Shown here: positions 1-64,000 of the stretch, in pieces
Numbering within the stretch: position 1 is the stretch's first letter
Layout: every line of letters begins with the position of its first letter
Source: an uncultured virus (IMG/VR IMGVR_UViG_3300031111_000236)
Taxonomy: Duplodnaviria > Heunggongvirae > Uroviricota > Caudoviricetes
Strand: one strand, 5' to 3'
Virus record (IMG/VR): IMGVR_UViG_3300031111_000236
Length of the DNA: 64,000 bases
Translations under genes and position numbers: made by a program
The notes under the pieces: generated by a model
Database searches by the model: none
Told to the model about the DNA's origin: nothing
Seen by the model: only the letters and a program-made list of their open reading frames with translations

Positions 1-251
1 CTGTGACGGGTACAGAGATAACAGCGGCATCATACAATTTGGAGCAAGGTTGGAATCTTGTCCCTGTTTACTATGATATTGCTGTCTCGGGTCTCGCTGG
101 TAAGTCCGTGTCGATAGAGGCGGTGGCCTATAAGACCAACGGGGCAAGTAACGTCTACATAAAGGGGCTACAATCACAGTCTGACTATAATCTCAAGAAA
201 GGTGATGGCATTTGGGTGTATGCGAGTCAGGACGTAATTGTGGCCCTGTAA
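1..251 (+). CDS. C-terminal fragment of a surface protein with GWNL module (truncated by window start)
   Basis: LEQGWNLVPV...GDGIWVYA matches the C-terminal module of five other ORFs here. Confidence 0.7.
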   Translation, partial: VTGTEITAASYNLEQGWNLVPVYYDIAVSGLAGKSVSIEAVAYKTNGASNVYIKGLQSQSDYNLKKGDGIWVYASQDVIVAL

Positions 252-304
252 TATATCCAAAAGTTTAATTACTTTGACAGAGAATAGGACTGTGGGATGA
301 TAAA

Positions 305-2416
305 ATGACGAGGATGTCAAAATACTGGCTTTACGGTCTATTTCTGGTACTGGCATTAGTAGCAGTGCTCTTTATCGTAGAATACACTTCTGATGGTGGT
401 GGTGATGCCGCCGCATCTATCACTGGAGACGCACCAACTGGTAATACCTGGCATATTACTACCGACACGGTAGCTAATAATGAAGCTCTTGAGATAGACA
501 ATATCACGATGGACCTTGGTGTGACCCTCAAGCTCAAGAATTGTACTCTTGAGCCAGATGTAAAACCCTACTGCCTGGTACAAGGTGAGCCGTACTCTAA
601 TTTGTACCTCTATGACACTAACATCACTGTCGTTTGGTTCGTCTTTATGGACGCTATACCTAACGAGGACGGGTTTTACGAATACACAAGAAACAGGCCC
701 TTACCTCTGACAGTTAATGATATCAGGTGGAACACTGTGAATCTCTACACTAACAATGCGTACATCGAAAACTGTACTTTTGGATACAACAAGCCTATAA
801 CTGAGGAATCGACCACTCACGACTTTAAAACAAGTTTCTTGAGACATGAGTATATCAACTGCACTTTTGTCAACTCTTATCTTATCGATGTGTACATGGA
901 CGTTGGTACAATGAAGTCCGACACAATCGGTGGTACTATTATATTTCGTAACTCCACTTGGGAGAACCCAAGATATTATTGTGCCAGAGCTGTAGAGTTT
1001 AACGCCTATGATAGTTTCTTTTTTGGTAGTGATGAGTATAAGGTAGAAGAGGGTAGTACAACTACTGCGTTCAGACCTACGGCTCTCGGTATGATGTCAA
1101 CCGTTACTGGTGAGGTCGAGAGATGCGTTTTTGACAAGCTCACGAGTGTCGGACTTTTGAGATGGATATCGCCGAGAGCTTACATAAATGACACAATCTT
1201 CAGAGACGTGTCTTACGTGGCTCTCGATACCTGTGATAATGTGAGCATTGAGCTTGCTTTTGAGGTGCGTGTGGATAGCTTTTCGAACGGCGAGATATAC
1301 GGCGGTATCGATTGTATAATTGAGGATGCCTGTGTAAATTCCTATGTAGAGGGAGCTATCGATATAGTGAAGGGTGAGGACCACTATGATTCACCTGGTG
1401 ATTTCTTACTTGCGAACTCTACTCTGAAACAGATAAGGTATGCAGTGCCAGACAAGTCATACGATAATTACGTCAAAAATATCACCATCACGGGGAGTGA
1501 TGTGACTTTCGTTTATTTAGAGAACATCACTCTCACTATGGAAGACTGTGACTGTAACCAGATATACTTGTCAAACGTGACTGCTGATATCTATTCTGTA
1601 GACTTCAAGATTCTTGAGACTTTCGAGAGCAATGTGACGGTCTACTATGAGATAGAGGCCGTTATACACAGTATCGAGAGCACGGTCACAAAAATCTACA
1701 ATGGGACTGGTGGACTTGTACACACAAGTGGTGACAAAACTGTTACCAAGATGCTCCAGGTCTTGTACATCAACGTGACAGACGTTGTGGTAGACACTTA
1801 CGAGTACAGTGTCGAGGTATCTACTCTCTCCGAGGAGCAGACCAAGGATATCGAGCTTGTGAAGGATACCACACTCCACTTCTACATCGGCCCTCTTGTG
1901 CTCGAAGTGAATACCAGGGCCAATCAGAGCGAGGGTTGGGTCATGGTAGGCTTGCCCATTGACGAGTCTATCAGTGCCAGTACTCTTCTGTTCAAGAGTG
2001 TGTTTATAGAAGCAATGTCCGTAGAAATTGCTGGCGAGTATGTCATGGTTATCAAGGACGACACCTCTCCAAACGGTATGGTAGGTGATGACTTCCTCAT
2101 AGAGCCGTTCTCAGCCGTGTATCTCTACGTGATTGACGATATCGTGATAACGTTCGATAACACCGTCTCTGAGTACACTGATGAGTCTATTGAGGTGCAC
2201 GTAGGGTATAATCTCGTATCGCTACCTGAGAGCGTCACAGCGTCCTTCCTGTGCGCCTATAACCCACACATCACCGAAGTTACCTATCGTGATTCTGCAA
2301 CGGGTGAATACCATACTTACAACCCTTTCACATCGACGGCAGATGACGACTTCACGATACAGGCTCTTGCAGGGGTAATCATGCGCTCGACCAAGGACGC
2401 ATACATCCGATTGTAG
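305..2416 (+). CDS. Secreted/membrane-anchored surface protein, probable beta-helix region plus two C-terminal GWNL-type repeats
   Basis: N-terminal hydrophobic helix; IENCTF/FRNSTW beta repeats; EGWVMVG and VGYNLVS. Confidence 0.7.
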   Translation: MTRMSKYWLYGLFLVLALVAVLFIVEYTSDGGGDAAASITGDAPTGNTWHITTDTVANNEALEIDNITMDLGVTLKLKNCTLEPDVKPYCLVQGEPYSNLYLYDTNITVVWFVFMDAIPNEDGFYEYTRNRPLPLTVNDIRWNTVNLYTNNAYIENCTFGYNKPITEESTTHDFKTSFLRHEYINCTFVNSYLIDVYMDVGTMKSDTIGGTIIFRNSTWENPRYYCARAVEFNAYDSFFFGSDEYKVEEGSTTTAFRPTALGMMSTVTGEVERCVFDKLTSVGLLRWISPRAYINDTIFRDVSYVALDTCDNVSIELAFEVRVDSFSNGEIYGGIDCIIEDACVNSYVEGAIDIVKGEDHYDSPGDFLLANSTLKQIRYAVPDKSYDNYVKNITITGSDVTFVYLENITLTMEDCDCNQIYLSNVTADIYSVDFKILETFESNVTVYYEIEAVIHSIESTVTKIYNGTGGLVHTSGDKTVTKMLQVLYINVTDVVVDTYEYSVEVSTLSEEQTKDIELVKDTTLHFYIGPLVLEVNTRANQSEGWVMVGLPIDESISASTLLFKSVFIEAMSVEIAGEYVMVIKDDTSPNGMVGDDFLIEPFSAVYLYVIDDIVITFDNTVSEYTDESIEVHVGYNLVSLPESVTASFLCAYNPHITEVTYRDSATGEYHTYNPFTSTADDDFTIQALAGVIMRSTKDAYIRL

Positions 2417-2417
2417 T

Positions 2418-2450
2418 GAAAATTTTTCAGCGGACGGCTGAAATTTTTTC
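2418..2450 (+). terminator. Inverted repeat with T tract, probable terminator
   Basis: GAAAATTTTTCAGC-GGACG-GCTGAAATTTTTTC directly after a stop codon. Confidence 0.5.
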
Positions 2451-2532
2451 CCTCCCCGCATTGTCTTACAGAAAGTTTAAATAGATTGGTGTGCAATCGG
2501 TAGGTATGGCGTTCCGAAATTTAGAGGGCAAA

Positions 2533-4143
2533 ATGAAAATTTTACTGGCTCTCATCATGATAGCTGGTATTCTCGTTATCATACTACCCACGGGGGCAGA
2601 GGCGGCATATGGGGGCTATTCTTACTACGAAAATGAGATTTATGATACGGAGCACCAAGGTGTACATCTCTATGTATACGGGCCTGAGAACGGGTCTAAG
2701 ATGATGCCCGACCAGAAAATCAATCTCATAATATCAGTTTTCGACATAGACGAGAGTAGCGAGCCTCTCTATGTGAAGGCGAACGGGTTCATTTGGAAGA
2801 CTATCTACCAAGAGGAGATGACAGACTCTAATGTCACGGTGGAAGGCAACGAGACCGATATATTCGCACTTGAGTTCATACACAACGATACTGTGATTCT
2901 GAAGATAGAGTATCTTGCAGTTCTAACACAACCGTCTATCCCCTATTGGACATATGTGCCTCTCATTGAGAAACCCGAGGAGAAGTTCGAGCTTGACACA
3001 GACGAGCTTGTGCTCCTTGAGGTGGCTTTCCAAAAAGAGGTAATCAAGGCGAGGACACTCGCTATTGCTATGGTGATAATGCTCTTCGTGCCCTTCATGG
3101 CGGGGCGCATGAAAAACAGGCTGAAGCACGAGGACTTTGTGAACCCTGTTAACTTCGTTATGATAATGCTCACGTTCTTGTTGGCGACGTTACTGGTAAT
3201 GATATTCTCACGAGACCTTTACACATTCAAGAACGGTGCTATGACGTTCGAAAAGCACGACCTCTATGTGTTCGTGTTCGTGATGCGCCTCTTGGTGGGG
3301 TATCTCTATGCTGGTGTCTTTACATCGTCGTACTTCGTCGGGTGGAAGCTCAAAGAGCTTGAGAACGTGAAACCTATGCTGATTGTTTCACCCGAGCTGA
3401 GACACATTGAACTGTGGCTTGTTGTGATTTACCATGCCGAAATAGACGGTGTGGAAGAGTACTGTATCGCACCCGTCAGATTCGGCTCCCTCTGGAAGAG
3501 GTTGTTCGGTCACCACATTAAGCTACAGAGACAGGTTTATGTGGTCAAAGAAGAGAACGGGGCCTTCTCTTTGGAGAGCATTGACATGGATGCCCCTCTT
3601 GATAGCGGGTACAGCCTTGGTACTAACCTTGTGAAGGTTTACGACAACGTTATACTCGCAGAGGATATCGAGTTCTACGTTGACCGTTCGAAACAGATGG
3701 CTATGGTCTTTGAGAACATGAGTCCAGAAGAGCTTGAGTTGAGGAAGTCCAACAGGCGGCTCTGGCGCAAGAAGTACGGGCACAAGTACAATCTCAAGCC
3801 AGTACAGACTCTCCGCATCGTCCTTGCGGACCCGCATCATGACCCGCTCAGGTTGATGTATGATACGCACATCGTCAAGACTTTGGCGGCACAGCTCAAG
3901 TACTACGAGGAGGCTTACCATCAGATAGAGGGGGCCTTGCCGTATGTAGCTGGTAACATCGCCAATACTATCATAAAGAACAAGCTGTTCGTACATCCAC
4001 AGGACGACGTTGTGGGTAACACCTCGTCACTTCTCGACTCCATAGTGAGGGCCAACGTTCTTCGTCAGCCTATGGAGCCTATAGAGGAAGAGGTCATGGG
4101 TGACGGTGCTGAAGGGTACATGGAGGCTGGAAGGGAGGGTTGA
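2533..4143 (+). CDS. Hypothetical membrane protein (signal peptide, extracellular domain, about 3 TM helices, cytoplasmic domain)
   Basis: Long ORF; ATG 2533 follows GAGGG and gives a clean signal peptide; TTTAAATA at 2476. Confidence 0.7.
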   Translation: MKILLALIMIAGILVIILPTGAEAAYGGYSYYENEIYDTEHQGVHLYVYGPENGSKMMPDQKINLIISVFDIDESSEPLYVKANGFIWKTIYQEEMTDSNVTVEGNETDIFALEFIHNDTVILKIEYLAVLTQPSIPYWTYVPLIEKPEEKFELDTDELVLLEVAFQKEVIKARTLAIAMVIMLFVPFMAGRMKNRLKHEDFVNPVNFVMIMLTFLLATLLVMIFSRDLYTFKNGAMTFEKHDLYVFVFVMRLLVGYLYAGVFTSSYFVGWKLKELENVKPMLIVSPELRHIELWLVVIYHAEIDGVEEYCIAPVRFGSLWKRLFGHHIKLQRQVYVVKEENGAFSLESIDMDAPLDSGYSLGTNLVKVYDNVILAEDIEFYVDRSKQMAMVFENMSPEELELRKSNRRLWRKKYGHKYNLKPVQTLRIVLADPHHDPLRLMYDTHIVKTLAAQLKYYEEAYHQIEGALPYVAGNIANTIIKNKLFVHPQDDVVGNTSSLLDSIVRANVLRQPMEPIEEEVMGDGAEGYMEAGREG

Positions 4144-4146
4144 TAG

Positions 4147-4977
4147 TTGAAACAAGAGGTATATGAGCTATCTGAGAAGGCATACCCGCCTGGGTTCAAA
4201 CAGGCTATCGAGTGGGGTCCTGGCTATTACGATGCCAAGGCCATCGAGAACTTGATTGATTGGTATGTCTCGAAGTACCTCATGGAACCCGAGGTAGCCG
4301 CTCATATCAAGAGGAATCTCTATATCAAGGCTGAGCTTGACGGTATCGCCGCTTTTGAGGATATCACAAGGCAGGACTCGTCGAGGTATGCGGCTATCTC
4401 TCAGATTAGAGGGGCTAAGATAGACGAGGCTAATCGGATAGAACCTCTTGGTGATATTAAGGGTGAGAAGTTTGATTCGGCCTACTACACTCTCTACGAT
4501 GAGAAGGGATGGAACAAAGTGGAGGGCGACCTCAAACTCTATGCCGAGAAGATACGCAAGAAGACAATTCTCGTCAACGTGGTGGTTGGTGAAGGTCATG
4601 ATGCGATAAAAGTGGAGATACCTAAGTGGCTCTTCATACTGTACAGTACCATCTATAAGACCAATCTGAGAGGTATGGAAATTAGCAGGAGCAGGTGGGA
4701 CTGGTACACTCGTAAACGCATGATGAAGGAGGCTACTGACAAGCCGACACGTGACACTATAGATGCTTATCACAATCTGTTACAGCGGCTCCAGATGGAG
4801 CTTATTGGGTTGCACCGTGAGAAGATGCAACTTGAAAGGGAAAGCACTTTCGTAGAGAACAAAAAGAGACTGGCCAAAGGTATCAAAGGAGCCAGCAAGA
4901 AGAAACTCAAGATAAGGGTGAAGAAGGATGCCAAAGAAGAGCCCAAAGAAGCCGACACCGAAGAAGAAAGCAGATAA
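4147..4977 (+). CDS. Hypothetical protein with C-terminal coiled coil and basic tail
   Basis: 276-aa ORF 3 nt after the previous stop; TTG start after GGAGGG. Confidence 0.7.
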   Translation: MKQEVYELSEKAYPPGFKQAIEWGPGYYDAKAIENLIDWYVSKYLMEPEVAAHIKRNLYIKAELDGIAAFEDITRQDSSRYAAISQIRGAKIDEANRIEPLGDIKGEKFDSAYYTLYDEKGWNKVEGDLKLYAEKIRKKTILVNVVVGEGHDAIKVEIPKWLFILYSTIYKTNLRGMEISRSRWDWYTRKRMMKEATDKPTRDTIDAYHNLLQRLQMELIGLHREKMQLERESTFVENKKRLAKGIKGASKKKLKIRVKKDAKEEPKEADTEEESR

Positions 4978-5644
4978 GGATGCCAAAGCTGGTCTACTCG
5001 ATGACCTCCTCTTGGAGGAGGACAGTTTCCTCGGAGACGACGACCCATCTGGTAAGAATCTCGATGATGTCGAAGAGTACGATGACGAGGACGACCTCCT
5101 TGACCAGGTTATGGGAGAGGGAGACGACGAGGAGGACGAAGAGGACGATGAAGAAACCGATGAGGAGGAAGATGGTGCTGATGCAGATGGTCAGATGGTT
5201 CAGATATCCTTGGAAGAACTTCGTGCTCTGGCAATGTCTGGTAGTGGTGGGGGTAGGAGTGACCCGAAGGTCGATGAGATGCAACAGGCTCTCCAAGAGC
5301 TTGGTGAAGGTCTGAAGGATAACACAGCAGAGGTCACACGCCTCAAGAACAGTAATCGTGCTGAACGTGAGAGGCTGAAAAAGAAGGAACGCAAGATACA
5401 GAGGGAGCTTATTATAGGTGGGGCCAGATGGATAATATTGTCTGTAGTCAGCCTCATATTCGTGTCTTTGGTATCATGGGCCGTCATGAAGAATCTTGAC
5501 ACTAACTATGGTCTCCTTGTGATGCTTATGCTTTTTGGTCTGTGGTCCATATTCAAGGACTACGTGCGCTCTGGTTTCGGTCAGATACGTGACATCATCT
5601 TGAAGCACTTTGGTACAGACGACATAGAGGCAGATTATACATGA
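4928..5644 (+). CDS. Hypothetical protein: acidic N-terminus, coiled coil, two TM helices
   Basis: D/E-rich tract, heptads, two hydrophobic segments; ATGA overlap with next gene. Confidence 0.7.
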   Translation: MPKKSPKKPTPKKKADKDAKAGLLDDLLLEEDSFLGDDDPSGKNLDDVEEYDDEDDLLDQVMGEGDDEEDEEDDEETDEEEDGADADGQMVQISLEELRALAMSGSGGGRSDPKVDEMQQALQELGEGLKDNTAEVTRLKNSNRAERERLKKKERKIQRELIIGGARWIILSVVSLIFVSLVSWAVMKNLDTNYGLLVMLMLFGLWSIFKDYVRSGFGQIRDIILKHFGTDDIEADYT

Positions 5645-6165
5645 GCAGGGTACAGCCATCTCCGTTCCTGAAGAGGAGGAAAATCAACCCCGTGCAGTTC
5701 CACATGATGCGGATTCAGAATCCCGAGTTGATGGACCTACTTTGGGGTATCAATCCTGATGCGAGAACGGAGACGGACCTCTACTACACCTTCAACAGTC
5801 TATCTGACGAACATAAGCAGGTAATGTACGAGCAGTCGGAAGATATGCGCTTGCGAAGACTTGAGCAGGAACAGCGCATGAAGGAGATACAGCTTCAAGA
5901 CCCCGAAATGTACATGAGAATGAAGATGATAGAAAAGGGCGATGTCCCTTCAGAGCACCCGTACTCGGATGCGGAGCAGGATTATCGACAGTCGCAACCT
6001 CTTGAACCGCAGGAAGAGCAGGAAGAGCGCACTGGTTTTGTGGGCAAGGTAAAGGGCTGGTGGTCAGATAGAAAGCGCAAGAAAAAGCTCCGTAGGATGC
6101 AGGAAGAGCAAGAGCAAGCTGAACTGGAAGAGGAAATGCGACGAGAGCGTGGTGGAAGGCGGTAG
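5641..6165 (+). CDS. Hypothetical charged helical protein
   Basis: 174-aa ORF coupled to the previous gene by ATGA. Confidence 0.65.
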   Translation: MSRVQPSPFLKRRKINPVQFHMMRIQNPELMDLLWGINPDARTETDLYYTFNSLSDEHKQVMYEQSEDMRLRRLEQEQRMKEIQLQDPEMYMRMKMIEKGDVPSEHPYSDAEQDYRQSQPLEPQEEQEERTGFVGKVKGWWSDRKRKKKLRRMQEEQEQAELEEEMRRERGGRR

Positions 6166-6243
6166 GCTCTGGTTTTTACATTTAAAGGTTTCTACGAACT
6201 TTTATATATTGTCTTGTTTGATTACTTCGTAAGGTGAGAATCA

Positions 6244-8415
6244 ATGGATAACAAGCTGATTGCTATCGTAATGGCGTTGGGACTGCTCTCTTTCCTACCA
6301 GTCATGGCACACGGGTTTACTACCAGTGGTGAGCCAACGCAGGGTATGGTGGATGGTCCTTACACGACAGACATCTGGGTCATAGCCAACGAGACTGTAG
6401 CTCACGATGCCTCTGACGAGGATTGGGGTGATGAGGTCGGAGTCACTGAACTCCTCTTTACAGATAACGCTGGTCTTACTCTCAACGGCTCTGAGGTCAC
6501 TATAGAGTACGCTCTTCTGACCAACGGCTCCGAGGTTGTTTTCAATGACTGTGATGTCTATCTGGGTAATCTAACTCTCGTGAATGGTACAGTATTGACC
6601 TTCGAGGACTGTACTGTGACTTTCACTGATGACAACAGCAATGTGACCCTTCTGGGTAACGAGACTGTTACGACGGACGTTGGTGCTATCGACTTCCCGA
6701 CACTGAACATACTGAACTCCACCGTGTACGGGTTTAACATATCAGTAGGGGACCCGACCATCGAACCTCTTGACATGATGGGAGGCTTCGTCACGTATGG
6801 ACAGGCTATGTATAACGGGACCTACTTCACTGTTGGTGGTGACATCTATGCTGATGGTGCGGAGATACATGGTCGTGAAGGCTGGAACTTCTCTGCTGAT
6901 AACATCACAGCTATCCCAACGGATATCACACTCTTGAACAGTACCTGGGATGAACCGACTGGTCTTTTCCTTGCTCTCGGTCCTGTGGACCCTGAAAATT
7001 GGGCTACGCTTGAGATAGAGGACAGCGTTCTTCACAACCTGACTATAGCGGCCTACGAACCGTCTATCACGGGTAGTGAGTTCACTGGCGAGTACCAAGT
7101 TAGTGAGTTACTTGGTGGTTCAGACTTTGGTGAGGCGATACCAGCGAGTGTGGTTGTCTTTGGAGAGGATGTTGAGATTATTGACAACTACTTCCACGAT
7201 TCTGTTGTCTCTGTTATGCTGTTCGCATGGAACAATATGACTGCGCTCATCGAGGATAACACCTTCGAAGACGTTTACTCTGGTGTCTTTGTCAATAGCG
7301 ACCCTGATGAGGGTAATGACAACCAGTCAAACCTTGATATCACTATTCAACACAACGTCTTCGATGATATAGATGTGTACTTGGAGGGTGAGGCCGCTAT
7401 GCTAACTGGTTCCGCTGTCTACATCAACTGCAATCAGACAGATTGGTCTACGTTCAAGTTCCTGAAGAACGATGTCCGCATCACCGTGAACTTTGTCATC
7501 ATAAGGAACGATAGAAACAAGAGCTATTCTGACAACGACAACACGACCTTGGTGGATAACGAGAAGCTCCCTGTTTTCAACTACAACAACTTCATGGAGT
7601 ATAACAGCATCTTTACCTTCATGACGAACTTCACCGCTGGTGATGTAGTGGTTGACATGACAAAGAACTGGTGGGCAAACGCTACCGACATCAATGATAC
7701 TTTTGAGATTGATTTCGAGGGTGCGGAGTTAACGGATATGCTCAATCTTCTCACTGAGCATTATACTGCCGTGTACATCTACTTCGACGAGGCCAAAGGT
7801 ACTGACTGGAACTTGTCTGTGGACGTGAGTGACAGGTGCGAGTACCCCGTCGAGGAAATGGAGTTCGAACTTGTAGAGGGTTGGAACTTGATTTCTGTAC
7901 CCTTCGACACGAGCGAGGTGAACCTCACTGAGCTTCTCAACAATACGAAGGTAGACGCTATCGCTTTCAGGACGCTTAACGGGACCTATACGATGTTCAT
8001 ATCAGGTCTTCACAACAACTTCACCGCCATCGAAGATGAGGGTTGGAGCGTTATCTACGTCTGGGCTAACGATGACTTCACGCTCGTGTTCAACAACACC
8101 GAGTCGGACCAGATAATCAGGTACGACCTGGAAGAGGGTTGGAATCTCCTGACCATTATAGAATACGGTGAGAAGGATGTATACGACATCTTCGGTTTCG
8201 ATGGTGATGTCATACCCGCTCTGGCCTGGAGAAAGTGCTGTGGTAACTATACTATGCTCCTCTTGAACACTACGCTCGTCGAGGACCTTGACATAGCAGT
8301 GATGAACAACTTCACATACGGACAGGCTATGTTCGTGTACGCAGAGGAGGATACAACCGTCGAGGTACAGGACTACGCCTTTAAGGACCTCTTCGAGCCT
8401 GTGGTATACGCATAA
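6244..8415 (+). CDS. Secreted acidic surface glycoprotein, parallel beta-helix plus two GWNL repeats
   Basis: Signal peptide; IIDNYF/IEDNTF/IQHNVF repeats; many NxT/S sequons; EGWNLIS, EGWNLLT; TATA 6199 and GGTGA SD. Confidence 0.8.
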   Translation: MDNKLIAIVMALGLLSFLPVMAHGFTTSGEPTQGMVDGPYTTDIWVIANETVAHDASDEDWGDEVGVTELLFTDNAGLTLNGSEVTIEYALLTNGSEVVFNDCDVYLGNLTLVNGTVLTFEDCTVTFTDDNSNVTLLGNETVTTDVGAIDFPTLNILNSTVYGFNISVGDPTIEPLDMMGGFVTYGQAMYNGTYFTVGGDIYADGAEIHGREGWNFSADNITAIPTDITLLNSTWDEPTGLFLALGPVDPENWATLEIEDSVLHNLTIAAYEPSITGSEFTGEYQVSELLGGSDFGEAIPASVVVFGEDVEIIDNYFHDSVVSVMLFAWNNMTALIEDNTFEDVYSGVFVNSDPDEGNDNQSNLDITIQHNVFDDIDVYLEGEAAMLTGSAVYINCNQTDWSTFKFLKNDVRITVNFVIIRNDRNKSYSDNDNTTLVDNEKLPVFNYNNFMEYNSIFTFMTNFTAGDVVVDMTKNWWANATDINDTFEIDFEGAELTDMLNLLTEHYTAVYIYFDEAKGTDWNLSVDVSDRCEYPVEEMEFELVEGWNLISVPFDTSEVNLTELLNNTKVDAIAFRTLNGTYTMFISGLHNNFTAIEDEGWSVIYVWANDDFTLVFNNTESDQIIRYDLEEGWNLLTIIEYGEKDVYDIFGFDGDVIPALAWRKCCGNYTMLLLNTTLVEDLDIAVMNNFTYGQAMFVYAEEDTTVEVQDYAFKDLFEPVVYA

Positions 8416-8448
8416 GACCGCCCGTCACAGACAATGAGGTGTAATGAA

Positions 8449-8649
8449 ATGAATATAGGACTCTACCTGATGCTCGGACTGGTCCTTGTGATATCGGGGA
8501 TGCTCGTTAGCGCAGTGGGCCTTTACGCAGGACGTGTGAAGAAGAGAAAGAAGTGTGGGACTACCCTTTTCGGGGTTGGGTTCGTCACCTTCGTTCTGGG
8601 GCTTCTGATGCTCTTCTTCAACCTGCTCGGGGTTGGGATGTGGATATAA
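8449..8649 (+). CDS. Small two-TM membrane protein
   Basis: Two hydrophobic helices around a basic loop; GAGGTG upstream. Confidence 0.6.
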   Translation: MNIGLYLMLGLVLVISGMLVSAVGLYAGRVKKRKKCGTTLFGVGFVTFVLGLLMLFFNLLGVGMWI

Positions 8650-8652
8650 GAG

Positions 8653-9249
8653 GTGAGAAAGTTGGCCAATAAAAAAGGAAAGAGCAAGAGGAAAGACCCG
8701 CTACTGGACACTAAGGAACTTGCTGGTGATATGCAAAGCCCTGTGTTCAGGGTCATTGCCATCGTCATCGGTCTTGTTCTTATCGCTGTCGGCGTTCTCG
8801 GTCTTACCCTTTATTGGGATATAATGGGTGCTATCACCGCCGAGGACTACGTTGACCAACTGAACTACGGTCACTCGAACCAGTTCGGTCAGTACTCTGA
8901 TGGTGATATTATCATCATACGTGATAAGGTAGATAGTGCCGAGTATGAGGGTAACAGCACCATAATCACGTTCGAGAGCGATAAGGATTACAACTTCAAG
9001 ATAGAGGGAGACCACGAAGAACTTGAGAACAAAAAAGTCATCCTCTCTCTGAAAGTCGTTTCTGTCGAAGGTGAGTTAGGTGGCGAGACCTACACCTATG
9101 AGACAATAGAAGATATGGGCGACGATGGTGAACTGCCAGAGGATAGCATCACACCCGCCCTCTGGATAGACCTATTCTTCTATCTCGCTATTATGGCGGG
9201 TTTCATCACGATGGTGTGGGGCATAGCAAAATACGCACGAGAAAGGTGA
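8653..9249 (+). CDS. Membrane protein, two TM helices flanking an acidic beta-rich domain
   Basis: 198-aa ORF in operon-like spacing. Confidence 0.65.
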   Translation: MRKLANKKGKSKRKDPLLDTKELAGDMQSPVFRVIAIVIGLVLIAVGVLGLTLYWDIMGAITAEDYVDQLNYGHSNQFGQYSDGDIIIIRDKVDSAEYEGNSTIITFESDKDYNFKIEGDHEELENKKVILSLKVVSVEGELGGETYTYETIEDMGDDGELPEDSITPALWIDLFFYLAIMAGFITMVWGIAKYARER

Positions 9250-9255
9250 ACTCTG

Positions 9256-10707
9256 ATGTGGAAGAAGGTAGTCCCTCTCCTGGTGATACTTGGTCTCGTT
9301 GCGATGACAGCGATGTCATCGGGTTGTGTCAACATAGGTACTGACACACGAGACTATATGCCGACTCTTGGGATTACTTTCCACTCGGTAGGCGGTGGCT
9401 ACGAGAAACTCGAAGGTGACCTTGATAACCTCGAACCTGGTGCTATACGTTGGGACGTGTCCTGGCGTAAAGCCGTTCCAGAGGAGGGTAACCCTGACGA
9501 GGCATACATCGCTGAGGTTATCAACTATACTCACTCTTTCCACGAGAAGGGTTTTGAACAGATACTCGTATTCTGGCAACCCCCTGATTGGGTCGAAAAG
9601 TACCCGATAGAAGTCTTTACTGACTACTATATCGAGTACCTTGACCTTTTCTTACCATACGTTGAGGCTGAAGTTATACAAATAGCGAACGAGCCAAACC
9701 ACGCCTATCACTCTCCGTATCTCGTAGCTAACATACTTCAGAGTCATGAGTTCTTCTTCCGCTCTGGTGAACACGTGAAACTGGAACGTCCTGATATGGA
9801 CACTTGTGTGAACATTATTACCATAGCTGGATGGAAAACCGTGATGGACACTCTCTTCGAGGACCAATACAGCAGGAGCTTTATAGATATCGTCGCTCTT
9901 GATGTATATCCTGGTACGTGGCAAGGCGGTTCAAACCCGTGGACTGACGTGAGAACCTATCTCAACAAGCTCGATAGCGACGGTTACAGTGGTTATCGTG
10001 GAGCTATCATGGAGACGGGCTATAGCACACCGACGATAGAGGTAAATGCAGAGGCTAACCAGGAGAACTTTTACGAGGAGTCTATCACAGAACTTGTGGA
10101 CCTCTTGACGGGTTACAATTACAAGATTTCTTCAGAGAGTAGTATTGACTACCTCATACTCTACACTCTTGAGAACTCAGATTCAAGACCAGCAAGACCC
10201 GAGCACAACTTCGGTCTGGTCGTCTATGGGGCTGAGAACGCCACTATCTACTACAGGAAGCCAGCCTACTACGATGTCAAGGACCTTTTCCAGAACTACG
10301 ACCCGACGATAACAGGGTCCCTTGCGAGACTTCCCTTCTACGGGTCTGGTGTGAGCTATCTGGTCTATGGCCTCGTCTGGTTGTCGCTTTATGCTCTGAA
10401 CTTCATGCTTGGTGCACTCGTGTACCCTCTATCTGACAAGGGTGAGTTCCTCAAGGAGAACTTCTCGGGTAAGGACTTAGGAGAGCGTTTCAAGATGGCC
10501 GCACGTTACACGTCGGGTACTACTACCTCCCTCTTGATACTTGGGTTGCTCCCGACACAGACGCTTCTTCTCCTTGTACTCGTGCCCATAGTGACTTACT
10601 TCACGACCAAGAGGTCAATAGTCTACACTGTCCTCTCACTGGTATCGATGGTGATAGTCGCTCTGGTCTTCCTGTTGCTGTCCCTATACGGGTACTTCAT
10701 CTTGTAG
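9256..10707 (+). CDS. Lipoprotein glycoside hydrolase (clan GH-A-like TIM barrel) with C-terminal TM helices
   Basis: Lipobox SSGC; IANEPN (acid/base Glu) and IMETGYS (nucleophile Glu); hydrophobic C-terminus. Confidence 0.7.
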   Translation: MWKKVVPLLVILGLVAMTAMSSGCVNIGTDTRDYMPTLGITFHSVGGGYEKLEGDLDNLEPGAIRWDVSWRKAVPEEGNPDEAYIAEVINYTHSFHEKGFEQILVFWQPPDWVEKYPIEVFTDYYIEYLDLFLPYVEAEVIQIANEPNHAYHSPYLVANILQSHEFFFRSGEHVKLERPDMDTCVNIITIAGWKTVMDTLFEDQYSRSFIDIVALDVYPGTWQGGSNPWTDVRTYLNKLDSDGYSGYRGAIMETGYSTPTIEVNAEANQENFYEESITELVDLLTGYNYKISSESSIDYLILYTLENSDSRPARPEHNFGLVVYGAENATIYYRKPAYYDVKDLFQNYDPTITGSLARLPFYGSGVSYLVYGLVWLSLYALNFMLGALVYPLSDKGEFLKENFSGKDLGERFKMAARYTSGTTTSLLILGLLPTQTLLLLVLVPIVTYFTTKRSIVYTVLSLVSMVIVALVFLLLSLYGYFIL

Positions 10708-10791
10708 TGTGGCCTTGGATATTGTCTTATAAGACTTTCGCCACACTTTTATATATATTAAGGATGATGATTATTCGTTAAGGTGAGTAGT

Positions 10792-13700
10792 ATGGTGAAA
10801 GGTAAGAAAAGGAAGGCAGGTAGAGGATTCCACTCTGACCCTATACGCCACGGCTTTTCATCCAGAAGTATTCGTCATAGCCATCAGTATGCTCATGACA
10901 CAGTTTTTAACGGCAAGCGTGTAAATGTTCCGAGCTTCGCTCTATCAGCGGCGGACCTTCTCGCTGTGGACCCCGACCTTCTCGAACGTGTCGAGAGGGG
11001 TGACGCTAACCTTGACGACCTCAGTCTGGAGGAGCAAGTTGCTATTGCTTCAGAACTGAAAGAGAGAATCAAGCACGGTGCTATGTCTCAAGAGGACAAA
11101 GAGCACTATATGGGTATCATCAACACGATAGTGAACCAGTACAGGTACGACGAGGATACTGGTGAACCTCTTGCCAACATATCCAGTGTGGGTATATACA
11201 CGATACCCGAGTACGGGCCTGTAACAATGTTCGACTCCAACGGTGAACCTGTGATTATCGGGACTCGTGTCCCGTATGAGACTATTTACAGGGGTCAAAA
11301 AAATACACGCTGGTCGAGAACTATAGATACGTCGTTCAATTATGAGAAGAACATAGACCTCATCATCAAGCTGGCCGAACTAAAGGAGAAGGTAAATGAG
11401 TCCAACCTTATGCGTGACTACAATAATGATACACCAGACGGTCTCGATAAGATGGACGAAACTCTTGCCAGGATACAGGCGAAACTAAGTGGTGTTAAGG
11501 GTAGGAGTGCAAGCACCGAACAGGTGATGCTGGACGATATTTCTCAGGACCTCTCCATCGACCAGAAGATGATACAGATTATCAAGGAAGGCAAAGGTCT
11601 CGAAGAGCTTGCTGAGATATCTGGGGAGGCTATAAACGTCGAGCAGGGTATATGGATTCACGGTGGTCAGATTATGCTTGGGAGAAGTCCCAAGGAAAAG
11701 GAATCCTTAGCGAGGGGGTTGGCTCTCCACGAGATAGGTCACTCTCTCTACACTCTCGACATGGAGTTCTTGTGGACAGACAAAATGAAGCAGATGGCTA
11801 AGGCTGGCTCGAATGAGGAGCGCATAGTTAACAACATGATAAACATATCAGAGGATGCCAGACTGACACGTAATCTTATTAAGACCGCTCGCAGACCGAG
11901 AGAGATAAACAAGGACCTTATGACTGTAGCTTATAGGGTTCACAACGTTGCTGGTCAGGGGTCAATAGATACTACTATGCGGTATATCAAGAACCGTCTC
12001 GAAAAGGACAAGGGCGACGCTAAAAACTTGTACGAGGACATGAACTTTCCAATCGGTATTATGAATATCATGGCTCACTTTAACGTTCCTCTGCCAGCAG
12101 AGCAAATGCAGAGCTTGGTGATATCTACTTATTACGACGGTACGCTCTCTGACGACATGGCACAGATAGAGGCCGACCTTGCGGCAGGTCTCAACACACC
12201 TCTTGTACAGAAGTATAACGAGGCATTAGCAGATGCACAATCTACACCGTTCTGGAGGTTCTGGTGGGAACGTGACACAATCACTGATGACGATATAGAA
12301 GGTAACCCGAGACCTGATGGGTGGGTGGCCTCTGACTACATCAGGGCTATGTATCAGGCCCCCTCAACTTATGCTTCTTATGTCCCTATGGAGAGGCTAC
12401 TTCATAGACTCTTTACGACCTATGCTGTCGCCGACCAGGTAAATCCTGAAGAGGCGAACGATACTGAGCAGGGTCAGGACCAACAGCAACAGCAAGGTCA
12501 AGAGGGTCAGAGTGGTCAGCAAGAACAACAGGGACAACAGGGACAACAGGGGCAAGGGGGTCAGCAGGGTCAGCAACAGCGGGGAGGTGATACTGGTGAG
12601 GGCGAAGGAGAAGGTAGTGGTGGGACTGGTCAGAGCCAAGAAGGAGAAGGCCCCGAGGGGGAGCAAAGAGAGGGAGAGGGCGGCGGAGATGGTCAAGACG
12701 GTCAGAAACAGGAAGGCTCTCAGAAGGGTGGTGGAGGCGAACAGGGAGAACAAGGCGAAGAGAGCGGTGAGAGTGGGGGCGGTGATAGTAGTGAAAGTGG
12801 AGAGGATGCTGATGGTCAAGAGGGTCAAGGTGGTGGAGACGGTAAAAAGGGTGACGGCGATAAGCAGGGTCAAGGTCAGGGTGGTCAGGGAGCTGGTGAC
12901 GACGGTCAACCTCTTAGCAACAGCACCATAGACCCGAACGCAGACCTCGATTTCAGTAAGGGTAAGCGAGACCTTGACAGGGAAGCAGAACAGAATCGCC
13001 AGGAGGAAGGTGGGGGCGGTAAGTCAGATGAATCGGGCGCACCAAAAGATGGGAAGGGAAGTGGTACTCCTGTCCCAAGTCCGAAGGATAGAACAGCGGA
13101 TGCTGGTGACCCAATAGACGACCTTCCTATGGGTGACATGGGTCAAGATAGTGGAGGAGATACGATTGGTAACGGTGGTGGTGGTAGCATAGATAAGACT
13201 GGCATGACCAAAGATGGTGGTGACCAGGACAAGTCCAACAAACCGCTCGGACGCTCTACGAACGGGAAGGCTCCAGAAACCAAACCTATGGACGAGCAGA
13301 AGAAGAAGGATATAGAAAACATTCTTAAGGACATGGGTAATGAGATAAACAAGGCTGTCAAAAAGGATAAAGGCAATCCGCTCGACGAGATTACAGCCGC
13401 TGATGATAAGAATCCTGATGGGTCCGACATAGAGAAGCCTGATATCCCTGGCGGTTCGGGTCGTGACCGTACCGAGGAGATAGAAAACCTTATAACACAG
13501 GCCGCCAAGCAGGACAAGCTCGAAGAGGAGTTCAAACAGAGAATCCCTAAGCTCGAAGAGCTACACAGAGGGAACGGGAATAGCAACCCTGTCGATGTCA
13601 GACTAAGTTCGAAGCATAAGTCGCAAGCTCGTAAGATAAGTAAGGCTATCATCAATAAGGTCGATAAGAAGCTGGAGGACGACTTCTCAGAGCCTGTAAA

Positions 13701-14439
13701 GAGGGGTACGAGAGTTGTATCGAGTAGAGTAGCTTCTATCGTCTACGATACACGAAATGCGAGGCCGTTCCAGAAGGTCACTTATCAGAAGAAAATGTTA
13801 CCTCCTGTTAACTTCTGGGTGGTGATAGACAGCTCTTGGTCTGTGGGTAACAAAGACTTCAGAGAGGAGGTGCTCGTGACCAAGGTATTGGACGACGCTA
13901 TCAAGAGAGTACATAAAGTGGTAGGTCCAGATATGTTCCCTGCCACTATAGTACCCATAGTATTCGGTATCAATGGACAGCGTGGCTCTGAAGCGCACCC
14001 TGTTGCCCTCTTGAGCACAAAGAGTGATACGATAGATAGACTCAGGGCGGCCACTCCGACGTATCAAACCCTGAAAATGATATCCGAGCGTGACAAGGCT
14101 ATACTGAAGCAGGTCAACCCGAGGGCTGACCCAAAGGCCAAAAATATCGTCTTCATCTTAACGGATGGTGAGCCTACTGATAACATGACAGCGGGTCCAG
14201 ACGGTAGATACAGTAAGATAGGCCCCCTCAAGGATAAGATGGAAAAGAACGGTAAGTGGAAGTTCATACCCCTCTGGCTGATGGAGAATAAGCAAGAAGT
14301 AGAGAGCAAGCCTCTTGACCAAACCTGGAGCAAGACTTTCCCAACCACTAAGAAGGTTGTGGCGAGTGAAGCTGGCGACCTTGTAGCTAAAGCTATCGTC
14401 AAGAAGATAAACGACGACATGAACAGGTACAGAGGTTAG
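10792..14439 (+). CDS. Large CobT-like VWA protein: RHG leader, HEXXH helical domain, G/Q/E-rich linker, C-terminal VWA
   Basis: LHEIGH...EDARL; MIDAS DSSWS...TPT...LTDGEP; ATG 10792 after GGTGA (ORF track start 10783). Confidence 0.8.
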   Translation: MVKGKKRKAGRGFHSDPIRHGFSSRSIRHSHQYAHDTVFNGKRVNVPSFALSAADLLAVDPDLLERVERGDANLDDLSLEEQVAIASELKERIKHGAMSQEDKEHYMGIINTIVNQYRYDEDTGEPLANISSVGIYTIPEYGPVTMFDSNGEPVIIGTRVPYETIYRGQKNTRWSRTIDTSFNYEKNIDLIIKLAELKEKVNESNLMRDYNNDTPDGLDKMDETLARIQAKLSGVKGRSASTEQVMLDDISQDLSIDQKMIQIIKEGKGLEELAEISGEAINVEQGIWIHGGQIMLGRSPKEKESLARGLALHEIGHSLYTLDMEFLWTDKMKQMAKAGSNEERIVNNMINISEDARLTRNLIKTARRPREINKDLMTVAYRVHNVAGQGSIDTTMRYIKNRLEKDKGDAKNLYEDMNFPIGIMNIMAHFNVPLPAEQMQSLVISTYYDGTLSDDMAQIEADLAAGLNTPLVQKYNEALADAQSTPFWRFWWERDTITDDDIEGNPRPDGWVASDYIRAMYQAPSTYASYVPMERLLHRLFTTYAVADQVNPEEANDTEQGQDQQQQQGQEGQSGQQEQQGQQGQQGQGGQQGQQQRGGDTGEGEGEGSGGTGQSQEGEGPEGEQREGEGGGDGQDGQKQEGSQKGGGGEQGEQGEESGESGGGDSSESGEDADGQEGQGGGDGKKGDGDKQGQGQGGQGAGDDGQPLSNSTIDPNADLDFSKGKRDLDREAEQNRQEEGGGGKSDESGAPKDGKGSGTPVPSPKDRTADAGDPIDDLPMGDMGQDSGGDTIGNGGGGSIDKTGMTKDGGDQDKSNKPLGRSTNGKAPETKPMDEQKKKDIENILKDMGNEINKAVKKDKGNPLDEITAADDKNPDGSDIEKPDIPGGSGRDRTEEIENLITQAAKQDKLEEEFKQRIPKLEELHRGNGNSNPVDVRLSSKHKSQARKISKAIINKVDKKLEDDFSEPVKRGTRVVSSRVASIVYDTRNARPFQKVTYQKKMLPPVNFWVVIDSSWSVGNKDFREEVLVTKVLDDAIKRVHKVVGPDMFPATIVPIVFGINGQRGSEAHPVALLSTKSDTIDRLRAATPTYQTLKMISERDKAILKQVNPRADPKAKNIVFILTDGEPTDNMTAGPDGRYSKIGPLKDKMEKNGKWKFIPLWLMENKQEVESKPLDQTWSKTFPTTKKVVASEAGDLVAKAIVKKINDDMNRYRG

Positions 14440-14442
14440 ACT

Positions 14443-15723
14443 ATGAGTAGGAAGCGTGTTGGTTGGCGGGGTGAGACAATAAGGCACGGTCTCGCATCGA
14501 GGGGTATACGCAACAGTACTCACGCATCTCGTGGGTTCCCTTACATCGACAGTATCGAGTATAACCCCTTCAGAATACAGAAGAGCTACGAGGCAACACG
14601 TATGCCTGACTGGAGACTTGCGAGCAGGGCTGGTGACTACATCGACCTTTCTGTTAAGGTTCCAGTAGGCCCCGATAGATTCTCGCACGTACAGACTATC
14701 ATAGCAAAGTTGAACAGTCTCCGTGAGAATATAGAACCTCAGCTCTACTTCCTACCGATGTATGAGCAGGACGAGAGAGACGCTATGGTACAGTACAGGA
14801 GGGCTCTCGAAAAGATAGCCGCTCTTGAGAGAGACGATAGGTCAATGCTACTCTCTGACATGGTGCTACTTGGTGGTACTAACATCATAATTGACATGGC
14901 TTACATAGTGCCTCGTGACCAGAGTGACCCCGAGAACTCGGACTTCCTCTTGGACGACGATGGGATAGCCGATGTGAGTGATTTCGTACTTACCAACCTT
15001 GTGAAGCTGGCAGGAGCCTATAACAAAGCGGGAGATGGTATGAAGCGTGTCCAGTACTACTTTGATAACGCTGGCTCTTTCTTAAGTCTTGCTAATTATG
15101 AGGACAACTATCGCTCACTTAGAAAGTCAGTACAGAAGGCGACTGGTAACGGTCTGTACGATACCAATCGTGCCGTCAAGGACATCAAGGTCTTGATAAA
15201 TGAGGGTTACATGAACCGCAGGGAAGACAACGGTAGGCTTGGTGGTATGGTATCACTTGAACGTGACAGTTTCCTGTTGCAGGATGCTATGGAGAGTGCG
15301 CCAGATTACGCTACTCACCTCTTGACATACGCATGGCATATGATGACACTCGACAATTCGAGTATATCTGGTCAGGCTATGTTAACTGAGCCAGAAGAGG
15401 ATATGCCTTTCTGGTTCGAACAAGTACAGGAGCTTCAGGAGTTACCCGAAGACGTTTTCAGGGAAAAGATGGCGAACGATGTACTCGCAACAGTGAGCAG
15501 GATACTTGAGCATAAGATGGCACATCCTGATGCGACTGCGAGGGAATATATGTTCGACCTCCCGAAGGTCATGGCTCTTTACATACTATTCATTTACGAC
15601 CATTCGTTCGAAGAGAAGAACGAGTGGCTTATCAGTCCGAAGCTGATGAGGAAGTACTTCCCACACACTTACAGCAAAGTGCTCGGGACCATAAATCGAG
15701 CCCTCGCCGAGAGAGAGACCTAA
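14443..15723 (+). CDS. Hypothetical helical protein with RHG leader
   Basis: GWRGETIRHGLASRGI at N-terminus. Confidence 0.75.
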   Translation: MSRKRVGWRGETIRHGLASRGIRNSTHASRGFPYIDSIEYNPFRIQKSYEATRMPDWRLASRAGDYIDLSVKVPVGPDRFSHVQTIIAKLNSLRENIEPQLYFLPMYEQDERDAMVQYRRALEKIAALERDDRSMLLSDMVLLGGTNIIIDMAYIVPRDQSDPENSDFLLDDDGIADVSDFVLTNLVKLAGAYNKAGDGMKRVQYYFDNAGSFLSLANYEDNYRSLRKSVQKATGNGLYDTNRAVKDIKVLINEGYMNRREDNGRLGGMVSLERDSFLLQDAMESAPDYATHLLTYAWHMMTLDNSSISGQAMLTEPEEDMPFWFEQVQELQELPEDVFREKMANDVLATVSRILEHKMAHPDATAREYMFDLPKVMALYILFIYDHSFEEKNEWLISPKLMRKYFPHTYSKVLGTINRALAERET

Positions 15724-15773
15724 TACGGAATCTTTAAATACCTTGGCGTAGAATCAGTAGAGAGGAGAAAATC

Positions 15774-16166
15774 ATGGGCGGCATGAACATCGTCGAAGAG
15801 AAAATCATGTTCATCGTAGGTATAGCCGTGGCCCTGATAATTCCTTTTGGCGTGACTATGTACTTCACGATGGACCCCGTTCTTGGCTTCAAGTTTGCCG
15901 CATATTCTCTCATACTTTTCTTGACACTACAGTTGTCGAGGATACCGTACTTCATCGGTACGATAATGTACCTGATAGTTCAGGTGATGAGTATTTACAC
16001 TCTACAACATTGGCTGAGGATGCCTACTAACATTCATTGGGATTTTGTGGACCTGCACATCAGTACGGGCCTCCTGCTCATGATGGTTATCTACTTGATA
16101 GCGGCGGCGATTCTCTCCTATTTCGAGACTAAGGGAGCCACCTATCACGACGGCTTCACGGATTAG
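15774..16166 (+). CDS. Small multi-TM membrane protein
   Basis: About 4 hydrophobic helices; TTTAAATA 15734 and GAGGAG SD. Confidence 0.65.
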   Translation: MGGMNIVEEKIMFIVGIAVALIIPFGVTMYFTMDPVLGFKFAAYSLILFLTLQLSRIPYFIGTIMYLIVQVMSIYTLQHWLRMPTNIHWDFVDLHISTGLLLMMVIYLIAAAILSYFETKGATYHDGFTD

Positions 16167-16242
16167 TCTATCTGGTCGTATTTTCTTTGTATATAAGGCT
16201 GAGTATCAACGTTTAAATACAAGTCCCTACATTGTCTATGTC

Positions 16243-17307
16243 ATGAAGAGGCAGTTCGCTCTTGGTTTCGTGTCACTCCTCGTGGTAGGACTATGCCTGG
16301 CCACGTATATCACTGCGATTGTGCCTCCACTTTCCTATGAACGCTCGTACCCTAAAGGGTATTCTACTGGTGACGGCGGACCTAACGATGTCGTGTCAAT
16401 TCGCCCACAGGTCAATGGGAATGAGGCCAACTTTACGATAACTTACGACATCTCAGAGAAGCTCGTTGTGGTCAACCAGAGTAATGTTCGCAACTTTTCG
16501 ATATATTGGGACCGTGCTATTGAGAAGGTCGCAGGAACGGACGCTCTTGACTACTATGCGGCCCTTCTATTCGATATCATGTATATCAGGGTGGAGGGCA
16601 CGCCTGGTGAGAAGAATATCACTATCTACAATGTCCCGAAGCGTGTTAAGTACGTCTCGGTTGACGGTGACTACATACCTTTCTACACAGGTCCTAATTG
16701 GGTTAAGGTCACAGGCGATAACGGATACTACAAGATTCAATTTGGGTCTTCGTCTGGTGTCTACGTTAACCCCGAGATAGACAGCGTGTCCTGGGTTCTC
16801 AAAAGTTCTTATGAGCGTACTGTTTGGATTGACCTTGACAAAGGTTGGAACCTCGTGTCACTACCTGTCTTGAATTTGACAAGTGAGGACCTCTTTGGTC
16901 AGTGTGAGTGTATCGGAGCGATAGCCTATCGTGGTGAGGACGGCTCTACACATCTCATTATCAGGGACTCTCAGGAGCGTGAGGAGCTTCTTCTAACGGG
17001 ACACGGTATCTACCTCTACTCTATGACTGACACGGCCTTCCCGTGGAAGGGAGACGTGATTTTCAGCGTTTCGTATACCCTGCACAAGGGGTGGAACCTC
17101 TTGATGACACCTTACGGGTACGATGAGAGCATAGTCGATGTCCTGAACAGTAATCCTCATGTAGACGCTATAGTTAGCAGGGACCCGAGTGGGCAGTACG
17201 ACTTCTACATGAGGGGCACGAGCCGTGTAGATGGTTTAATGGAGTACCCGAGCGGGTATTACGTGTACACCAAGCATGATAGCGTCCCAATGGACCTCGT
17301 GGTCTAA
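16243..17307 (+). CDS. Secreted protein with two GWNL repeats
   Basis: Signal/TM helix; KGWNLVS and KGWNLLM. Confidence 0.75.
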   Translation: MKRQFALGFVSLLVVGLCLATYITAIVPPLSYERSYPKGYSTGDGGPNDVVSIRPQVNGNEANFTITYDISEKLVVVNQSNVRNFSIYWDRAIEKVAGTDALDYYAALLFDIMYIRVEGTPGEKNITIYNVPKRVKYVSVDGDYIPFYTGPNWVKVTGDNGYYKIQFGSSSGVYVNPEIDSVSWVLKSSYERTVWIDLDKGWNLVSLPVLNLTSEDLFGQCECIGAIAYRGEDGSTHLIIRDSQEREELLLTGHGIYLYSMTDTAFPWKGDVIFSVSYTLHKGWNLLMTPYGYDESIVDVLNSNPHVDAIVSRDPSGQYDFYMRGTSRVDGLMEYPSGYYVYTKHDSVPMDLVV

Positions 17308-17369
17308 TTATCCTATATATACCTTACTCACAAAGGTTAATATATACATAGACAATGTGAACCCTTAGC

Positions 17370-20300
17370 ATGGACAGTGAAAAGTTCCTCGTAGCCTTGT
17401 TCGTCGTTCTTGGCTTTCTTGTTAGTAGCATGATACTCCCAGACCTGGGTGATGGTGCTACTGGTCTCTCAATCGGAGAGCATCACGAGGATGAAACTGG
17501 TCTTGTTGCGCTGTGGCACTGTGAAGCGGAGACAATTCTCAACGATACTGGTCCAAACGATATGGACGGTATACTCTACAATGTTCAGTATGTGGACGGT
17601 CAATTCCGTGATGGTATCTATTTTGACGGTACGACCTCTTATGTTCAAGTCCCATACGATAGCGCACTTATTCAGACGGGTAATTTCACTTGGGAGTGGT
17701 GGATGAAACCAGACGGCACAGAAAAAATGCTATTCTATTTAGAAGATTATCTGTATGTCGAACAAGCCGACCAAGACATTAAAATAAAAATTTGGGACGG
17801 CTCTTGGAAAGAAACAAAAGGTACAGGCGTTCTCCAATATGGTGTATGGCAAAAGATTACCTTTCAGTATATCGTGAACGGTGTTGGCGACTATGAAACC
17901 TTCCTCTATCGTAACGAAGTTGAAGTAGCCAACAAACAATTCTCAAGCCCTATTCTTGGTACTTCGACCTACGACCTCTATATTGGTTGTAAATACGAAA
18001 GTGGCGATGTTGCCAAATACTTCTACACAGGTGGTCTTGACGAGATAGCCATATTCTCTGGTACAGTCGCACCTGATAGAGTAACGGACATAGTGGTCAT
18101 ACCTACCGCCTATCCCATCTACGAGAACTATACGGCCAACTTCATAGTCTATACGTTCAATCAGTTTGGGCTTGTTGACGATTATGGCGACTACATCATC
18201 TATCACGATAACGGCTCAGGGTGGGTTGAGATAGACAGTGGTGAGTACTTGACAATGGACGGCATGGCCTTCATTGACTATGTGTTCAGTGACCTCGGGG
18301 ATTACATGGTCTATGTCAATGTCCACGAGGACATCGCCGTGAACGACAGCTTCGACTTCCCTCTCATCCCAGAGGAGTACGGGGTGTGCCAGGAGACCAT
18401 TATAATCAACAACCAGACCTACATCAACAACACCTATGTCTACAACACGACCAACGTGAATCAGACCTTCAACAATTACACTACGGTCACCTACAATGAG
18501 ACCCTCTTGAATATCACCTACCAGAATCAAACGCTGGTCAACATGACCAACCTCAACCAGACCTATTACGATACTGACTATTACAACACTACCAACACCA
18601 ACATATCGTACACCAATATCACGAACACTACGACCATCTATCAGTGGGACAACGATACCTTCGTGACCAACAACTACACGATAGACAATTCTACAACTTT
18701 TATGAATTACACTATCAACAACTACACTTTCGACAACGATACCTACAACAATTTCACCTGGCTCAACAGTACGACCATCGTTACTAACATCGACAACAGT
18801 ACTACCTTCAACGACACGTACATATCGAACTATTTGAATCAGACCTGGTACAACATGAGCTATGTCAATGACACTTACCTCTCGAATACCTTCCAGAACT
18901 GGACATGGCTCAATGAGACGTTTTATAACATCACAAATGAGTATCTCACTCTGAACAATTATACGAACGTGACGAACGAGTTTTTGAATCAGACGATATA
19001 CAATATCGCCAACGACTACCTGAACGCCACTTACTACAATATGACCTGGCTCAATCAAACTTTCCTCGACCAGACGTTTTTAAATCAGTCCTGGGTGAAC
19101 AACACCTACAATGATAACGATTACATCAACATCACCAACGTGGTAAATGACTACATCAACCAGACCTTCCTGAACCAGAGCTGGATAAACCAGAGCTTCT
19201 ACGATAGCCATGACAACTACACGTGGCTCAGCTACAATTACACGTACTTCAATACTACGACCTTGCAGACGTTCAATAACTGGCTGAACCAGACGTTCTA
19301 TAACGTAACGAACGACTATCTCAACGAGACCTACTACAATGACTATTTCATCACGAACACGTTCTTGAATCAGTCATGGGTGACTAACAATTTCCTGAAT
19401 CAGACCTTCCTGAATCAGACCTTCAACTACTTCAATATCACGTACCTGAACCAGACGTTCAATTATTACTATTACAACGTGACATACCTCAACGACACGT
19501 ATGTAAATGTAACCAACCTGACGCAGGTATTTAACAACCAGACATACATAAATAATACCTGTGTAACTAATCAATATGTCAATTATACAACTGTCAATAT
19601 TCAGTACAACAACGTGACCTGGGTAAACCATACCTACGTCACGAATCAGTTTATGAACGTCACCTATCAGAACGTAACATACGTTAACAATACCTATGTG
19701 ACTTATCAAAATGCAACCTACGTCAACTACACCAACACCACTAATAATTTCTACGATATTACCTACCTGAATCAGACTATATACATCAACAACACGTACA
19801 TAAACGTAACCAACATTACGATATACCAGAATATGTACACGACCCCATCAATGAAGGGTTTCGTACACACACCTCTCTATACCTACTCTGAGGTTCCCTT
19901 CTGGACAGGGTTTGAGCTGTTCTACTCTGGTGTGAATTATGCCTACGCTAAGGTGGAGTTGATAGATACCTTCGATGACTCATTGATAGACCAGCAGTTC
20001 ATGAACATGACAGTTTTCGATAACGAAACCATGAGACTGGATTGGGAGATGATTCTCCCGAGGACATCACGGAACGCTGACCTCTACACTGTCAGGGTCA
20101 CTGTCTATAATGTCAGCAACCCGATAGAGTCCAACGTCATAGGAACATGGGAGCGTCATATTGTATCGCTCGGGCCTTTCCTGGAGTCTTTCCGTGCTGG
20201 AGGTATCGGGGACCTCGAAGGGGATGTGGTCTTCAAGATGTCTTTCAAAGAGGGGTGGAACTTAGTTACCTTACCGTTCGATGTTGACGGTACATCGATG

Positions 20301-20711
20301 CAACAGTTCATGAGTGACTTCCAGCCTGTCAGTGCGATAGCGCAGAGACTCCCCGATGGCCAGTACGAGATGTACATCGATGGTACAAGTGACGACGCAC
20401 TGATGTTCAACGGTGTCGGATACTTCGTGTACGCAGAGGAGGACTTTATCATCGATTACTACCCCGAGGAGGCCGTGCTTGACTTCACTCTGCCGCTCAA
20501 AGAGGGATGGAACATGGTAGGCGTGCCCTTCGGCTACGCTCGGTACTTGTCTGATATGCCTGTCACAGACATCTCAGCCCTCGTGGAACGAGACACCTAC
20601 GGTCACTATCACTTCTACCTTATCTGCGAGAACGACGATGTTTTCATGGCCTATGGTAGAGGGTACTACATCTACTCTGAGATAGACCAAACCATCACGA
20701 TATCATACTGA
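17370..20711 (+). CDS. Large surface glycoprotein: LamG/concanavalin-like domain, Asn/Thr-rich stalk, two GWNL repeats
   Basis: GLVALWH...GIYFDGTTSYV...FTWEWWMKP...LYIG...YTGGLDEIAIF; long NxT-rich region; EGWNLVT, EGWNMVG. Confidence 0.85.
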   Translation: MDSEKFLVALFVVLGFLVSSMILPDLGDGATGLSIGEHHEDETGLVALWHCEAETILNDTGPNDMDGILYNVQYVDGQFRDGIYFDGTTSYVQVPYDSALIQTGNFTWEWWMKPDGTEKMLFYLEDYLYVEQADQDIKIKIWDGSWKETKGTGVLQYGVWQKITFQYIVNGVGDYETFLYRNEVEVANKQFSSPILGTSTYDLYIGCKYESGDVAKYFYTGGLDEIAIFSGTVAPDRVTDIVVIPTAYPIYENYTANFIVYTFNQFGLVDDYGDYIIYHDNGSGWVEIDSGEYLTMDGMAFIDYVFSDLGDYMVYVNVHEDIAVNDSFDFPLIPEEYGVCQETIIINNQTYINNTYVYNTTNVNQTFNNYTTVTYNETLLNITYQNQTLVNMTNLNQTYYDTDYYNTTNTNISYTNITNTTTIYQWDNDTFVTNNYTIDNSTTFMNYTINNYTFDNDTYNNFTWLNSTTIVTNIDNSTTFNDTYISNYLNQTWYNMSYVNDTYLSNTFQNWTWLNETFYNITNEYLTLNNYTNVTNEFLNQTIYNIANDYLNATYYNMTWLNQTFLDQTFLNQSWVNNTYNDNDYINITNVVNDYINQTFLNQSWINQSFYDSHDNYTWLSYNYTYFNTTTLQTFNNWLNQTFYNVTNDYLNETYYNDYFITNTFLNQSWVTNNFLNQTFLNQTFNYFNITYLNQTFNYYYYNVTYLNDTYVNVTNLTQVFNNQTYINNTCVTNQYVNYTTVNIQYNNVTWVNHTYVTNQFMNVTYQNVTYVNNTYVTYQNATYVNYTNTTNNFYDITYLNQTIYINNTYINVTNITIYQNMYTTPSMKGFVHTPLYTYSEVPFWTGFELFYSGVNYAYAKVELIDTFDDSLIDQQFMNMTVFDNETMRLDWEMILPRTSRNADLYTVRVTVYNVSNPIESNVIGTWERHIVSLGPFLESFRAGGIGDLEGDVVFKMSFKEGWNLVTLPFDVDGTSMQQFMSDFQPVSAIAQRLPDGQYEMYIDGTSDDALMFNGVGYFVYAEEDFIIDYYPEEAVLDFTLPLKEGWNMVGVPFGYARYLSDMPVTDISALVERDTYGHYHFYLICENDDVFMAYGRGYYIYSEIDQTITISY

Positions 20712-20749
20712 CGAAATCTTTAAGTACCTGTTTACCTGATACCAATACA

Positions 20750-22840
20750 ATGGCGAATACCAAGGGTCAGGTTGAACAATCACCTTATGCCACGGACATA
20801 TCACCTCTTGATAGGTGGGGGTCTATACCCATTGCGCCCGATAAGAAGAGTATCCAACTTATCGACATGACACTGCGGATAGCTGTCATAGAGGACCCTG
20901 ACGACCCCAAAACACAACTTGTTTTCCCCAAGGTCCCAAGAGGTGAGGAGCGTATAGAGGTGCAGTGGATATGGATTTACGGCAAGCCCAAGTATGGTAA
21001 GACGACCAAGGGTAAGTCGCTCATCAACTACGCTCTCAAGTCCCGTCGCTACGACCTCAACAAGACGCAGATAATGGAGGGGGAGGACCTCAACCCTATG
21101 ATGGACGAAATCAAGAGGGGTACAGAGGTCGTCATTCTGCATATCAACGATGCTCATCAGCACCAGTCCACTTTTGCTATGGCATCTTATCAAGGTCGTG
21201 AGCACGCTGATGTCACTTTCCTGGCGAGACACATATTCAAACAGCAGTCAGGTCTCCCTTACGGTATTCTGATTATCATAGCCAATGCTCAGGAGTTCAG
21301 GAGCATTAACAAGTGGATTCGTGACCAGGCAGTCATGATGTGCTACTGTGGTAATATCGCTGAGGACGATAATATCGCCAGGATGCCTCCAGCTTACAAG
21401 GGCCTCTTGGGGCGTATTACAACGCAGGTGGAGGAGTACAAGGACCAGAAGTTCAAGAGTGACATGGTGGTAATTCTCCCGCACAGACTCACGGGCAACG
21501 TGTCCATGAGCGAGTACAACGACCCTGAGAAGTCCCCCTATGGCCTCGTGCATCTCGACCCTTTGAAGCGTGTGTGCTATGAACCTGGGTGTAACACCAT
21601 ATTTAGGAAGTTCCTTTTGAAGTGTCCTGCTTGCGGCTCCAGCAATGTCAAGGAGGTTCTTGAGTACCCTTACCTCGACTCGAAAACATCCACGGAGCGT
21701 GTGAAGCTCTTCCCGTATGACCAGGTAGTCAGACAGATAGAAGGGAAGACCACTGCAAGGATTACGTTTGAGCAGATGGAGCTTCGTGAGAAGGTAATAG
21801 ACAAGCTCTACTCTGGTATGCTCGAAGAGAACATCAACCCGCTGAAGCAAAGACAGGAGTTCCTGAACACTCTCGTTTACAGGGCCAAGGACTGGCTCAA
21901 CAATGAGGACGAGGACCTCCAGATGCGTGATATCAAGATATTCGAGAAGGAGATGAAGAAAATCTATCACTCCCTCTTGGGACGATACAAGGCTGACAAG
22001 GGTATCAGCCCTGACGAGGGCGAGATGGAGGTCGAGGAGATTGACTTCTCCTCGGGCGGCAAGAAGAGGGACACATTCACCTCAGTACGCTACGTGCCAG
22101 ACTTGATAGGAACTCTCAACAAGATGATACAAGAGGGTAACGTTCAGGACCTTCGCCATGCTAAGATTTTCAAAGAGTTTTACTTCGAAAAGAAAACTGG
22201 CGAGTTCATCAAGAACCCAGAGAATCGACCCAAAGCCGCCGACCTCGCTTACAAGTACAAGCTCCAGAGAAGCTGGATAAACAATATCATTTCGCCGAAC
22301 AGGAAGGGCTCCATATTCGCCGCCCTCTTGAGGAGAGTGGGTCATGAGTATGAGGATTGGGTAGCCAAACACTTGTCTATGTATAATGCCCTACCATACC
22401 TAAATTATGACGGCCACAGGAAGGTGATTCTCTGCGGTGGTCAGGGAGAGCCAGATGTAATAGTAGGTGGGACCAGGGACGGTAAGGACGTTATCGATAT
22501 TATCTCATGCAAGCTCACTCTCTTCTGGACTGAGAAGAGCTACAGGACAGACGTAAGTCATCCTGACCACTGCGCAATCGCTCCAGAGGCCAAGACTTAC
22601 TCGTCGTTTCGCAAGCAGGGCTTTGCGGAGGTAACAAGGATAGATGGGACCCCTATCAAGATATCGTGTTCGACAGACCAGGAAATCAACATTATAATGC
22701 TGGTCCGTAACAGTTTCTACGATGAGATGGAGCTTATGTACAGGTGGGGTCGCCTAAAAGACATACCAAAGAACCTTACTGTATCGAAGGACCAGTATGA
22801 CAAACTTAAGGAGCAACGGGTCCATTGGCGACCTATTTAA
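20750..22840 (+). CDS. P-loop NTPase fused to a Zn ribbon and a probable PD-(D/E)xK-like nuclease domain
   Basis: Walker A GKPKYGKT; Walker B-like ILHIND; CYEPGC...CPAC; YEDWVA...GEPDVIV...ISCK. Confidence 0.6.
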   Translation: MANTKGQVEQSPYATDISPLDRWGSIPIAPDKKSIQLIDMTLRIAVIEDPDDPKTQLVFPKVPRGEERIEVQWIWIYGKPKYGKTTKGKSLINYALKSRRYDLNKTQIMEGEDLNPMMDEIKRGTEVVILHINDAHQHQSTFAMASYQGREHADVTFLARHIFKQQSGLPYGILIIIANAQEFRSINKWIRDQAVMMCYCGNIAEDDNIARMPPAYKGLLGRITTQVEEYKDQKFKSDMVVILPHRLTGNVSMSEYNDPEKSPYGLVHLDPLKRVCYEPGCNTIFRKFLLKCPACGSSNVKEVLEYPYLDSKTSTERVKLFPYDQVVRQIEGKTTARITFEQMELREKVIDKLYSGMLEENINPLKQRQEFLNTLVYRAKDWLNNEDEDLQMRDIKIFEKEMKKIYHSLLGRYKADKGISPDEGEMEVEEIDFSSGGKKRDTFTSVRYVPDLIGTLNKMIQEGNVQDLRHAKIFKEFYFEKKTGEFIKNPENRPKAADLAYKYKLQRSWINNIISPNRKGSIFAALLRRVGHEYEDWVAKHLSMYNALPYLNYDGHRKVILCGGQGEPDVIVGGTRDGKDVIDIISCKLTLFWTEKSYRTDVSHPDHCAIAPEAKTYSSFRKQGFAEVTRIDGTPIKISCSTDQEINIIMLVRNSFYDEMELMYRWGRLKDIPKNLTVSKDQYDKLKEQRVHWRPI

Positions 22841-22916
22841 ACCTTTTCCTGAACGTATATATAATTGTCTTATCCTCTCTAATTCAACAAGCCCCCTTTT
22901 AGGGGGAGGTGAGACC

Positions 22917-24125
22917 TTGCCTACGAAGACACCCAAGGGATGGACAGACGATAGGGAGAGGCATCGCATGGCTCGTGCTGGTATAATGAGTAGTAAGAGC
23001 TACAATTTTGCGCCTTTCACTTCCTCATATCCTGGTGTGTTCGCAAGCAGTGATGTTGACGAGGACAAGATTTTTGAGCAGTACGCCAAAACCATCACTG
23101 CGGCTATCAAGGCTGAGAAGGGACTCGGTAAGGATGAGCAGGTAGTCTACGAGATTGACGAGGAGATACCCGAGAACGTCCGCAAGAGGCTTATGAAGGC
23201 TGAGGGCAGGGTGACCATCCTTGACGACGGGAAGACGATTATACTCGACTTAACGGCTCAAGGGGCGAAAGCACCTACGGAAGACGAAACGAGGGGTGAA
23301 GAGCCCAAAGAAAGCCCTAAGCCGAAACCAGAGTCACCGCAGTATCTCCCAGAAAAACTCTTTGATGAACTAATGCAGACTGACTGGAACGATGGCGAGA
23401 TAGTAGGACTTCCAATGCCGATGACTCGACAGCAAAAGAACGACTTGCTTGAGAAGTATCCAAAGGCTTTAATCAAGGACAATCAAGTCACCATCTTCAC
23501 GTCGGGTATGGTCAAGCAAGTACCAAAGACACCGAAGAAGGGATTACCTAAGCCTGAACCTAAACGCAAGCCGAAAGGTCCGCTTCCATCAACTGTCACT
23601 ACGAGCTACAAGGGAAAGCAAGTGAAGTTCGACCCGAAGGAAGCATCTGATACGAGGTTCACCAAGATAAACGCCAAGATAGCCGAGGATTACGGGATGA
23701 TGCGTCCTGTGAAGAGGGCTAAAGACGTGACTGTCTATCTCCCTGAGAGGAACACATACGGCGAAAAGAACTCTTACTGGTTCGACCTTCTTGATTCTTG
23801 GATGCTTATGATGGCTGGTTGGGAAGTTGTAGAGAGCACCGCTTGGAAGGCTCGCATGACTGTAGCAAGCCCAGAGCAAACCCCAATACTGACAAAGGGG
23901 ACCTTCACGGCAGTGTATATCAGACCTATTGATGTCAAGCTCCAGTTCTACGCTCATGACTCAAAGGGTGATACATACGATATGCCTCCTGGTAAGTACA
24001 AGTTCAGGAAAGCTGGCGAGTTGGCGATGATTATACCCGCTGACAAAGACTGGACTGACACGAAGGCTATCAGGTTTGTCGATAGGACGCTTGCCAAGGG
24101 AATGGTCAGAGCGAGCCTTGTCTGA
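22917..24125 (+). CDS. Hypothetical protein with RHG-type leader and P/K-rich linkers
   Basis: TTG start after GGAGGTGA gives MPTKTPKGWTDDRERHRMARAGI (ORF track start 22797 overlaps upstream gene). Confidence 0.7.
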   Translation: MPTKTPKGWTDDRERHRMARAGIMSSKSYNFAPFTSSYPGVFASSDVDEDKIFEQYAKTITAAIKAEKGLGKDEQVVYEIDEEIPENVRKRLMKAEGRVTILDDGKTIILDLTAQGAKAPTEDETRGEEPKESPKPKPESPQYLPEKLFDELMQTDWNDGEIVGLPMPMTRQQKNDLLEKYPKALIKDNQVTIFTSGMVKQVPKTPKKGLPKPEPKRKPKGPLPSTVTTSYKGKQVKFDPKEASDTRFTKINAKIAEDYGMMRPVKRAKDVTVYLPERNTYGEKNSYWFDLLDSWMLMMAGWEVVESTAWKARMTVASPEQTPILTKGTFTAVYIRPIDVKLQFYAHDSKGDTYDMPPGKYKFRKAGELAMIIPADKDWTDTKAIRFVDRTLAKGMVRASLV

Positions 24126-24192
24126 GCCCCAGACTTACCTTATAAATCAGTCGGCAAAGGTTTAAATACAATACGTATGATTTTTAACCCTA

Positions 24193-24534
24193 ATGGAGCG
24201 AGTAGTCCCGTTCGTACCGATAGAGAGGCCCGAGCCGATGTCTAAAGGCGATGCCATGAAGATACTGGCAGAGACGCTTGACCTTGTGGCTGACGGTAGA
24301 GCTGACTTGATGACAGTAGACGCACGTACAAAGTCGCTGTACACCAAGCTCTTGATGGACATGGATTCTGAACTGTTGGATAGCTATAGGGATGTCTTCT
24401 TGAAGATAAACTTCGTGAGGTCTCTTTGCTCCCTCTCACCAGTCAAGGTTGCTCGCTCGCCAATACTACTCCCTCTTGAGAGGATGATATACGGTGGTGA
24501 AATCGATGAAGAGATACCTCTTATCGGCGGTTAG
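24193..24534 (+). CDS. Hypothetical protein
   Basis: 113-aa ORF about 30 nt after TTTAAATA (24161). Confidence 0.55.
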   Translation: MERVVPFVPIERPEPMSKGDAMKILAETLDLVADGRADLMTVDARTKSLYTKLLMDMDSELLDSYRDVFLKINFVRSLCSLSPVKVARSPILLPLERMIYGGEIDEEIPLIGG

Positions 24535-26269
24535 CTTACTCGTACTCGTGACCATAGTTCTGACAGTTTTCTCTGCACACGCTCAGGGTGCTAACATAGT
24601 GGCAGTGCAGTTGACTACACGTGACATTGACACGGGTGAGCCTCTCCCGAACTCTACTGTGTATCTGAATAACAACCTTCTTGGTAAGACCGACCCCAAC
24701 GGCAACCTCTTGGTAGTCACTTCGGCTGGCGAGAAGGACATCGAGATTGTGAAAGGTGGTTACGAGCGTGAGAACCAAGAGGTTTTCTGGGCTACAGACG
24801 GTGCGCATGAGGTATCTATGACCCCAACGGAAGACGTTTCTATAGACTTCCTCGGTGTATGTGGCATCATGATACTGTTTGCCGCAGTGTCAGTTATAGC
24901 TATCGTCCTGTTCATGAGGAAAAAGGATGACAAGAAGAAGAACCTCATGGGCATCACTACTTTCGCACTCCTCGCTGTGATACTCTTCATGGCGAGTACA
25001 ATTATGACCCCTCCTGCGTATGCTGAGAATGAGGACACAAGAGGCGTGACAGACAACATAATTACCAAGGGTGTTAATGATGTGGGTTTCATTGCGAGCA
25101 TACCATACACTCTTGACATCTCAGAGACTGTTACAAGGACTGGACTTGGAATTGAAGAGGCGGACAGAAGGGTGAGTGTAGGAATCGATTTCGATACACC
25201 AGAAAAGGAAGATGAGCGTGGCCTATTCGACTCTTCGACAGTGAAATGGTGGGACTACGATAGCAGGGTAGGAGCTACGACAGGAGAGTACATTGTTGGT
25301 AATTCTATTGCCATCAAACAACCTACCTCTTTCATCGACTATAAGACCGCCTACCTGCGAGAGAGCACAGAGGTCCTTTCATCTGTCTCGTTCACTGGTC
25401 GTGCGGGGGAGGAGTTCTATTCGTTCGATTTCCCGCAGTTCAGCTTACAGCCCCTGTTGGATTGGCCAACTTCTATCGCTGTAGGTGATACAGCGGTACA
25501 AGTCGCTATAGACCCTGACCTCCTTTCGTTGGACGGTTTTGAGAGTGATTTTGCTGATAAGTTCGGTATCAGCTTTGATAACGTGCAGACTGCTACACAG
25601 TCGTCAGGACAGACTTTTATCAGTACCCTATCACCTGGTAACGGTATCCTATCTGGATTTCTCGGTAACGGTATAACCTCGCTTGCCGAGGATAAGTTCA
25701 AGAGCGAACTTGAAGATGCCAAGAGGGGTGCGCAAGAGGCTCTCGACAAGTTGGAGTCAAAGCTCAAAATACCAATCTATTTTAACGTAGTCATTGAGGT
25801 CACTGTTTCCTTCCTCGGGTCCGTGGTTACAGTACCGATATCTATACCGATTATCCTCTTACTCCACTCTATGAAGGACAGATATGATGACTTGAAAACA
25901 TCCAACAGTGTCAAAAAGGTTTACAAGGGGAGTGACTGTCTGGTTGTTGGTAAGGTTAGCGGTAAGGTCCCGATATTCATACCTTTCCAGAGGTTTATAT
26001 CGCACTCAAGTGTCATAGACATCAATGTACGTGCCGAAGGGTGCTTCTATAGGGACAGGTACGACAGTGGCAAGGTAGCAGTTCCTGACCTCGTTGTGGG
26101 TGGTCACGACTTCCCGATATTGAACAATGTAATAGAAGCCACAGTGACTGGTATCTATAATTTCGTACAACCTGATGACGATGAGCTACGTGTGGTGTAC
26201 GCACCCTATTACGAGTTCAGAGCCAATGATGACACGAACTACGAGACCAAGACCTTCAGGGTCGCATGA
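24506..26269 (+). CDS. Secreted/membrane protein with PEGA/carboxypeptidase-regulatory-like N-terminal domain
   Basis: Signal peptide; DTGEPLPNSTVYLN...GKTDPNG...KGGYE; internal TM, basic loop and second signal-like helix. Confidence 0.65.
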   Translation: MKRYLLSAVSLLVLVTIVLTVFSAHAQGANIVAVQLTTRDIDTGEPLPNSTVYLNNNLLGKTDPNGNLLVVTSAGEKDIEIVKGGYERENQEVFWATDGAHEVSMTPTEDVSIDFLGVCGIMILFAAVSVIAIVLFMRKKDDKKKNLMGITTFALLAVILFMASTIMTPPAYAENEDTRGVTDNIITKGVNDVGFIASIPYTLDISETVTRTGLGIEEADRRVSVGIDFDTPEKEDERGLFDSSTVKWWDYDSRVGATTGEYIVGNSIAIKQPTSFIDYKTAYLRESTEVLSSVSFTGRAGEEFYSFDFPQFSLQPLLDWPTSIAVGDTAVQVAIDPDLLSLDGFESDFADKFGISFDNVQTATQSSGQTFISTLSPGNGILSGFLGNGITSLAEDKFKSELEDAKRGAQEALDKLESKLKIPIYFNVVIEVTVSFLGSVVTVPISIPIILLLHSMKDRYDDLKTSNSVKKVYKGSDCLVVGKVSGKVPIFIPFQRFISHSSVIDINVRAEGCFYRDRYDSGKVAVPDLVVGGHDFPILNNVIEATVTGIYNFVQPDDDELRVVYAPYYEFRANDDTNYETKTFRVA

Positions 26270-26344
26270 GGCTATATAAACGTTACCCTCAACCTATAAA
26301 TACAATAATAAGGTATAATGCCATATCAAGGAGAGTGCCGTAAT

Positions 26345-27622
26345 ATGAGCAAAAATTCGAAAGGTTTCCAGGATAACCCGAATCGCCACGGGCTGAACAG
26401 CAGAGGCATCCCAAACCAGAGGAGCTTCGGCATAGTACCTGGCTTTTACAAGTCGGAGAACAGGTCCGACTACAAGCAGAAGAGGTACATGAAGGACGAG
26501 AAAGCTAAGACGGCGAGACGGAACTTCAGGAAGGCCACTAAAACGGGTGGGTTCAGCGGTTCTGGGGATAGGAGGAAGTTCGAACCTGGTCGTGAGACCT
26601 ACAAAGCCAAGTACTCTCCAATCGGCTTCGAGGTGACCAGAAAGGACAAGCCTGGTCCTAAGTGGGGCTATCTCGAATATATGTACGTTGGCAAGAACAA
26701 GGCTGTCCCAGAGCAGGACACTTGGGCTGGTATATCCACTATGGGTGAGCTAAAGGATTCTATGCTCGCTATGGAGGCCGACCTTGAAGAGGGACGCATC
26801 ACTCGTGACACCTTCAGGTGGCGCATCTACCAGTACCACATGGCCTTAATCTCGATGGGGGACAAGGACCACAACGGTGAGTTCCGCAACAAGCAAAAGA
26901 GAAAGGAAGCCAACGAGTTCCTCAGACTCACTCTCATCAAGTACGATATGTACGACCCCGACGACCCGAACCAGAGTTGGGCCGAGATAGGGGAGAGCGA
27001 CTTTTTCCGTAAGATGAGGCCCCTCTCGAAGAAGAAGGACTGTGTGCGCAAAGATGAAATTTGCGCTGACGATGTAATATGGCTCGACAAGAAAGGCAAA
27101 CCTACGAAGAACAAGTCCGAAGCCGTAAAATACAGAATCAAGGACATCAGGGTCCCTGGTACAAACAAGAGTACCCTGACAGTCGGCGACAGGATGCACA
27201 ACAAGCAGATAGACGGCTGGCTCAAGGAACTCGAAGAGGAGAAGAAGAGGAAAGAGACCGAAAAGAAGTCCAAGGAAGGCCGAACCGCTCAAAAGAAGGC
27301 TCGCAAGAAGCCTGGTGGTCGTCGCCAGTTAAAAAAAAAAAATAAATCCCACGGGTCCCCCCAAAGGTCGTCAGTAGGTTCTATCGAAAGGTCGCTTGAG
27401 TCCTCCGATAGTCCTACTCTCGTGGCGATGAGGATGGTGGAGGATGCCAAAGCGGATGGTGTTACTAAGGGCTCTACGCATACCAAAGCGCAGTTCTCGA
27501 ACATCTACACCGCTACGATGCGCTCAGACCTCAGTGGTAAGCAGAAGCAGGAAATAATTGACTACCTGACCACACAGATAGACCGTAGGGGTTGGGACAG
27601 CACCTCTATTCTGGTAGGGTGA
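26345..27622 (+). CDS. Basic protein with RHG leader; paralog of 47430 ORF
   Basis: GFQDNPNRHGLNSRGIPNQRSF; K/R-rich. Confidence 0.75.
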   Translation: MSKNSKGFQDNPNRHGLNSRGIPNQRSFGIVPGFYKSENRSDYKQKRYMKDEKAKTARRNFRKATKTGGFSGSGDRRKFEPGRETYKAKYSPIGFEVTRKDKPGPKWGYLEYMYVGKNKAVPEQDTWAGISTMGELKDSMLAMEADLEEGRITRDTFRWRIYQYHMALISMGDKDHNGEFRNKQKRKEANEFLRLTLIKYDMYDPDDPNQSWAEIGESDFFRKMRPLSKKKDCVRKDEICADDVIWLDKKGKPTKNKSEAVKYRIKDIRVPGTNKSTLTVGDRMHNKQIDGWLKELEEEKKRKETEKKSKEGRTAQKKARKKPGGRRQLKKKNKSHGSPQRSSVGSIERSLESSDSPTLVAMRMVEDAKADGVTKGSTHTKAQFSNIYTATMRSDLSGKQKQEIIDYLTTQIDRRGWDSTSILVG

Positions 27623-27632
27623 TACTCTGAGC

Positions 27633-28043
27633 GTGAAGCCCCTCTATACATTCCTTCTTGTCGCTGTTCTCCTCTTGTCTGCATTATCCATACCAGGTAT
27701 GGCCAAAGCAGAAGAGGTAGAGGGTGATACCGCCGCCGATGCCGAAGATTATTTCGGTAATGTTACCATCAATCTTGATACTGGTGATAGTGGTGGTGAC
27801 GAATTGGTGGGTGATATCAATATCACAGTTTTCAATGGTAGTGGTGAGGACATAGACAACGCCGTTACCACTATTACCACACTCATGTACACCATCTGTG
27901 GTGTAGTACTGATAGTACTTCTTGTACCTATCATTCTCGCCGTTGTGTGGATAATCAGCAAGTGGAGAGAGGGCAAGTACTATAAGTGCATGGCTGATGG
28001 CTCTTGCGGGACCAAGAAGTCCAACAAAAAGAAGAAGAAGTGA
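27633..28043 (+). CDS. Small type I membrane protein
   Basis: Signal peptide, acidic ectodomain, TM helix, poly-K tail. Confidence 0.65.
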   Translation: MKPLYTFLLVAVLLLSALSIPGMAKAEEVEGDTAADAEDYFGNVTINLDTGDSGGDELVGDINITVFNGSGEDIDNAVTTITTLMYTICGVVLIVLLVPIILAVVWIISKWREGKYYKCMADGSCGTKKSNKKKKK

Positions 28044-28049
28044 TGGTCA

Positions 28050-28355
28050 ATGGGTCTGTTCTGGACACCGAAACCACGTGGAAGCGCAAAGCGAAATAGT
28101 CTACCATCAGGGTGGACACCGAAGAAGTCGAGAAAGACCAGTGGCAGAGGTAGAGTTAAAGTAGTCGAGCCTTGTGTCTTGTATCGTGGTAGAAACAGAG
28201 CTAAGGCACTCGCCATAGCTCACGGGTTCAGGAAGCGTCATCCACTTACACCGATGCAGTTCATAGGCAATCCCGACGACCCTAATTTCAAGGGTCAGTT
28301 TTTGGTATTGCGCAAAGATAGAGCGTGCAAAAGGCAAGTCAGTTTCCGCAGATAA
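28050..28355 (+). CDS. Small highly basic protein
   Basis: 101-aa R/K-rich ORF in operon spacing. Confidence 0.55.
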   Translation: MGLFWTPKPRGSAKRNSLPSGWTPKKSRKTSGRGRVKVVEPCVLYRGRNRAKALAIAHGFRKRHPLTPMQFIGNPDDPNFKGQFLVLRKDRACKRQVSFRR

Positions 28356-28415
28356 TACAATATATAAAGATTTCGCAGTCATCTTAAATACTCCTGGCAT
28401 CTTCCTAATACGTAG

Positions 28416-28811
28416 ATGTCATGGGAATCGGATAGTCGAAGACACAAGCTCTCCTCTTCGGGAATCCCGAATAAGAAGAGCTTCGCTATGACTGGACATA
28501 GTGTCATACAGTGGGAAGGTAATCCCATCAATGTGGGGTACACACCCATTAGTGGTGGTAAAAAGCCACCAGTTGGGACACTAAGTCTTAGTTCCGACAA
28601 TCTTGACTCTCCGTCCTTGCACGATGTGAACGCATCAGGTGACTACACCATCAGTGCGGTGAGCGAAGCCGACCAAAGCCTCCTCTTGAAGCTGGTTGGC
28701 TATCTGCATACCAATCAGATGGTAGTTCGCTTAAAGAACGGTGATGCGCTGGTCCCAGAGAAGACCAGTCGTGGAACCTTGACCCTCGTACTGAAGGAGG
28801 GTAAGAAATGA
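28416..28811 (+). CDS. Hypothetical protein with RHG-type leader
   Basis: WESDSRRHKLSSSGIPNKKSFA. Confidence 0.7.
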   Translation: MSWESDSRRHKLSSSGIPNKKSFAMTGHSVIQWEGNPINVGYTPISGGKKPPVGTLSLSSDNLDSPSLHDVNASGDYTISAVSEADQSLLLKLVGYLHTNQMVVRLKNGDALVPEKTSRGTLTLVLKEGKK

Positions 28812-29422
28812 GCAAGAAAGCTGGATGGTCTGGGGACCAGAAGAGGCATGGCTTATCGAGCCAAGGAATAAGTAGTACCAAGCATCTGCCTACTCCAGTT
28901 TCTCCACGTCCTATGACTATACCTCAGCCCTCGTTTCCCGTTACTGACCCTAACATGATGGTCAAGTTCTCTGGTATGATGCAGAATCTTATGTCTGACA
29001 ACATTCAAGACCCAGAGAAGCGAGACTTCGAGAACAGGTCTTATAACTTCGCCTACGACTATATTAGGGGTGCGACCAAGCATTATACACAGGCGGAGCG
29101 TAACAGGTACTTTTCTAATCCAAATTTCATATACTATCTTGACACAGCCTATCTTCAGAACGTTACACCAGACGCTATGGATAAGTCCAAGAGGGGCCAC
29201 TTCGAGCGGAACTACAAACGTGGCATGAAAGAAATGGAGGGGCGTGTCAGGAAACTGACCCAGGCCAAGGAACGTCTTGAGGCCAAGGTGAAGCATGATG
29301 ACGGGACCAAGGTTATCGTCAAGAAGGATATCTGGGACGTGCTGAAAGAAAAGATTAGCTCGGCGTTCGGTATGAGCCAGGGAGTTGCGGGAAATGAACA
29401 GAAACCAGTTGTTGGCAAGTAG
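28808..29422 (+). CDS. Hypothetical protein with RHG leader
   Basis: GWSGDQKRHGLSSQGI; GGAGG SD. Confidence 0.7.
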   Translation: MSKKAGWSGDQKRHGLSSQGISSTKHLPTPVSPRPMTIPQPSFPVTDPNMMVKFSGMMQNLMSDNIQDPEKRDFENRSYNFAYDYIRGATKHYTQAERNRYFSNPNFIYYLDTAYLQNVTPDAMDKSKRGHFERNYKRGMKEMEGRVRKLTQAKERLEAKVKHDDGTKVIVKKDIWDVLKEKISSAFGMSQGVAGNEQKPVVGK

Positions 29423-31547
29423 TGTGCTCGTGCTGTTATTAGCAATGCTAATACCTCTTGAATCAGAGGCCGCTGTGGTTCAGGCAGATAATGTCATAGT
29501 CGTTGACGGCGTGAGTGTTATAAGCGACAGCGGTGAGAAGTATGACTATCTCGGGCGTGTCGATGATACTAATCCCAAGGGTCTTTACGACGGTATCATA
29601 TATAACGCCTACGACGAGCTTTACTTCAAGCAATCTGGTGGCCCAATCACTATAACATCTGGTGTCAGGTTCAGGAACATCGCTGATGGTCTCGGTTTTA
29701 ACGATACGGTTGGTAGTACCATAACTGGTATAGACTTGGAGATTTTCGCAACAATGGATGCCCCCGTCGTATTTGAGAACGTTAACCTGGGATGCGGTCC
29801 CATCACTGTGAACGCTGGTAAGCTCAGGATAGTGAACAGTACTGTTTATGCACAGGGCGGTAATATCGGTACGGGTTCTTTCTGGGCTGGTATAGTAACG
29901 GCTACCGAGGCGGCGGAATCTGTAATAGAGATTGTGAACTCCACGGTGTACACTGAGACTGGTATATACACTGGCCCTAACTCACGTCTCTATCTCAATA
30001 ACAGCCACATTATCCAGGTAGATGTACCTTCGAGTCTTGAGAATAACTTTTACTGGCATCAAGTTGGCACTTACGATATGACCGAAGGTAACGATAATTC
30101 GCTTATCTATATTGACCACACCAACTTCACAGTGGATGATAATTGGGATGCGGAAGTGCGAAATGTATGGGCTGATGGTGTGGATGAAATCTACATTTAT
30201 GATTGTACTTTCCACGGTGGTGTTAAGACTGGTGTGGAGGTAGAGTCGAGCAGGATTTTCCGTGTCGATGGGTGCTCCTTCGAGCAGTATTGGGGTACTT
30301 GCATCGAGGTGGCTTACCTACAAGAGGACGATAACAGCGTGTCCAACTGCTATATAGGTAACCCTGCTGGTGATGAGTATGTCAGCACCGAGGATACCCA
30401 AATGGGTATAGGCGAGTTCAGCGAATACGAGGGCGAGAACTTACCAGGTAGCGTGATTCATATATTCAACAACACCATAGAGGGATTCGAAGTCGGTGTG
30501 TTCCTGAAGTCGATGAATGGCATCATATACAATAATACAATATCCGACATAAGGTACAAGGATATGATACCCCCGAGGCTCTTCGGTGGTATAGCCATAG
30601 GGTTCGGATATTACGACTTGACCGTGCCACAAAATGTGCTACAAGCGGCTTGTTATGTTCATCATAATCTTATCATGGACAGTTCTATTGGTATTGCCGC
30701 AATGAATAACGGTGAAATTCACTATAACGCTTTCGTCAACGTTGACAGCAAGGTGGTGGCCTCTCCGACACCTTTCAGAACTTACGACGGGTTCAAGGTA
30801 GACGCATCGATGAACTATCTTGAAACTAACTATCCTACATATCTTGCGGCCACGAGCATCGACCTTGAGAGTTACATAGATGTGATGGTCGGTGAGATGG
30901 TAGCCGACTTCTTGTACTTCGAAGAGGGAATCACCGTAGTCAGCGAGCCTTTCGCTGTCACCAAGACCATAGGTTCCGAGTGGGATATACCTATCAGGAC
31001 TGGATGGAATCTTGTCTACGTACCTTACAATCTGGACAACAATGAAACTGTCGCCGAGATACTTGATAAAAGCTCTTCCATAAGTGCTATGGCCGTCAGA
31101 AGTCTTTCAGGGGAGTACGTCTTCTACATCAAAGACTTCCAGACAGAAAGTCACGACTTCGTTCCAACTACACCAGGCGGTTTCTACGTTTACTCCAATA
31201 ACAACATAGACCTCACTCTGAACGTTGTATCGATGAGCGGGTCCTACGTCTACCAGCAAGGGTGGAACGTCTATGGGTCTATAGTATCGGGCTACAAGCT
31301 CTCTTCCTACGTCGAGATGAACGAAATAGAGAGTATCGCTTACAGGGGTACTGATGGTAACTACAATATTATGATACCACATACTCCTCTAAGAGATAGC
31401 GAGATAGAGGAGCTTGACAATATACCGACCTATTCTGGTATCTATATGTACTCTTCTATAGAGCGCATTATACCTCTTGAGACTGCGATATATGACAAGG
31501 AAAGCGGTATATTCGTGACACCAGAGGGGATTGACCAATGGTCGTAG
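29394..31547 (+). CDS. Secreted parallel beta-helix protein with two GWNL repeats
   Basis: Signal peptide; IYDCTF/VDGCSF/IFNNTI/IYNNTI repeats; TGWNLVY, QGWNVYG. Confidence 0.8.
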   Translation: MNRNQLLASSVLVLLLAMLIPLESEAAVVQADNVIVVDGVSVISDSGEKYDYLGRVDDTNPKGLYDGIIYNAYDELYFKQSGGPITITSGVRFRNIADGLGFNDTVGSTITGIDLEIFATMDAPVVFENVNLGCGPITVNAGKLRIVNSTVYAQGGNIGTGSFWAGIVTATEAAESVIEIVNSTVYTETGIYTGPNSRLYLNNSHIIQVDVPSSLENNFYWHQVGTYDMTEGNDNSLIYIDHTNFTVDDNWDAEVRNVWADGVDEIYIYDCTFHGGVKTGVEVESSRIFRVDGCSFEQYWGTCIEVAYLQEDDNSVSNCYIGNPAGDEYVSTEDTQMGIGEFSEYEGENLPGSVIHIFNNTIEGFEVGVFLKSMNGIIYNNTISDIRYKDMIPPRLFGGIAIGFGYYDLTVPQNVLQAACYVHHNLIMDSSIGIAAMNNGEIHYNAFVNVDSKVVASPTPFRTYDGFKVDASMNYLETNYPTYLAATSIDLESYIDVMVGEMVADFLYFEEGITVVSEPFAVTKTIGSEWDIPIRTGWNLVYVPYNLDNNETVAEILDKSSSISAMAVRSLSGEYVFYIKDFQTESHDFVPTTPGGFYVYSNNNIDLTLNVVSMSGSYVYQQGWNVYGSIVSGYKLSSYVEMNEIESIAYRGTDGNYNIMIPHTPLRDSEIEELDNIPTYSGIYMYSSIERIIPLETAIYDKESGIFVTPEGIDQWS

Positions 31548-31993
31548 AGGGCTGTCGCACACTGTACTCCACAGACCGCATAATACTTCAGATACTCGCA
31601 ATAGTTTACGGTGCGGTAATAGGTCTGACTTTCGTTATTACATCAGAACTTGTAATATCACTCTTCTTGCCAACGTTCATAATGATAGTGGTAGTAGCAC
31701 CTGTTGTAGAAGAGTTTTTCAAGACTATCATAGTTAAGGCCGCTTCCTGTGAGCGTAGTCTTGCTCCGAGACTTGTAGCCCTATCAGCACTGTCCTTCGG
31801 TATGGTAGAGCTGTTCGTGCACTCGGTGTTCCTGGGCGGGTATGTGCTCTCTATCACATTTATCATGCACGTTGTCTTTTCTCTACCCGCTGGTTACGCC
31901 TATGCCAAGAGCAAAAAGCTCTATCCTCTTGGACTCATGGTATCCATCATTCTTCACGCACTGTGGAACTTGATGGTTATAACCCTCTTCTGA
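31538..31993 (+). CDS. PrsW-family intramembrane glutamic protease
   Basis: APVVEEFFK, FGMVE, MH and LHALWN motifs in TM helices. Confidence 0.75.
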   Translation: MVVEGCRTLYSTDRIILQILAIVYGAVIGLTFVITSELVISLFLPTFIMIVVVAPVVEEFFKTIIVKAASCERSLAPRLVALSALSFGMVELFVHSVFLGGYVLSITFIMHVVFSLPAGYAYAKSKKLYPLGLMVSIILHALWNLMVITLF

Positions 31994-32089
31994 TTGGGTT
32001 CACCAGTCTTTGGATACCGTATATAAGCGTTTCCCATAACTTATATATCGCCCGATGTGATGTATTGAATCATAGTCGAGGTGTCAGTA

Positions 32090-33628
32090 ATGACGAAGAG
32101 AAAGAAGACAGGATGGCCAGGCGACCCCGTGAGGCACAGTTTTTCAAGTCGTCGCATACAGAGCACTAAGTCGTTCGCTCAGAACGGAGCACCTGCCCTA
32201 CAGCGTAAGGGTAATGCTTTTGACGTTCTGGACCAGCGCATAAGGGCCTTGGATGACAAGGTGGATAATCTGGACGACAAGTTCTCGAAGATAAAGACTC
32301 CCACAGGTACTATGATGGACCAAGAGACTCTCGAAATGATAGATGACACTATACCCGACTACGAGAGTGCTGGAACGGCAAGCATAGAAAGCATGAGTGG
32401 AAGGCTTTACGAGTTCCCGAAGTTCAAGACTCTTGATAGGGAGAAGTTCCCCCTCGACTACAAGGAATACATAGCATCTGATGAGGAGTTCGTCTACTCC
32501 GACTTACCTATCAACAGTCAGTTTTCCGTGATGGACGTTTTCGTGGATTCTGCTATCAACAAGGAGAACATCCTACTCGTTGGTCCTACAGGGACAGGTA
32601 AGACATCCCTGGCTCAGTATTGGGCCTACAAGAGAAACCAGCCCTTCATACGTGTGCCACTCTCGAAGATAACTGTGGACGAGCTTCTCGGTCACTTTGA
32701 GGTTGTCACTGATGCTCAAGGCAACCCGTCAACCAAGTGGGTGGACGGTATCCTGACTCTCGGTGTCAAGAGGGGGTGGGTCGTACTCTTGGACGAAATC
32801 AATGCCGCCAAGCCCGACGTTCTGTTCGCTCTCCACACGCTTACCGACCATGACAGGAAGCTCTACCTCTTGACTAAGGGTGGCGAGGAGGCGGAGATAA
32901 AGGCTCATCCAGAGTCTGTTTTCATAGCGGCCATGAACCAGGGTGAGGAGTATGCTGGTACGAACATTCTCAATGCGGCTTTCTTGAACAGGTTCACCAT
33001 GATACCAGTAGAGTACCTCTCGAAGAAGGACGAGTTAGAGGTCATCAAGGACAGGACTAACATCAAGCCTTGGGGAACCGCTGACCAGATGAAGGATTAT
33101 ACTCCTGGTGAACTCGCATCAGCTATGGCCCTTGACATCCTCTTGGACATAGCCGAGTACACGAGGAGCCTTTGGAAGGGTACGAAACAGGACAAGGACC
33201 TTGACCAGGATGAGGTTATACCTATCTCAACCAGGCAGTTAATCAGGTGGTCAAATGATATGGACAGCTACTTCAAGACCACTTTCGGTGAGACCCCGAG
33301 GAAGTACAAGGCTCGCAACGCAAGGGTTAAACTCGTCGGTAAGAAGAACAAACTCGGACAGCGTGAACCTTTCACTGTCAATGGCGTTCAGCCAAAGGAT
33401 ATCAAGGGTCCCGAGGAGCTTGAAGAGTTCGTGCTGAGCACTATACAGCAGTCTATGAGCTACGCTATAGAGCCTTACTCTTCTGAGGATGAGGATATAG
33501 CTACCAGACTGATGACCGCACTCAACACCGCAATGAGGAAAGCTGAGAAAAAGCAACTGGCGATAGACATCCGTAATAACAAGAAGCAAGTCGTAGCGAA
33601 CGTCCTGGGTAAGGCCAAGAGCCAATAA
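32090..33628 (+). CDS. MoxR/CobS-like AAA+ ATPase with RHG-type leader
   Basis: GPTGTGKT, LLDEIN, AAMN, FLNRF; leader GWPGDPVRHSFSSRRI. Confidence 0.9.
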   Translation: MTKRKKTGWPGDPVRHSFSSRRIQSTKSFAQNGAPALQRKGNAFDVLDQRIRALDDKVDNLDDKFSKIKTPTGTMMDQETLEMIDDTIPDYESAGTASIESMSGRLYEFPKFKTLDREKFPLDYKEYIASDEEFVYSDLPINSQFSVMDVFVDSAINKENILLVGPTGTGKTSLAQYWAYKRNQPFIRVPLSKITVDELLGHFEVVTDAQGNPSTKWVDGILTLGVKRGWVVLLDEINAAKPDVLFALHTLTDHDRKLYLLTKGGEEAEIKAHPESVFIAAMNQGEEYAGTNILNAAFLNRFTMIPVEYLSKKDELEVIKDRTNIKPWGTADQMKDYTPGELASAMALDILLDIAEYTRSLWKGTKQDKDLDQDEVIPISTRQLIRWSNDMDSYFKTTFGETPRKYKARNARVKLVGKKNKLGQREPFTVNGVQPKDIKGPEELEEFVLSTIQQSMSYAIEPYSSEDEDIATRLMTALNTAMRKAEKKQLAIDIRNNKKQVVANVLGKAKSQ

Positions 33629-33642
33629 ACAGGGTGTGAGCG

Positions 33643-34356
33643 TTGTTCGACGGGTCATCTCAGCGGCACGGTCTGTGTTCAAGGGGGATATCTAACCAAT
33701 CTGGTGTCCCCTCTACTCCTCCTTTCAGTTCTATACCATTATTCGAATTGCCTACAGTGGGTCCGAGAAAGGCCGAAAAGTTGGACATATCGAGAGCGGT
33801 CCCCAAGAGGCGTGAGACTATCAAGATAGACAATAAGACTACTCTGATTGCCGAACCGCCACCTGGTCCGAACATGGTTCTCCCTACGTCGCCAGAGTTC
33901 ATTGCTAACTACATAAAAGGCTTCTTCCCACCAGAGAAGAGAAAGGGTATAAAGACCGTGCGTATCCGTGGGTACATTCCAGATTCGGAGTGCCTCTATA
34001 TGAGGTGCGCTGGTGAGTATGTTCCTCCCGACGAAGTTTACATCTACTACGTCAAGCTCAACGAAGACGGTACATACGGCCCGATGCGGCTCACGAGAGA
34101 GGAGTACTTGAACAAGCTCATGTACGATGTTCTACCTCATGAGTTCGGTCACAAGATAGACTGTACTGCCTACACGAAAAGGACAGGTAAGACCTGTGTA
34201 CCTTCACCTCGGGCTGAGCGTGCCGCAAGAGCGAAAGCGAGCGGTTTTAGGAAGGAACTCGACCTCCCTGAGCGTTGGTATAATCTCACTAACCAGAACC
34301 CTTCAGGTTACTACTCCAATACCCATTATATTAGGGACACATACGGGGATAAGTGA
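33643..34356 (+). CDS. Zincin-like metallopeptidase with RHG leader
   Basis: VLPHEFGH...ERAA; leader FDGSSQRHGLCSRGI. Confidence 0.65.
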   Translation: MFDGSSQRHGLCSRGISNQSGVPSTPPFSSIPLFELPTVGPRKAEKLDISRAVPKRRETIKIDNKTTLIAEPPPGPNMVLPTSPEFIANYIKGFFPPEKRKGIKTVRIRGYIPDSECLYMRCAGEYVPPDEVYIYYVKLNEDGTYGPMRLTREEYLNKLMYDVLPHEFGHKIDCTAYTKRTGKTCVPSPRAERAARAKASGFRKELDLPERWYNLTNQNPSGYYSNTHYIRDTYGDK

Positions 34357-34398
34357 CCTCAATCTTTTTATACCTCACAGTCGTCGTAACCGTGTGGT

Positions 34399-35421
34399 AT
34401 GATGGCTAAAGCTGAGCTGAAAATCCCTGTAAGAGAGGGACCCGAACACCCGCTGGTCCCAAAAAAGGCGCACCCGTATATAGCACGGTTAGTGCTTGAA
34501 GAAAAATACGACCTCGACCTCATGAATTACGCATGGTTGAGAGGTAGAAAGCCCACCCTCTTGATAGGCCCTACTGGTGTGGGTAAGACCTCGTTACCGA
34601 GACGCATAGCCTACTCTACAAAGAGGCCCTACATGAGAGTCAATTTTGCCGAGGGTATCGAGCAGGAGAACCTCCTGGGGCATATCGAGATAAATGAAAA
34701 CGGTGAGACCGTGTGGGTGGATGGCGTATTGACCAAGGCGGTCAGAGACGGTTATATCTTCGTCGCTGATGAGGTCAACGCTATGGACCCCGATATCGCC
34801 TTCAATCTACATCCTCTCCTGGATGATGACAGATTCCTCCTCTTGACGATGAAAGACCCCGAAGGTGACGACACCAGCATCAGGGTTGAGGCTCACCCCG
34901 ATTTCTGGTTCGTAGGGACCATGAACAGAGGTATCGAGTACACTGGTACAAAAGAACTCAATGCCGCCTTCATGAGGAGATTCCCCGTGAAGATTATCAT
35001 GACATATCCTAAGCCCGAGGTCGAGCGCAAGATTATAATGCTTCGTGTAGAGGGTATAAACGACATAGTTGTCACGAATATAGTCGAGGTCGCTAACAAG
35101 GCCAGATTGAAGTTCAACGAGAAGCATATCCCAATCAGTACTGGCGACCTTATAGAGGTGGCCGAGATGTCAATGAACGGGTTCACGGTGCTCGAAGCGT
35201 TTGAGACAGTTATAGTGCCCATCTTCGAGAACAAGAACGATGTGGTGGCCTTCCGCACAACCGCTCAGAAGTACATTGGTAAGAACGATGTGGGTACTCT
35301 CAGACCGAATGACAAGCGACCTGACGTGCCATCTCCTCCCGCTGTGAACACATTCGACCCTGACAAGGCTTACGAGGCTGAGAGCGTGGTCAAGAGGGTC
35401 TACGACCAGAGGGAACGATGA
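34399..35421 (+). CDS. MoxR/CobS-like AAA+ ATPase (no leader)
   Basis: GPTGVGKT, VADEVN, GTMN, FMRRF. Confidence 0.9.
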   Translation: MMAKAELKIPVREGPEHPLVPKKAHPYIARLVLEEKYDLDLMNYAWLRGRKPTLLIGPTGVGKTSLPRRIAYSTKRPYMRVNFAEGIEQENLLGHIEINENGETVWVDGVLTKAVRDGYIFVADEVNAMDPDIAFNLHPLLDDDRFLLLTMKDPEGDDTSIRVEAHPDFWFVGTMNRGIEYTGTKELNAAFMRRFPVKIIMTYPKPEVERKIIMLRVEGINDIVVTNIVEVANKARLKFNEKHIPISTGDLIEVAEMSMNGFTVLEAFETVIVPIFENKNDVVAFRTTAQKYIGKNDVGTLRPNDKRPDVPSPPAVNTFDPDKAYEAESVVKRVYDQRER

Positions 35422-37340
35422 TGTCCGAGGAAGACCTTGTTGTAACCGAGTCCGACCTCTTGCAGAATATGTCTACCTACGTAGGTATGTGGCTTGGGAG
35501 CGATAAGGTGGACGCTACACTGAGTATGGCGGAGCATCCTACAGCTACAACAGCGATGGCTGAGGATGGGAAGTACTTTGTTGTCTTACCGAAGAGAGAG
35601 TCTAAGGACTACGTTTACCGCTCTATCACGGAGTACCTGGCCATGATAACAGGTTTGGCTGACCACGAGATAGGTCATATTCTCTACAGTGACATGACGA
35701 TACGGGTGAAAAACGACCTGAAGAAGCATCTTCTGAATATGCTGGAAGATGCGAGGGTAGAGTGGAAGGTCTCGCAACTTGCTCCTCTATCAAAGGACTG
35801 GCTCGACTATCTCAACATAAAAATGTACAACCTTGAGCACCCACCAGTATTCGACCAGTTCACTCTCAAACACCTTTTGGCATCACTTATACATAGGACG
35901 GTTCTGTGTCTCGACCCCGACATCAGGAATGATGACCTTCGCAAGGTTCTGGATGAGATATATCCCGTTGTTAGCATGGTGTACTATGATGATTCTACAC
36001 GTGACGTTTACAAGAGGGTTGAGAAGGTCTACAAGATTATCAAGAAGTACTTTCCAGATGCGGACCAGGACTATGACCAGTCCATGCCTGGTACTATGAG
36101 TTTACCATCATCTTCGCAAAGCGGAGGGCGAGGTGAACAACAAAACAAGAATCAAGGGGATAGCCAGGGAGAACAGCGTCCTAATGAGGATAAGATAGAT
36201 GACCTTATCAGCACGTCCATGATAGTTAGTGATAGTCACGACGAGAGTCAATACCCTCCCAAGGAAGACCAAAAGTCTATGCTCGACAGTCTGAACGAAG
36301 AGAGCGACAGTGAGCCGAAAACGATTGACAGTGGTAAGGACCAGCACTACGATATCCTTAAGGAGGAGGCCGCCAGTATTATCCACGGTGATATTAAAGA
36401 TAGAATAATGGACTATCAGGCTGAGTCGTTGAAAGGGGTCCCTGCCAAGGTAGCCGCTAACATAGCCGTGAAGGGTGTCAATGTGATAAATCTCTCTACT
36501 CAGAATAGAAACAAGCTGACCTATCATCATCACCCACGCAATCTTGTAACAGATGAGTATGACTTCATAAAAAAGGCTCGGTCTATACTTGAGAAGACGC
36601 TTCACTACCTCGCAGAGCGTCATAAGTACAAGCTCTACGGTAAGAGGGGCCGTCTGAATACGAAGCGTCTCCACAGGGTCAAGACATCACCTCAGAGGAA
36701 CCCAAAGCTCTACGTGAGGAAGATATCACAGACGAAGGTAAACATCGCCATTGATATACTTCTCGATGCGAGTGGGTCCATGCGAAGTGACTACGAGTCC
36801 TTATTCAAAATGGCTCTGTCACTCGAAGAGGTTTTACGTGACTTCAGAGGTATCAACTTCGCTATTCACGCATATAACAAGAGCCAGCGTGACGCTAATA
36901 AGAAGAAGAAAGATGTTGACTGGATGAACATATATATCGTAAAGCCTTATTATCGGATACCTCCATCACTACTCTCAACCAACCTCTTGAAGCTCAGGAG
37001 TAGAACATTTCCTGATGGCGGGACACCCACGGGTAATGCTATTAGATTCGTGTCATACGAGCTTGACAGGTGTTTCCCAGATGTAGACGCTAAGATGATA
37101 TTCGTGATAACTGACGGTAAACCATCAAGCCCTACTGATGCTAAGAGAGCAATCATGAGGTCCGCATCACACATCTACGGTATCTATTACTCCAACGAAG
37201 CGAGTATGCTCAGGGGCAATCTTGAGCGTCTCTTTGGCGACAATCTCTCGGTTGCTCACACGTACAGTGATGTCGTTCAGGACATAACCAAGAAACTCGA
37301 AAACTTTCTCAAGGAAACATACGATACGAACGCTGGTTGA
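35418..37340 (+). CDS. CobT-like VWA protein (HEXXH helical domain, acidic linker, VWA)
   Basis: DHEIGH...LEDARVE; DASGS...GGTPT...ITDGKP; coupled to upstream MoxR. Confidence 0.85.
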   Translation: MMSEEDLVVTESDLLQNMSTYVGMWLGSDKVDATLSMAEHPTATTAMAEDGKYFVVLPKRESKDYVYRSITEYLAMITGLADHEIGHILYSDMTIRVKNDLKKHLLNMLEDARVEWKVSQLAPLSKDWLDYLNIKMYNLEHPPVFDQFTLKHLLASLIHRTVLCLDPDIRNDDLRKVLDEIYPVVSMVYYDDSTRDVYKRVEKVYKIIKKYFPDADQDYDQSMPGTMSLPSSSQSGGRGEQQNKNQGDSQGEQRPNEDKIDDLISTSMIVSDSHDESQYPPKEDQKSMLDSLNEESDSEPKTIDSGKDQHYDILKEEAASIIHGDIKDRIMDYQAESLKGVPAKVAANIAVKGVNVINLSTQNRNKLTYHHHPRNLVTDEYDFIKKARSILEKTLHYLAERHKYKLYGKRGRLNTKRLHRVKTSPQRNPKLYVRKISQTKVNIAIDILLDASGSMRSDYESLFKMALSLEEVLRDFRGINFAIHAYNKSQRDANKKKKDVDWMNIYIVKPYYRIPPSLLSTNLLKLRSRTFPDGGTPTGNAIRFVSYELDRCFPDVDAKMIFVITDGKPSSPTDAKRAIMRSASHIYGIYYSNEASMLRGNLERLFGDNLSVAHTYSDVVQDITKKLENFLKETYDTNAG

Positions 37341-37418
37341 GTCATGTTTTTATAGAAAGTCGGGGTTAAGTCCCAACGTTTAAATAGTTTGAGCCGCTTT
37401 TTAGTAGTGGCGTTTACC

Positions 37419-37724
37419 ATGTACGGAGCGACACATCACGTGAAATTACATCATGACCTCTTGAAGAGGCTGGCTTTTACAAACAGGAACGGTGTATGGG
37501 AACTTAAGCTGAAAGACCCAGATGCAAGTGTCATGTATCAACATGGGACAGTGGAGATATGCTCAAACTCTCTCCAAGTCATCAGGAGTATCGCTTCCAA
37601 GCTCGAAATACCTTTCCAGAGTTTAAAGGTGAATCTCATACTACCAGAGAGAAACGAGCACGGTGGTCTGGTTTTTAAGAAGAAAGGGACTGTGCGAACT
37701 CGGGTTGCTACAACTACAGGGTGA
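37419..37724 (+). CDS. Hypothetical protein
   Basis: ATG about 35 nt after TTTAAATA (37379). Confidence 0.55.
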   Translation: MYGATHHVKLHHDLLKRLAFTNRNGVWELKLKDPDASVMYQHGTVEICSNSLQVIRSIASKLEIPFQSLKVNLILPERNEHGGLVFKKKGTVRTRVATTTG

Positions 37725-37728
37725 TTTA

Positions 37729-39660
37729 ATGAAGAGAGCGGTAATCATATTGTCTATAGCTATGCTCTTGATAGTTCTGTTAACACCAGTACAGGGGGAA
37801 GAAACCCTTATTGAGCAGAATGTCGCAGGGCACATAGAGACACAGTATCTGGGTTCTATAATCCCAGACGATGTAAACGTCAAGTATGGTCAGGACGGAA
37901 CGTTCGGGGATTACTTCGGAGAGGTAAACGTTTTTCACCACGGTCAGGGTGTGAGCGTATTACAGAGGATTCCGCATACTGTTGGTGACAAGGCGAACAT
38001 AGGTTACCTGAATATATCACTAAGGATGGAGGGGGCTGGAGCGGTGACGTTCTTCATCAAGGACTCCAACTCTACAAGTGTCCCGAACCTCTATACTAAG
38101 GAAGAGCTTCTGCCCAAGACCTGGGGTGAGTTCAAAAGGTTCAATATCACGATTGGTTATGACATGACTGACAAGGGTGATGTATTCGTAGGTGTTTCTG
38201 TGCCCTTCGAGTCATATGAATACCTGGTCAAGCCTGAGATTCTTGATAACGGGAGTGGCTATGGGTACTATTATGACAATGGTGGGTTACAAACACTCTA
38301 CCCTGACAGAGACCTTAATATGACGCTCGTTTACTACGAGAACGGGTATGACCCTGTTACAACTGTTGAGTATCACCCGTCACCAATGAACACGGGGTAC
38401 GACTACCTGGAGGCTTACAATGTCACTGGTAATTGTGATATCCCGTCAGGTACGAGTTTTGAGGTTCTACTTTACAACTCGGGTGTGCTAAATAAAACGG
38501 TGGTCGTCAACCAGAGCGGTATGTATGAGGTTCCAGTACACCTCTTGAACCTGAGTTGTGTTACAGTTAAGGTCTATTCTTCCTTCGAGAGTACTCCTAC
38601 TATCGAGACCATCTATATCAACTTCTATCACAACAACTGTCCTAAGATAGTCCTCACGAAGCGAGAGGTGACCGTACAGCGCAATGCACCCTTCGACCTA
38701 TGGGATTATGTCTCGGGGTGGGATGATGACTCTGACGAGCTTGTATGGAACGTTTCGAACGAATCTCCGAACACATCCGTGCCAATCACCTACATTATCA
38801 ACATTACGCTCTCTGATGGCGGGATAAATGGGACAGTTTCCGAGCAGTTCACTCTCCACATCTTCAATAGCAGACCAGTGATAGACGATTTTACTCTCTC
38901 GTTCGTCATTGAAAAGGATGACAACATATCGTACTGGAACACTACACCTACGGACGGCGATTTCGTAGAGTTTGTATCCCCCGTTTATAACTCATCAGTT
39001 AGACTCAACGCAATAGTAAACGGGGAGGATGCTGATGGTGACAACTTGACGCTTATAGAGAATATTACTTTCAGAGGGGTGATGCCGTTCCGAAACTCTA
39101 CCATAGGTACGGTCAACTTGACACTGACAGACGGGTACTTGGAGGAGTACATCGAGGTGGAGGTAGCGGTTGTCATACCCCTCTTGTATATCGACACGGT
39201 ATACGATACCATCTATGTGACTGAGGAAGTACCTATCTACGTGAACAATACAATAACTGAGTACAAGGAGATTGAGGTCCCTGTCTTCATCAACAACACT
39301 GAAGAGATTGAGAAGGTAGTATTCATCAACAACACCGAATACGTATACCTCTACAATGATACGAAGTACGTCAACAGTACCAGCGAAGTTTCTCAACCTT
39401 TCAATAAGGCACTTGCGAGTTGGGTGAGAACTCCTACTGGCTCTTCCATTATAGCGGTAACTATTATCTCCCTTTTGCTTCCAGTGCTCGTCTATGTTAT
39501 ATACTTGTCCACCAGAAGTGGTGAACCCTTTGGTATATGGGTGAAACAGGTTGTCAAGAACAAGGTCATGACTGACGATGATGACGACCTGGAGGTCATA
39601 GAGCCTGACGATGTAGAGGAACCTGATACACCAGTCGAGGAAGATGACGAGGATGAGTGA
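37729..39660 (+). CDS. Type I membrane surface glycoprotein with Ig/cadherin-like beta domains
   Basis: Signal peptide; NNCPKI, NSRPVI, DADGDNLT motifs; C-terminal TM and acidic tail. Confidence 0.75.
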   Translation: MKRAVIILSIAMLLIVLLTPVQGEETLIEQNVAGHIETQYLGSIIPDDVNVKYGQDGTFGDYFGEVNVFHHGQGVSVLQRIPHTVGDKANIGYLNISLRMEGAGAVTFFIKDSNSTSVPNLYTKEELLPKTWGEFKRFNITIGYDMTDKGDVFVGVSVPFESYEYLVKPEILDNGSGYGYYYDNGGLQTLYPDRDLNMTLVYYENGYDPVTTVEYHPSPMNTGYDYLEAYNVTGNCDIPSGTSFEVLLYNSGVLNKTVVVNQSGMYEVPVHLLNLSCVTVKVYSSFESTPTIETIYINFYHNNCPKIVLTKREVTVQRNAPFDLWDYVSGWDDDSDELVWNVSNESPNTSVPITYIINITLSDGGINGTVSEQFTLHIFNSRPVIDDFTLSFVIEKDDNISYWNTTPTDGDFVEFVSPVYNSSVRLNAIVNGEDADGDNLTLIENITFRGVMPFRNSTIGTVNLTLTDGYLEEYIEVEVAVVIPLLYIDTVYDTIYVTEEVPIYVNNTITEYKEIEVPVFINNTEEIEKVVFINNTEYVYLYNDTKYVNSTSEVSQPFNKALASWVRTPTGSSIIAVTIISLLLPVLVYVIYLSTRSGEPFGIWVKQVVKNKVMTDDDDDLEVIEPDDVEEPDTPVEEDDEDE

Positions 39661-40207
39661 TAGTGGCGGAATGAGGGTAGAGGTTATATCTGAAAGGTCT
39701 GGCAAGACTATATCTCTCCACCCTACTAAGGTAGACCTTATGGTCGATATGTTCACTTTCATGCGTGAGCATTACAACATACTGGAGCGGGAATTTACAG
39801 TATCCAACCTTGAGTTTGTTGAGAAGGTTGAGAGGGGAGTGCTCTTTTATGATAAGTTTGATATGGCCAGGAAAGGTAGGAACTACAAGTTCGGTGGGCA
39901 CGCCATACTTTTGAAGGAGGACGGTAAGCTCTACCTCTACACAAGGAAGAACGCACCCGCAGGACAAGAGGGCTGGACCTCTACTAAGAAGAGGACGAGC
40001 TTTGGGGAAGCGGTGGTAAGGTTCGAGCTTTCACCTCACAAACTCTTGCATCAATTCAAGGAGAATGTTACCTCTATATCGCCCGTGACGGACGTTTATT
40101 TCTCATTCCTCGATTGGGTTATGACGGCGGCTGTTATAGAGGCCAGAAAACAAAAGCTCAGAGAATTTACACCCAAAAGTCTAAATAGTTCAGTCCCTGA
40201 ACAGTAA
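39653..40207 (+). CDS. Hypothetical protein
   Basis: ORF overlapping the previous stop. Confidence 0.6.
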   Translation: MSDSGGMRVEVISERSGKTISLHPTKVDLMVDMFTFMREHYNILEREFTVSNLEFVEKVERGVLFYDKFDMARKGRNYKFGGHAILLKEDGKLYLYTRKNAPAGQEGWTSTKKRTSFGEAVVRFELSPHKLLHQFKENVTSISPVTDVYFSFLDWVMTAAVIEARKQKLREFTPKSLNSSVPEQ

Positions 40208-40217
40208 TGGTGATTCA

Positions 40218-41555
40218 GTGAACCTTAAACCTATGCTAACTCACGCTAACAGGAGCACAGGCGATGCGCTCCACATATCCGAAGACGGTGTTGTAGCAAT
40301 CATTGGGCGCACCATTATGGTACTTGTCAATGACTACAAGAGGCAGAGGCCGATACCACATGATAAGAGTACAGGTTTTGTGATTTTATCAGACCTGGAC
40401 GACGAGGTTACGGTTCTATCACACAGTCTTGAAAATCGTCAAGTCAAAAGTGTCACGCTCTCGGAGGTAAGAGACCATCACGCAATTTTTCAGATTAATG
40501 GCAAGAAGAAGCTCAAGCTCCCTGTCATTACTAAGGCTGAAGGTCTATCTGATGCACCTTTCACTCCAGAGAGACTCAAAGGTGTCAGGGGCATCTATGG
40601 GACCAGACTTCACGAACCTAATTCTTTCAAAAGGCTTTTGAAGACCATAGAGATGTATTACGAGCAGGTCTTGTTCAGGGTTATCGAAGACGAGTTTCAG
40701 ATGATATTCACTGGTGAGCGGGAGAACGGTACGAGCGGATATTATGCTATCACCATTGGTAGGATGTCAAGGTCGCCCCTACAGGAACAGAGAGGCAAAC
40801 ATATCACGAGAGAGATTCCAGTGATGATGGACCTTCTTGGGAAGCTCGGTAAGGACTCCGTAGTAGACATACATCTCGGAAGACATGAGAAGGACCCTAA
40901 CGGGTCCCCTATAATGCTTTCGCACTCCAGCGGGGCTTATGCCTTTAGAGTGGGCTTTGAGGACGTGAAATTCTTTGAGCTTGAGAAAGACATACCACGA
41001 CTGAACTGGATACATATCGATAATCCTGTCATAACATACGGGTCGCTGGTCGAGATACTGGAGGAGTTCAAGGTTGATAACGTACTCGGAGAGATAGTGC
41101 ATTATTGTCTAAATGCGACATGGAGACAGTGGCGCAAGAAACAACATCGTATCAATCCCTACTACTTTGTGGTATACAACTACTATCTTGACAGTCTTTT
41201 CACAGAGCTTGGTATGACCATGCGTAAGGCAGTCGTTAAGGATGGAAAGGACGTGTTCGACTACTACGTCTACGACAACGAGATATACACCTTTGTTATT
41301 GCTGACGACCTCTTGGTCAAGAGGGTAAACGAGATGTACAGAGATGGTGATTACAAGGTCACTATCAGCAATGGCGACAAAAGGTCCCATTTCCATAATA
41401 CCATCGGCAAGAAGGTATCGGTAAACAAGATTAGGACCTATACCAATAAAAGCACTAAGAACGTCGAGGTGACCATAGTTGATGCTAAGGGTCTGGACAT
41501 CATAGTTGCTACCAAGGATATCACTGCTCGTATACTCGGGGAAAATCTAAAATAG
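40218..41555 (+). CDS. Hypothetical protein, possible divergent PCNA-like sliding-clamp fold with C-terminal extension
   Basis: Segments LHISEDGV, FKRLLKTIEMYYEQVLFRVIEDEFQMIFTG, VDIHLG...PIML resemble clamp patterns; CDS solid, fold tentative. Confidence 0.4.
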   Translation: MNLKPMLTHANRSTGDALHISEDGVVAIIGRTIMVLVNDYKRQRPIPHDKSTGFVILSDLDDEVTVLSHSLENRQVKSVTLSEVRDHHAIFQINGKKKLKLPVITKAEGLSDAPFTPERLKGVRGIYGTRLHEPNSFKRLLKTIEMYYEQVLFRVIEDEFQMIFTGERENGTSGYYAITIGRMSRSPLQEQRGKHITREIPVMMDLLGKLGKDSVVDIHLGRHEKDPNGSPIMLSHSSGAYAFRVGFEDVKFFELEKDIPRLNWIHIDNPVITYGSLVEILEEFKVDNVLGEIVHYCLNATWRQWRKKQHRINPYYFVVYNYYLDSLFTELGMTMRKAVVKDGKDVFDYYVYDNEIYTFVIADDLLVKRVNEMYRDGDYKVTISNGDKRSHFHNTIGKKVSVNKIRTYTNKSTKNVEVTIVDAKGLDIIVATKDITARILGENLK

Positions 41556-41671
41556 CCCCAGACATATCGGACTAATGTAGATATCTGCCCTGATTTCTAC
41601 ACGGGGGTGTAGACTAAAAATCTGCACCCCCAACCCCTATCTTTTTATACTTCGTGTTCTCTGGAAACGTG

Positions 41672-42751
41672 ATGGCGAAAGATAAGGCTGTACCGCTGAC
41701 ACCTGCAATACTCTTGGACCTCCTCTTGAAGCGAGGGGCATCTGTTTTTATGTTCAAGCTCAGAGCGCAGACTAAGCAGGGTACGGTCTATATCGAGTCT
41801 CAGGACGATATCAAGAGATTACCAAAGACTGCCATTATCAAGAAGGAGAAAGTCACTGAGACTGACAAGGTAGACCTTGAAGGTCACCCTATATTCTTCG
41901 AGGCGCAGTTTGGTCCTATTTTCTACAGGGGGGACGTTAAGTACGGCTACGAGTGGATGGTCAAGAGGCCGTGTTTCACCTATCAGGATGTTTCGACGCA
42001 TCACTCGATAGGGTGGGAGATACACGACCTCTGGGGAGACATAGAGGACCTCTTGCACTCGGATGGCACACACGCTACGTTGCGAGGACAGGCTATACTG
42101 AAGGATTTCGTACCACCAGCTACCACTTACGATGCCTTCCTGATGTTGTTCGAATTATTCGGTACACAGGTTTTCGATATACCCAAGTACGGTGATATGG
42201 AGCCTTACAAGGTCAAGAACTCCTATGGTATACCAGACTTCTTTGATATCAAAAGCGTGTATCAGAAGCCACTACAGCGCATCAAGAGGTCGAGTGACCC
42301 TCTGAGGATAACGACAGAGCAACTCTCGGCGATTTACAGTGTCGAGCGTCGCTACGTGCCTTGGTACGTGAAGCAGAAGGTGATTTACTTCTACACGGAC
42401 CAGGAGTTCGCAATAGACGGGTGGGGCATACCTATCAAGGTCAAACACACGAGCGCAGGTAATCTCGTGATGGAAGGTTACTACAGGGGAGTAGGATGGC
42501 GTGAAGAAGAACCCAAAAAGAAACGGAAAAAAGGAGCCCAAGAGCAGGGTGACAAATCCTCTGACCAGGCAAATGCAAGCTCTCGTTTTACAAGAGACCT
42601 CACCACAGATAGAGAACCACTCCTCGAAGAGGAGTTCGAAGAAGGAGACCTCCTCGGCATCTTCGAACAGGGGGACCTACTCGATAGTGAGGAGGATACC
42701 GATGAGACTTCATACCCTGAAGCAGAGGAGGATAGTCAATCCGAGCAATGA
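41672..42751 (+). CDS. Hypothetical protein with acidic tail
   Basis: Long ORF about 30 nt after TTTTTATA (41642). Confidence 0.7.
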   Translation: MAKDKAVPLTPAILLDLLLKRGASVFMFKLRAQTKQGTVYIESQDDIKRLPKTAIIKKEKVTETDKVDLEGHPIFFEAQFGPIFYRGDVKYGYEWMVKRPCFTYQDVSTHHSIGWEIHDLWGDIEDLLHSDGTHATLRGQAILKDFVPPATTYDAFLMLFELFGTQVFDIPKYGDMEPYKVKNSYGIPDFFDIKSVYQKPLQRIKRSSDPLRITTEQLSAIYSVERRYVPWYVKQKVIYFYTDQEFAIDGWGIPIKVKHTSAGNLVMEGYYRGVGWREEEPKKKRKKGAQEQGDKSSDQANASSRFTRDLTTDREPLLEEEFEEGDLLGIFEQGDLLDSEEDTDETSYPEAEEDSQSEQ

Positions 42752-43184
42752 TACACCTTACGTCTGTAGGGAGTGTCGTGAGCCTCTGAGAGTGCTCTAC
42801 GTTGACTACGTAGGGTGCAAGTACCCTGGAGTAGGAGTGCCGCTATATGACCTCACACTTTCCTGTGTGAGCGGCCATAAGAGAGTCCTACAGCTCTACC
42901 CTCGTGATGGAGAGTGGCTTGCTAACTTACTGTTTACCCCTCTTGACCAAGGCTCTTTCAAGGTTTCTAAAAAGGTTGACGGTAAGTCTACTTACAAGTT
43001 CAAGACCAGTGTTCACAATCTACCGAGAGGTATGTTCTTATACTATCGCAAGTACTTCCAGAAAATAGACAAGAGTGGGGGTGACCTCCCAATATATCAC
43101 AGATATCAGATTACCGACAAGGCTGGAATCGTTGCGGCCTCTCGTGAGTACAAGAAGCGGGTAGCCGCTCGTTATTGTATTTAA
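42702..43184 (+). CDS. Hypothetical Zn-binding protein
   Basis: CREC...CVSGH; ATG 42702 after GGAGG. Confidence 0.55.
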   Translation: MRLHTLKQRRIVNPSNDTPYVCRECREPLRVLYVDYVGCKYPGVGVPLYDLTLSCVSGHKRVLQLYPRDGEWLANLLFTPLDQGSFKVSKKVDGKSTYKFKTSVHNLPRGMFLYYRKYFQKIDKSGGDLPIYHRYQITDKAGIVAASREYKKRVAARYCI

Positions 43185-43243
43185 GCCTTGACCCAAACTT
43201 ATATATCAGCCACCCTTTCTATTGGGGTCTGGTGACTGAAACT

Positions 43244-43627
43244 ATGGCAGATAAAGGAATGTTCTGTGTTCCCGTGCCGTTTGGGAAAAGAGCGGGTCTG
43301 GCCCTACTGCCCAACTTCCTGCTCATACTGATATTTACCCTTTACGGGTACTTCATGTATGACGGGACTGACGGGGCACTGGCCGTCCTGCTCATGGTAT
43401 CGGTCATGGCGATTGCGAGTCTCGTAGCTTTCGTCCCCTACTTTGGGGTCGTAATCTACGGGCTGGCGAGCTACTTCTGGCTCATGCCGCACGTCATTGA
43501 CACTACCACTCTCCCAGATGGATTCACCGATGACTGGATATATTGGGGTATCCTCCTCGTGTATCTGATACTCGGTGTAATCTATACCTATCTCGGTACG
43601 ATAGCATGGCGAGAGCGCAAGAAGTAA
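43244..43627 (+). CDS. Multi-TM membrane protein
   Basis: About 4 hydrophobic helices; GGTGA SD. Confidence 0.65.
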   Translation: MADKGMFCVPVPFGKRAGLALLPNFLLILIFTLYGYFMYDGTDGALAVLLMVSVMAIASLVAFVPYFGVVIYGLASYFWLMPHVIDTTTLPDGFTDDWIYWGILLVYLILGVIYTYLGTIAWRERKK

Positions 43628-43704
43628 GGTCAGGAGACCCCTCTTGCACGGTTCAGGTCTCCATGACCTGAACCTTTTTATATTTCCTTTCTTTCTAACT
43701 TTTT

Positions 43705-44457
43705 ATGATACCAGAACTCCCGTACCGTGCTATCTACAGTTACCTCTTAACAGTGGAAGGCGTAGATAACCTGGCACGGGCGATGGGTATAGAGTCCTCA
43801 ATGCTTGTAGTACCAAATGACTCAATTAAACGTGAGGTTGTCAACTACTATGAGCACTACAAGGGTGAGAGACATGAGCTTATCAATATGAGTGAGTTTC
43901 TTGACCATCCAGAGGCGAGTGAGTTCTGGCTTATGGTACATAGGACTACTGGTCGTAAGTTCGTGTATCTCAAGCACGAGGGCCTTACTGAGTTCGAGAG
44001 TATGAACCATATATGCACTGTCCGTGGTATGTGGGACTTGTCGTTCTTCAAACCGATAACGGCCCAGAGATACAGGTTGGACACTAAATATCGCTTTTCC
44101 ACTATGATGAAAGAGGGCGCACGTTACTCAGTTTTGAAACCCTATCTGCGTCGCATAGATGGGACAGTATACCCGATATCGTATGTCTTCTTCAAGTATG
44201 AGGTCGCCTGTGATGATGGCTATGCGAGAGGCATGACAGAAATATACAAGTTCAAGCATGGTGAGAGTAGAGAGTCCATACAGAGACCATTTCAAGAGTT
44301 CCTCAAGAAGCTCCAAAGTATAACAATAGAGCATGGCTCGAAGGTAGCCTATGTGACTTTCTATATCGAGTTCCCCCTCTTGTCACAGAGGTCAATCCCA
44401 TACGATTCCAGAGGTGAGGTGAGTGCTTCCGATTACAATAAAGCAAAGCGTAGTTGA
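43705..44457 (+). CDS. Hypothetical protein
   Basis: 250-aa ORF, apparently leaderless behind TTTTTATAT. Confidence 0.65.
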   Translation: MIPELPYRAIYSYLLTVEGVDNLARAMGIESSMLVVPNDSIKREVVNYYEHYKGERHELINMSEFLDHPEASEFWLMVHRTTGRKFVYLKHEGLTEFESMNHICTVRGMWDLSFFKPITAQRYRLDTKYRFSTMMKEGARYSVLKPYLRRIDGTVYPISYVFFKYEVACDDGYARGMTEIYKFKHGESRESIQRPFQEFLKKLQSITIEHGSKVAYVTFYIEFPLLSQRSIPYDSRGEVSASDYNKAKRS

Positions 44458-44911
44458 GTATCTTTTGTTCCATGAGATGGCTACCACTAACGAGGCCGCT
44501 GATATTCTCGTGGAGGATGTTCTCCAGGACGTTATCAACTACGAGAATGTATTCGTGGTGTGCTGGAAAGAACTGACTATGCTCGTGTACAGAACTATCT
44601 ATAAGGGCGTGGTGACCTTTCCCCTTGAGGATTATGAGGTACGCAAGAGTAGCAGAACTGTGTGGCTCAAGACCAAGCCGATGTCGTTTACCTATGTTTT
44701 CTCATTCATTGGTGATGACTTTCTCATGAAGGGTATCGGTGACTTGACGGTAACTCTTAAAACCAAGAATGGAGCGGAGTATATGGTAGAGCCAGATGAG
44801 ACGGTTCATACCGCCTACGAGATAGGAAAGCTCCTTGGTCACAATAAGCTGAAGAAAGAAGATGTGGACACCATCAAATTGGACTTCGTGCTACCTGTTT
44901 TCCTGGTTTGA
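44423..44911 (+). CDS. Hypothetical protein (start uncertain)
   Basis: ORF with GAGGTGA upstream. Confidence 0.55.
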   Translation: MLPITIKQSVVEYLLFHEMATTNEAADILVEDVLQDVINYENVFVVCWKELTMLVYRTIYKGVVTFPLEDYEVRKSSRTVWLKTKPMSFTYVFSFIGDDFLMKGIGDLTVTLKTKNGAEYMVEPDETVHTAYEIGKLLGHNKLKKEDVDTIKLDFVLPVFLV

Positions 44912-44980
44912 GTATATAAATTTTTTTCCGAGCCTTTATATTGTATTGCTACACTCGTATCATCCACAAGGTGATATGTC

Positions 44981-45448
44981 ATGTCAATTAAAGGCTTCAG
45001 GGATAACCCACTTAGGCACGGGCTCAGTGCACGAGGAATACCGCATCAGAAGAGTTTTGCTCTCAAGAGCGAGTACTACGACAAGGTGGCTCAGGGTGAG
45101 GAGGTCAAGTGTGCTCTGAACTCCAAGAGACAGCTTTCTTGCGAGCTATTCAAGACCAAGCCGTATGAACCTGGTAAGGACCCCTATCACGACCTCGACA
45201 AGCAGGTACGTGTCGGTAAGAAGGTCTCCAACCTCGAACAGGTCAAGACCACCGACATCAGCGATATCTGGGTAAAGGAGGGCGGAAAGGTCATCATCAG
45301 GAGATGGAACAAGGAACCGCTGATAGTAGCGGTCAACGAGTACCCTGACGGCAAAGGCGGGACCAAGAGACATATGAACGTATTCCCAGACAACAGGAAG
45401 CACAAGAGCAGTGCTGGTATTACCGCTGGCAAAGGCCCTTCTATCTAA
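44981..45448 (+). CDS. Basic protein with RHG leader
   Basis: GFRDNPLRHGLSARGIPHQKSFA. Confidence 0.75.
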   Translation: MSIKGFRDNPLRHGLSARGIPHQKSFALKSEYYDKVAQGEEVKCALNSKRQLSCELFKTKPYEPGKDPYHDLDKQVRVGKKVSNLEQVKTTDISDIWVKEGGKVIIRRWNKEPLIVAVNEYPDGKGGTKRHMNVFPDNRKHKSSAGITAGKGPSI

Positions 45449-45462
45449 GAACGGTGATGCCA

Positions 45463-46920
45463 ATGCTGAAGAAGGGATACCAGGGCGACCCTCTGGTTCA
45501 TGGTCTCAGTGCGAGAGGAATACCGAGTCAGAAGAGCTTTGCTATCAAACCTCCTCTTGCGGCTCCTAATATAGTCGCACCCCCATCAGTAGGACATTTT
45601 ACAATGTCACAAGAGCCGAACTCGTTCTTCATACCCCAGGAGAAGAGCGAGCATAGGGACAACATGGTTAGAGATTATTTGAAGACCATAGGGTCGAAGT
45701 TGGACCCTTATTGGGACGCTGACTTCTCCGAGGACGTTGAAACTTATAGGCAGGACGGGCGGGATTACTATTCTACCAACGTCTCACTTCTCTACGCCAA
45801 AAACGGATTCGTTGATATGGACGAGGTTGAGAAGGTTATCAAGAGTCTCAATGTCCCTGATGACATAAAAGAGGAACTGGAAGATGAGTTCGACTCCAGC
45901 TATGTCGAGGGCACGTACTACGACTGGATTGAGCGTGAACAGGACGATATAAGGGACCTCTTCCAGAGCGGAGGGAAAAACCATTTCACTGAGCGCAAGT
46001 GGTGGATGGAAAATGTCATGGCCAAAATAGAGGCTGGCGAAAAGACGAGCTACCCCGCCATCAACGAACTACCAACCAAGGAGGAGAAGAAGAAACTCTT
46101 GGAGGAGTGGATGGCTGAGGCTGAGTTGTATCTCGATGCCTTCGAGATAGTCGAGGCTGATAGTGTTGGCTTCTACGGGCGTGGTGGGAAACACTTCGGG
46201 TTCAAGGCGGATACCAGTGAGCTTCAGTACAAGGCCGAGGAAATCCAGGAGATGATAGACAATCTGGTTTACTACAACTTGGAAGGTGCTGAGACCAAGG
46301 ACGTGGTTCGCCAGATTCGCCAGATAGAGGTGGAGCAAAGGGAACTGGAGAAGATGGCCGACAAGTTCGTTGACAAGATAAATCTCTTGCTCAATTACGT
46401 CAAAAATATGTCCAAGGGCCTCGACTTCAACGCTGAGATGAAATACATCATCGAGATGAAGGCCGACGAGATAGTCGATGACAGGGCGCAAGAGGAGATA
46501 AGGAGGAAGAGGTCGGAGAACATGACTCTCGATGCTTTTGCCTCCAAGCAGAAGCATAAAGGGGAGGAACCAGAGTTAATCGACCTCCTCTTGAGCGACC
46601 TGAGCGGTGGTGACAGTCTCGAACACCCAGATGACTACGGGTTCTACTCCGTTCCTAAACAGCCAACCATTGTGAAGGTGGAGCCTGTAGACCCTCAACT
46701 CAAGAACGTGGAGAAGGTAGTCACCATACAGAGAGGCAAGAGGCGGTGGCAGATATCGGCTATCAGAAGGGTGGACGGTAAGGGCCTGTTCTATCTTGTG
46801 AAGACCAACAGCACAAGGAAGCAGTTCGGCAAGGTGATAGGTACAAAGTCCGACCTCTTGGAGCAGTATCCCTCTATCAAGGGCGAGATACAGGAGAACG
46901 TACCAGGGCGACGCTCATGA
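45463..46920 (+). CDS. Coiled-coil protein with RHG-type leader
   Basis: GYQGDPLVHGLSARGIPSQKSFA. Confidence 0.75.
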   Translation: MLKKGYQGDPLVHGLSARGIPSQKSFAIKPPLAAPNIVAPPSVGHFTMSQEPNSFFIPQEKSEHRDNMVRDYLKTIGSKLDPYWDADFSEDVETYRQDGRDYYSTNVSLLYAKNGFVDMDEVEKVIKSLNVPDDIKEELEDEFDSSYVEGTYYDWIEREQDDIRDLFQSGGKNHFTERKWWMENVMAKIEAGEKTSYPAINELPTKEEKKKLLEEWMAEAELYLDAFEIVEADSVGFYGRGGKHFGFKADTSELQYKAEEIQEMIDNLVYYNLEGAETKDVVRQIRQIEVEQRELEKMADKFVDKINLLLNYVKNMSKGLDFNAEMKYIIEMKADEIVDDRAQEEIRRKRSENMTLDAFASKQKHKGEEPELIDLLLSDLSGGDSLEHPDDYGFYSVPKQPTIVKVEPVDPQLKNVEKVVTIQRGKRRWQISAIRRVDGKGLFYLVKTNSTRKQFGKVIGTKSDLLEQYPSIKGEIQENVPGRRS

Positions 46921-47408
46921 GCAAAAACAATGGATTCGAGAAGGAACCCGCAAGGCACGGGCTATGCGCTAAGGGTATTCCTAATCAGAGGTCTTTCGGT
47001 CAGCCAGCATATCCATGTGACAAGGTGGTGCTACACCCACCTAACAAACCCCCTGTGGAACCCTCTGTTGTTACAAGGAGGGTACGTTACTACGCACACC
47101 ATAAGCCCTCTGGTAAGTCCTTCTGTCGGGAGACAGAGGTCATGAACGACCAGCAACTTCTTGATGCTATGGAGAGTTGGAATAGGCAGAAGGATTGGGA
47201 GTATACTCTGAGTGAACCTCTCAGCCTCAAGCGTCAAGGAGCCTTCGGCCTTGCGGCCTTCAACGACGGCAAGCTCATTTACATGAACAAGAGGGATATT
47301 CAGGCACTGGTGAGGAACGGGAGGCTTGCCAGGCCGAGTGTAGAAATTAGACTTCCTGATGTGGACCGCCAGGAGCTTTCAAGGCAGTGTCCAGTAGCTT
47401 TCGATTAA
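46917..47408 (+). CDS. Hypothetical protein with RHG leader
   Basis: GFEKEPARHGLCAKGIPNQRSFG. Confidence 0.75.
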   Translation: MSKNNGFEKEPARHGLCAKGIPNQRSFGQPAYPCDKVVLHPPNKPPVEPSVVTRRVRYYAHHKPSGKSFCRETEVMNDQQLLDAMESWNRQKDWEYTLSEPLSLKRQGAFGLAAFNDGKLIYMNKRDIQALVRNGRLARPSVEIRLPDVDRQELSRQCPVAFD

Positions 47409-47429
47409 TACAATAAGAGGTGAAGAGCA

Positions 47430-48455
47430 ATGAAAAAGAGCAATGGATTCAGGAACAATCCCCAGAGACACGGCCTCTCGGCGAGAGGTATCCCTAACCA
47501 GAATAGGTTCTCCTATCCTGGTGACATGAGTGACAGGGATATCATGGACGCTGAGATGCGGAAGGTAAACGCCGTTCTGCGTGATGCGAAGCCTGGTCTC
47601 AGAAGGGATGTGGAAAAGGTCGTTAACTCTGGCGTGTTCAAGAAGGAAGATATGAGCACTCAGAACTATGACATAGCGAGAGCTATTATCAAAGACCATT
47701 TCGAGGACCAGAAGCCGATGACGGACAAGGAGAGAAAGGTTCATCGGAAGGTTGCTGGTGTCTTCGGAGAACCGCAGGTTTTCGCCGCACCCCAGAAGAG
47801 TGGGAGAGTTACTGTCACTAAGGGTGGTAACAGGGTCAAGAGGGACAAGTGGGACTCGAAGAAAGGGAACTATCTCAACCTCGGCAAGTCGGTCCCTGAC
47901 AAGGGTGAACCTGGATTCGACACCGTAGCGGATGTCAGAAACGATACCAGGGCCAGCAAGGAAGCTCTTCAGAAGGGCTACATCGACAGGAAGACTTTCA
48001 ATGCGAGGACACTGAGGGCCAAGGCCATCGTTGAGCAGACCAAGAAAGGAGAACTGGCTGACAATAACAAGAAGGTCAAGGCCATCATGTACATCAACGA
48101 CTACAGAGAGGACGTTGGTATGGGACCTCTTGACACGTCACCAAAGCCCCCACGTCCTACTCCGAAGCAGGATGCGGCCTCTACCAAGACCGCCAAAACG
48201 CTCCCGAGGAGAGACAACGGTAGGTGGTGCAAGAAGGGAAGCTCTTGCGGTAAGAAGAAGGCGGCCAAACCCAAGAAGAAGGTTGCCAAGAAGAAGAAGG
48301 CCGCACCAAGGAAGCAGACCAAGCGTACCGCTCCCAAGAAGAAAGCTAAGAGGGAATCGACTCCCAAGAGGTCTTCACGACAGTCCTGCGAGAAGCTCAA
48401 GTTCCTGGAAGGCCGTTATGTCTGCAAGTTCAACAGATGGGTAGACGGCCTCTGA
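47430..48455 (+). CDS. Basic protein with RHG leader and histone-H1-like K/A/P tail
   Basis: GFRNNPQRHGLSARGIPNQNRF; KKKAAKPKKKVAKKKKAAP. Confidence 0.75.
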   Translation: MKKSNGFRNNPQRHGLSARGIPNQNRFSYPGDMSDRDIMDAEMRKVNAVLRDAKPGLRRDVEKVVNSGVFKKEDMSTQNYDIARAIIKDHFEDQKPMTDKERKVHRKVAGVFGEPQVFAAPQKSGRVTVTKGGNRVKRDKWDSKKGNYLNLGKSVPDKGEPGFDTVADVRNDTRASKEALQKGYIDRKTFNARTLRAKAIVEQTKKGELADNNKKVKAIMYINDYREDVGMGPLDTSPKPPRPTPKQDAASTKTAKTLPRRDNGRWCKKGSSCGKKKAAKPKKKVAKKKKAAPRKQTKRTAPKKKAKRESTPKRSSRQSCEKLKFLEGRYVCKFNRWVDGL

Positions 48456-48465
48456 GGTGGTCGTC

Positions 48466-49053
48466 ATGCCTTGGACAAAAGATAGTGAGAGACATCGGCT
48501 CGCTCAGGCTGGTGTCTTCTCACAAACCTCATACGCACCGCAACAGGCCCCATACACTGATGACGCTTACCCTGTACAGCGTACTGTTAGTGAAGAAGAG
48601 ATGCTTATGCAGGGTGCTATGACTGGTTCGCAAGAGCTTTCCAGGGCTCTTGAAGAGAGAGACGGAGAGAGAATGACAGTGCGGGAACAGGCTCTCCGAG
48701 GTAGTCGAGCCATTGAGACTACTGCGGTATCAGTTGGGTCAACTGTTGTGCCTGGTTTTGATGTGCTCTGGGAGGGCACAGGTAAGATACCGCTTACTAA
48801 CCCTTGGCTGATGAAACAGCAGAGGGAATACCTCCAGAAGAGGATAGACCAAGGTTACGTTCGAGGTCTACAGCTCGGTATGTTTTCAGGTGGCGAGTTG
48901 GGACTCGTAGAGCACGGGGAGTACGAGGACGATATGCACTACATCCGTATCTACAAGGGACCGAAGAGTACTGAGGTTCGCAAGGAGTTTCGCAACAAGG
49001 ACCCTGTAAAGCTCGAAAGACAATTCGAAGAGTACATCAACCGAGAGCTTTAG
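48466..49053 (+). CDS. Hypothetical protein with RHG-type leader
   Basis: MPWTKDSERHRLAQAGVFSQTSYA. Confidence 0.7.
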   Translation: MPWTKDSERHRLAQAGVFSQTSYAPQQAPYTDDAYPVQRTVSEEEMLMQGAMTGSQELSRALEERDGERMTVREQALRGSRAIETTAVSVGSTVVPGFDVLWEGTGKIPLTNPWLMKQQREYLQKRIDQGYVRGLQLGMFSGGELGLVEHGEYEDDMHYIRIYKGPKSTEVRKEFRNKDPVKLERQFEEYINREL

Positions 49054-49148
49054 AGACCAGTGCTTTCTACGTATTGTCTTGGAAAACCAGTGCAACGCTG
49101 GACCTATTATAAGCTCGCTCACCAATATTCAAGCGGTGATGCGAAGAT

Positions 49149-50564
49149 ATGGTCACGAAAAAAGCAGAAGCATGGTTTGAAGTGGACACGAAAGGACTGC
49201 GAGCGATACAGGCGGGTAAGCCCCTGTTCTACATAGTTAGGGAACTTATTCAGAACGCCTTCGATGAAGACGTTACTGAGGTAATCCTGACTATAATGCA
49301 CGCCAAGGACAGGACGGTAATCTCGTGCGAGGACAACTCGCCCATCGGGTTCAGGGACCTGCGGGACGCATACACGATGTACAGGAACTGCTACAAGCGT
49401 CCCGACCCGACCAAGAGGGGACGGTTCGACGTTGGGGAGAAGCAAGCTATCTCCCTGGCGACGTGGGCTCAGATAGAGACCACAGTGGGGACTGTCACTT
49501 TCGACAACGAGGGAAGGCACGTGTCCGACGAGAAGAGAAAGGCTGGAAGTATGGTCACTCTTCACGTGGACATGACCAGGGCCGAGTACGAGGCGACTCT
49601 CGACTTCGTGAAGACCATTATAGTGCCTGACGGTATCAAGATGGTTCTGAACGGTGTCGCACTGCCCCACAAGGAGGCGAGAACCGAGTTCGAGACGATA
49701 CTCACAACTGAACTCCTCAAGGGCGATAGGCTGGTCAAGTCGAAGAGAAAGACCAAGGTCGTGGTCTATGAGGACGACGAGACTTGGCTCTACGAGATGG
49801 GCATCCCTGTCTGTGAGATAGAGTGTGCCTACTCTCTCGACGTGGACCAGCGTATCCCTCTTGGAGTGGACAGGGACAAAGTGTCGGGAGCCTACCTCCA
49901 GGACCTCTACGCAGAGGTTCTAAACCACACGTTCGATGATATCGACGAGGACACTGTGGGTGAGAGGTGGGTCCGAGAGGGCATGAGTGATGAGAGGGTC
50001 TCGGCAGAGGCTGTCGATAAGGTCATGACTACCCGATACGGCGAGAAGCGGTGCACCTACACGCCTGGAGACCCGCAAGCGAACGACAGGGCCATCATCG
50101 AGGGTTACACCCTTGTAAGGGGCGGCGAGCTAAGCAAGGATGAGTTCGATAACATCAAGAAGCACAACAAGGTGAGGTCGTCTCACGACCTTTTCGGACT
50201 TACACCAGGGAACGCCAAGGACGTGAAGCCGAACAAGAGCATGAGGACCGTGGAGGCTATTGCCAAGAAAATAGCCTGGGAGACGGAGCGCATCAGGATA
50301 GGTGTCAGGTTCGTCAACCTCCCGAAGGGTCACCCCGCATGGTTCGGTGGTAAAACCTTGACATTCAATGTCCAGGTACTCGGTAGGGGCTTCTTCACGA
50401 AGCCTGTGTGCGTCGATGTCATCGACCTCATCATCCACGAAGTGGCACACTACTACGGGATGCACACCGAGAGGGCGTATCTCGATGCCATCACTCGTAT
50501 CGGGGCCAAGCTCGCTCTGAAGGTTCGCAAGGACCCCAAGTTCTTCGATGTCGAGGTCCAGTAG
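49149..50564 (+). CDS. GHKL (HATPase) ATPase with C-terminal HEXXH zincin-like domain
   Basis: RELIQNAFD (N box), EDNS, GRFDVGEK; IIHEVAH. Confidence 0.75.
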   Translation: MVTKKAEAWFEVDTKGLRAIQAGKPLFYIVRELIQNAFDEDVTEVILTIMHAKDRTVISCEDNSPIGFRDLRDAYTMYRNCYKRPDPTKRGRFDVGEKQAISLATWAQIETTVGTVTFDNEGRHVSDEKRKAGSMVTLHVDMTRAEYEATLDFVKTIIVPDGIKMVLNGVALPHKEARTEFETILTTELLKGDRLVKSKRKTKVVVYEDDETWLYEMGIPVCEIECAYSLDVDQRIPLGVDRDKVSGAYLQDLYAEVLNHTFDDIDEDTVGERWVREGMSDERVSAEAVDKVMTTRYGEKRCTYTPGDPQANDRAIIEGYTLVRGGELSKDEFDNIKKHNKVRSSHDLFGLTPGNAKDVKPNKSMRTVEAIAKKIAWETERIRIGVRFVNLPKGHPAWFGGKTLTFNVQVLGRGFFTKPVCVDVIDLIIHEVAHYYGMHTERAYLDAITRIGAKLALKVRKDPKFFDVEVQ

Positions 50565-50576
50565 GACCTCGTTTTA

Positions 50577-50598
50577 TTTTTTTTTTTTTTTTTTTTTT
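50577..50598 (+). terminator. T22 tract, probable archaeal oligo-U terminator ahead of tRNA cluster 1
   Basis: 22 consecutive T after the GHKL stop; exact length could be a homopolymer error. Confidence 0.5.
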
Positions 50599-50640
50599 AT
50601 CTCGAAACCTTTATTAGGGACCCCACCAATCTCCCTGGAG

Positions 50641-50706
50641 ATGAACAGAGCAACTCTCTTAGCATCCAGTTCGGGACTATCATCGTTGTCCCTTCTTAGT
50701 CTGTAG
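50641..50706 (+). promoter_or_regulatory. Leader ORF MNRATLLASSSGLSSLSLLSL upstream of Leu/Ser tRNA cluster
   Basis: 14 of 20 non-start codons are Leu/Ser; all six Leu codons used; TTTATTA box about 30 nt upstream. Confidence 0.8.
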
Positions 50707-50805
50707 AAGGACTGGCTGGAGAGAGTTGGAGTATCATCGTGTGCTTTTCCCTGATGCGTCTTCCAAGAGGAGTCTCGCTGTTCTGCGGCTCTCTCCGTCG
50801 AAGAT

Positions 50806-50891
50806 GCACGGGTGGCTGAGTCAGGCTAAAGCGTTCGCCTTGAGAGCGTTTGACCCTCTTGGGTTTGCAGGTTCGAATCCTGTCCCGTGCG
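50806..50891 (+). tRNA. tRNA-Ser(TGA)
   Basis: GCACGGG/CCCGTGC acceptor, long variable arm, G73; outer anticodon stem mismatched. Confidence 0.8.
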
Positions 50892-50920
50892 CCTTTCCTT
50901 CTTACATACTATCATAGAGC

Positions 50921-51008
50921 GCAGGGGTGGTCGAGAGGTCGAAGACGGGGGATTCAAAATCCTCTACCATAGGTCCCGTCCCAGGTTCGAGTCCTGGTCC
51001 CTGCACCA
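50921..51008 (+). tRNA. tRNA-Leu(CAA)
   Basis: GGGGA-TTCAAAA-TCCTC; long variable region; encoded CCA. Confidence 0.9.
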
Positions 51009-51009
51009 C

Positions 51010-51092
51010 GGCAGAGTGTCCGAGCGGCGAAGGAGGGCGGCTTAAAACCGCCTACATAGGCCACGTCAGGGGTTCGAGTCCCCTCTCTGCCT
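51010..51092 (+). tRNA. tRNA-Leu(TAA)
   Basis: GGCGG-CTTAAAA-CCGCC; long variable region. Confidence 0.85.
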
Positions 51093-51103
51093 TCACAAGC
51101 AAC

Positions 51104-51190
51104 GGGGGAGTAGCCAAGTGGTCGAAGGCGGTGCGCTCAGAACGCACTACATAGGCAACGTCACAGGTTCAAATCCTGTCTCCCCTACCA
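51104..51190 (+). tRNA. tRNA-Leu(CAG)
   Basis: GTGCG-CTCAGAA-CGCAC; encoded CCA. Confidence 0.9.
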
Positions 51191-51196
51191 TTTCAT

Positions 51197-51285
51197 GGAG
51201 AGGTAGCCGAGCCTGGTCGAAGGCGGCAGGTCGAGGACCTGCTACATAGGCAACATCGGGGGTTCAAATCCCCCCCTCTCTACCA
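51197..51285 (+). tRNA. tRNA-Leu(GAG), C33
   Basis: GCAGG-TCGAGGA-CCTGC; encoded CCA. Confidence 0.85.
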
Positions 51286-51288
51286 TTT

Positions 51289-51370
51289 GCCAGGATGACC
51301 GAGCGGTAAGGTGGCGGTTTGCTAAGCCGTAGGGCCAGTGGCCCCGCAGGTTCAAATCCTGCTCCTGGCG
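51289..51370 (+). tRNA. tRNA-Ser(GCT)
   Basis: GCGGT-TTGCTAA-GCCGT; variable arm GGGCC/GGCCC; G73. Confidence 0.9.
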
Positions 51371-51510
51371 TTATCTTTTTATATTTCGTACTCCATCGCC
51401 TATCATGGTCAAAAGTATCTATCATTACAAGTCGTCCCGTGGTTGTAGTACTCGGTTCTAACGAGTACGGGCGGCTCAATTATGCCGCCACAACCAGAGG
51501 TGACAAGCGG

Positions 51511-51741
51511 ATGACGATAGACTACGACGAGATAGATTTTGATTGCCAGGGCAAGAACAGGAACTTCTACAGGTTTGACCCGAGACCTCGCAAGATGATA
51601 CGAAGGAAGAACCATCATCTAAACGACCCAGAGTACAACTACTGGAGAGGGTACTCTACTGCCAAGAACAAGAACCCGAGGTCGAACCATTGGAAGCTGA
51701 AGAACGCCGTCAGGAGGATGAGAAAGGCGAAGGGGCGGTAG
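51511..51741 (+). CDS. Small basic protein
   Basis: 76 aa, R/K/N-rich; GAGGTGA SD; T tract after stop. Confidence 0.6.
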   Translation: MTIDYDEIDFDCQGKNRNFYRFDPRPRKMIRRKNHHLNDPEYNYWRGYSTAKNKNPRSNHWKLKNAVRRMRKAKGR

Positions 51742-51903
51742 TTTTTTATACAATGTTAGACAATATAATCACATCACGCTTTCCTCCCCCATCCATACCA
51801 TACCAAGAGGCTGGAGCCGTCTTTTTTACTCTGGGCGGCTCCAGTCCAACCTTGTTTTCGTTGGTCCGAAACCTTTTTATATTTCAGGCTTTTTTGATTA
51901 TGT

Positions 51904-53355
51904 ATGAGCTACCGATATGAGACCAGAGTTGGGGTAGTCCAGAGCGATGTGACTACACATTTCCTACTCTCTCGTATGTGCCTTGGTGCTACCCGAGTGT
52001 TCAACTCTGCCTTATGGTACTCAAGACAGCAGTGGGAACAGGTGGGTAAGATTCCGACAGGCTACGACCTTGAGAAGGTGGTGAAAGACCTTTACTGGCA
52101 CAAGCAGATACCTGCCTCTGTATCTTGCTACACGGCGCAGGAGGTGGGTCGCTCTTACAAATCGTGGTTCGCACTCAAGAAGAAAGACCCGAAGGCAATG
52201 CCACCCATGTTCAGGAGGAAGGACTGCCTGTCGCCAATGACATACAGGCCAGGTACGTACAGTATCACAAGTGTGGACCCTCTGCACTCGAAAATAGACC
52301 TTGCACTTGGTCAAAAGTTTAAGTCTGACATCGGTTACCCGTACAAGAGATTGAGTGCGGATATAAGGTGGAACTCTCCATTACCAGAGGGGGACTACAC
52401 AATCGCCCTCTTGGAGGTTGTTCCGTCCGATAGGGATGTCTCACAGAATGACCACTTTGAAATTCATATTAAGGTTAAGTTAGAGGAGCGATGGCGTGAG
52501 GAGGGTCAGGTTATGTTCATAGACCTTGGTGTTGTCAATCCCATTGTCTCGATGACAGAGGCAGGGCGTGTAGACATTTTCAAGGGCGGCTCTATTTTGA
52601 GCAATATTAGATATTGGAACAGGGTGTTATCGCACTTGTCCGAGCGTGTTATGAAAGAGTCTAACAAAAAATACTCAAAGAAGATTAAGTGGGCCTACAA
52701 AAAGAGAAACGCTCAGATTAACCAGAAACTACATTCATTAGTAAATACTTTTGTTGAAGTATGCAAAGACGAAAACGTTAAGGAGGTGGTAGTTGGAGAC
52801 TTCAAAGGTATGAAGAAACAAGCAAGTGAGACGTGGAGACGTAACCCAAGCGAAAAAGACAAGTCCAGAATGAAGACAGAAGATAGTCCTGGCAGTAGTA
52901 AGGAGATGCAGAAGGTTATGCAATTTCCAGTACAGCGGATGGTCTCAATTCTGGAATACAAACTGGCAAGGGAAGGTATTCGATTAGTAACACAGGACGA
53001 GAGCGGTACGTCTACAGGCCGTTGCTTCGTCTGTGGTCATCGGTACACTACTGATAAGGCACGTGTGAAGCGAGGTCTTTTCAAGTGCGAGCACTGTAGG
53101 AACCTGGTCAATGCCGACATTAATGGTGTTGGCAATCAGCGTGCTCGTTACCTCGGTCTCGAAAGTACTAATGGCGTGCTTGATGAGGGTCTCTCAGTAT
53201 GGGAGTCGAACGTATGGCGTTGGTGTGATGAGAACAGATGGAAACTTGCTCACGTTGCGAGAGGCCATGTGACATTCAAAACCCCTGTAGGCTCTCGACA
53301 TATAAACTTTCCTAATAACCAGCAAGGTATCTCTGTCAAGGGTAACAACCCTTGA
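51904..53355 (+). CDS. tnpB: TnpB-family RNA-guided endonuclease (IS200/IS605-related), no adjacent transposase
   Basis: RVFNSAL helix, RuvC-I FIDLG, RuvC-II VVGDF, Zn finger CFVC...CEHC, RuvC-III NADING. Confidence 0.85.
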   Translation: MSYRYETRVGVVQSDVTTHFLLSRMCLGATRVFNSALWYSRQQWEQVGKIPTGYDLEKVVKDLYWHKQIPASVSCYTAQEVGRSYKSWFALKKKDPKAMPPMFRRKDCLSPMTYRPGTYSITSVDPLHSKIDLALGQKFKSDIGYPYKRLSADIRWNSPLPEGDYTIALLEVVPSDRDVSQNDHFEIHIKVKLEERWREEGQVMFIDLGVVNPIVSMTEAGRVDIFKGGSILSNIRYWNRVLSHLSERVMKESNKKYSKKIKWAYKKRNAQINQKLHSLVNTFVEVCKDENVKEVVVGDFKGMKKQASETWRRNPSEKDKSRMKTEDSPGSSKEMQKVMQFPVQRMVSILEYKLAREGIRLVTQDESGTSTGRCFVCGHRYTTDKARVKRGLFKCEHCRNLVNADINGVGNQRARYLGLESTNGVLDEGLSVWESNVWRWCDENRWKLAHVARGHVTFKTPVGSRHINFPNNQQGISVKGNNP

Positions 53356-53608
53356 GGAGTAGTAGCGGCACTACACCGCTCGTGGAGCGTTATGCGCTGG
53401 CCACAAATCTCAGCTTAATAAGCCCTCGCAATATACGTGAGTTGTGACGGAGGATGTAGGCAGTGGACCCAAGTAGAGTATCCTGTTGACGGGCGGACTC
53501 GCAATACACGTAGTTGTGGCGGAGGATGTAGGGATTCTCGGGTTGAAGGGCAAGGACCGACCCGCCGTTGGGAAAAATGGTATATACTTCTCAGTTCTAT
53601 GTACTCTC

Positions 53609-53944
53609 ATGCTCCCTATTGGACACTTCGCTCTTGGGTACTGCATCGTCATGGCTGTGCTCCTCTTGACACGGACCTATCGCTTCGTTCTTCGTGACGG
53701 GGCCTTAGCCGCTCTTGGAGGGCTTCTCGCCATGCTACCCGACGCTCCCTACGTCTTCTTGGGTGAGCACGCCTCGTGGCACGACAGCCCCATTATGAAC
53801 ATTTTCTTTTTTCATCAGTGGTTCGACGTGCTCTTGAGAGATGACTATCTCGTGTTCCCCGCTATCCTGATAGCTATCGCAGTCCTCTTGACAGGGGTGC
53901 TCTGGATGGTTGATAAGGACCACAGTAAGGTCATCGAGAAGTGA
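53609..53944 (+). CDS. Small membrane-bound metal-dependent hydrolase-like protein
   Basis: MLPIGH...MLPD...FFFH in TM helices; ATG 53609 downstream of TATATA. Confidence 0.55.
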   Translation: MLPIGHFALGYCIVMAVLLLTRTYRFVLRDGALAALGGLLAMLPDAPYVFLGEHASWHDSPIMNIFFFHQWFDVLLRDDYLVFPAILIAIAVLLTGVLWMVDKDHSKVIEK

Positions 53945-53993
53945 ACACGTAAACTTTTTATAGTACCGTGCCGATAGTCCTGTGGTTACTAAC

Positions 53994-54071
53994 ATGAACG
54001 TAATCCCAACCTTCACGGAAAGAGTCGATAGGTGGCAGGAGCGACCCTGCCGCCATCCGCAAGTACTCTAA
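53994..54071 (+). promoter_or_regulatory. Leader ORF MNVIPTFTERVDRWQERPCRHPQVL upstream of tRNA cluster 2
   Basis: 16 consecutive codons cover exactly the nine amino acids of cluster 2; TTTTTATA at 53955. Confidence 0.8.
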
Positions 54072-54089
54072 TTTTGAGAAGGAAGAGTT

Positions 54090-54164
54090 GGGAACATAGT
54101 GTAGCCTGGTTTATCACGGTGGTCTCCAAAACCACTTACATCGGTTCGAATCCGATTGTTCCCA
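54090..54164 (+). tRNA. tRNA-Trp(CCA), intron-less
   Basis: GTGGT-CTCCAAA-ACCAC. Confidence 0.9.
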
Positions 54165-54207
54165 CTCTATTTTCTCGAAATTTTTGTACCACGAGAAGCA
54201 ACAGAGT

Positions 54208-54281
54208 GGGCCTGTAGGGTAGCTTGGATATCCTGTTGGACTCCTAATCCATTGACAGCGGTTCAAATCCGCTCAGGTCCG
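54208..54281 (+). tRNA. tRNA-Arg(CCT)
   Basis: TTGGA-CTCCTAA-TCCAT. Confidence 0.9.
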
Positions 54282-54294
54282 TTACCAAGAGCAA

Positions 54295-54368
54295 GCTCCC
54301 GTAGTGTAATGGGAAAATCATCCTTGCCTTTCAAGCAAGGGAATCGAGTTCGAATCTCGGCGGGAGTA
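54295..54368 (+). tRNA. tRNA-Glu(TTC)
   Basis: CTTGC-CTTTCAA-GCAAG. Confidence 0.9.
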
Positions 54369-54369
54369 T

Positions 54370-54447
54370 GGGCGTGTATCCGAGCCTGGACAAGGTGCGG
54401 GTCTTCTAAACCCGTTTGCAGGGGTTCAAATCCCCTCACGCCCACCA
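54370..54447 (+). tRNA. tRNA-Arg(TCT)
   Basis: CGGGT-CTTCTAA-ACCCG; encoded CCA. Confidence 0.9.
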
Positions 54448-54458
54448 TCAGCAAGCAT

Positions 54459-54532
54459 GGGCGCATAGTCTAACCTGGATAGGACACCTGGCTACGGACC
54501 AGGCAATGGGAGTTCGAATCTCTCTGCGCTCA
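54459..54532 (+). tRNA. tRNA-Arg(ACG)
   Basis: CCTGG-CTACGGA-CCAGG. Confidence 0.9.
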
Positions 54533-54549
54533 CTAAACATAAGCAAAAT

Positions 54550-54787
54550 GTGGCGGTAGCCGTCGAACGTACCTCTGGTTCCTGACGAGGAACCAAGTCG
54601 GGCACAACAAGTAGGCGGAGCGATTAACCTCAAGTCCGAAGTATCTGGGCTGAAACAATGTGGTTGAAGTCCACCCCATGTATCTCGGTGGGTAGGTCAT
54701 GTGCATGACGATGTGCAGTGACCGATACAATCCAGGTATGAGGTCTCCGAGGGAGAAATAAAGTGGGTTAAATTCCCACCCGCCGCA
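54550..54787 (+). ncRNA. About 240-nt RNA with tRNA-like acceptor stem and T arm
   Basis: GTGGCGG/CCGCCGC-A acceptor; T arm GTGGG-TTAAATT-CCCAC; internal hairpins; sits in a tRNA slot of the array. Confidence 0.6.
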
Positions 54788-54791
54788 CTAT

Positions 54792-54866
54792 GGGGACGTG
54801 GTGTAGCTTGGACCAGCACCCCTGGTTTGGGACCAGGAAACCACAGTTCGAATCTGTGCGTCCCCA
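54792..54866 (+). tRNA. tRNA-Pro(TGG)
   Basis: CCTGG-TTTGGGA-CCAGG; G1:C72. Confidence 0.9.
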
Positions 54867-54890
54867 TTACCCCTCTTGGGGGTGAGTGAG

Positions 54891-55193
54891 ATGAGCAAGC
54901 AAAAACAAACGTCAGACGCAAACAAGGCAATCAAGAACACAGCGAAGGTTCACCTTGACATCAACCACGGTAGGCTTGATGCTGAAGTGGTAATCAACGG
55001 TGTTGGCGTTAAGTTCCTCCGTGAGATGGACGCAGACGCAGAGGTGAAGATGAACAAGGTGGTCGAGAGCTTGATGACTCTCGTCCCTACCCCGTCGTAC
55101 CCGACACCTGATGAGCCTGAAGTTTGGCGTGACCAAGAATCTACTAATGATACCGTGACCCCCACGGTATCTCCTATGGCGGGAGTGGTGTAG
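54891..55193 (+). CDS. Small hypothetical protein within tRNA array
   Basis: GGTGA SD; 3' end overlaps tRNA-His. Confidence 0.5.
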   Translation: MSKQKQTSDANKAIKNTAKVHLDINHGRLDAEVVINGVGVKFLREMDADAEVKMNKVVESLMTLVPTPSYPTPDEPEVWRDQESTNDTVTPTVSPMAGVV

Positions 55194-55250
55194 TCGGTAG
55201 CATCGGAGGTTGTGGGCCTCCAGGGTTGGGTTCGAGTCCCGACTCCCGCC
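55178..55250 (+). tRNA. tRNA-His(GTG) with encoded G-1
   Basis: GGAGG-TTGTGGG-CCTCC; G-1:C73. Confidence 0.9.
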
Positions 55251-55264
55251 CTCTTGAAACCACT

Positions 55265-55349
55265 GATAGGGTGGCCGAGCCAGGTAAGGCGATAGGTTGC
55301 AGACCTGTTGTCTTAGACATCGGGAGTTCAAATCTCCCCCCTATCTCCA
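55265..55349 (+). tRNA. tRNA-Cys(GCA) with long variable arm
   Basis: ATAGG-TTGCAGA-CCTGT; TGTC-TTA-GACA arm; U73 and CCA. Confidence 0.85.
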
Positions 55350-55476
55350 CTCGCACTCGCAACAGACACATGATTTCCAGTGGAAGTCGAGACCACACAC
55401 TGTTGCCACTGGAAACATAGCCAGTCAATTTACAGTGGCAGTGGTGTCACCACACTGTTTCCACTGTAGCAAGCAT

Positions 55477-55552
55477 GGGGCAGTAGTCAAGCCAGGTTAT
55501 TGACAACACCCTTACAAGGTGTAGGTCGGCGGTTCGAATCCGTCCTGCCCTA
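55477..55552 (+). tRNA. tRNA-Val(TAC)
   Basis: ACACC-CTTACAA-GGTGT. Confidence 0.9.
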
Positions 55553-55567
55553 TTTCCCATACGCATT

Positions 55568-55640
55568 GGCCCCTTGGTGTAAGTGGACAACATATCGGGC
55601 TTTGGACCCGATGCTCTTGGTTCGAATCCAAGAGGGGCTA
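55568..55640 (+). tRNA. tRNA-Gln(TTG)
   Basis: TCGGG-CTTTGGA-CCCGA. Confidence 0.9.
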
Positions 55641-55642
55641 CT

Positions 55643-55831
55643 ATGAAGTGCCAGTTCGTTGGCGGTGTCCACGTGGACAAACATCTGCCCAACCCCGAGG
55701 ACTATGAGTGCCATGAGGAGGCTACCCATACCCTTGTGGGTAATCACAAGCAGTGGCACTTCTGTCAGAAGCACTTTGAAGAGGCCAGTGACTTCAAGGA
55801 CTCTGCAAAGCACGAAACAGCAAGCATATAG
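55643..55831 (+). CDS. Small Cys/His protein within tRNA array
   Basis: 62 aa MKCQF...ECHEEAT...FCQKH filling the spacer between the two Gln tRNAs. Confidence 0.5.
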   Translation: MKCQFVGGVHVDKHLPNPEDYECHEEATHTLVGNHKQWHFCQKHFEEASDFKDSAKHETASI

Positions 55832-55901
55832 CCCCTTGGTGTAATCAGCAACATACCAGGCTCTGGACCTGGAGAAGGCGGGGCAGAACCGTCAGGGGCT
55901 G
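55830..55901 (+). tRNA. tRNA-Gln(CTG), atypical D and T loops
   Basis: A1:U72; CCAGG-CTCTGGA-CCTGG; T loop GGCAGAA. Confidence 0.75.
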
Positions 55902-55922
55902 TTAGACAATAAGCAACAAGAC

Positions 55923-55995
55923 GCTCCCGTAGTGTAGTGGTCAACCATTTGAGGTTCTCACCCTCAAGCCTGGGGTTCGAATCCCCACGGGAGTA
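55923..55995 (+). tRNA. tRNA-Glu(CTC)
   Basis: TGAGG-TTCTCAC-CCTCA. Confidence 0.9.
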
Positions 55996-56002
55996 CTCAT
56001 AC

Positions 56003-56074
56003 GCCTCCGTAGTGTAGCGGTCATCATCTTGGTTTGTCAGGCCAGGGACTTGGGTTCAAATCCCAACGGGGGCG
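56003..56074 (+). tRNA. tRNA-Asp(GTC)
   Basis: TTGGT-TTGTCAG-GCCAG; G73; followed by T tract. Confidence 0.9.
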
Positions 56075-56118
56075 TTCTTTTTCTCAAAGTTTTTATACCT
56101 CAAGAGCTTACTCATTAT

Positions 56119-56296
56119 TGGCGAAAAAGTGGTCCCTACCGTGGATAGATAGCCTGTCAATCAGCGGTGGTGGAACATCGCAATCCCAAAGCCATCTGGG
56201 ATAGACCTCAGCGGCGGAGCGTGGTCACATCAGATACACCCGTGACCACAGAGTCCGTCGATGGGACCGCCGAGCGGTGATACGCCGCTCTCGCCA
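56119..56296 (+). ncRNA. Stand-alone structured RNA, about 180 nt
   Basis: Own TTTTATA box (56091); TGGCGA/TCGCCA closing stem; GGTCCC/GGGACC, GTGGTCAC/GTGACCAC and GAGCGG/CCGCTC helices; T tract after. Confidence 0.65.
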
Positions 56297-56368
56297 CTTT
56301 TAATATTATAAGTTTTTGGGTACACCTTATATACTTCTGGTATGATTGTCTTATATCAAGGTGGCTTT

Positions 56369-57412
56369 ATGACCAAGAAAAAGGGCTTTCGAGGCAATCC
56401 CCAGACACACAGGCTCAATGCACACGGAATACATAACGAGAGGGCTTTTGCCTCCTCTTCACCAAGCATGATAAACGTGCAAGCTCGTGCTGTCACACCC
56501 ATACAAAAGAGCCACAGTTACTCAGACAGGTCAGAACCCTCTGGTAAGGTCAACAACGGTGGCTACGTGGACGAGTACCTTGTGTTGGTCGAGAAGAAGA
56601 CGGTGGAAGAGGCTACAATCAAGCCTGGTGACGAGATAGAGATGACCTTCGCAGGGGCTCCCAATGATTTCCCGAGGCCCTGGACTCTCGTTAGTGCCAG
56701 GGACGAGTACTCTACGGTATCCTACAGCAACACCCCAACCGTAGTAGTGCGTGCGGCCAATGGCAAGGAGATGACTCTCAAGAACGCACAGGTGTATAGC
56801 CCACACAAGCCCGAGAAGTCGTTCGGGTATTGGGTCAAGCCCAAGGGCCTCCCCCCGAGATACGAAAAGTACGTGACCATCCAGGACGAGGTAACTCTCC
56901 TCGAACTCATAAAGAAAGAGGACCAAGGCGGTATCAACGAGTACATAGAGAAGATGTACGAGAGGTCTGGAATAGACAAGAAGAAATACCCGCTCAACTT
57001 CTTCAGGGTGGATGTCATTAACGGTCTCTGGTACAAGGGACTCGTGAAGCAAAAGAACAGTCGCATGGCTATCTCCAAGCATGGTGAGAAGGTTCTCAAG
57101 AGTGGGGCTTTCGGCTCTGCTCAGATGCGTGATTGGGAGAAGAACAAGGTTGTTAAGATGGACGATGAGGACATCGAGATATTCGATGCCAAAACCCAGA
57201 AAATGATACGCAAGTACATGAAGAAGGGTAACCTCTACTATATGTTCGGCTTCCTGGTCTTCGAAGATGACAAGTCTCTACGTATCGTCGGAGAGAACGA
57301 CTCTTATGATGATTACACTATCAGGATGAGAACCAAGGACTTTGATAAGGTGTACGATAGACTGGAGAACGCAGACGGTGGCGTTTACGCCACAACCGAA
57401 GGCTGGAAGTGA
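56369..57412 (+). CDS. Multi-domain hypothetical protein with RHG-type leader
   Basis: GFRGNPQTHRLNAHGIHNERAFA. Confidence 0.75.
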   Translation: MTKKKGFRGNPQTHRLNAHGIHNERAFASSSPSMINVQARAVTPIQKSHSYSDRSEPSGKVNNGGYVDEYLVLVEKKTVEEATIKPGDEIEMTFAGAPNDFPRPWTLVSARDEYSTVSYSNTPTVVVRAANGKEMTLKNAQVYSPHKPEKSFGYWVKPKGLPPRYEKYVTIQDEVTLLELIKKEDQGGINEYIEKMYERSGIDKKKYPLNFFRVDVINGLWYKGLVKQKNSRMAISKHGEKVLKSGAFGSAQMRDWEKNKVVKMDDEDIEIFDAKTQKMIRKYMKKGNLYYMFGFLVFEDDKSLRIVGENDSYDDYTIRMRTKDFDKVYDRLENADGGVYATTEGWK

Positions 57413-57416
57413 TGAT

Positions 57417-57680
57417 ATGGCGGACTTCTTTCAAACAGTGGGACTTGGAATTGCTGTAGGTATCTCCGTAGTACTCGGCTTGATACTCGGGTGGGCCATG
57501 TACTTTAACGCTAAGAAGTGCGGCAGGAGCACGGTCTGGGGCATAGCCTACATCATATTCTCGCCAGTGATGACACTCTTGAGCTTCCTGGGGTTCCCAG
57601 GAGCATGGGCTTTCGCCTACCTTCCCTGGCTCATCATAGTCGGATACCTCTTGACAGGGGCCAACAAGTGCTCGACGTGA
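57417..57680 (+). CDS. Small membrane protein
   Basis: Three hydrophobic segments. Confidence 0.6.
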   Translation: MADFFQTVGLGIAVGISVVLGLILGWAMYFNAKKCGRSTVWGIAYIIFSPVMTLLSFLGFPGAWAFAYLPWLIIVGYLLTGANKCST

Positions 57681-57684
57681 GACG

Positions 57685-58071
57685 ATGTACAAGGCCGCCC
57701 TCCTTGGTCTAATTACTCTCCTGGTACTCGCACCATTGTGTATACTTGTAATTGAAGAGTTCAGGGACCAGCCAGACATAGAGGAGACGACTACACTCGA
57801 TTGGTGGTCTGTAGTTCACTTCGGCTCAGGCGTGGTGCTCTTTCTGGTCCTATCAAGGATTGGATTTTCGCCGAGAGCGAATATCATAGTCACTACTGTG
57901 CTTGGCTGTCTGTTTGAGGTGGTCGAGCACCTCCTCATTGAACCTCTTGCCATGTTTGGTGGTAGAGAGCTGGTTTTCAATATAGGGGCAGATATGCTCC
58001 TCGTCTATTTGGGTGCTATCACGGCGATGTGGATATGGTGTCGCAAGACAGAGTGCCCTCTTGATGTTTAG
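57685..58071 (+). CDS. Membrane protein, possible intramembrane metal-dependent hydrolase
   Basis: DWWSVVHF..G, FEVVE, E...N..AD in TM helices. Confidence 0.55.
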   Translation: MYKAALLGLITLLVLAPLCILVIEEFRDQPDIEETTTLDWWSVVHFGSGVVLFLVLSRIGFSPRANIIVTTVLGCLFEVVEHLLIEPLAMFGGRELVFNIGADMLLVYLGAITAMWIWCRKTECPLDV

Positions 58072-59045
58072 TGAGAGTACTCTGAATAGGTTGAGTAGGC
58101 AAGTGCACCCTGTATCAAGAGGACTATCTCATCGACGACCCTCTTGTACTTCTTGATATCAATGCAGTGGATACCGCCAACGTTGACGTGGCCGCCTCCA
58201 CCGTATCTCTTCATGATGTCACCGATGTTTGGGACTGTGCGCTTCTGGTCCTTCTTGAATATGTTCATGCCAACGTTCATCCTCACGAACTCGGGAGAGT
58301 CGCCGTAGAAGCTCACGCTGATGAGATACTCCACCTCGGGGTACTCAGCGTATATCTCGTACAGGCTATCGGAGAACCCTGGTATGTCGCATACGTCAAG
58401 GACGGCTACACCATGCTCCCTGATATCGAGCCTCCTCTTGGTGATGTCCTTGAACGACTTTTGCTTGTCCCTCTTGTCGAAGAACCGCCTCTTGGCCCAA
58501 TCGCTGTTAGCTATATCGCTAAAGCTCTTGCCTCTCATAAGCTCTGATATGACCCAACGCCTGTAGTCGTCGTCCTCTCTTCTATTTCCGCTCCTGAGCG
58601 TGATGGAGATGATACCAGCGGTGCTCGGGTTGAGTACCTCCTCTGGTGTCAGGTCCCCGCTGTCTATCTTGTTGGTGTACTTCAGGATAGACTGGAACCT
58701 CCTGTTGCACGGTAACTTGGAGGCGTACATCCTGTATATGACGGCGGCACAGCTCGGCTCAAGGAACCAGTGCCAGACACCGATACTGTCGTCGTTAGAG
58801 TCGATGTTAGGCTTGTTCGAAATGTGGTGGTCGGCCCAAAGCCCTGCTACTTTCGGTTGCGGGAGGTCGCAGACGATATCCCTCTTGGTCGTGTAGACCT
58901 GCCCTGCTTTCATATCGTTCGGGGTAGTGAAAATAATGTTCTCCACAGGTATCTTGAATATGGTAGCCATGAAGAACCCACTTATCACCCCGTCGAGGTC
59001 GTCGTGTGTAATTATTCTGTCGTATTTGCACATAGGCATCACCAC
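58068..59045 (-). CDS. DHH/DHHA1 phosphoesterase (NrnA/nanoRNase-like)
   Basis: THDDLDG, CDLP, ADHH, GGGGHVNVGG. Confidence 0.85.
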   Translation of the reverse strand: MVMPMCKYDRIITHDDLDGVISGFFMATIFKIPVENIIFTTPNDMKAGQVYTTKRDIVCDLPQPKVAGLWADHHISNKPNIDSNDDSIGVWHWFLEPSCAAVIYRMYASKLPCNRRFQSILKYTNKIDSGDLTPEEVLNPSTAGIISITLRSGNRREDDDYRRWVISELMRGKSFSDIANSDWAKRRFFDKRDKQKSFKDITKRRLDIREHGVAVLDVCDIPGFSDSLYEIYAEYPEVEYLISVSFYGDSPEFVRMNVGMNIFKKDQKRTVPNIGDIMKRYGGGGHVNVGGIHCIDIKKYKRVVDEIVLLIQGALAYSTYSEYSH

Positions 59046-59169
59046 TGATATTGGTGTCAGGAGTTATAATGGGTCGGCGGGAAGCTCGTGTTTTGAAGAC
59101 AATAGAAGTGCACCGCCCTTCCCAAAACCTTATTTACTTCGACCCTCTCTTGATGCTTGATGATAGTCG

Positions 59170-59682
59170 ATGACGTGGAAATGGGAAAAGCTGGAGGCAC
59201 AACTCCTGGCAGTCCGAGCCATAAAGGACTACGCAGTTGTGTCTGGGGGCCTCGCATGGCATTTAATGTCGCCGCCCCACGAAGAGAACAAGAAGGTCCA
59301 CGACCACTCTGATGTGGACTTATTCATAATCCCAGAACACTTCGCCACCGCTATTGAAATTCTGAAGAGCATGGACTTCCACCGATGGTGGACCAGGTAC
59401 GATAACATCACTCCCAACTTCTACAGGTATGGTAAGACCACTACCTGGACCAACGGCAAGAGGGTGAAAACCGAGCTTGACCTATTCGTCCGTAAGATGC
59501 CATACCGCATGGTAGGTGAGTTCAAGGTCATAACACCAGAGGCTCTATTACCTCTGTATCAGGAGTGCCACTCAAGTTCGAGATGTGTAGCCGTACAGTC
59601 GGCAATACAGCTCATGAAGAACGGGATAGACCCTCTTGGGCGAATTGAATTAGTGGAGGGGATACCATGCCGACACTCTTGA
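59170..59682 (+). CDS. Pol-beta superfamily nucleotidyltransferase
   Basis: VSGGLAW...HSDVDLF...ELDLF. Confidence 0.7.
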   Translation: MTWKWEKLEAQLLAVRAIKDYAVVSGGLAWHLMSPPHEENKKVHDHSDVDLFIIPEHFATAIEILKSMDFHRWWTRYDNITPNFYRYGKTTTWTNGKRVKTELDLFVRKMPYRMVGEFKVITPEALLPLYQECHSSSRCVAVQSAIQLMKNGIDPLGRIELVEGIPCRHS

Positions 59683-60635
59683 GCAGGAAGGACTTTCGAG
59701 AGGGAGTCTTCAGAAGGGACGGCGGGGTATGCGTTGTTTGCGGTGAGAAGGCCGCAGATGCCCATCACATCGTTGAGCGTGCCTTATGGAATGATGAGGG
59801 CTACTACATGGAGAACGGGGCCTCAGTGTGCACTAAGCACCATCTCCTTGCCGAGAGCAATCACATACCTCCCTGTGTCGTGAGGAGGTACGCTGGTATC
59901 AAGGATACTGTGGTCCCGAAGAGCTTCGACCCTACTCTTGAGTACGATAAGTGGGGCAAGCCGTTCGTGAACCCGACCAGGGACGACATCAAGTACCCTT
60001 CCACCTTCTATCTGAACTTTTCACCAAGTCAGTATGATGAGGAGGGGAAGGCTGAGAACGTAGACAACAAGGACTTCGCCAGGGTCCCTCTTGTAGCCAC
60101 TATCAAGATGGACGGGGCCTGTTGTAAGCTGACACCAGATTACGTGGCCGCTCGTAATGGTTCGCACGCCACCAAGAAGAGCTTCGATATGCTCAAGGCT
60201 ATGCACCCGAGTTTCAAGTACCTGATACCACAGAACGTGAGGGTATTTGCAGAGTGGCTTTACAAGAAACACTCGATACATTACACGGATGACATGGCAC
60301 TCGGCTCCCTCTTGCAGGTTTTCGGAGTTTACTACGTCGATAAGAGGATATGGGGGTCATGGGACGAGGTAGAGGCAATGGCCGCTACTCTTGGGTTTCC
60401 CACCGTTCCTGTTATTTCGAAGTTCGAGGTCGATACCGAGTGGGAGTTCGCCAACAGGGTATCTAAGATGGCCGAGGACATCGTTGCACAGGGTCACGAG
60501 GGTCTTGTGGTCAGGAACGCCTTCGCCTTTCATTACGGGCAGTTCGGACGCTTCATGGGCAAGTACGTTCGTGCTAATCATATTCAGATAAAGGACGAAG
60601 ACGAGCGTACTATCATACGGAACGAGACTGTTTGA
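59667..60635 (+). CDS. HNH-type domain fused to ATP-dependent RNA ligase
   Basis: CVVC...AHHI...NGASVCTKHH; ligase motifs KMDG, FAEW, FGV, EGLVVR, KYVR. Confidence 0.8.
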   Translation: MPTLLSRKDFREGVFRRDGGVCVVCGEKAADAHHIVERALWNDEGYYMENGASVCTKHHLLAESNHIPPCVVRRYAGIKDTVVPKSFDPTLEYDKWGKPFVNPTRDDIKYPSTFYLNFSPSQYDEEGKAENVDNKDFARVPLVATIKMDGACCKLTPDYVAARNGSHATKKSFDMLKAMHPSFKYLIPQNVRVFAEWLYKKHSIHYTDDMALGSLLQVFGVYYVDKRIWGSWDEVEAMAATLGFPTVPVISKFEVDTEWEFANRVSKMAEDIVAQGHEGLVVRNAFAFHYGQFGRFMGKYVRANHIQIKDEDERTIIRNETV

Positions 60636-60689
60636 GCATCGTCCCACAACCCTTAAATATCATCGAGACATAATCAAGAGGGAGCAGAG

Positions 60690-60773
60690 ATGACTCACTT
60701 TACCTATATCGGGACCGCTATAACGGGCGGAACATACGCCAAAACCGCAATTAAGAGCGGTAATGGGCAGTAG
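60690..60773 (+). promoter_or_regulatory. Leader ORF MTHFTYIGTAITGGTYAKTAIKSGNGQ upstream of tRNA cluster 3
   Basis: 23 of 26 non-start codons are amino acids of cluster 3; CTTAAATA at 60652; GGGAG SD. Confidence 0.8.
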
Positions 60774-60884
60774 AATCCCGATGAAGGTGAAGTTCTTGTA
60801 GAAATTTTTTCTGCGTCGCTGAAATTTTTCAAAGAGGGCCTCGCCCTCTCGGTGTTCTTCTTCCATTAGTCGCTCGTAGAGATT

Positions 60885-60959
60885 GGACCCGTGGCCAAGT
60901 TAGGGACGGCAGTGGGCTTTTAACCCACCAAATCCAGGGTTCGAATCCCTGCGGGTCCG
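60885..60959 (+). tRNA. tRNA-Lys(TTT)
   Basis: GTGGG-CTTTTAA-CCCAC. Confidence 0.9.
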
Positions 60960-60970
60960 CTCTATTTTGT

Positions 60971-61044
60971 GGGTCCATAGCTCAGTTAGGTTGAGCAGGG
61001 GACTCTTAATCCCAAGGTCGGGGGTTCAAATCCCTCTGGACCCA
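60971..61044 (+). tRNA. tRNA-Lys(CTT)
   Basis: GGGGA-CTCTTAA-TCCCA. Confidence 0.9.
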
Positions 61045-61138
61045 TTGACCCGAGGTTTACGTCGCAGGGCTGTATCGCAGGTTGCGACGAGGATGAGGTG
61101 GCGACATCCTTCACTCACCTGCGTCGATACGCAACCAT

Positions 61139-61211
61139 GTCACTGTGGCCAAACGGTGAAGGCACTCGGCTGTTAACCGAGAGATTGCAGGTTCGAATCC
61201 TGTCGGTGACG
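61139..61211 (+). tRNA. tRNA-Asn(GTT)
   Basis: CTCGG-CTGTTAA-CCGAG. Confidence 0.9.
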
Positions 61212-61226
61212 TTCAATCATACGCAA

Positions 61227-61333
61227 GCACGGGTGGCCAAGTTGGTAAGGCACTCATCAGGGTGGTGCAAGTCCACGTACAAAATAATCAGCACTGTTGA
61301 GAAGGACCGTGGGTTCAAGTCCCACCCCGTGCG
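61227..61333 (+). ncRNA. tRNA-like RNA with the anticodon loop replaced by a larger structured insert
   Basis: Perfect acceptor, D and T arms; about 39 nt where a 7-nt anticodon loop should be. Confidence 0.7.
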
Positions 61334-61350
61334 TTCAATCGCAACACAAT

Positions 61351-61429
61351 GGGAGTATAGCATAGCCTGGGATTGCGCCAGAGTGAAGTCTTGGTCATTG
61401 CGGGAGTTCAAATCTCTCTGCTCCCACCA
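61351..61429 (+). tRNA. tRNA-Phe(GAA), atypical anticodon arm
   Basis: CCAGA-GTGAAGT-CTTGG; encoded CCA. Confidence 0.75.
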
Positions 61430-61433
61430 TCAT

Positions 61434-61507
61434 GGGCTCGTAAGTCAGTTAGGGAGACTACCTCTCCTGCAAAGAGGAAGCCGAGGGTTCAATTCCCTCC
61501 GAGTCCA
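61434..61507 (+). tRNA. tRNA-Ala(TGC), C33
   Basis: G3:U70; CCTCT-CCTGCAA-AGAGG. Confidence 0.9.
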
Positions 61508-61513
61508 CTATAT

Positions 61514-61587
61514 GCCACCGTAGCTAAACTGGATAAGGCAGTCGCCTTGTAAGCGACAGATTGGGGGTTCGAGTCCCTTCGGTGGCT
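61514..61587 (+). tRNA. tRNA-Thr(TGT)
   Basis: GTCGC-CTTGTAA-GCGAC; U73. Confidence 0.9.
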
Positions 61588-61601
61588 CTTACAAACGCAA
61601 C

Positions 61602-61672
61602 CTGCTCATGGTGTAGTGGTAGCACGGGTGGCTGTAGACCTCCAAGCGGGAGTTCGACTCTCTCTGGGCAGA
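61602..61672 (+). tRNA. tRNA-Tyr(GTA), archaeal/eukaryal type
   Basis: C1:G72, short variable loop, GGTGG-CTGTAGA-CCTCC. Confidence 0.9.
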
Positions 61673-61677
61673 TTCAC

Positions 61678-61751
61678 GGGCTGTTAGCCAAGCTGGTAAG
61701 GCGTTCGGCTCATAACCGAAAGACTCGGGGGTTCGAGTCCCTCACGGCCCA
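61678..61751 (+). tRNA. tRNA(CAT), probably Ile2 rather than Met
   Basis: TTCGG-CTCATAA-CCGAA; GGGC acceptor start like tRNA-Ile(GAT); ATA codon present in the cluster leader. Confidence 0.8.
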
Positions 61752-61764
61752 TTAGATAAGCAAT

Positions 61765-61837
61765 GCTGGCGTGGCTCAGGCAGTAGAGCGTCGCTCTGGT
61801 AAGGCGAAGGTCGTGGGTGCAAATCCCATCGTCAGCT
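61765..61837 (+). tRNA. tRNA-Thr(GGT), atypical T loop
   Basis: TCGCT-CTGGTAA-GGCGA; T loop TGCAAAT. Confidence 0.85.
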
Positions 61838-61840
61838 TTC

Positions 61841-61867
61841 CAAGTGATATCAAGTGATATCAAGTGA
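61841..61867 (+). repeat. Tandem 10-bp repeat CAAGTGATAT x2.7
   Basis: Direct reading of the spacer. Confidence 0.8.
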
Positions 61868-61873
61868 ATCCAA

Positions 61874-61948
61874 GGGCGTATGGCGCAGTGGTAGCGCACT
61901 CGCCTGATAAGCGAGAGGCCGTGAGTTCAAGCCTCACTACGCCCACCA
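61874..61948 (+). tRNA. tRNA-Ile(GAT)
   Basis: CTCGC-CTGATAA-GCGAG; encoded CCA. Confidence 0.9.
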
Positions 61949-61949
61949 T

Positions 61950-62024
61950 GCGAGAGTGGTGTTCAACGGTTCAGCATATCTGGCTTCCAACCAGACGGTC
62001 AGGGTTCGACTCCCTGCTCTCGCA
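61950..62024 (+). tRNA. tRNA-Gly(TCC)
   Basis: TCTGG-CTTCCAA-CCAGA; A73. Confidence 0.9.
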
Positions 62025-62034
62025 CTACAGGAGC

Positions 62035-62223
62035 GTGGTACAATCGGTCTACTGCCCAAGATGCCAGAACAAGATGCGCCGAGTGTTCGACTCGACACAG
62101 ATATGCGACCACTGCCGAACGAGGTGGTCCATAGACGAGCTGAAGATGCCTACCTTGAAGTCCTTTCGTGACAGAATAGACTTCAGGGACATAGAGGAGG
62201 AGTGGGTGTGGAATCCAACATAA
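62035..62223 (+). CDS. Small Zn-ribbon protein within tRNA array
   Basis: CPRC...CDHC; AGGAG before GTG; fills the spacer between the two Gly tRNAs. Confidence 0.55.
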   Translation: MVQSVYCPRCQNKMRRVFDSTQICDHCRTRWSIDELKMPTLKSFRDRIDFRDIEEEWVWNPT

Positions 62224-62295
62224 GCGGTGTTGGTGTTAGTGGTAGCATACCTGGTCGCCATCCAGGAGGGGTGGGTTCGAATCCTGCACACCGCA
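62224..62295 (+). tRNA. tRNA-Gly(GCC), C33
   Basis: CCTGG-TCGCCAT-CCAGG; A73. Confidence 0.85.
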
Positions 62296-62420
62296 CTGGC
62301 CCCTGGCCTATACAATAAGGAGGTGGTACGTCGAGTACGAAAAGAAGTGACACCAGGGGGACGGGGTTCGTCCTCGTCCCCACCCATTTCTTTTTATATC
62401 TCGTGCGTGTAGGATTGCTC

Positions 62421-62969
62421 ATGGAAGTCACTATCGAGATAACACAGTGGTGTGATAGAGGATGTCCCTACTGTTCGAGTAATGCTACAGAGGGCGGGAA
62501 GCATCTGTCTTATCACGATATTCACACTTTTCTTCAGGACGTGTACAAGAAGCACGGCATCTCCAGGATAAACATATCAGGAGGCGAACCTCTCGCTCAC
62601 CCAGACTTCTACATTATCAAGAGGCTCTGTGACAAACTTTGCGATGAGGTTTGGGTCTACACTAACGCTATCCAGAACATCATATTCAATGCTGACTGCA
62701 TGAAGGAAGTCCGAGTACACGCCAATGTGTGTATGACGGCTGGTGACAAGTACATACCGAAGAACGTCGAACAGGTCCACCTCTTGAAGGCCGTTCATAA
62801 GGGCCGAGCAAAGGACATGGAACTGCCCAACATCAAGGCTTCTGGGAATTTTTTCGAAGGTAAGCACGGTGGTTGCTCAAAGTGCGAACACGCCCTTTTA
62901 CAGGCTGATGGTAAGATAGTAGAGGCCCCGTGTAAGAAGGATTACCAATGCTCTATCAAACAGCAGTAG
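62421..62969 (+). CDS. Short radical SAM protein
   Basis: CDRGCPYC, ISGGEP, YTN; C-terminal CxxC...PC. Confidence 0.85.
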   Translation: MEVTIEITQWCDRGCPYCSSNATEGGKHLSYHDIHTFLQDVYKKHGISRINISGGEPLAHPDFYIIKRLCDKLCDEVWVYTNAIQNIIFNADCMKEVRVHANVCMTAGDKYIPKNVEQVHLLKAVHKGRAKDMELPNIKASGNFFEGKHGGCSKCEHALLQADGKIVEAPCKKDYQCSIKQQ

Positions 62970-63433
62970 GAGAGGTAAACGTCACCTATCACCCCATCAG
63001 CTTCGATGACCTTTATTTTGAGGACCTTGAGACTATCAAGAGCTGGTGCAGACTGCCATACAGGAACTACAAGGGGTGCAGGAACGCTAAGGACTGCTCG
63101 TACTTCAGAAACGACCTACAAGAGGTTCTCCGAGAGCACAAGCGACTCTATCTTGTCTGGTGCGATTGGAACCTCGAAGAGTACGCTATTCGCATGAAGA
63201 AAAAGCATCCCGAGTGGTCTGATAGGAACTGTCGCAACCTCTTGAGGTGGCAGTCATCACTCAAGAGTACGCTCCGCAAGTTTATCGAGAGCCGAATGAT
63301 GGGGTGTACGCCATATTGGAACGCCGAGGGTGGAGGAGTCAACTTCTACAGGACGATGCCTAAGTTCGGAGTACCTCTTGAGCTACCACGTGACCTGAAG
63401 AAGGTACGACTCATAGTCGTCGTAGGATGCTGA
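62948..63433 (+). CDS. Cys-containing predicted metal-binding protein (DUF2284-like, tentative)
   Basis: WC..PY...KGC....C and EGGGVNFYRT. Confidence 0.45.
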   Translation: MLYQTAVGEVNVTYHPISFDDLYFEDLETIKSWCRLPYRNYKGCRNAKDCSYFRNDLQEVLREHKRLYLVWCDWNLEEYAIRMKKKHPEWSDRNCRNLLRWQSSLKSTLRKFIESRMMGCTPYWNAEGGGVNFYRTMPKFGVPLELPRDLKKVRLIVVVGC

Positions 63434-63508
63434 ATTGTTACTTATTGTCTTACTACGACGAACAGTTCGTCCGAAACTTTAAATAGTTCGCCGTGCGTTT
63501 GAGATTCG

Positions 63509-64000
63509 GTGAGCAAATTGACAGGCGACAACCAAAGAAAAAGCAACAAGAAGCAAGAGTTTTTCCTTCGTGGGTACTGCGTGCTGAAAGGTATCGGGAA
63601 GAACACCGACAAGTTCCAAGTGTGCCGAGTAGGTGACTGCCAGAAATCTGCGAAATCTGCAAAAGGCACTCTTCTCATAAACATCTACCATCAGAAAAGG
63701 GAAGAAATGCCTGACTCCATAGAGGATGCCAAAAAGGAGATTCTCAAAATGGCCGCAGATGACAAGTACTGCCAGAGAGTTATATCTGGTAGTCCCATAA
63801 CAAACGGCCACAGAGGAAGAGTAGTACCGATAGTTTTCGGTACGACAGAACTTCTTTACGTTACTCACAAGGAAGCCTGTGATGAGGCTGGTGTGGAGTT
63901 CGACAGAGACGCAAGCAAGAACGCTGATTGGGACGATATGGCGCACTATTTCCTCTACAGCACCACAAGGATGGTCGTGGGTTCCAGGATAAAGAAGAGC
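63509..64000 (+). CDS. Hypothetical protein, truncated by window end (not in ORF track)
   Basis: GTG start about 25 nt after TTTAAATA; 164 codons open to the window end (MSKLTGDNQRK...). Confidence 0.6.
   Translation, partial: MSKLTGDNQRKSNKKQEFFLRGYCVLKGIGKNTDKFQVCRVGDCQKSAKSAKGTLLINIYHQKREEMPDSIEDAKKEILKMAADDKYCQRVISGSPITNGHRGRVVPIVFGTTELLYVTHKEACDEAGVEFDRDASKNADWDDMAHYFLYSTTRMVVGSRIKKS

Follow-up and report, generated by a model that had tools for sequence, protein, structure and literature searches.

Why large viruses carry near-complete sets of tRNA genes, and how the use of these genes is timed, is an open question. It is posed in concrete form by the stretch of DNA analysed here (the window), 64,000 nucleotides of an uncultured virus (IMG/VR record IMGVR_UViG_3300031111_000236), in which tRNA genes are arranged in three blocks, U1, U2 and U3 (Table 1). 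Each block has its own leader ORF (A, B and G, respectively), the codons of which are matched to the tRNAs of that block and not to those of the other two. It is considered probable, at roughly 60%, that ORF A is a translated leader that reports the speed of Leu and Ser decoding and sets the output of the Ser/Leu tRNA operon, as part of a trio in which each leader uses the codons of the block it heads. The leader system has the appearance of an inbuilt gauge by which the supply of tRNAs is read.

Table 1. Positions of the tRNA blocks, their leaders and the predicted control elements in the window.
Feature	Position	Strand	Remarks
Terminator-like site of upstream gene	50552..50598	+	hairpin 50552-50571, then TTTTA and a T22 run
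BRE/TATA-like motif, candidate promoter	50600..50617	+	TCTCGAAACCTTTATTAG; starts ~32 nt before the ORF A ATG
Leader ORF A	50641..50706	+	MNRATLLASSSGLSSLSLLSL*; ATG 50641 to TAG 50706; 21 codons
H1 5' arm (predicted)	50651..50672	+	inside ORF A (codons 4-11); from MFE, pair probabilities, duplex energy
H1 3' arm (predicted)	50709..50728	+	begins 3 nt past the ORF A stop; from pair probabilities, duplex energy
H2 5' arm (predicted)	50718-50728	+	GGAGAGAGTTG; part of the H1 3' arm; from pairing and folding
Anti-acceptor segment (predicted)	50750..50763	+	CCTGATGCGTCTTC; 13 bp with 50800-50812
H2 3' arm (predicted)	50786..50796	+	CGGCTCTCTCC; resembles the H1 5' arm; from pairing and folding
Anti-acceptor target (predicted)	50800..50812	+	last 6 nt of leader and first 7 nt (5' acceptor strand) of tRNA-Ser(tga)
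U1 tRNAs	50806..51371	+	Ser(tga), Leu(caa), Leu(taa), Leu(cag), Leu(gag), Ser(gct)
Leader ORF B	53994..54071	+	MNVIPTFTERVDRWQERPCRHPQVL*; heads U2; first tRNA 18 nt past the stop
U2 tRNAs	54090..56075	+	Trp, Arg x3, Glu x2, Pro, His, Cys, Val, Gln x2, Asp
Leader ORF G	60690..60773	+	MTHFTYIGTAITGGTYAKTAIKSGNGQ*; heads U3
Terminator-like GC hairpin with T-rich tail	60833..60849	+	between ORF G and tRNA-Lys
U3 tRNAs	60885..62296	+	Lys x2, Asn, intron/insert-bearing tRNA-like gene, Phe, Ala, Thr x2, Tyr, Met, Ile, Gly x2

The promoter motifs of the window and its type of tRNA-Tyr point to an archaeal host, and the source is probably an archaeal virus; no capsid, portal or terminase was recognized by Pfam and PHROGs among 25-29 large ORFs. 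The U1 unit lies behind a terminator-like site of the upstream gene, which, judged from its sequence, insulates it and which contains the only run of at least eight T residues in the window (50577-50598). Motifs similar to the BRE/TATA-like element (aaaCTTTTTATA and variants) recur ~29-44 nt ahead of many gene starts in the window, and we infer that the copy before ORF A serves as a promoter from which transcription would start next to the ATG. At the distance observed, ORF A would be leaderless or nearly so, and leaderless initiation is assumed here; no Shine-Dalgarno sequence occurs at usable spacing before ORF A, a GGAG abutting the ATG itself. A preliminary description of the locus, correct in each of its sequence statements, had begun the feature at 50609, which is a TATA-like motif, the ORF itself beginning at 50641.

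ORF A reads ATG AAC AGA GCA ACT CTC TTA GCA TCC AGT TCG GGA CTA TCA TCG TTG TCC CTT CTT AGT CTG TAG, the very string given in the preliminary description, and 14 of 20 codons specify Leu or Ser. As had also been claimed, the seven Leu codons represent all six synonyms and the seven Ser codons four of six, and the six tRNAs called behind the ORF are four for Leu and two for Ser; by standard wobble, three of the 14 codons (TCC twice and CTA) are without a cognate tRNA in U1. It is the sole ATG ORF of at least 12 codons within 50566-50805, it is followed by the only Ser/Leu tRNA cluster of the window, and a repeat search returned no further copy of the leader within the window. Pyrimidine-rich sequence, with low-complexity CTCTCT/AGAGAG helices that readily yield Leu and Ser codons, might give rise to a functionless ORF of this composition by chance in a CT-rich, hairpin-forming 5' leader. 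However, among the 834 ORFs that run from an ATG for 12-60 codons on either strand of the window it has the highest Leu plus Ser share (rank 1), an in-frame count of at least 14 was reached in 7 of 200,000 dinucleotide shuffles (P = 3.5e-5), and the signal is frame specific, with 3/20 and 6/20 in the other two sense frames and 4, 4 and 4 in the antisense frames. The codon match of ORF A is beyond chance.

Restriction of the match to the one frame that runs from an ATG to a stop bears equally on the idea that the leader is untranslated and binds tRNAs directly via its codon triplets, in the manner of a T-box, whether as sponge or as sensor. For each downstream anticodon the leader does contain a complementary triplet, but a direct-binding RNA is rendered highly improbable by this frame dependence, by the lack of any match to Rfam families, T-box included, in 50566-50805 at E up to 1, and by the position of most ORF A codons inside the predicted helix H1.

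The two other leaders extend the pattern. Of the codons in ORF B, 18/24 fall in the nine amino acids of its block (rank 4/834) and 23/26 of those in ORF G fall in the amino acids of U3 (rank 1/834), so that own-block counts of 14/20, 18/24 and 23/26 stand against 1-5 for the sets of the other blocks, for which each leader ranks 753-834 of 834. The amino-acid sets of the three leaders partition all 20 amino acids, and every one of the 31 tRNAs has a cognate codon in its own leader (6/6, 13/13 and 12/12), a coverage that uniform random codons would attain with P = 0.0065, 0.00011 and 0.00092 for U1, U2 and U3. Among 70 codons the three leaders use 51 distinct ones, where 41.8 (sd 2.5) are expected under uniform usage, a diversity equalled in 12 of 50,000 simulations. 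The U2 amino-acid set was drawn after the data had been seen. The Fisher combination of the three ranks is 1.4e-6 with it and 8.9e-6 with a narrow U2 set; with the adjacent Trp/Arg/Glu run only, ORF B itself falls to rank 33/834 and to p 0.1 in an automated codon-match test, which returned p = 2.7e-5 for U1 and 5.7e-7 for U3. A chance origin, disfavoured already, is left barely credible by two further leaders that match their own blocks, by the combined rank statistic and by the background-level result of the control set given below.

Within the U2 block, the Gln tRNA at 55830-55901 is an Rfam-only match, and the block is treated as a single unit from the position of the next T run and TATA-like motif (56076-56097), which suggest its end. 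Hairpins overlap both leaders: one at 54010-54082 covers the 3' two thirds of ORF B, its stop codon and a T4 run, and another at 60697-60793 has its 5' arm in ORF G and its 3' arm just past the stop. A minus-strand ORF overlying ORF G (~60640-60866), which resembles a small membrane protein, was considered and rejected; its promoter would fall inside tRNA-Lys, where there is no TATA-like motif.

The block-specific pattern also constrains a reading in which the ORFs are translated but sense no tRNAs, the first ribosome, for example, shielding nascent RNA from termination factors or nucleases, or aiding its folding, with a codon choice that mirrors the tRNA set of the virus. All leaders begin at or near the predicted 5' end of their transcript, as such shielding would have it, and, with hairpins lying over or next to the start region, translation would be confined to one initial round while the RNA is being made. 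Adaptation to the tRNAs of the virus as a whole is nevertheless disfavoured, because it does not predict that each leader matches its own block and ranks near the bottom for the other two, and the synonymous codons are spread rather than optimised. Shielding without sensing is therefore judged improbable.

For U1, a possible output of such a leader emerges from folding. The segment 50718-50728 can pair with 50651-50659 inside the ORF (nine Watson-Crick pairs), extended by 50666-50672 with 50709-50715 (seven pairs, one of them G-U), to give H1; it can pair instead with 50786-50796 to give H2, in which eight Watson-Crick pairs were checked and all 11 positions are paired in the duplex (nine Watson-Crick and two G-U pairs when the segments are read by hand). 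Both pairings had been put forward in the preliminary description. A third, anti-acceptor helix has a target that spans the expected RNase P cleavage site. Calculated duplex energies are -23.6 kcal/mol for H1, -17.1 for H2, -17.2 for the anti-acceptor helix, -12.6 for the acceptor stem and -10.1 for a local rival of H2.

The geometry of a two-state switch, as first proposed, was recovered when the leader was folded with a 30-nt ribosome mask placed by A-site codon, the check that had been suggested in advance. In the free RNA the predicted probabilities are 0.99 for H1, 0.00 for H2, 0.97 for the anti-acceptor helix and 0.02 for the acceptor stem, whereas with the A site on codons 2-13 H1 and the anti-acceptor helix each drop to 0-0.04 and H2 and the acceptor stem each rise to 0.95-1.00. 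Two folds are thus reachable in the model, the choice being set by the mask on the ORF, and the outcome is not one fold whatever the mask, since the masked ORF gives H2 and the free RNA H1. In RNA ending at 50799, H2 already reaches 0.90-0.99. With masks at codons 15-22 the outer H1 stem re-forms around the mask, which in our judgement is sterically unlikely around a ribosome. Sequence and computed folds bear out the Leu/Ser leader ORF and its pair of mutually exclusive helices. It is further suggested that H2 and the anti-acceptor helix cannot coexist, an exclusivity that is partly assumed, as the helices are interleaved and the folding program forbids pseudoknots. The advantage of the anti-acceptor fold in the free state is only 2.9 kcal/mol, in an energy model that omits the tertiary contacts of tRNA. 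None of 150 shuffled leaders captured the acceptor strand as well as the U1 leader (mean 0.09 against 0.97 observed), the fold of which beats 198 of 200 dinucleotide shuffles (z = -2.69) and is 9.7 kcal/mol better on the plus than on the minus strand. The stretch 50718-50796 (GGAGAGAG ... CTCTCTCC) was also considered as a decayed tRNA; it is called by neither ARAGORN nor Rfam, and no T arm fits by eye.

From these elements a course of events may be proposed, in which translation of ORF A and the direction of control are both inferred. Transcription would begin beside the ATG of ORF A and a first ribosome would load on the nascent RNA. Were Leu and Ser codons decoded fast, the ribosome would depart early, H1 would form and 50718-50728 would be locked away; the segment 50750-50763 would then be free to pair with 50800-50812, and so to cover the 5' acceptor strand of tRNA-Ser together with its RNase P site. 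The first tRNA would be left misfolded or unprocessed (OFF), because its acceptor strand would be captured before its own 3' strand is synthesized. Were the ribosome instead to linger on Leu or Ser codons, H1 would be blocked, 50718-50728 would pair with 50786-50796 to form H2, the anti-acceptor helix would be displaced and tRNA-Ser would fold (ON). Slow decoding might result, for example, from a host defence that cuts or depletes those tRNAs.

The predicted anti-acceptor helix contacts the first of the six U1 tRNAs only, although codons for all six are sampled in the leader. Regulation of the entire operon, which would suit such sampling, is offered by an alternative in which the leader is likewise a codon-matched sensor but acts through premature transcription termination, at T tracts, terminator-like hairpins or by way of an archaeal termination factor, with the anti-acceptor pairing incidental. 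Oligo-T is an archaeal termination signal, and suitable sites do occur elsewhere: ORF B ends in TAATTTT, and U3 carries a terminator-like GC hairpin with a T-rich tail, just upstream of which, at ~60805-60830, T6 and T5 runs are seen by eye. In the U1 leader, however, no terminator-like site was found between 50707 and 50805, where there is only a T4 at 50746-50749, and the 6-50 nt that separate the stop codon from the first tRNA in U2 and in most leaders of the phage LR745208.1 (see below) likewise count against termination. Folding of the U3 hairpin speaks to both sides, early-codon masks lowering its probability from 0.94-0.96 to 0.03 once the RNA reaches 60865, but leaving it at 0.75-0.98 under all masks in RNA ending at 60851, the presumed decision point. 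Termination as the output is accordingly regarded as doubtful, though well short of negligible. The preferred reading, a translated leader that gauges decoding, has its own uneven support at the level of output, as neither the U2 nor the U3 leader captured an acceptor strand when folded together with its first tRNA.

Related leaders are found in other viruses. In the huge phage LR745208.1, 5 of 19 gaps gave p < 0.01 in the automated test, each of the five leaders lying behind a promoter of the TTGACA/TATACT type, and in the cultured Halogranum tailed virus 1 two leaders, present but unannotated, gave p = 2.6e-6 and 2.8e-5; the second of these closes with a T5 run on the stop codon, a further point for termination. 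These two viruses share the leader design of the window. Generality of the design among viral tRNA loci was rejected on the control of 80 IMG/VR loci around RNA-ligase homologues (193 tRNAs), where 2 of 135 gaps had p < 0.01 against 2.15 expected from swapped sets. Acceptor-strand capture was predicted for five of nine leaders folded with their first tRNA (three from the window and six from LR745208.1) and beat shuffles in three of the five (U1 of the window, and Glu and Leu of LR745208.1), the ProAla and TyrCysHis leaders of LR745208.1 doing no better than shuffles. In these models, then, capture is not common to all leaders.

Taken together, these observations permit a broader and distinctly tentative reading, in which archaeal and bacterial viruses place a ribosome-read 'codon panel' before each tRNA operon and the output is not termination but a kinetic race: a lingering ribosome would prevent capture of the acceptor strand in the nascent first tRNA, so that tRNA maturation would be switched on when decoding is slow.

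Searches for closer relatives of the locus returned little. An exact 45-nt leader pattern had no matches in IMG/VR, the proteins encoded at 49149-50564, 56342-57412 and 62403-62969 had no confirmed matches there, and blastn of 49149-52000 against a phage collection gave no match. The closest relative of the 49149-50564 protein that was compared together with its flanks is no nearer than 49%, and the nearest RNA-ligase relatives show 53-66% identity. A synteny sample of 80 metagenome loci around homologues of the upstream gene (33-48% identity) contained no Ser/Leu tRNA cluster after the homologue in the 60 loci scanned, and the only many-tRNA locus among these (L072) has no cognate-rich ORF. 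One locus with 12 tRNAs (L140) among 79 genome_contigs loci is without a clear leader, a related 53.6-kb contig with 26 tRNAs (G001:C4) has no cognate-rich leaders, and the phage collection, queried with the leaders of LR745208.1 and of Halogranum tailed virus 1, gave nothing beyond tRNA-only matches.

The arrangement in the window invites comparison with several known systems. The leader peptides of bacterial amino-acid operons, such as trpL, hisL, leuL, pheL and the multivalent thrL and ilv leaders, are ribosome-mediated transcription attenuators. In common with these, a short ORF rich in product-linked codons stands first on the predicted transcript, mutually exclusive helices are found by computation, the 5'-most of them overlapped by the ORF, and, as in the thr and ilv leaders, several amino acids are sampled by one leader. 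Despite this, the regulated genes are here the tRNAs themselves, the promoter and mode of initiation are archaeal in type, with an apparently leaderless start, nearly all synonymous codons are used rather than a run of one, and what is set free in the computation is the 5' acceptor strand of a tRNA, the U1 leader lacking the GC-hairpin-plus-U terminator of which U3 has a counterpart in appearance. The pheM-pheST attenuator, in which a leader peptide precedes the Phe-tRNA synthetase genes and the output is a classic terminator, is similar in that what its cognate-codon leader governs is part of the decoding machinery and not an enzyme of biosynthesis; its product is a synthetase, whereas here it would be a tRNA set.

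In the translational attenuation of ermC and cat, a drug-stalled ribosome opens a hairpin, the freed arm re-pairs and a ribosome-binding site is unmasked. The computed behaviour of the U1 leader is alike in that a ribosome held on the ORF re-pairs the arms and unmasks a downstream site with no need of a terminator, and differs in that the mask lies on the 5' end of tRNA-Ser, with its acceptor strand and RNase P site, and that the stall would arise from slow decoding. T-box riboswitches, which bind tRNA directly, likewise respond to the state of one particular tRNA and have translation-apparatus genes under their control, but, unlike the leader envisaged here, they are untranslated. A parallel is offered by mycobacteria, where leaderless polycysteine short ORFs are described as Cys-responsive attenuators (bioRxiv 10.1101/834739). 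These too are leaderless short ORFs; they stand at the head of a polycistronic transcript and through their codon content set downstream expression, and they differ in being bacterial, in responding to one amino acid and in having protein-coding targets. A literature search at the level of listings and abstracts found no paper on leader peptides that control tRNA genes.

If the proposed gauge operates, viruses would measure decoding capacity and top up tRNAs on demand, and the same gauge would also register host defences that target tRNAs. Ribosome-mediated attenuation would be extended to tRNA genes as the regulated product and to an archaeal-type transcription system; to our knowledge it is undemonstrated in such systems. 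A working attenuation-like device in an archaeal setting would be the first of its kind. Bench tests of the idea are possible, since Halogranum tailed virus 1, which has the same design, is cultured. Masking and unmasking of the 5' acceptor strand of a tRNA would constitute a new way to regulate a non-coding RNA, and translation-gated tRNA folding would be a mode of gene control without precedent.

Between the stop codon of the gene at 49149-50564 and tRNA-Ser(tga) at 50806 lies a short reading frame, ORF A, which a preliminary description had singled out as carrying all six Leu and four Ser codons ahead of four Leu and two Ser tRNAs. The codon string is present exactly as described, and the tRNA calls behind it, which form the first of three tRNA blocks (U1), bear out its position. 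ORF A has seven Leu codons (6/6 types) and seven Ser codons (4/6 types), and its Leu plus Ser share of 0.70 exceeds that of every other ATG-initiated frame of 12-60 codons in the window (834 in all, both strands included), the runner-up reaching 0.62. At least 14 in-frame Leu and Ser codons arose in 7 of 200,000 dinucleotide shuffles of its 60 coding bases; the other two frames over ORF A hold 3/20 and 6/20 such residues, and the three antisense frames four each. No other ATG ORF of 12-60 codons occurs in the region upstream of U1, and neither a second copy of this leader region within the window nor an Rfam match to it was found. The preceding gene is closed by a hairpin (50552-50571) and a T4-A-T22 tract, the sole long T run in the window.

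Leader ORFs and the tRNA genes that they precede, in the window and in two other viral records
Feature	Coordinates	Strand	Content
ORF A	50641-50706	+	ATG AAC AGA GCA ACT CTC TTA GCA TCC AGT TCG GGA CTA TCA TCG TTG TCC CTT CTT AGT CTG TAG
U1 tRNAs	50806-51371	+	Ser(tga), Leu(caa), Leu(taa), Leu(cag), Leu(gag), Ser(gct)
ORF B	53994-54071	+	MNVIPTFTERVDRWQERPCRHPQVL, stop; before second block (U2)
ORF G	60690-60773	+	MTHFTYIGTAITGGTYAKTAIKSGNGQ, stop; before third block (U3)
LR745208.1, Tyr/Cys/His cluster			MNQHLHHHCY
LR745208.1, Thr x3 cluster			MRFFTTTRTRTAGLTRKG
LR745208.1, Pro/Ala cluster			MNLSTHSTNTAPAATAACVVACVGPAAPPAA
LR745208.1, Glu/Asp/Glu cluster			MNSYTTSERERESDSERT
LR745208.1, Arg x3 + Gly x2 cluster			MYTKTTTHGRDGGTLARGCGRVQRRRRIRPTT
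LR745208.1, Leu x5 cluster			MFDRATNSIPSLKLELLLSCAGVDLCTRA
KC292026.1, first leader	49217-49179	-	MKSKTTTTGTRL, stop; directly before Thr x3 + Lys; 7/11 matching, p = 2.8e-5 (per ORF)
KC292026.1, second leader	48753-48691	-	MTSRCSIQSSQISWSQISTF, stop; directly before Gln, Trp, Ser, Ile, Ser, Gln, Ile; 14/19 matching, p = 2.6e-6 (per ORF)

The three blocks comprise 30 tRNAs called by ARAGORN, one more found by Rfam only (55830-55901) and an insert-bearing tRNA-like gene (61227-61333). ORF B and ORF G are each the sole ATG ORF of at least 12 codons in the region upstream of their block. Of the 26 residues in ORF G, 23 are amino acids served by the U3 tRNAs (60885-62296; K, N, F, A, T, Y, M, I, G), which places it first of 834. 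For ORF B, 18 of 24 match those of the tRNAs at 54090-56075 (W, R, E, P, H, C, V, Q, D), ranking 4/834, with the limits of U2 drawn after the data had been seen so as to include all tRNAs up to a T run and TATA-like motif at 56076-56097. The rank-based Fisher combination for the three leaders is 1.4e-6; with a narrow U2 set, the adjacent Trp/Arg/Glu run only, ORF B ranks 33/834 and the combined P is 8.9e-6. Scored against the other two blocks' sets, each leader is only 753rd-834th of 834, and the three sets together make up all 20 amino acids with zero overlap. The 70 leader codons include 51 distinct ones, where 41.8 (sd 2.5) are expected under uniform usage, a number reached in 12 of 50,000 uniform simulations and in none of 50,000 drawn from the window's gene codon usage. 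As counted from the codon strings, the Leu (6/6), Thr (4/4), Gly (4/4) and Ile (3/3) sets are fully used. Under standard wobble, each leader offers one or more cognate codons to every tRNA of its block (6/6, 13/13 and 12/12 for U1, U2 and U3; P for uniform random codons 0.0065, 0.00011 and 0.00092), the thirteenth tRNA of U2 being the Rfam-only hit and the Met tRNA being covered by the start codon alone. We put at roughly 0.9 the probability that ORFs A, B, G and their like function as codon-matched leaders of the tRNA blocks behind them.

The blocks contain further features. The Rfam-only tRNA (41.5 bits), missed by ARAGORN, has by eye a CTG (Gln) anticodon loop and an aberrant T arm. The tRNA-like gene at 61227-61333 is called only when introns are allowed (ARAGORN Asn(gtt), 35-nt intron); it is similar to tRNA-Ser(tga) at its 5' end, carries a T-arm-like hairpin in the insert, and may be a rearranged or intron-bearing tRNA. 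An AAGCAA(G/C)-like motif, which may be a processing signal, recurs by eye 3-15 nt 5' of many tRNAs in the spacers of 51094-62000 (for example at 51095, 54283, 54450, 55467, 55818, 55908 and 61226). Inside U2, two non-coding stretches, 54534-54790 (257 nt) and 55350-55475 (126 nt, with repeated CCACTG/CAGTGG words), are rich in inverted repeats and gave no Rfam match, and a ~95-codon ORF lies at about 54890-55178, before tRNA-His. Small Cys/His-rich ORFs (55642-55829 and 62074-62223) sit among the tRNAs of the second and third blocks, and a short tandem repeat (61838-61873; caagtgatat twice plus a variant) separates tRNA-Thr(ggt) from tRNA-Ile. Directly upstream of U3, 59667-60635 encodes an HNH-like N-terminus fused to an RNA ligase (PF09414), with 1285 homologues, many on very long contigs; a role in tRNA repair is possible.

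A tblastn search of a phage collection with the protein of 49149-50564 returned one record, the 485-kb uncultured phage LR745208.1 (36% identity), whose tRNA clusters are mostly grouped by amino acid. For six of these clusters, the closest upstream ATG ORF is rich in matching residues, ranking from 1/266 to at most 16/266, or at most 7/977, and in the Leu leader five Leu codon types correspond by eye one-to-one with five Leu anticodons. Enrichment is absent or weak for the Ser (two), Lys/Val/Arg, Met and Ile/Phe/Gln clusters. In the 63 kb of this phage that were examined, a strict TTGAC-N-TA.A.. promoter pattern matches five times, each time ahead of an ATG ORF with a tRNA cluster behind it; the ORF of the Ile/Phe case is not cognate-rich. 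Across 140001-203000, at least six cognate-rich leader ORFs stand behind TTGACA-N17-TATACT-type promoters, with their stop codons just 6-50 nt before the first tRNA. By our own count, six leader ORFs of LR745208.1 and two in the window begin Met-Asn (ATG AAC).

An automated test was applied to tRNA runs with gaps of up to 150 nt, taking ATG ORFs of 6-45 codons within 300 nt upstream, with the binomial p adjusted for ORF number. Over 11 gaps in the window it gave 2.7e-5 for U1, 5.7e-7 for U3 and 0.1 for ORF B with the narrow U2 pairing; in LR745208.1, 5/19 gaps fell below 0.01. Among 80 IMG/VR loci around RNA-ligase homologues (193 tRNAs, 135 gaps), two fell below 0.01 and none below 0.001, compared with 0 for antisense ORFs and 2.15 on average for swapped amino-acid sets. 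These loci are at control level, so the device is not general to viral tRNA clusters and the test itself does not create it. When GTG starts were admitted and p was taken per ORF, uncorrected for ORF number, two leaders absent from the record's annotation appeared in a cultured archaeal virus, Halogranum tailed virus 1 (KC292026.1). The second is preceded by gaaagATTTATATAgg and ends in a T5 run. A TATA-like motif, CTTAAATA, follows it ~32 nt before tRNA-Gln, so the tRNAs there may also have their own promoter.

The contig carrying the window is 184,795 bp long, and the sole listed sequencing run with this sequence is a marine sediment metagenome. Nearly all genes of the window lie on the + strand, with Pfam or PHROG matches for just a few of them. 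Two MoxR-like AAA_5 ATPases are encoded at 32081-33628 and 34399-35421; weak VWA matches occur in the 640-aa protein that follows them (35418-37340; sub-threshold) and in a 1218-aa protein (10783-14439). A TnpB-like gene (51904-53355; OrfB_IS605 and Cas12f1-like TNB domains) separates the first and second tRNA blocks, and two ~35-nt direct repeats seen by eye after it (~53420-53535; …cgcaata[tc]acgt…ggaggatgtagg…) may represent its guide-RNA region. Gene starts have upstream motifs such as aaaCTTTTTATA, TTTAAATA or CTTTATAT, which at the genes 34399, 43705 and 51904 begin 29-33 nt 5' of the start codon; other genes have GGTGA directly before the ATG. This is the archaeal BRE/TATA pattern, with genes leaderless or GGTGA-led. 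The tRNA-Tyr is 71 nt long, in contrast to 85 nt in the bacterial-type LR745208.1, and has by eye a C1-G72 pair, which is the archaeal/eukaryal type. The closest relatives of the 49149-50564 protein (40-47% identity) lie on MAG contigs labelled Pacearchaeota, WOR-3, uncultured archaeon, Patescibacteria, Methanomicrobia, Bathyarchaeia, Woesearchaeota and Nanohalarchaeota. From the start-site motifs, the tRNA-Tyr type and these labels, we interpret the element as a large virus or mobile element that has an archaeal host. A TATA-like motif also lies 32-39 nt before all three leaders, and the leader ORFs would therefore be at the extreme 5' end of their transcripts. Within U2, TTTTCTCGAAATTTTTGTACC (54166-54206), ~26-29 nt 5' of tRNA-Arg(cct), is similar to the beginning of the ORF A promoter region and may be an internal promoter, with the tRNA-Arg(cct) transcript starting at or near +1.

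The preliminary description also proposed that 50718-50728 pairs either with ORF A or with a segment just before tRNA-Ser. Both pairings exist: 50651-59 forms nine Watson-Crick pairs with 50720-28, extended by 50666-72 with 50709-15 (H1), and 50718-28 forms eight with 50786-96 (H2), 11 positions being paired in the duplex calculation. In the unmasked RNA, leader plus tRNA-Ser (50641-50893), folding gives H1 a probability of 0.99 and H2 of 0.00, and a 13-bp anti-acceptor helix (50750-63 with 50800-12) stands at 0.97 against 0.02 for the tRNA acceptor stem, a state favoured by only 2.9 kcal/mol over the fold with an enforced acceptor stem, in energies that omit tertiary tRNA contacts. The target 50800-12 consists of the final six leader bases and the first seven of tRNA-Ser, and the helix therefore spans the expected RNase P site. 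With a 30-nt ribosome mask, its A site on codons 2-13, the fold flips: H1 falls to 0-0.04 and the anti-acceptor helix to 0-0.04, while H2 rises to 0.95-1.00 and the acceptor stem to 0.95-1.00, an exclusivity partly built in, as H2 and the anti-acceptor helix are interleaved and the program excludes pseudoknots. For RNA ending at 50799, before the tRNA, H2 is at 0.90-0.99 with ORF masks and 0.14 without. With masks at codons 15-22 the outer H1 stem can close around the mask, which we consider sterically doubtful. The duplex energies (H1 -23.6, H2 -17.1, anti-acceptor -17.2, acceptor stem -12.6 and H2's local competitor -10.1 kcal/mol) are, as calculated, in the order that a relay needs. Among 150 dinucleotide-shuffled leaders, the hold on the acceptor strand averages 0.09 and none reaches 0.97. 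The leader's folding z is -2.69, and its + strand has an advantage of 9.7 kcal/mol in stability over the - strand, as would follow if G-U pairs contribute. In calculation, then, the two-state geometry is real, with a plausible output that went unnoticed in the preliminary description.

Folding z lies between -2.05 and -3.51 in 7/9 leaders folded. Common to the window's three leaders are a codon-matched ORF placed 5'-most and a large hairpin, its 5' arm inside the ORF and its 3' arm running from the stop codon or just past it; in other respects leaders B and G differ from that of ORF A. In ORF B, this is a single hairpin (54010-54082) enclosing the stop codon and a T4 run and ending 7 nt before tRNA-Trp; masking the ORF produced no change downstream in folding. 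In ORF G, the hairpin (60697-60793) is accompanied by T6 and T5 runs and a terminator-like hairpin (60833-60849), which early-codon masks remove only when RNA past the termination point is present. In LR745208.1, folding predicts pairing between the ORF and the 5' portion of the first tRNA for the Glu (0.99; 0/150 shuffles reach it) and Leu (0.96; 4/150) leaders; values for the Pro/Ala and Tyr/Cys/His leaders are not above shuffles.

For ORF A, a sensing role coupled to an H1/H2 relay is the reading that we favour, by a modest degree; an output through folding or processing, taken alone, is more tentative. The anti-acceptor helix touches one of the six U1 tRNAs, and the main rival, in which transcriptional read-through is regulated at T tracts or through a termination factor, would better explain why all six are sampled; no terminator-like site was found between ORF A and tRNA-Ser, and we consider this rival rather unlikely. 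Full-text literature searches returned no report of leader peptides before tRNA genes. The logic of the window's leaders is the same as that of bacterial leader-peptide attenuators, and the relay of ORF A resembles ermC-type attenuation, but the ORF A leader falls outside the classic attenuator class on two counts, the terminator and the kind of gene controlled. Under the H1/H2 relay, a ribosome stalled on ORF A would favour H2, which would release the tRNA-Ser 5' strand and switch the unit on. From this logic and the order in which the segments are transcribed, we infer the direction of control: slow decoding would turn the tRNA unit on.

Follow-up and report, generated by a model that had tools for sequence, protein, structure and literature searches.

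How and why viruses express tRNA genes of their own is an open question, and the locus described here gives it a particular form: what is a very short open reading frame (ORF) doing between a promoter and a large block of viral tRNA genes, when its codons name the same amino acids as the tRNAs encoded behind it? The window, as the term is used throughout, is the whole stretch of viral DNA that was analyzed, 64 kb in length, which belongs to a contig of 184,795 bp. The leader region under study is the 135 bases ahead of the second of three tRNA blocks (block 2). An earlier note on this DNA had proposed that the codons of the leader mirror the tRNAs of the block and that the leader RNA pairs into the first of them, and these proposals are taken up below where the evidence that bears on them is given.

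Results

A mini-ORF ahead of tRNA block 2

ARAGORN found 30 tRNAs in the window, arranged in three blocks on the + strand (Table 1), and an extra tRNA at 61227 to 61333 when introns were allowed. All 20 amino acids are covered by blocks 1 to 3 and are partitioned among them without overlap. Within block 2, ARAGORN recognized 12 tRNAs (Trp, three Arg, two Glu, Pro, His, Cys, Val, Gln, and Asp), and a 13th, at 55830 to 55901, came from Rfam alone (41.5 bits), with an anticodon loop that was read as CTG (Gln). Past tRNA-Trp, the order of genes is Arg-CCT, Glu-TTC, Arg-TCT, Arg-ACG, a 244-nt tRNA-like element, and Pro, then a 105-codon ORF followed by His, Cys, Val, Gln-TTG, and a 62-codon ORF, and finally Gln-CTG (the gene found by Rfam), Glu-CTC, and Asp.

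Table 1. Features of the three tRNA blocks, their leaders, and the HGTV-1 leader; positions are those of the window unless an accession is given
Feature	Position	Strand	Description
Block 1	50806-51371	+	Ser, Leu x4, Ser
Block-1 sister leader	50641-50706	+	MNRATLLASSSGLSSLSLLSL; all six Leu codons present
Block 2	54090-56075	+	Trp, Arg x3, Glu x2, Pro, His, Cys, Val, Gln x2, Asp
TATA box of block-2 promoter	53955-53962	+	TTTTTATA; YTTWWATA motif; ends 31 nt before ATG
Block-2 leader mini-ORF	53994-54071	+	MNVIPTFTERVDRWQERPCRHPQVL; 25 codons plus TAA; ATG at 53994, TAA at 54069-54071
5' arm of leader hairpin	54004-54014	+	TCCCAACCTTC; codons 4-7
Candidate sensor stretch	54018-54065	+	Codons 9-24; 16 consecutive codons, exactly the nine block-2 amino acids
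Apex hairpin over sensor codons	54031-54054	+	GGTGGCAGG (54031) / CCTGCCGCC (54046)
Putative switch segment	54070-54093	+	Right after the stop; T4 at 54072-54075; GAAGAGTTGGGA at 54082; last 4 nt are tRNA-Trp nt 1-4
tRNA-Trp (CCA), first block-2 gene	54090-54165	+	ARAGORN, Rfam
tRNA-Trp trailer	54166-54190	+	T4 at 54170-54173, T5 at 54181-54185; complementary to 54070-54089
Rest of block 2	54207-56075	+	Ends at T5 56078-56082; ARAGORN, Rfam, ORF list
Block 3	60885-62296	+	Lys x2, Asn, Phe, Ala, Thr x2, Tyr, CAT tRNA (Met/Ile2), Ile, Gly x2
Block-3 sister leader	60690-60773	+	MTHFTYIGTAITGGTYAKTAIKSGNGQ; then T6 60805-60810 and T5 60825-60829 before first tRNA
HGTV-1 leader ORF	NC_021328 48691-48753	minus	MTSRCSIQSSQISWSQISTF; 28 nt past TATA box; between tRNA-Lys and tRNA-Gln

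The block-2 leader ORF lies between the TATA box and tRNA-Trp, on the same strand. A GTG at 53982 was considered as its start and ruled out, being just 19 nt past the TATA box. Codons 9 to 24 of the ORF are GAA AGA GTC GAT AGG TGG CAG GAG CGA CCC TGC CGC CAT CCG CAA GTA, which encode ERVDRWQERPCRHPQV. As the earlier note had claimed, these 16 consecutive codons call for all nine block-2 amino acids and for no others; over the entire ORF, 18 of the 25 residues fall within the nine. All the sequence features listed in that note were found in place, including the T4 tracts at 54072 and 54170 and the T5 tract at 54181.

Promoters and type of genome

The YTTWWATA motif seen ahead of the block-2 leader occurs 34 times in the window compared to 10.1 expected, a count reached by none of 100 shuffles, and is almost always intergenic. 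Its 3' end lies 22 to 26 nt before the ATG of many window genes, a spacing which implies leaderless mRNAs, while other window genes carry the motif 30 to 35 nt before the ATG together with an AGGTGA-like Shine-Dalgarno (SD) motif. Between TATA box and leader ATG there are 24 nt in block 1, 31 nt in block 2, and 30 nt in block 3, and the transcript of block 2 is predicted to start approximately 6 to 9 nt upstream of its leader ATG. No further YTTWWATA was found on the + strand between 53962 and 56090, and none lies inside the tRNA blocks; the T5 tract at 54181 to 54185 is the only run of five or more T's inside block 2, which ends at the T5 tract at 56078 to 56082. With no internal TATA box and a single internal T5, the 2.1-kb block looks like one transcription unit that opens with the mini-ORF.

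Judged by its sequence, the source is probably an archaeal virus. Neither sigma-70-like sites (12 found, 9.3 expected) nor bacterial-type terminators were enriched in 50400 to 62500. The tRNA-Tyr of the window is 71 nt long and combines a C1-G72 pair with a short variable arm, which is the archaeal/eukaryal identity set; tRNA-Tyr is 74 nt long in the haloarchaeal virus HGTV-1 and 85 and 88 nt long in two other loci (L008 and L029). HGTV-1 also provides the best phage-database match, at 38.7% identity, to an RNA ligase encoded upstream of block 3. A counter-sign to an archaeal host is the presence of a tRNA-Arg with anticodon ACG, which is typical of bacteria. Most window proteins had no Pfam or PHROG family match, and 54 of 58 ORFs (at least 100 codons, overlaps removed) lie on one strand. 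A look-up of sequencing runs containing this DNA listed no RNA run and a single DNA run, possibly its source, which carries the label marine sediment metagenome.

The codon match against chance

In a six-frame translation of the 64 kb, the 16-residue run of the block-2 leader is the longest that draws on the nine-letter set, the next being 15, 14, and 13 residues. An independent-codon model gives 7.3e-5 such runs expected in the 300 nt upstream on the right strand, and 16 draws would include every one of the nine amino acids with a probability of 0.064. The match greatly exceeds what chance would give and is confined to one frame and one strand, with in-set scores of 0.26 to 0.41 for the other frames of the leader DNA. 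Among the 589 ATG-started ORFs of 15 to 40 codons in the window, the block-2 ORF ranks third by in-set fraction, behind two ORFs that are the D/E-rich tails of real genes. This rank marks the limit of a statistic taken at a single locus, and the pattern across blocks is the stronger argument.

That pattern is carried by the sister leaders of blocks 1 and 3, each of which ranks first of the same 589 ORFs by the fraction of residues from its own set. When the residues of each leader are counted against the amino acids of blocks 1, 2, and 3, the resulting matrix is diagonal: 14, 1, and 6 for leader 1; 1, 18, and 6 for leader 2; and 1, 2, and 24 for leader 3. The block-3 leader contains a run of 19 residues from its own set, where the next longest in a six-frame translation of the window is 13.

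Codon diversity and the tRNAs that could read the leader

If the leaders sample tRNA species, synonymous codons matter as well as amino acids, and the codons of each leader were compared with sets in which synonymous codons were redrawn from the usage of 31 long window ORFs. Taken jointly, the three leaders use 61 distinct codons compared to 51.8 expected (P = 5e-5). The block-3 leader contributes most clearly (23 distinct among 26 codons, 18.1 expected, P = 0.0004), followed by the block-2 leader (23 distinct among the 24 codons after the ATG, 19.9 expected, P = 0.026), in which 15 of the 16 sensor-stretch codons are distinct; the block-1 leader was not significant (15 distinct among 20, 13.8 expected, P = 0.29). 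This excess of synonymous-codon diversity fits the sampling of tRNA species better than it fits a functional peptide.

In the block-2 leader, GAA and GAG address the two Glu tRNAs, CAA and CAG the two Gln tRNAs, and the set AGA, AGG, CGA, and CGC the three Arg tRNAs. Under standard wobble, at least one leader codon would be readable by every one of the 13 block-2 tRNAs, with the caveats that GTC and CCC are readable solely with four-way wobble by U34 and that tRNA-Arg(ACG) reads CGA and CGC only if A34 is deaminated to inosine. A34-to-inosine modification is not known in archaea.

An independent case in HGTV-1

The tRNA genes of HGTV-1 (NC_021328) lie at 42 to 53 kb. Between tRNA-Lys and tRNA-Gln, where the GenBank record is blank, there is an unannotated ORF encoding MTSRCSIQSSQISWSQISTF (Table 1). 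The tRNAs behind it are Gln, Trp, Ser, Ile, Ser, Gln, and Ile, and then Cys, Ser, and Arg. The ORF contains a 13-residue run of I, Q, S, and W that is the longest in the 56 kb examined, the next being 8, and the run extends to 16 residues when C and R are added to the set. It ends in a T5 tract, after which a second copy of the conserved promoter lies 24 nt before tRNA-Gln. A second HGTV-1 ORF, encoding MKSKTTTTGTRL, uses ACT, ACA, and ACG and precedes Thr-TGT, Thr-CGT, Thr-GGT, and Lys; it lies within an 11-bp hairpin (z = −6.19), and its run statistic is weak taken alone.

Counting these two HGTV-1 groups with all three blocks of the window, a tiny matched ORF lies directly upstream, in structured RNA, of five sets of tRNA genes. 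The claim of the earlier note that leader codons mirror block tRNAs is thus borne out by the statistics, by two sister leaders, and by the design found in HGTV-1. Within HGTV-1 itself, a matched leader precedes only 2 of about 13 tRNA groups, and most groups have a promoter directly at the tRNA. The 2026 HGTV-1 paper calls the role of that virus's 34 tRNA genes unknown, and the accessible portion of its text makes no mention of leaders, promoters, attenuation, peptides, or transcriptomics (PMC13532342).

Relatives and controls

A homologous leader in a relative was not found in searches of phage records, IMG/VR, and metagenomes. The region 53400 to 56200 had no blastn match among 50,697 phage records, and no IMG/VR relative was recovered with two flanking proteins. 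Alignments to the RNA ligase yielded 41 IMG/VR loci and 26 metagenome loci, and ARAGORN was run on 69 loci plus the window; among the 69, only HGTV-1 and one contig (L008) had large tRNA arrays, and the closest RNA-ligase relatives (at most 53% identity) lacked an adjacent tRNA block. The protein upstream of block 1 was tried and rejected as a synteny tracer: it is a GHKL-type ATPase of wide distribution, and none of the proteins found shares more than 49% identity with it. Two large window proteins were searched against phage records, with no match for one and a weak match for the other, and a TnpB-like protein had no relative among species genomes. The HGTV-1 promoter consensus occurred in 3 other IMG/VR contigs, all of which lacked a tRNA array. 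When 10 IMG/VR records were searched whole, at least one tRNA match was present in 6 of them.

No matched leader precedes the groups of four Thr or of Glu and three Arg tRNAs in a jumbo-phage control record, and a 32-tRNA contig showed no obvious matched leader. A candidate in locus L029, MCQEFQHY before Trp-Gln-Tyr, was weak and was not counted. The matched-leader design is real but not universal.

RNA structure of the leaders

RNA from 53988 to 54093 folds into one long hairpin of −38.1 kcal/mol (z = −4.12), and none of 200 shuffles was as good. Its 5' arm (54004 to 54030) is made of ORF codons 4 to 12, its apex is GGUGGCAGG/CCUGCCGCC, and its 3' arm (54055 to 54093) takes in the stop codon, the U4 tract, and nt 1 to 4 of tRNA-Trp. 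The earlier note had described an internal hairpin over the sensing codons, and one was found, at 54031/54046; it is kept in every fold in which it is left unmasked. Also upheld was the pairing of 54004 to 54014 with 54082 to 54093, overlapping the 5' acceptor strand of tRNA-Trp (nt 1 to 4): this duplex has a stability of −16.7 kcal/mol in its optimal register, matched by 4 of 2,000 shuffles.

When tRNA-Trp is included, forcing the basal helix of the hairpin gives −53.5 kcal/mol compared to a minimum free energy of −54.9 kcal/mol, leaving the cloverleaf ahead by 1.4 kcal/mol and the helix with a pair probability of approximately 0.24. As a statement about near-equal stability, the earlier claim that the leader competes with folding of tRNA-Trp is supported. 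That such competition would be the regulatory output is not supported by folds of the leaders of blocks 1 and 3, which revealed no pairing into the first tRNA.

A partner absent from the earlier note is the tRNA-Trp trailer. The segment 54070 to 54089 also pairs with trailer positions 54166 to 54183 (−14.2 kcal/mol; 33 of 2,000 shuffles as good, uncorrected P = 0.017). Full-length free RNA favors the cloverleaf plus this trailer helix, at −70.7 kcal/mol, while the leader hairpin forms in RNA without the trailer, at −54.9 kcal/mol. In folding computations with a masked 30-nt footprint, placing the footprint at any of three sensor positions freed 54070 to 54089 for the trailer, and placing it at the stop codon blocked both pairings of this segment. 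A similar pairing is available in block 1, between the stop-codon region and the trailer behind its first tRNA (66 of 2,000 shuffles as good, uncorrected P = 0.033); in block 3, such a pairing was not above shuffles (522 of 2,000 as good). Because the P values for trailer pairing are uncorrected for multiple looks, a switch between two partners is put forward here as a hypothesis.

The other leaders are structured as well, with z = −5.60 in block 3 (none of 200 shuffles as good) and z = −2.55 in block 1 (4 of 200). In all five leaders, three from the window and two from HGTV-1, the 5' arm of the hairpin is formed by the start of the ORF, whose AUG sits at or close to the predicted 5' end of the RNA, and the 3' arm by sequence from the last part of the ORF or shortly past its stop. 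A U tract of 3 to 6 nt also lies within about 12 nt of each hairpin or, in block 2, inside the 3' arm; this shared U tract is a weak point of the comparison, short U tracts being common. A scan of 53950 to 54210 for a consensus hairpin plus T tract returned no site, the T4 at 54072 to 54075, in a hairpin arm, being all that precedes tRNA-Trp. The clearest stop signals are those of block 3, where a T6 tract, a T5 tract, and one GC hairpin with a T-rich tail lie between ORF and first tRNA.

Discussion

A proposed mechanism

The reading we favor, to which we assign a probability of roughly 0.55, is that translation of the block-2 leader serves to gauge tRNA supply and gates the tRNA block through two competing pairings. 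According to this proposal, the transcript would begin a few bases before the AUG of the mini-ORF, and a pioneer ribosome would read 16 codons that call jointly on the tRNA species encoded downstream. The speed of that ribosome would select the partner of the post-stop segment at 54070 to 54093. Pairing with the start of the ORF would produce the whole-ORF hairpin and tie up tRNA-Trp nt 1 to 4 as well; the alternative partner would be the T-rich trailer of tRNA-Trp, where the single T5 tract internal to the block is located. The choice between them would set how far the block is transcribed or matured. The use of own-block amino acids, combined with diversified codons, would make reading speed depend on the supply of those tRNAs, and this is the only selective reason we see for it.

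What the sequence itself displays is the ORF with its matched codons, the placement of the promoter, and pairings that compete with one another. We infer from this arrangement that the leader is translated and that it acts in cis on the block, with termination or RNA processing as the possible output. Functional logic favors negative feedback, in which slow decoding would lead to more readthrough or maturation and hence to more tRNA, a response that would serve a virus well when the tRNAs of its host become scarce. In archaea, transcription terminates at oligo-T tracts and does not need a hairpin to do so. The sign cannot be derived from the pairings, since the trailer helix may shield a T tract from termination or cleavage or, together with the cloverleaf, may form a hairpin before U5.

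Alternative explanations

Several other readings of the leader have to be weighed. The one implied by the earlier note is that the 5' arm of the leader holds the acceptor strand and RNase P site of tRNA-Trp, so that a translating ribosome would free the first tRNA only. The helix between 54004 to 54009 and 54088 to 54093 does overlap tRNA nucleotides 1 to 4, and the low shuffle count of the duplex that contains it, its closeness in energy to the cloverleaf, and its pair probability are all in keeping with such a role. However, the leader samples 13 tRNAs rather than Trp alone, and such a sensor would be expected to govern every one of them; no pairing into the first tRNA is seen for the leaders of blocks 1 and 3, the full-length RNA prefers the cloverleaf and trailer helix, and real tRNAs are further stabilized by tertiary contacts. 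Control confined to tRNA-Trp is therefore considered unlikely. Slightly less probable again is a mini-ORF that is translated without graded sensing, where the pioneer ribosome would license or protect the nascent tRNA transcript, for example from factor-dependent termination of untranslated RNA or from 5' decay, and the hairpin would later shut the AUG. The position of the AUG at or near the 5' end and inside the 5' arm in five of five leaders speaks for this, as does the fact that untranslated transcripts would fold into a hairpin beside a T tract, but licensing needs no more than any ORF, which leaves the own-block amino acids and the synonymous diversification unexplained.

Translation itself would be dispensable if the in-frame triplets paired directly with tRNA anticodons, whether or not the tRNAs were charged, as in a T-box with multiple specifiers, and every triplet is indeed complementary to an anticodon encoded downstream. 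A cmscan of 49000 to 64000 at an E value of ≤1 detected no T-box or other curated Rfam leader family, though, and in five of five cases the triplets are contiguous and in one frame, with an ATG near the predicted transcript start and a stop codon, while a hairpin encloses much of the stretch; we regard direct anticodon pairing as improbable. As for chance or local base composition, runs of 13 to 15 residues from the same set do exist elsewhere in the window, and the block-2 ORF is only third of 589, but such an origin is contradicted by the joint statistics: the position, strand, and frame of the ORF, its coverage of all nine amino acids, the low scores of other frames of the same DNA, two sister leaders that each rank first, and the case of HGTV-1 leave coincidence with almost no credibility.

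Significance and relation to known systems

If the tRNA-supply gauge is correct, a leader that reads decoding speed would let viral tRNA sets be produced as they are needed, for instance upon depletion or cleavage of the tRNAs of the host. A broader proposal, which we hold more tentatively and at somewhat less than even odds, is that archaeal viruses carry an undescribed class of ribosome-read, multi-codon sensor in which a near-leaderless mini-ORF samples each tRNA species of its operon and tunes viral tRNA output to decoding speed; this would be the first ribosome-mediated attenuation described for tRNA genes. HGTV-1 with its host Halogranum roseipondis is a cultured virus-host pair that carries the design, which makes the idea directly testable. 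In the literature searched, where subscription journals were thinly covered, no published account of leader ORFs ahead of tRNA genes was found.

T-box riboswitches likewise use a leader that reports tRNA status to control genes related to translation, but they bind tRNA directly, without translation, through a conserved scaffold, and none was detected here. In enterobacteria, multivalent attenuators are translated: thrL senses Thr and Ile, and the ilvGMEDA and ilvBN leaders sense Leu, Val, and Ile. By analogy, it is these leader-peptide attenuators that the block-2 element would most resemble in how it works. In both, a short ORF separates the promoter from the genes behind it, and its codons name the supply of the operon, with several species sensed together; the competing RNA pairings around the enterobacterial ORFs have a predicted counterpart in block 2. 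Unlike the enterobacterial leaders, with their runs of single codons and their biosynthetic-enzyme targets, the block-2 leader covers 9 amino acids and 13 tRNAs with codons that are hardly repeated, and its presumed targets are tRNAs. It also has an archaeal-type promoter and a near-leaderless AUG, and no clear hairpin-plus-U terminator is seen between the mini-ORF and tRNA-Trp.

Control by a leader peptide of part of the translation machinery has a parallel in the pheM leader of Escherichia coli pheST, which differs in sensing one amino acid via Phe codons, in having a synthetase as target, and in using a classical terminator. A parallel for a sensor ORF that opens the transcript and forms the first cistron of an operon is found in mycobacteria, where leaderless polycysteine short ORFs are described as Cys-responsive attenuators; these differ in being bacterial, in sensing one amino acid, and in having protein-coding targets (10.1101/834739). 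Set beside these systems, the block-2 leader, if it acts as proposed, would widen leader-peptide sensing beyond the supply of amino acids to that of tRNAs, and beyond bacteria to the transcription machinery of archaea.

A structured RNA and protein genes within tRNA block 2

The tRNA genes of block 2 (54090-56075, + strand) are interspersed with other features, among them a predicted structured RNA with a minimum free energy of −90.5 kcal/mol and a z score of −3.69 relative to shuffled sequences. Its closing stem is 8 bp long and acceptor-like, and a T-arm-like hairpin (GUGGG UUAAAUU CCCAC) adjoins it. ARAGORN did not call a tRNA in this interval, including when introns were allowed, no tmRNA was found there, and an Rfam scan of 49000-64000 returned no match for it. 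If block 2 is one unit, the two small ORFs inside it would be cotranscribed with the block 2 tRNAs.

Features in and around the tRNA blocks, elsewhere in the window, and in HGTV-1
Feature	Coordinates	Strand	Location
AAA_5 gene cluster (two MoxR/CbbQ-like AAA_5 ATPase genes, the 237-amino-acid ORF between them and the 640-amino-acid protein)	32081-37340	+	
8-bp hairpin, TTTTA, 22-T run	50552-50598	+	
TnpB/IS605 OrfB-like gene	51904-53355	+	Between tRNA blocks 1 and 2
Structured RNA, 244 nt	54547-54790	+	Between tRNA-Arg(ACG) and tRNA-Pro
Small protein-coding ORF, 105 codons	54876-55193	+	Inside tRNA block 2
Repeated CCACTGG/CAGTGG motifs	55350-55475	+	126-nt spacer, Cys to Val
Small protein-coding ORF, 62 codons, Cys/His-rich	55643-55831	+	Inside tRNA block 2
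Short direct repeats: two copies of CAAGTGATAT, followed by CAAGTGAAT	61838-61873	+	Thr-GGT to Ile spacer
Codon-matched mini-ORF, unannotated	NC_021328 48691-48753 (L002 7692-7754)	−	Before tRNA group
Codon-matched mini-ORF, unannotated	NC_021328 49179-49217 (L002 8180-8218)	−	Before tRNA group
L002, locus from HGTV-1 (NC_021328).

Other genes in the window

The hairpin and T run lie where the gene preceding the block 1 leader ends, and the 22-T run is unusual in its length. Pfam matches of the TnpB-like gene were to OrfB_IS605 and a Cas12f1-like TNB domain; no close relative of its protein was found in species genomes. The MoxR/CbbQ-like cluster is uncommon viral cargo. Between its two ATPase genes lies an ORF (33643-34356, 237 amino acids) that matched no known family, and the 640-amino-acid protein downstream of the pair had a weak, subthreshold VWA match.

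Unusual tRNA genes and comparison with archaeal systems

With introns allowed, ARAGORN called an extra tRNA at 61227-61333 (+), with a predicted 35-nt intron at position 32/33, an unusual site. Its Asn(GTT) label is doubtful; the intron, if present, would fit an archaeal host. The window's tRNA-Tyr is of the archaeal type, in contrast to the tRNA-Arg at 54459-54533 (+), whose anticodon, ACG, places A at position 34, unlike the G34 or U34 of the remaining tRNAs of the set. Archaea are not known to decode through A34/inosine. In HGTV-1, a cultured haloarchaeal virus, codon-matched mini-ORFs also precede tRNA groups, and the one at 48691-48753 is followed on its 3′ side by a T5 tract and then a second promoter copy.

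What the first reader, a model, noticed from the sequence alone, without database searches (positions are those of the whole stretch)
60652..60884. Cluster-3 leader samples all Thr, Ile, Gly, Tyr and Lys codons
The 27-codon ORF contains ACT/ACC/ACG/ACA, ATC/ATA/ATT, GGG/GGC/GGA/GGT, TAT/TAC, AAA/AAG, GCT/GCC/GCA, TTT and AAT. ACTTTACCT..ATCGGGA (60697-60714) pairs with TCCCGAT..AGGTGAAGT (60776-60793) right after the stop, followed by two U tracts (60805-60829) typical of archaeal terminators. The ATA codon also supports the CAT tRNA being Ile2.
Basis: partly seen in the sequence, partly recalled or inferred. Interest (0 to 1): 0.88.

Follow-up and report, generated by a model that had tools for sequence, protein, structure and literature searches.

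The report
Codon-matched mini-gene heading a tRNA cluster
A tiny gene in front of a block of tRNA genes is spelled almost entirely in the codons those tRNAs read, so it probably lets ribosomes test the supply of these tRNAs and adjust how much of the block is made.

Summary
Confirmed and enlarged. At 60690-60773 a 27-codon ATG ORF lies 37 nt behind a TATA-like box and 111 nt before tRNA cluster 3. 24 of its 27 residues are amino acids carried by that cluster (background 0.48), and each of the 12 anticodons has a cognate codon. The 18-nt pairing 60697-60714/60776-60793 and the T6/T5 tracts are real; the same tract module recurs at a true gene end (2417-2450). Clusters 1 and 2 have equivalent ORFs (6/6 and 13/13 anticodons), matching only in the ORF frame and only their own cluster. 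Similar unannotated mini-ORFs precede tRNA units in the cultured haloarchaeal virus HGTV-1 (2 of 7 multi-tRNA units) and in metagenome contigs L017 and L011. Best reading: a translated 'roll-call' leader by which ribosomes gauge the supply of the array's tRNAs and set read-through into the array. The output step and its sign are inferred: there are no RNA data and no close relatives, and ORF-to-post-stop pairing is no commoner than in shuffles. The Ile2 inference is circular. This scan had already noted codon-matched leaders before tRNA arrays on other DNA (phages, an Asgard archaeon); seven literature searches listed no paper on it.

The parts
60653..60660 (+). TATA-like box TTAAATAT, 37 nt before the ATG of the cluster-3 mini-ORF
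   Evidence: Related motif AAANNTTTTTATA occurs 7 times in the window against 0.49 expected. It starts 30-34 nt before the ATGs at 34399, 43705 and 51904, with no Shine-Dalgarno between.
60690..60773 (+). Cluster-3 mini-ORF (L3), 27 codons plus TAG: MTHFTYIGTAITGGTYAKTAIKSGNGQ
   Evidence: 24/27 residues in the cluster's amino-acid set. 21/26 codons after the start are cognate to a cluster tRNA, against 9 and 10 of 26 in the other two frames. 12/12 anticodons covered.
60697..60714 (+). 5' arm of the long-range helix (codons 3-9 of L3)
   Evidence: Inverted repeat I1; paired in the minimum-energy fold.
60776..60793 (+). 3' arm of the long-range helix, starting 3 nt after the stop codon
60798..60829 (+). 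Terminator-like module: GTAGAAA, T6 (60805-60810), hairpin TTTCTGC-GTC-GCTGAAA (60808-60824), T5 (60825-60829). Hairpin 60798-60804:60808-60814 competes with hairpin 60808-60814:60818-60824.
   Evidence: same module at a gene end, 2417-2450.
60833..60849 (+). G+C-rich hairpin AGAGGGC-CTC-GCCCTCT before the first tRNA
60885..62296 (+). tRNA cluster 3: Lys ttt, Lys ctt, Asn gtt, (Asn gtt with intron, ARAGORN -i only), Phe gaa, Ala tgc, Thr tgt, Tyr gta, cat, Thr ggt, Ile gat, Gly tcc, Gly gcc
50610..50617 (+). TATA-like box TTTATTAG, 31 nt before the ATG of the cluster-1 mini-ORF, behind a 27-nt T run that ends the upstream gene
50641..50706 (+). Cluster-1 mini-ORF (L1), 21 codons: MNRATLLASSSGLSSLSLLSL (7 Leu using all six Leu codons, 7 Ser)
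   Evidence: 14/21 residues Leu or Ser (background 0.138, P 4e-8); 6/6 anticodons covered.
50806..51371 (+). tRNA cluster 1: Ser tga, Leu caa, Leu taa, Leu cag, Leu gag, Ser gct
53955..53962 (+). TATA box TTTTTATA, 39 nt before the ATG of the cluster-2 mini-ORF
53994..54071 (+). Cluster-2 mini-ORF (L2), 25 codons: MNVIPTFTERVDRWQERPCRHPQVL
   Evidence: 18/25 residues in the set W,R,E,P,H,C,V,Q,D (background 0.38). 13/13 anticodons covered; 9 of 200,000 random ORFs do so. Ends 18 nt before tRNA-Trp.
54090..56075 (+). tRNA cluster 2: Trp, Arg cct, Glu ttc, Arg tct, Arg acg, Pro, His, Cys, Val, Gln ttg, (Gln ctg, Rfam only, 55830-55901), Glu ctc, Asp. Two small protein ORFs and an odd tRNA-like element lie interspersed.
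54168..54185 (+). T4 and GAAATTTTT (T5) directly after tRNA-Trp, 22 nt before tRNA-Arg: same word as in the L3 module
2417..2450 (+). Comparator: the same GAAA-T5 / hairpin / GCTGAAA-T6 module right after the stop of gene 305-2416 and before the promoter AAAGTTTAAATAG of the next gene
60660..60866 (-). Rival: 68-codon ORF on the opposite strand across the whole leader
   Evidence: No Pfam family; 0 relatives at E<=0.001 among 1.84 billion representative proteins.

Best explanation
The 27-codon ORF is a translated cis-acting sensor, a 'roll-call' leader at the 5' end of the cluster-3 tRNA transcript. It holds at least one codon for every tRNA encoded downstream. The time a ribosome needs to cross it therefore reports whether any of those tRNAs is short, whether through codon-usage mismatch, host shut-off or tRNA-cleaving defence.

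I infer that a ribosome lingering in the ORF keeps the 60697-60714/60776-60793 helix open. This lets RNA polymerase read through the T6/T5 terminator module into the tRNA genes. Quick passage lets the leader fold, and transcription ends at the T tracts. That would be negative feedback on tRNA supply.

Clusters 1 and 2 carry the same device with their own codon sets. Shown: the ORFs, their frame-specific and cluster-specific codon match, their placement just behind archaeal-type promoters, the stable leader fold, and a terminator-type module between ORF and tRNAs in cluster 3. Inferred: translation, coupling to termination, and the sign of the response.
For: (1) Codon match. L3 has 24/27, L2 18/25 and L1 14/21 residues in the own cluster's amino-acid set. 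Binomial P values are 1.2e-5, 5.9e-4 and 4e-8. The 3x3 leader-by-cluster table gives chi2 65.3, P 2e-13.
(2) Every anticodon has a cognate codon: 12/12, 13/13 and 6/6. Random ORFs achieve this in 409, 9 and 370 of 200,000 draws.
(3) The match is frame-specific: cognate codons are 21/26, against 9 and 10 in the other frames. It is also cluster-specific: at most 5 codons match another cluster.
(4) Among 290 small ATG ORFs in six frames, only L2 and L3 themselves reach their marks.
(5) TATA-like boxes start 31, 39 and 37 nt before the three ATGs. This is the geometry of the window's leaderless protein genes, which is 30-34 nt.
(6) Leader folds give z -4.55 for L3 and -4.04 for L2.
(7) The T-tract module behind L3 recurs at a true gene end.
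(8) Independent elements show the same thing. In HGTV-1, MTSRCSIQSSQISWSQISTF precedes Gln/Trp/Ser/Ile/Ser/Gln/Ile (14/19, P 3e-7) and MKSKTTTTGTRL precedes Thr/Thr/Thr/Lys (7/11, P 2e-5). Each is unique among 190 and 214 small ORFs, and neither is annotated. L011 gives 17/25, P 9e-5. In L017, three units give P 0.006-0.023 with all anticodons covered.
(9) In 76 tRNA units, upstream sense-strand ORFs reach P<0.01 in 5 cases, antisense ORFs in 0, and permuted pairings in 1.3 on average.
Against: No RNA or ribosome data exist; the only run holding the DNA is a DNA run. No close relative was found, so neither conservation of the ORF nor covariation of the helix could be tested.

Pairing between ORF body and post-stop region is not above chance: 74, 58 and 51 of 200 shuffles reach it for L3, L2 and L1. 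L1's fold is unremarkable, with z -1.2 to -1.4.

The output element is not uniform. L1 has only a T4 downstream. L2 ends 18 nt before tRNA-Trp, and its T5 lies after that tRNA. In HGTV-1 a second promoter follows the mini-ORF.

Archaeal oligo-T termination is not known to need RNA hairpins (recalled, not checked here), so the link from helix to termination is weak. 5 of 26 L3 codons (CAC, GCT, GCC, AGC, CAG) have no cognate tRNA in the cluster by simple wobble rules.

Outside the window the per-unit P values are picked from the best ORF per unit. 5 of 7 multi-tRNA units in HGTV-1 have no such ORF.
Confidence: 0.55

Rival explanations
1. Same sensor, opposite sign. A ribosome that keeps pace with RNA polymerase pushes it through the T tracts, or blocks a termination factor. 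Good supply of the array's tRNAs then raises array transcription, which would be a translation-capacity gate or an autocatalytic switch. Slow decoding uncouples the two and transcription ends at T6/T5.
For: The stop codon (60771-60773) lies 32 nt before T6 (60805). That is about the reach of a ribosome abutting a polymerase (geometry recalled from bacterial expressomes). Archaeal termination at T tracts needs no hairpin (recalled). The ORF-to-post-stop pairing is not above chance.
Against: Positive feedback gives no obvious benefit for listing every tRNA of the array. The spacing is not kept in L1 or L2. Nothing here measures coupling.
Confidence: 0.15
2. The mini-ORF acts after transcription. 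Ribosome occupancy of the 5' leader controls folding, RNase P access or 5'-end decay of the tRNA precursor, and not termination.
For: L2 ends only 18 nt before tRNA-Trp, and its helix reaches to 8 nt before the tRNA. L1 has no T5 between ORF and tRNAs. In L1 the start codon itself is paired (50641-50643 with 50735-50737). HGTV-1 mini-ORF b likewise has its AUG inside an 11-bp helix.
Against: Cluster 3 does carry a terminator-type module between ORF and tRNAs. No processing data exist.
Confidence: 0.12
3. The mini-ORF is its own small transcription unit that always ends at the T tracts. The tRNAs are made from a separate promoter. The codon match serves something other than cis control, for example a peptide or a decoy message.
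For: In HGTV-1 a second promoter-like box (gacttaaatacc) lies between mini-ORF a and its tRNAs, and a T5 overlaps the ORF's stop. L018 shows a similar second A/T box.
Against: No TATA-like box is visible between 60830 and 60884. The T5 box at 54181 would place a start inside tRNA-Arg. The peptides of the three clusters share nothing but their match to the neighbouring tRNAs.
Confidence: 0.1
4. The + strand ORF is a chance frame, and the real gene is the 68-codon ORF on the opposite strand (60660-60866).
For: It is the longest ORF in the gap and has a hydrophobic stretch.
Against: It has no Pfam family and 0 relatives among 1.84 billion representatives. Its upstream region is the antisense of tRNA-Lys. 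Clusters 1 and 2 have the codon-matched sense ORF but only 28- and 34-codon antisense ORFs. Chance cannot give three frame-specific, cluster-specific matches.
Confidence: 0.03

Closest known systems
Multivalent leader-peptide transcription attenuators of enterobacterial amino-acid operons (thrL with Thr/Ile codons, ilvL with Ile/Val/Leu; trpL, hisL, leuL, pheL)
   Same: A short ORF in the transcribed leader, rich in the codons whose decoding is to be sensed. RNA pairing overlaps the ORF, and a terminator lies before the regulated genes.
   Different: Here the regulated genes are the tRNAs themselves, not biosynthetic enzymes. The ORF lists one to a few codons for up to 13 different tRNAs instead of runs of one or two. 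The promoters are archaeal-type with a leaderless or near-leaderless start. The terminator is of the oligo-T type. No Rfam leader family matches. What is said of the enterobacterial leaders is recalled knowledge.
pheM leader of the E. coli pheST operon
   Same: A translation-apparatus gene is controlled by a codon-rich leader peptide.
   Different: It controls a synthetase, uses one amino acid, and is bacterial with a hairpin terminator. Recalled, not read here.
Leaderless polycysteine short ORFs of mycobacteria ('ribulon'; bioRxiv 10.1101/834739, abstract read)
   Same: A leaderless short ORF is the first gene of the transcript. Ribosomes stalled in it block an RNA duplex and so control downstream genes.
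   Different: There the output is translation of the next gene, the signal is one amino acid, and the host is bacterial. Here the downstream genes are untranslated tRNAs.
T-box riboswitches
   Same: They sense tRNA status in cis and control read-through of a terminator.
   Different: A T-box binds one uncharged tRNA directly through a specifier codon and needs no ribosome. Here the match is an ATG-to-stop reading frame and is frame-specific. No T-box match was found in Rfam.
Codon-matched leader ORFs before tRNA arrays noted earlier by this scan (e1-2978539, e1-5836933, e1-5870437, e1-5886956, e1-5926054, e1-6024449, e1-6040601; Asgard array e1-5621009)
   Same: The same logic: a promoter, a test ORF in the array's codons, a stop signal, then the tRNA array.
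   Different: Those are unchecked AI notes on other DNA, mostly bacterial phages with hairpin terminators. This window has archaeal-type promoters and T-tract terminators. The instance in the cultured archaeal virus HGTV-1 was found here.

Membership tests
Ribosome-mediated leader-peptide attenuator | Short ORF inside the transcribed leader of the regulated genes, close behind the promoter | tested here: met
   TATA-like boxes start 31, 39 and 37 nt before the ATGs of L1, L2 and L3. Window protein genes have 30-34 nt. No other TATA-like box is seen between L3 and tRNA-Lys. Transcription starts are inferred, not mapped.
Ribosome-mediated leader-peptide attenuator | ORF enriched in the codons whose decoding reports on the regulated product | tested here: met
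   24/27, 18/25 and 14/21 residues fall in the own cluster's set. 12/12, 13/13 and 6/6 anticodons are covered. The match is frame- and cluster-specific.
Ribosome-mediated leader-peptide attenuator | Terminator between leader ORF and regulated genes | tested here: inconclusive
   L3: the T6/hairpin/T5 module recurs at a gene end. L2: only a T4 at the stop, with T4+T5 after the first tRNA. L1: only a T4.
Ribosome-mediated leader-peptide attenuator | [quoted passage not shown] | tested here: inconclusive
   The helix 60697-60714/60776-60793 is real, and two competing small hairpins share 60808-60814. However, ORF-to-post-stop pairing is as common in shuffles, and no alignment exists for covariation.
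Ribosome-mediated leader-peptide attenuator | The ORF is translated, and read-through depends on its decoding speed | not testable with these tools
   No run on record as RNA holds the sequence; bench work is needed.
Ribosome-mediated leader-peptide attenuator | Conservation of the arrangement among relatives | tested here: inconclusive
   There are no close relatives. Analogous, non-homologous mini-ORFs occur in HGTV-1 (2 of 7 multi-tRNA units), L011 and L017 (3 clear of 4 units).
T-box riboswitch / Rfam leader families | Match to the family covariance model | tested here: not met
   Only tRNA matches at gathering score in 49000-64000. At E<=10 there are only far-sub-threshold chance hits in 60600-60900 and 50560-50820.
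Archaeal-type transcription signals | A/T box with a purine-rich stretch just upstream, about 30 nt before leaderless starts; oligo-T at gene ends | tested here: met
   AAANNTTTTTATA occurs 7 times against 0.49 expected. There is no Shine-Dalgarno between box and ATG at 34399, 43705 and 51904. T5+ runs follow gene and cluster ends. The host domain itself is not shown: the RNA ligase family is mostly in bacterial phages and Atlas taxa are mixed.

The most novel reading that the evidence does not exclude
A general and undescribed control class. tRNA arrays of archaeal viruses are autoregulated by 'roll-call' mini-ORFs that list a codon for every tRNA in the array. Through these, the pioneer ribosome's transit time sets read-through of oligo-T terminators. 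This would be both the first ribosome-mediated attenuation shown in Archaea and the first feedback of tRNA genes through decoding by their own products, perhaps serving as a viral alarm for host tRNA depletion. It is directly testable in the cultured HGTV-1/Halogranum system, where two such unannotated mini-ORFs exist.
Probability: 0.45. Interest if true: 0.9.

Novelty: new variant of a known kind. Interest (0 to 1): 0.8.

Why it matters
Why viruses carry large tRNA sets, and how they control them, is an open question. A 2026 paper on HGTV-1 calls the function of its 34 tRNA genes unknown, and the words leader, small ORF and promoter do not occur in it (passages read). A leader that spells out its own array's codons implies that the virus measures decoding of exactly those codons. 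That fits the idea that viral tRNAs answer shortage or cleavage of host tRNAs. It would also extend leader-peptide sensing to Archaea, to oligo-T termination and to non-coding target genes, and it gives an easy search rule for finding more cases. Because the same pattern is present in a cultured archaeal virus, the idea can be tested at the bench.

Tried and rejected
- No whole genome is held for the window.
- Close relatives were sought and not found. The single-protein scan of IMG/VR gave none. tblastn of all window proteins against 160 fetched loci showed that almost only the RNA ligase is shared. A 23-nt stretch of tRNA-Lys had 0 matches in IMG/VR. A 25-nt stretch of HGTV-1 tRNA-Gln matched only HGTV-1 itself; one search was my mistyped version and found nothing.
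- The genome-contig scan gave mostly bacterial contigs at 37% identity or less, and I did not analyse them.
- No RNA holder is listed. One DNA run from a marine sediment metagenome holds the stretch and may be its source.
- The opposite-strand 68-codon ORF was rejected as the real gene.
- I first thought the GAAATTTTT words might be a second promoter for the tRNAs. I rejected this for the window because the same module follows a stop codon and precedes a separate promoter at 2417-2484, and because the copy at 54177 would start transcription inside tRNA-Arg.
- I first thought an 'ORF-enclosing helix' was a shared hallmark. The count of such pairs is not above shuffles, and it is absent in L011 and HGTV-1 a.
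- No virus hallmark genes were found by Pfam or PHROGs among 77 window ORFs scanned (17, 25 and 36, one of them scanned twice). Virus versus other mobile element therefore stays open.
- The Atlas look-up of the MoxR-like ATPase gave mixed taxa and no host clue.
- L018's leader is not enriched by residue count (17/34, P 0.2), although all 9 anticodons are covered.
- L017 unit d is ambiguous between two frames.
- The Fisher combination is inflated by picking the best ORF per unit, and I do not rely on it.

Full report
Between the stop of an RNA-ligase gene (59667-60635; Pfam RNA_ligase, E 1.7e-20) and tRNA-Lys (60885) lies a 249-nt gap. Its only ATG ORF of 20 or more codons on the + strand is 60690-60773, MTHFTYIGTAITGGTYAKTAIKSGNGQ. 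The inverted repeat is at the stated coordinates: 60697-60714 / 60776-60793, 18 nt, 83% complementary. In the minimum-energy fold, 17 of the 18 positions pair. T6 is at 60805-60810 and T5 at 60825-60829.

THE MATCH TO THE tRNAs IS STRONG AND SPECIFIC. The window has 30 tRNA genes by ARAGORN, 31 with introns allowed and 31 by Rfam. They lie in three clusters that split the 20 amino acids without overlap:
- cluster 1: Ser, Leu;
- cluster 2: Trp, Arg, Glu, Pro, His, Cys, Val, Gln, Asp;
- cluster 3: Lys, Asn, Phe, Ala, Thr, Tyr, Met/Ile(cat), Ile, Gly.

In L3, 24 of 27 residues belong to cluster 3's set, against a window proteome frequency of 0.483 (P 1.2e-5). With plain wobble rules (established knowledge), 21 of the 26 codons after the start are cognate to a cluster-3 tRNA, and all 12 anticodons are served. 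Of 200,000 random ORFs drawn with window codon usage, 409 do as well. The 'cat' anticodon counts only through ATA, that is, only if it is Ile2; otherwise only the start codon serves it.

ALL THREE CLUSTERS HAVE SUCH AN ORF. Cluster 1 is preceded by 50641-50706, MNRATLLASSSGLSSLSLLSL. It has 14/21 Leu or Ser (background 0.138, P 4e-8), uses all six Leu codons, and covers 6/6 anticodons. Cluster 2 is preceded by 53994-54071, MNVIPTFTERVDRWQERPCRHPQVL. It has 18/25 residues in its set and covers 13/13 anticodons, Trp, Cys and His included; 9 of 200,000 random ORFs do so.

The 3x3 table of leaders against clusters gives chi2 65.3, P 2e-13. The match exists only in the ORF frame: 11, 16 and 21 cognate codons, against 2-3, 5-6 and 9-10 in the other frames, each of which contains stops. 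It also exists only against the ORF's own cluster, with at most 5 codons matching another cluster. Of 290 ATG ORFs of 18-40 codons in six frames, only L2 and L3 themselves reach their marks. L1 is not in that list because an in-frame upstream ATG lengthens its nominal ORF.

PLACEMENT. The window carries an enriched motif, AAANNTTTTTATA (7 matches against 0.49 expected). Its A/T box starts 30-34 nt before the ATGs of protein genes at 34399, 43705 and 51904, with no Shine-Dalgarno between. That is the geometry of archaeal TATA boxes with leaderless messages, not of bacterial -10 boxes; this is an inference from established promoter geometry. The three mini-ORFs have such boxes 31, 39 and 37 nt before their ATGs. 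They therefore sit at or within a few bases of the predicted transcript 5' ends.

The host domain is not otherwise shown. Relatives of the ligase are mostly in bacterial phages. Most window proteins have no family. An Atlas look-up gave mixed taxa. The contig is 184,795 bp, and the only run holding it is a marine sediment metagenome.

WHAT LIES BETWEEN ORF AND tRNAs. Behind L3 stands GTAGAAA-TTTTTT-CTGC-GTC-GCTGAAA-TTTTT (60798-60829). The word GAAATTTTT occurs 4 times in the window against 0.36 expected, at 2440, 54177, 60801 and 60821. At 2417-2450 the same module (GAAAATTTTTCAGC, a loop, GCTGAAATTTTTT) follows the stop codon of gene 305-2416 and precedes a separate promoter for the next gene. 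T5 runs also follow the ends of clusters 1 and 2 (51376, 56078). I see no TATA-like box between 60830 and 60884, so transcription of cluster 3 most simply comes from the 60653 box through this module.

The design is not uniform, however. L1 has only a T4 downstream. L2 ends 18 nt before tRNA-Trp, with a T4 at its stop, and the T4+T5 lies after tRNA-Trp.

RNA FOLDING. The L3 leader (60683-60884) folds at -70.7 kcal/mol, z -4.55, with 0 of 200 shuffles as stable. L2 gives z -4.04 and L1 z -1.18. In all three, the 5' part of the ORF pairs with the stop or post-stop region. I tested whether that topology is special and it is not: 74, 58 and 51 of 200 dinucleotide shuffles have at least as many such pairs, and L011 and HGTV-1 a lack it. 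So the helix is real and stabilising in L3, but a shared 'enclosing helix' is not established. No Rfam family matches the leaders.

OTHER ELEMENTS. An alignment of ligase relatives was used to fetch 160 loci. None is a close relative of the window. Across 76 tRNA units with two or more tRNAs, the best upstream sense ORF reaches P<0.01 in 5 cases. Antisense ORFs do so in 0, and permuted ORF-unit pairings in 1.3 on average. Three of the five are the window's own clusters, or parts of them.

- L017, a G+C-rich 10-kb contig, has A/T boxes 31-34 nt before mini-ORFs that cover all anticodons of the Thr/Thr/Cys/Thr, Gln/Gln/His and Ala/Val/Gly/Asn units (P 0.007, 0.023 and 0.006). Its fourth unit is ambiguous.
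- L011 has MVSNSVTKACKTKSWSLLAALTLTSK before Ser/Lys/Trp/Ala/Leu/Leu (17/25, P 9e-5), with a box 34-35 nt before the ATG.
- L082 proved to be Halogranum tailed virus 1, HGTV-1 (NC_021328). Of its 7 multi-tRNA units, 2 have such ORFs. MTSRCSIQSSQISWSQISTF lies 37-38 nt behind a canonical promoter and before Gln/Trp/Ser/Ile/Ser/Gln/Ile (14/19, P 3e-7, all anticodons covered). A T5 overlaps its stop, and a second promoter-like box follows. MKSKTTTTGTRL lies before Thr/Thr/Thr/Lys (7/11, P 2e-5). Each is the only one of 190 and 214 small ORFs to reach its mark. The GenBank record annotates no CDS there. The other 5 units have a promoter directly before the tRNA and no such ORF.

HOW IT MOST LIKELY WORKS. 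A frame-specific list of the array's codons at the very start of the array's transcript is best explained as a device read by a ribosome. Its transit time depends on each listed tRNA. Because the downstream genes are those tRNAs, the natural logic is feedback.

I favour the classical sign. In this view, slow decoding holds a ribosome in the ORF, the leader cannot fold, the polymerase passes the T tracts, and more tRNA is made. I hold this at moderate confidence only. The link from RNA folding to oligo-T termination in archaea is not established (recalled), the output elements differ between clusters, and a coupled ribosome pushing the polymerase through the tracts would give the opposite sign. 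Post-transcriptional control of precursor processing, or a separate mini-transcript (as the second promoter in HGTV-1 suggests), remain possible.

The opposite-strand 68-codon ORF is not a serious rival. It has no family and 0 relatives among 1.84 billion representatives, and it cannot explain clusters 1 and 2.

WHAT IS KNOWN. Leader-peptide attenuation of amino-acid operons and of pheST is textbook (recalled). Leaderless short-ORF attenuators are described in mycobacteria (10.1101/834739, abstract read). Seven full-text searches (listings seen) showed no paper on leader ORFs controlling tRNA gene arrays.

The 2026 HGTV-1 paper (PMC13532342; passages seen) has no occurrence of leader, small ORF, promoter or transcriptome. 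Its supplements are on Zenodo and were not seen. In the eLife paper on phage tRNAs (PMC10264068; passages seen), leader and promoter do not occur and small ORF occurs only in a cited title.

This scan's own earlier notes, which are AI notes and unchecked by me, report the same logic before tRNA arrays of several phages and of an Asgard archaeon. So the pattern is not new to the scan. In my own 76 units, one bacterial-type candidate appeared (L145).

VERDICT. I class it as a new variant of a known kind. It is of high interest, and it can be tested at the bench in HGTV-1.

Noticed in passing
window 54549-54789: A tRNA-like element between tRNA-Arg(acg) and tRNA-Pro. A 7-bp acceptor-like stem (GTGGCGG/CCGCCGC) and a T-arm (GTGGG-TTAAATT-CCCAC) enclose about 200 nt of strongly folded insert (-90.5 kcal/mol over 253 nt). 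It is not called by ARAGORN or Rfam, and no anticodon was identified.
   Followed up: partly
window 56085-56340: A consensus promoter (CAAAGTTTTTATA) right after cluster 2 is followed by about 200 nt without an ORF but with long complementary ends (ggcgaaaaagtggtccc ... ctctcgccac). It may be an unclassified small RNA; Rfam gives nothing at E<=1.
   Followed up: partly
window 50806-62296: The three clusters divide the 20 amino acids with no overlap, and all isoacceptors of an amino acid sit together. With 31 or more tRNAs on a 184,795-bp contig, this element rivals or exceeds HGTV-1 (143,855 bp, 34-36 tRNAs). No capsid or terminase gene was recognised in the window, so virus versus other mobile element is open.
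   Followed up: partly
window 55643-55831; 54891-55193; about 62050-62223: Small protein ORFs are interleaved with the tRNAs. One is a 62-aa Cys/His-rich ORF abutting tRNA-Gln. One is a roughly 100-aa ORF after tRNA-Pro. One is a CPRC...CDHC zinc-ribbon-like stretch between the two tRNA-Gly genes.
   Followed up: no
window 51904-53355 and 53420-53530: A TnpB-type gene (OrfB_IS605 plus Cas12f1-like TNB) lies between clusters 1 and 2. It is followed by two direct copies of a roughly 35-nt word (cgcaata[tc]acgt..gttgtg[ag]cggaggatgtagg), perhaps its guide-RNA or element end.
   Followed up: no
window 54459-54533: tRNA-Arg has anticodon ACG. A34 is usual in bacteria and eukaryotes, whereas archaea mostly use GCG (recalled). 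This is odd for an element with archaeal-type promoters.
   Followed up: no
window 2417-2450 and 60798-60829: A shared gene-end module: GAAA, T5-6, a 7-bp hairpin ending GCTGAAA, then T5-6. The A and T runs flanking the hairpin would make it work in both directions.
   Followed up: partly
L145 about 12070-12260 (IMG/VR contig of 335,552 bp): A bacterial-type example. The 27-codon ORF MKDNEVMAMRREHREFDIIERPEGHRD is followed by a classic hairpin-plus-T terminator and then tRNAs Phe, Asp, Ile, Glu, Glu. All 5 anticodons are covered (P 0.006).
   Followed up: partly
L162 / HGTV-1 record about 48690-48753 and 49150-49190 (minus strand): Two unannotated mini-ORFs matched to their tRNA units. In the second, an 11-bp perfect inverted repeat (AACGATGAAGT / ACTTCATCGTT) buries the start codon, and the stop codon lies inside the next TATA-like box.
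   Followed up: yes
window 50566-50598: A run of 27 T, preceded by TTTTA, directly after the stop of gene 49149-50564. It is the longest T run in the window and lies just before the cluster-1 promoter.
   Followed up: no
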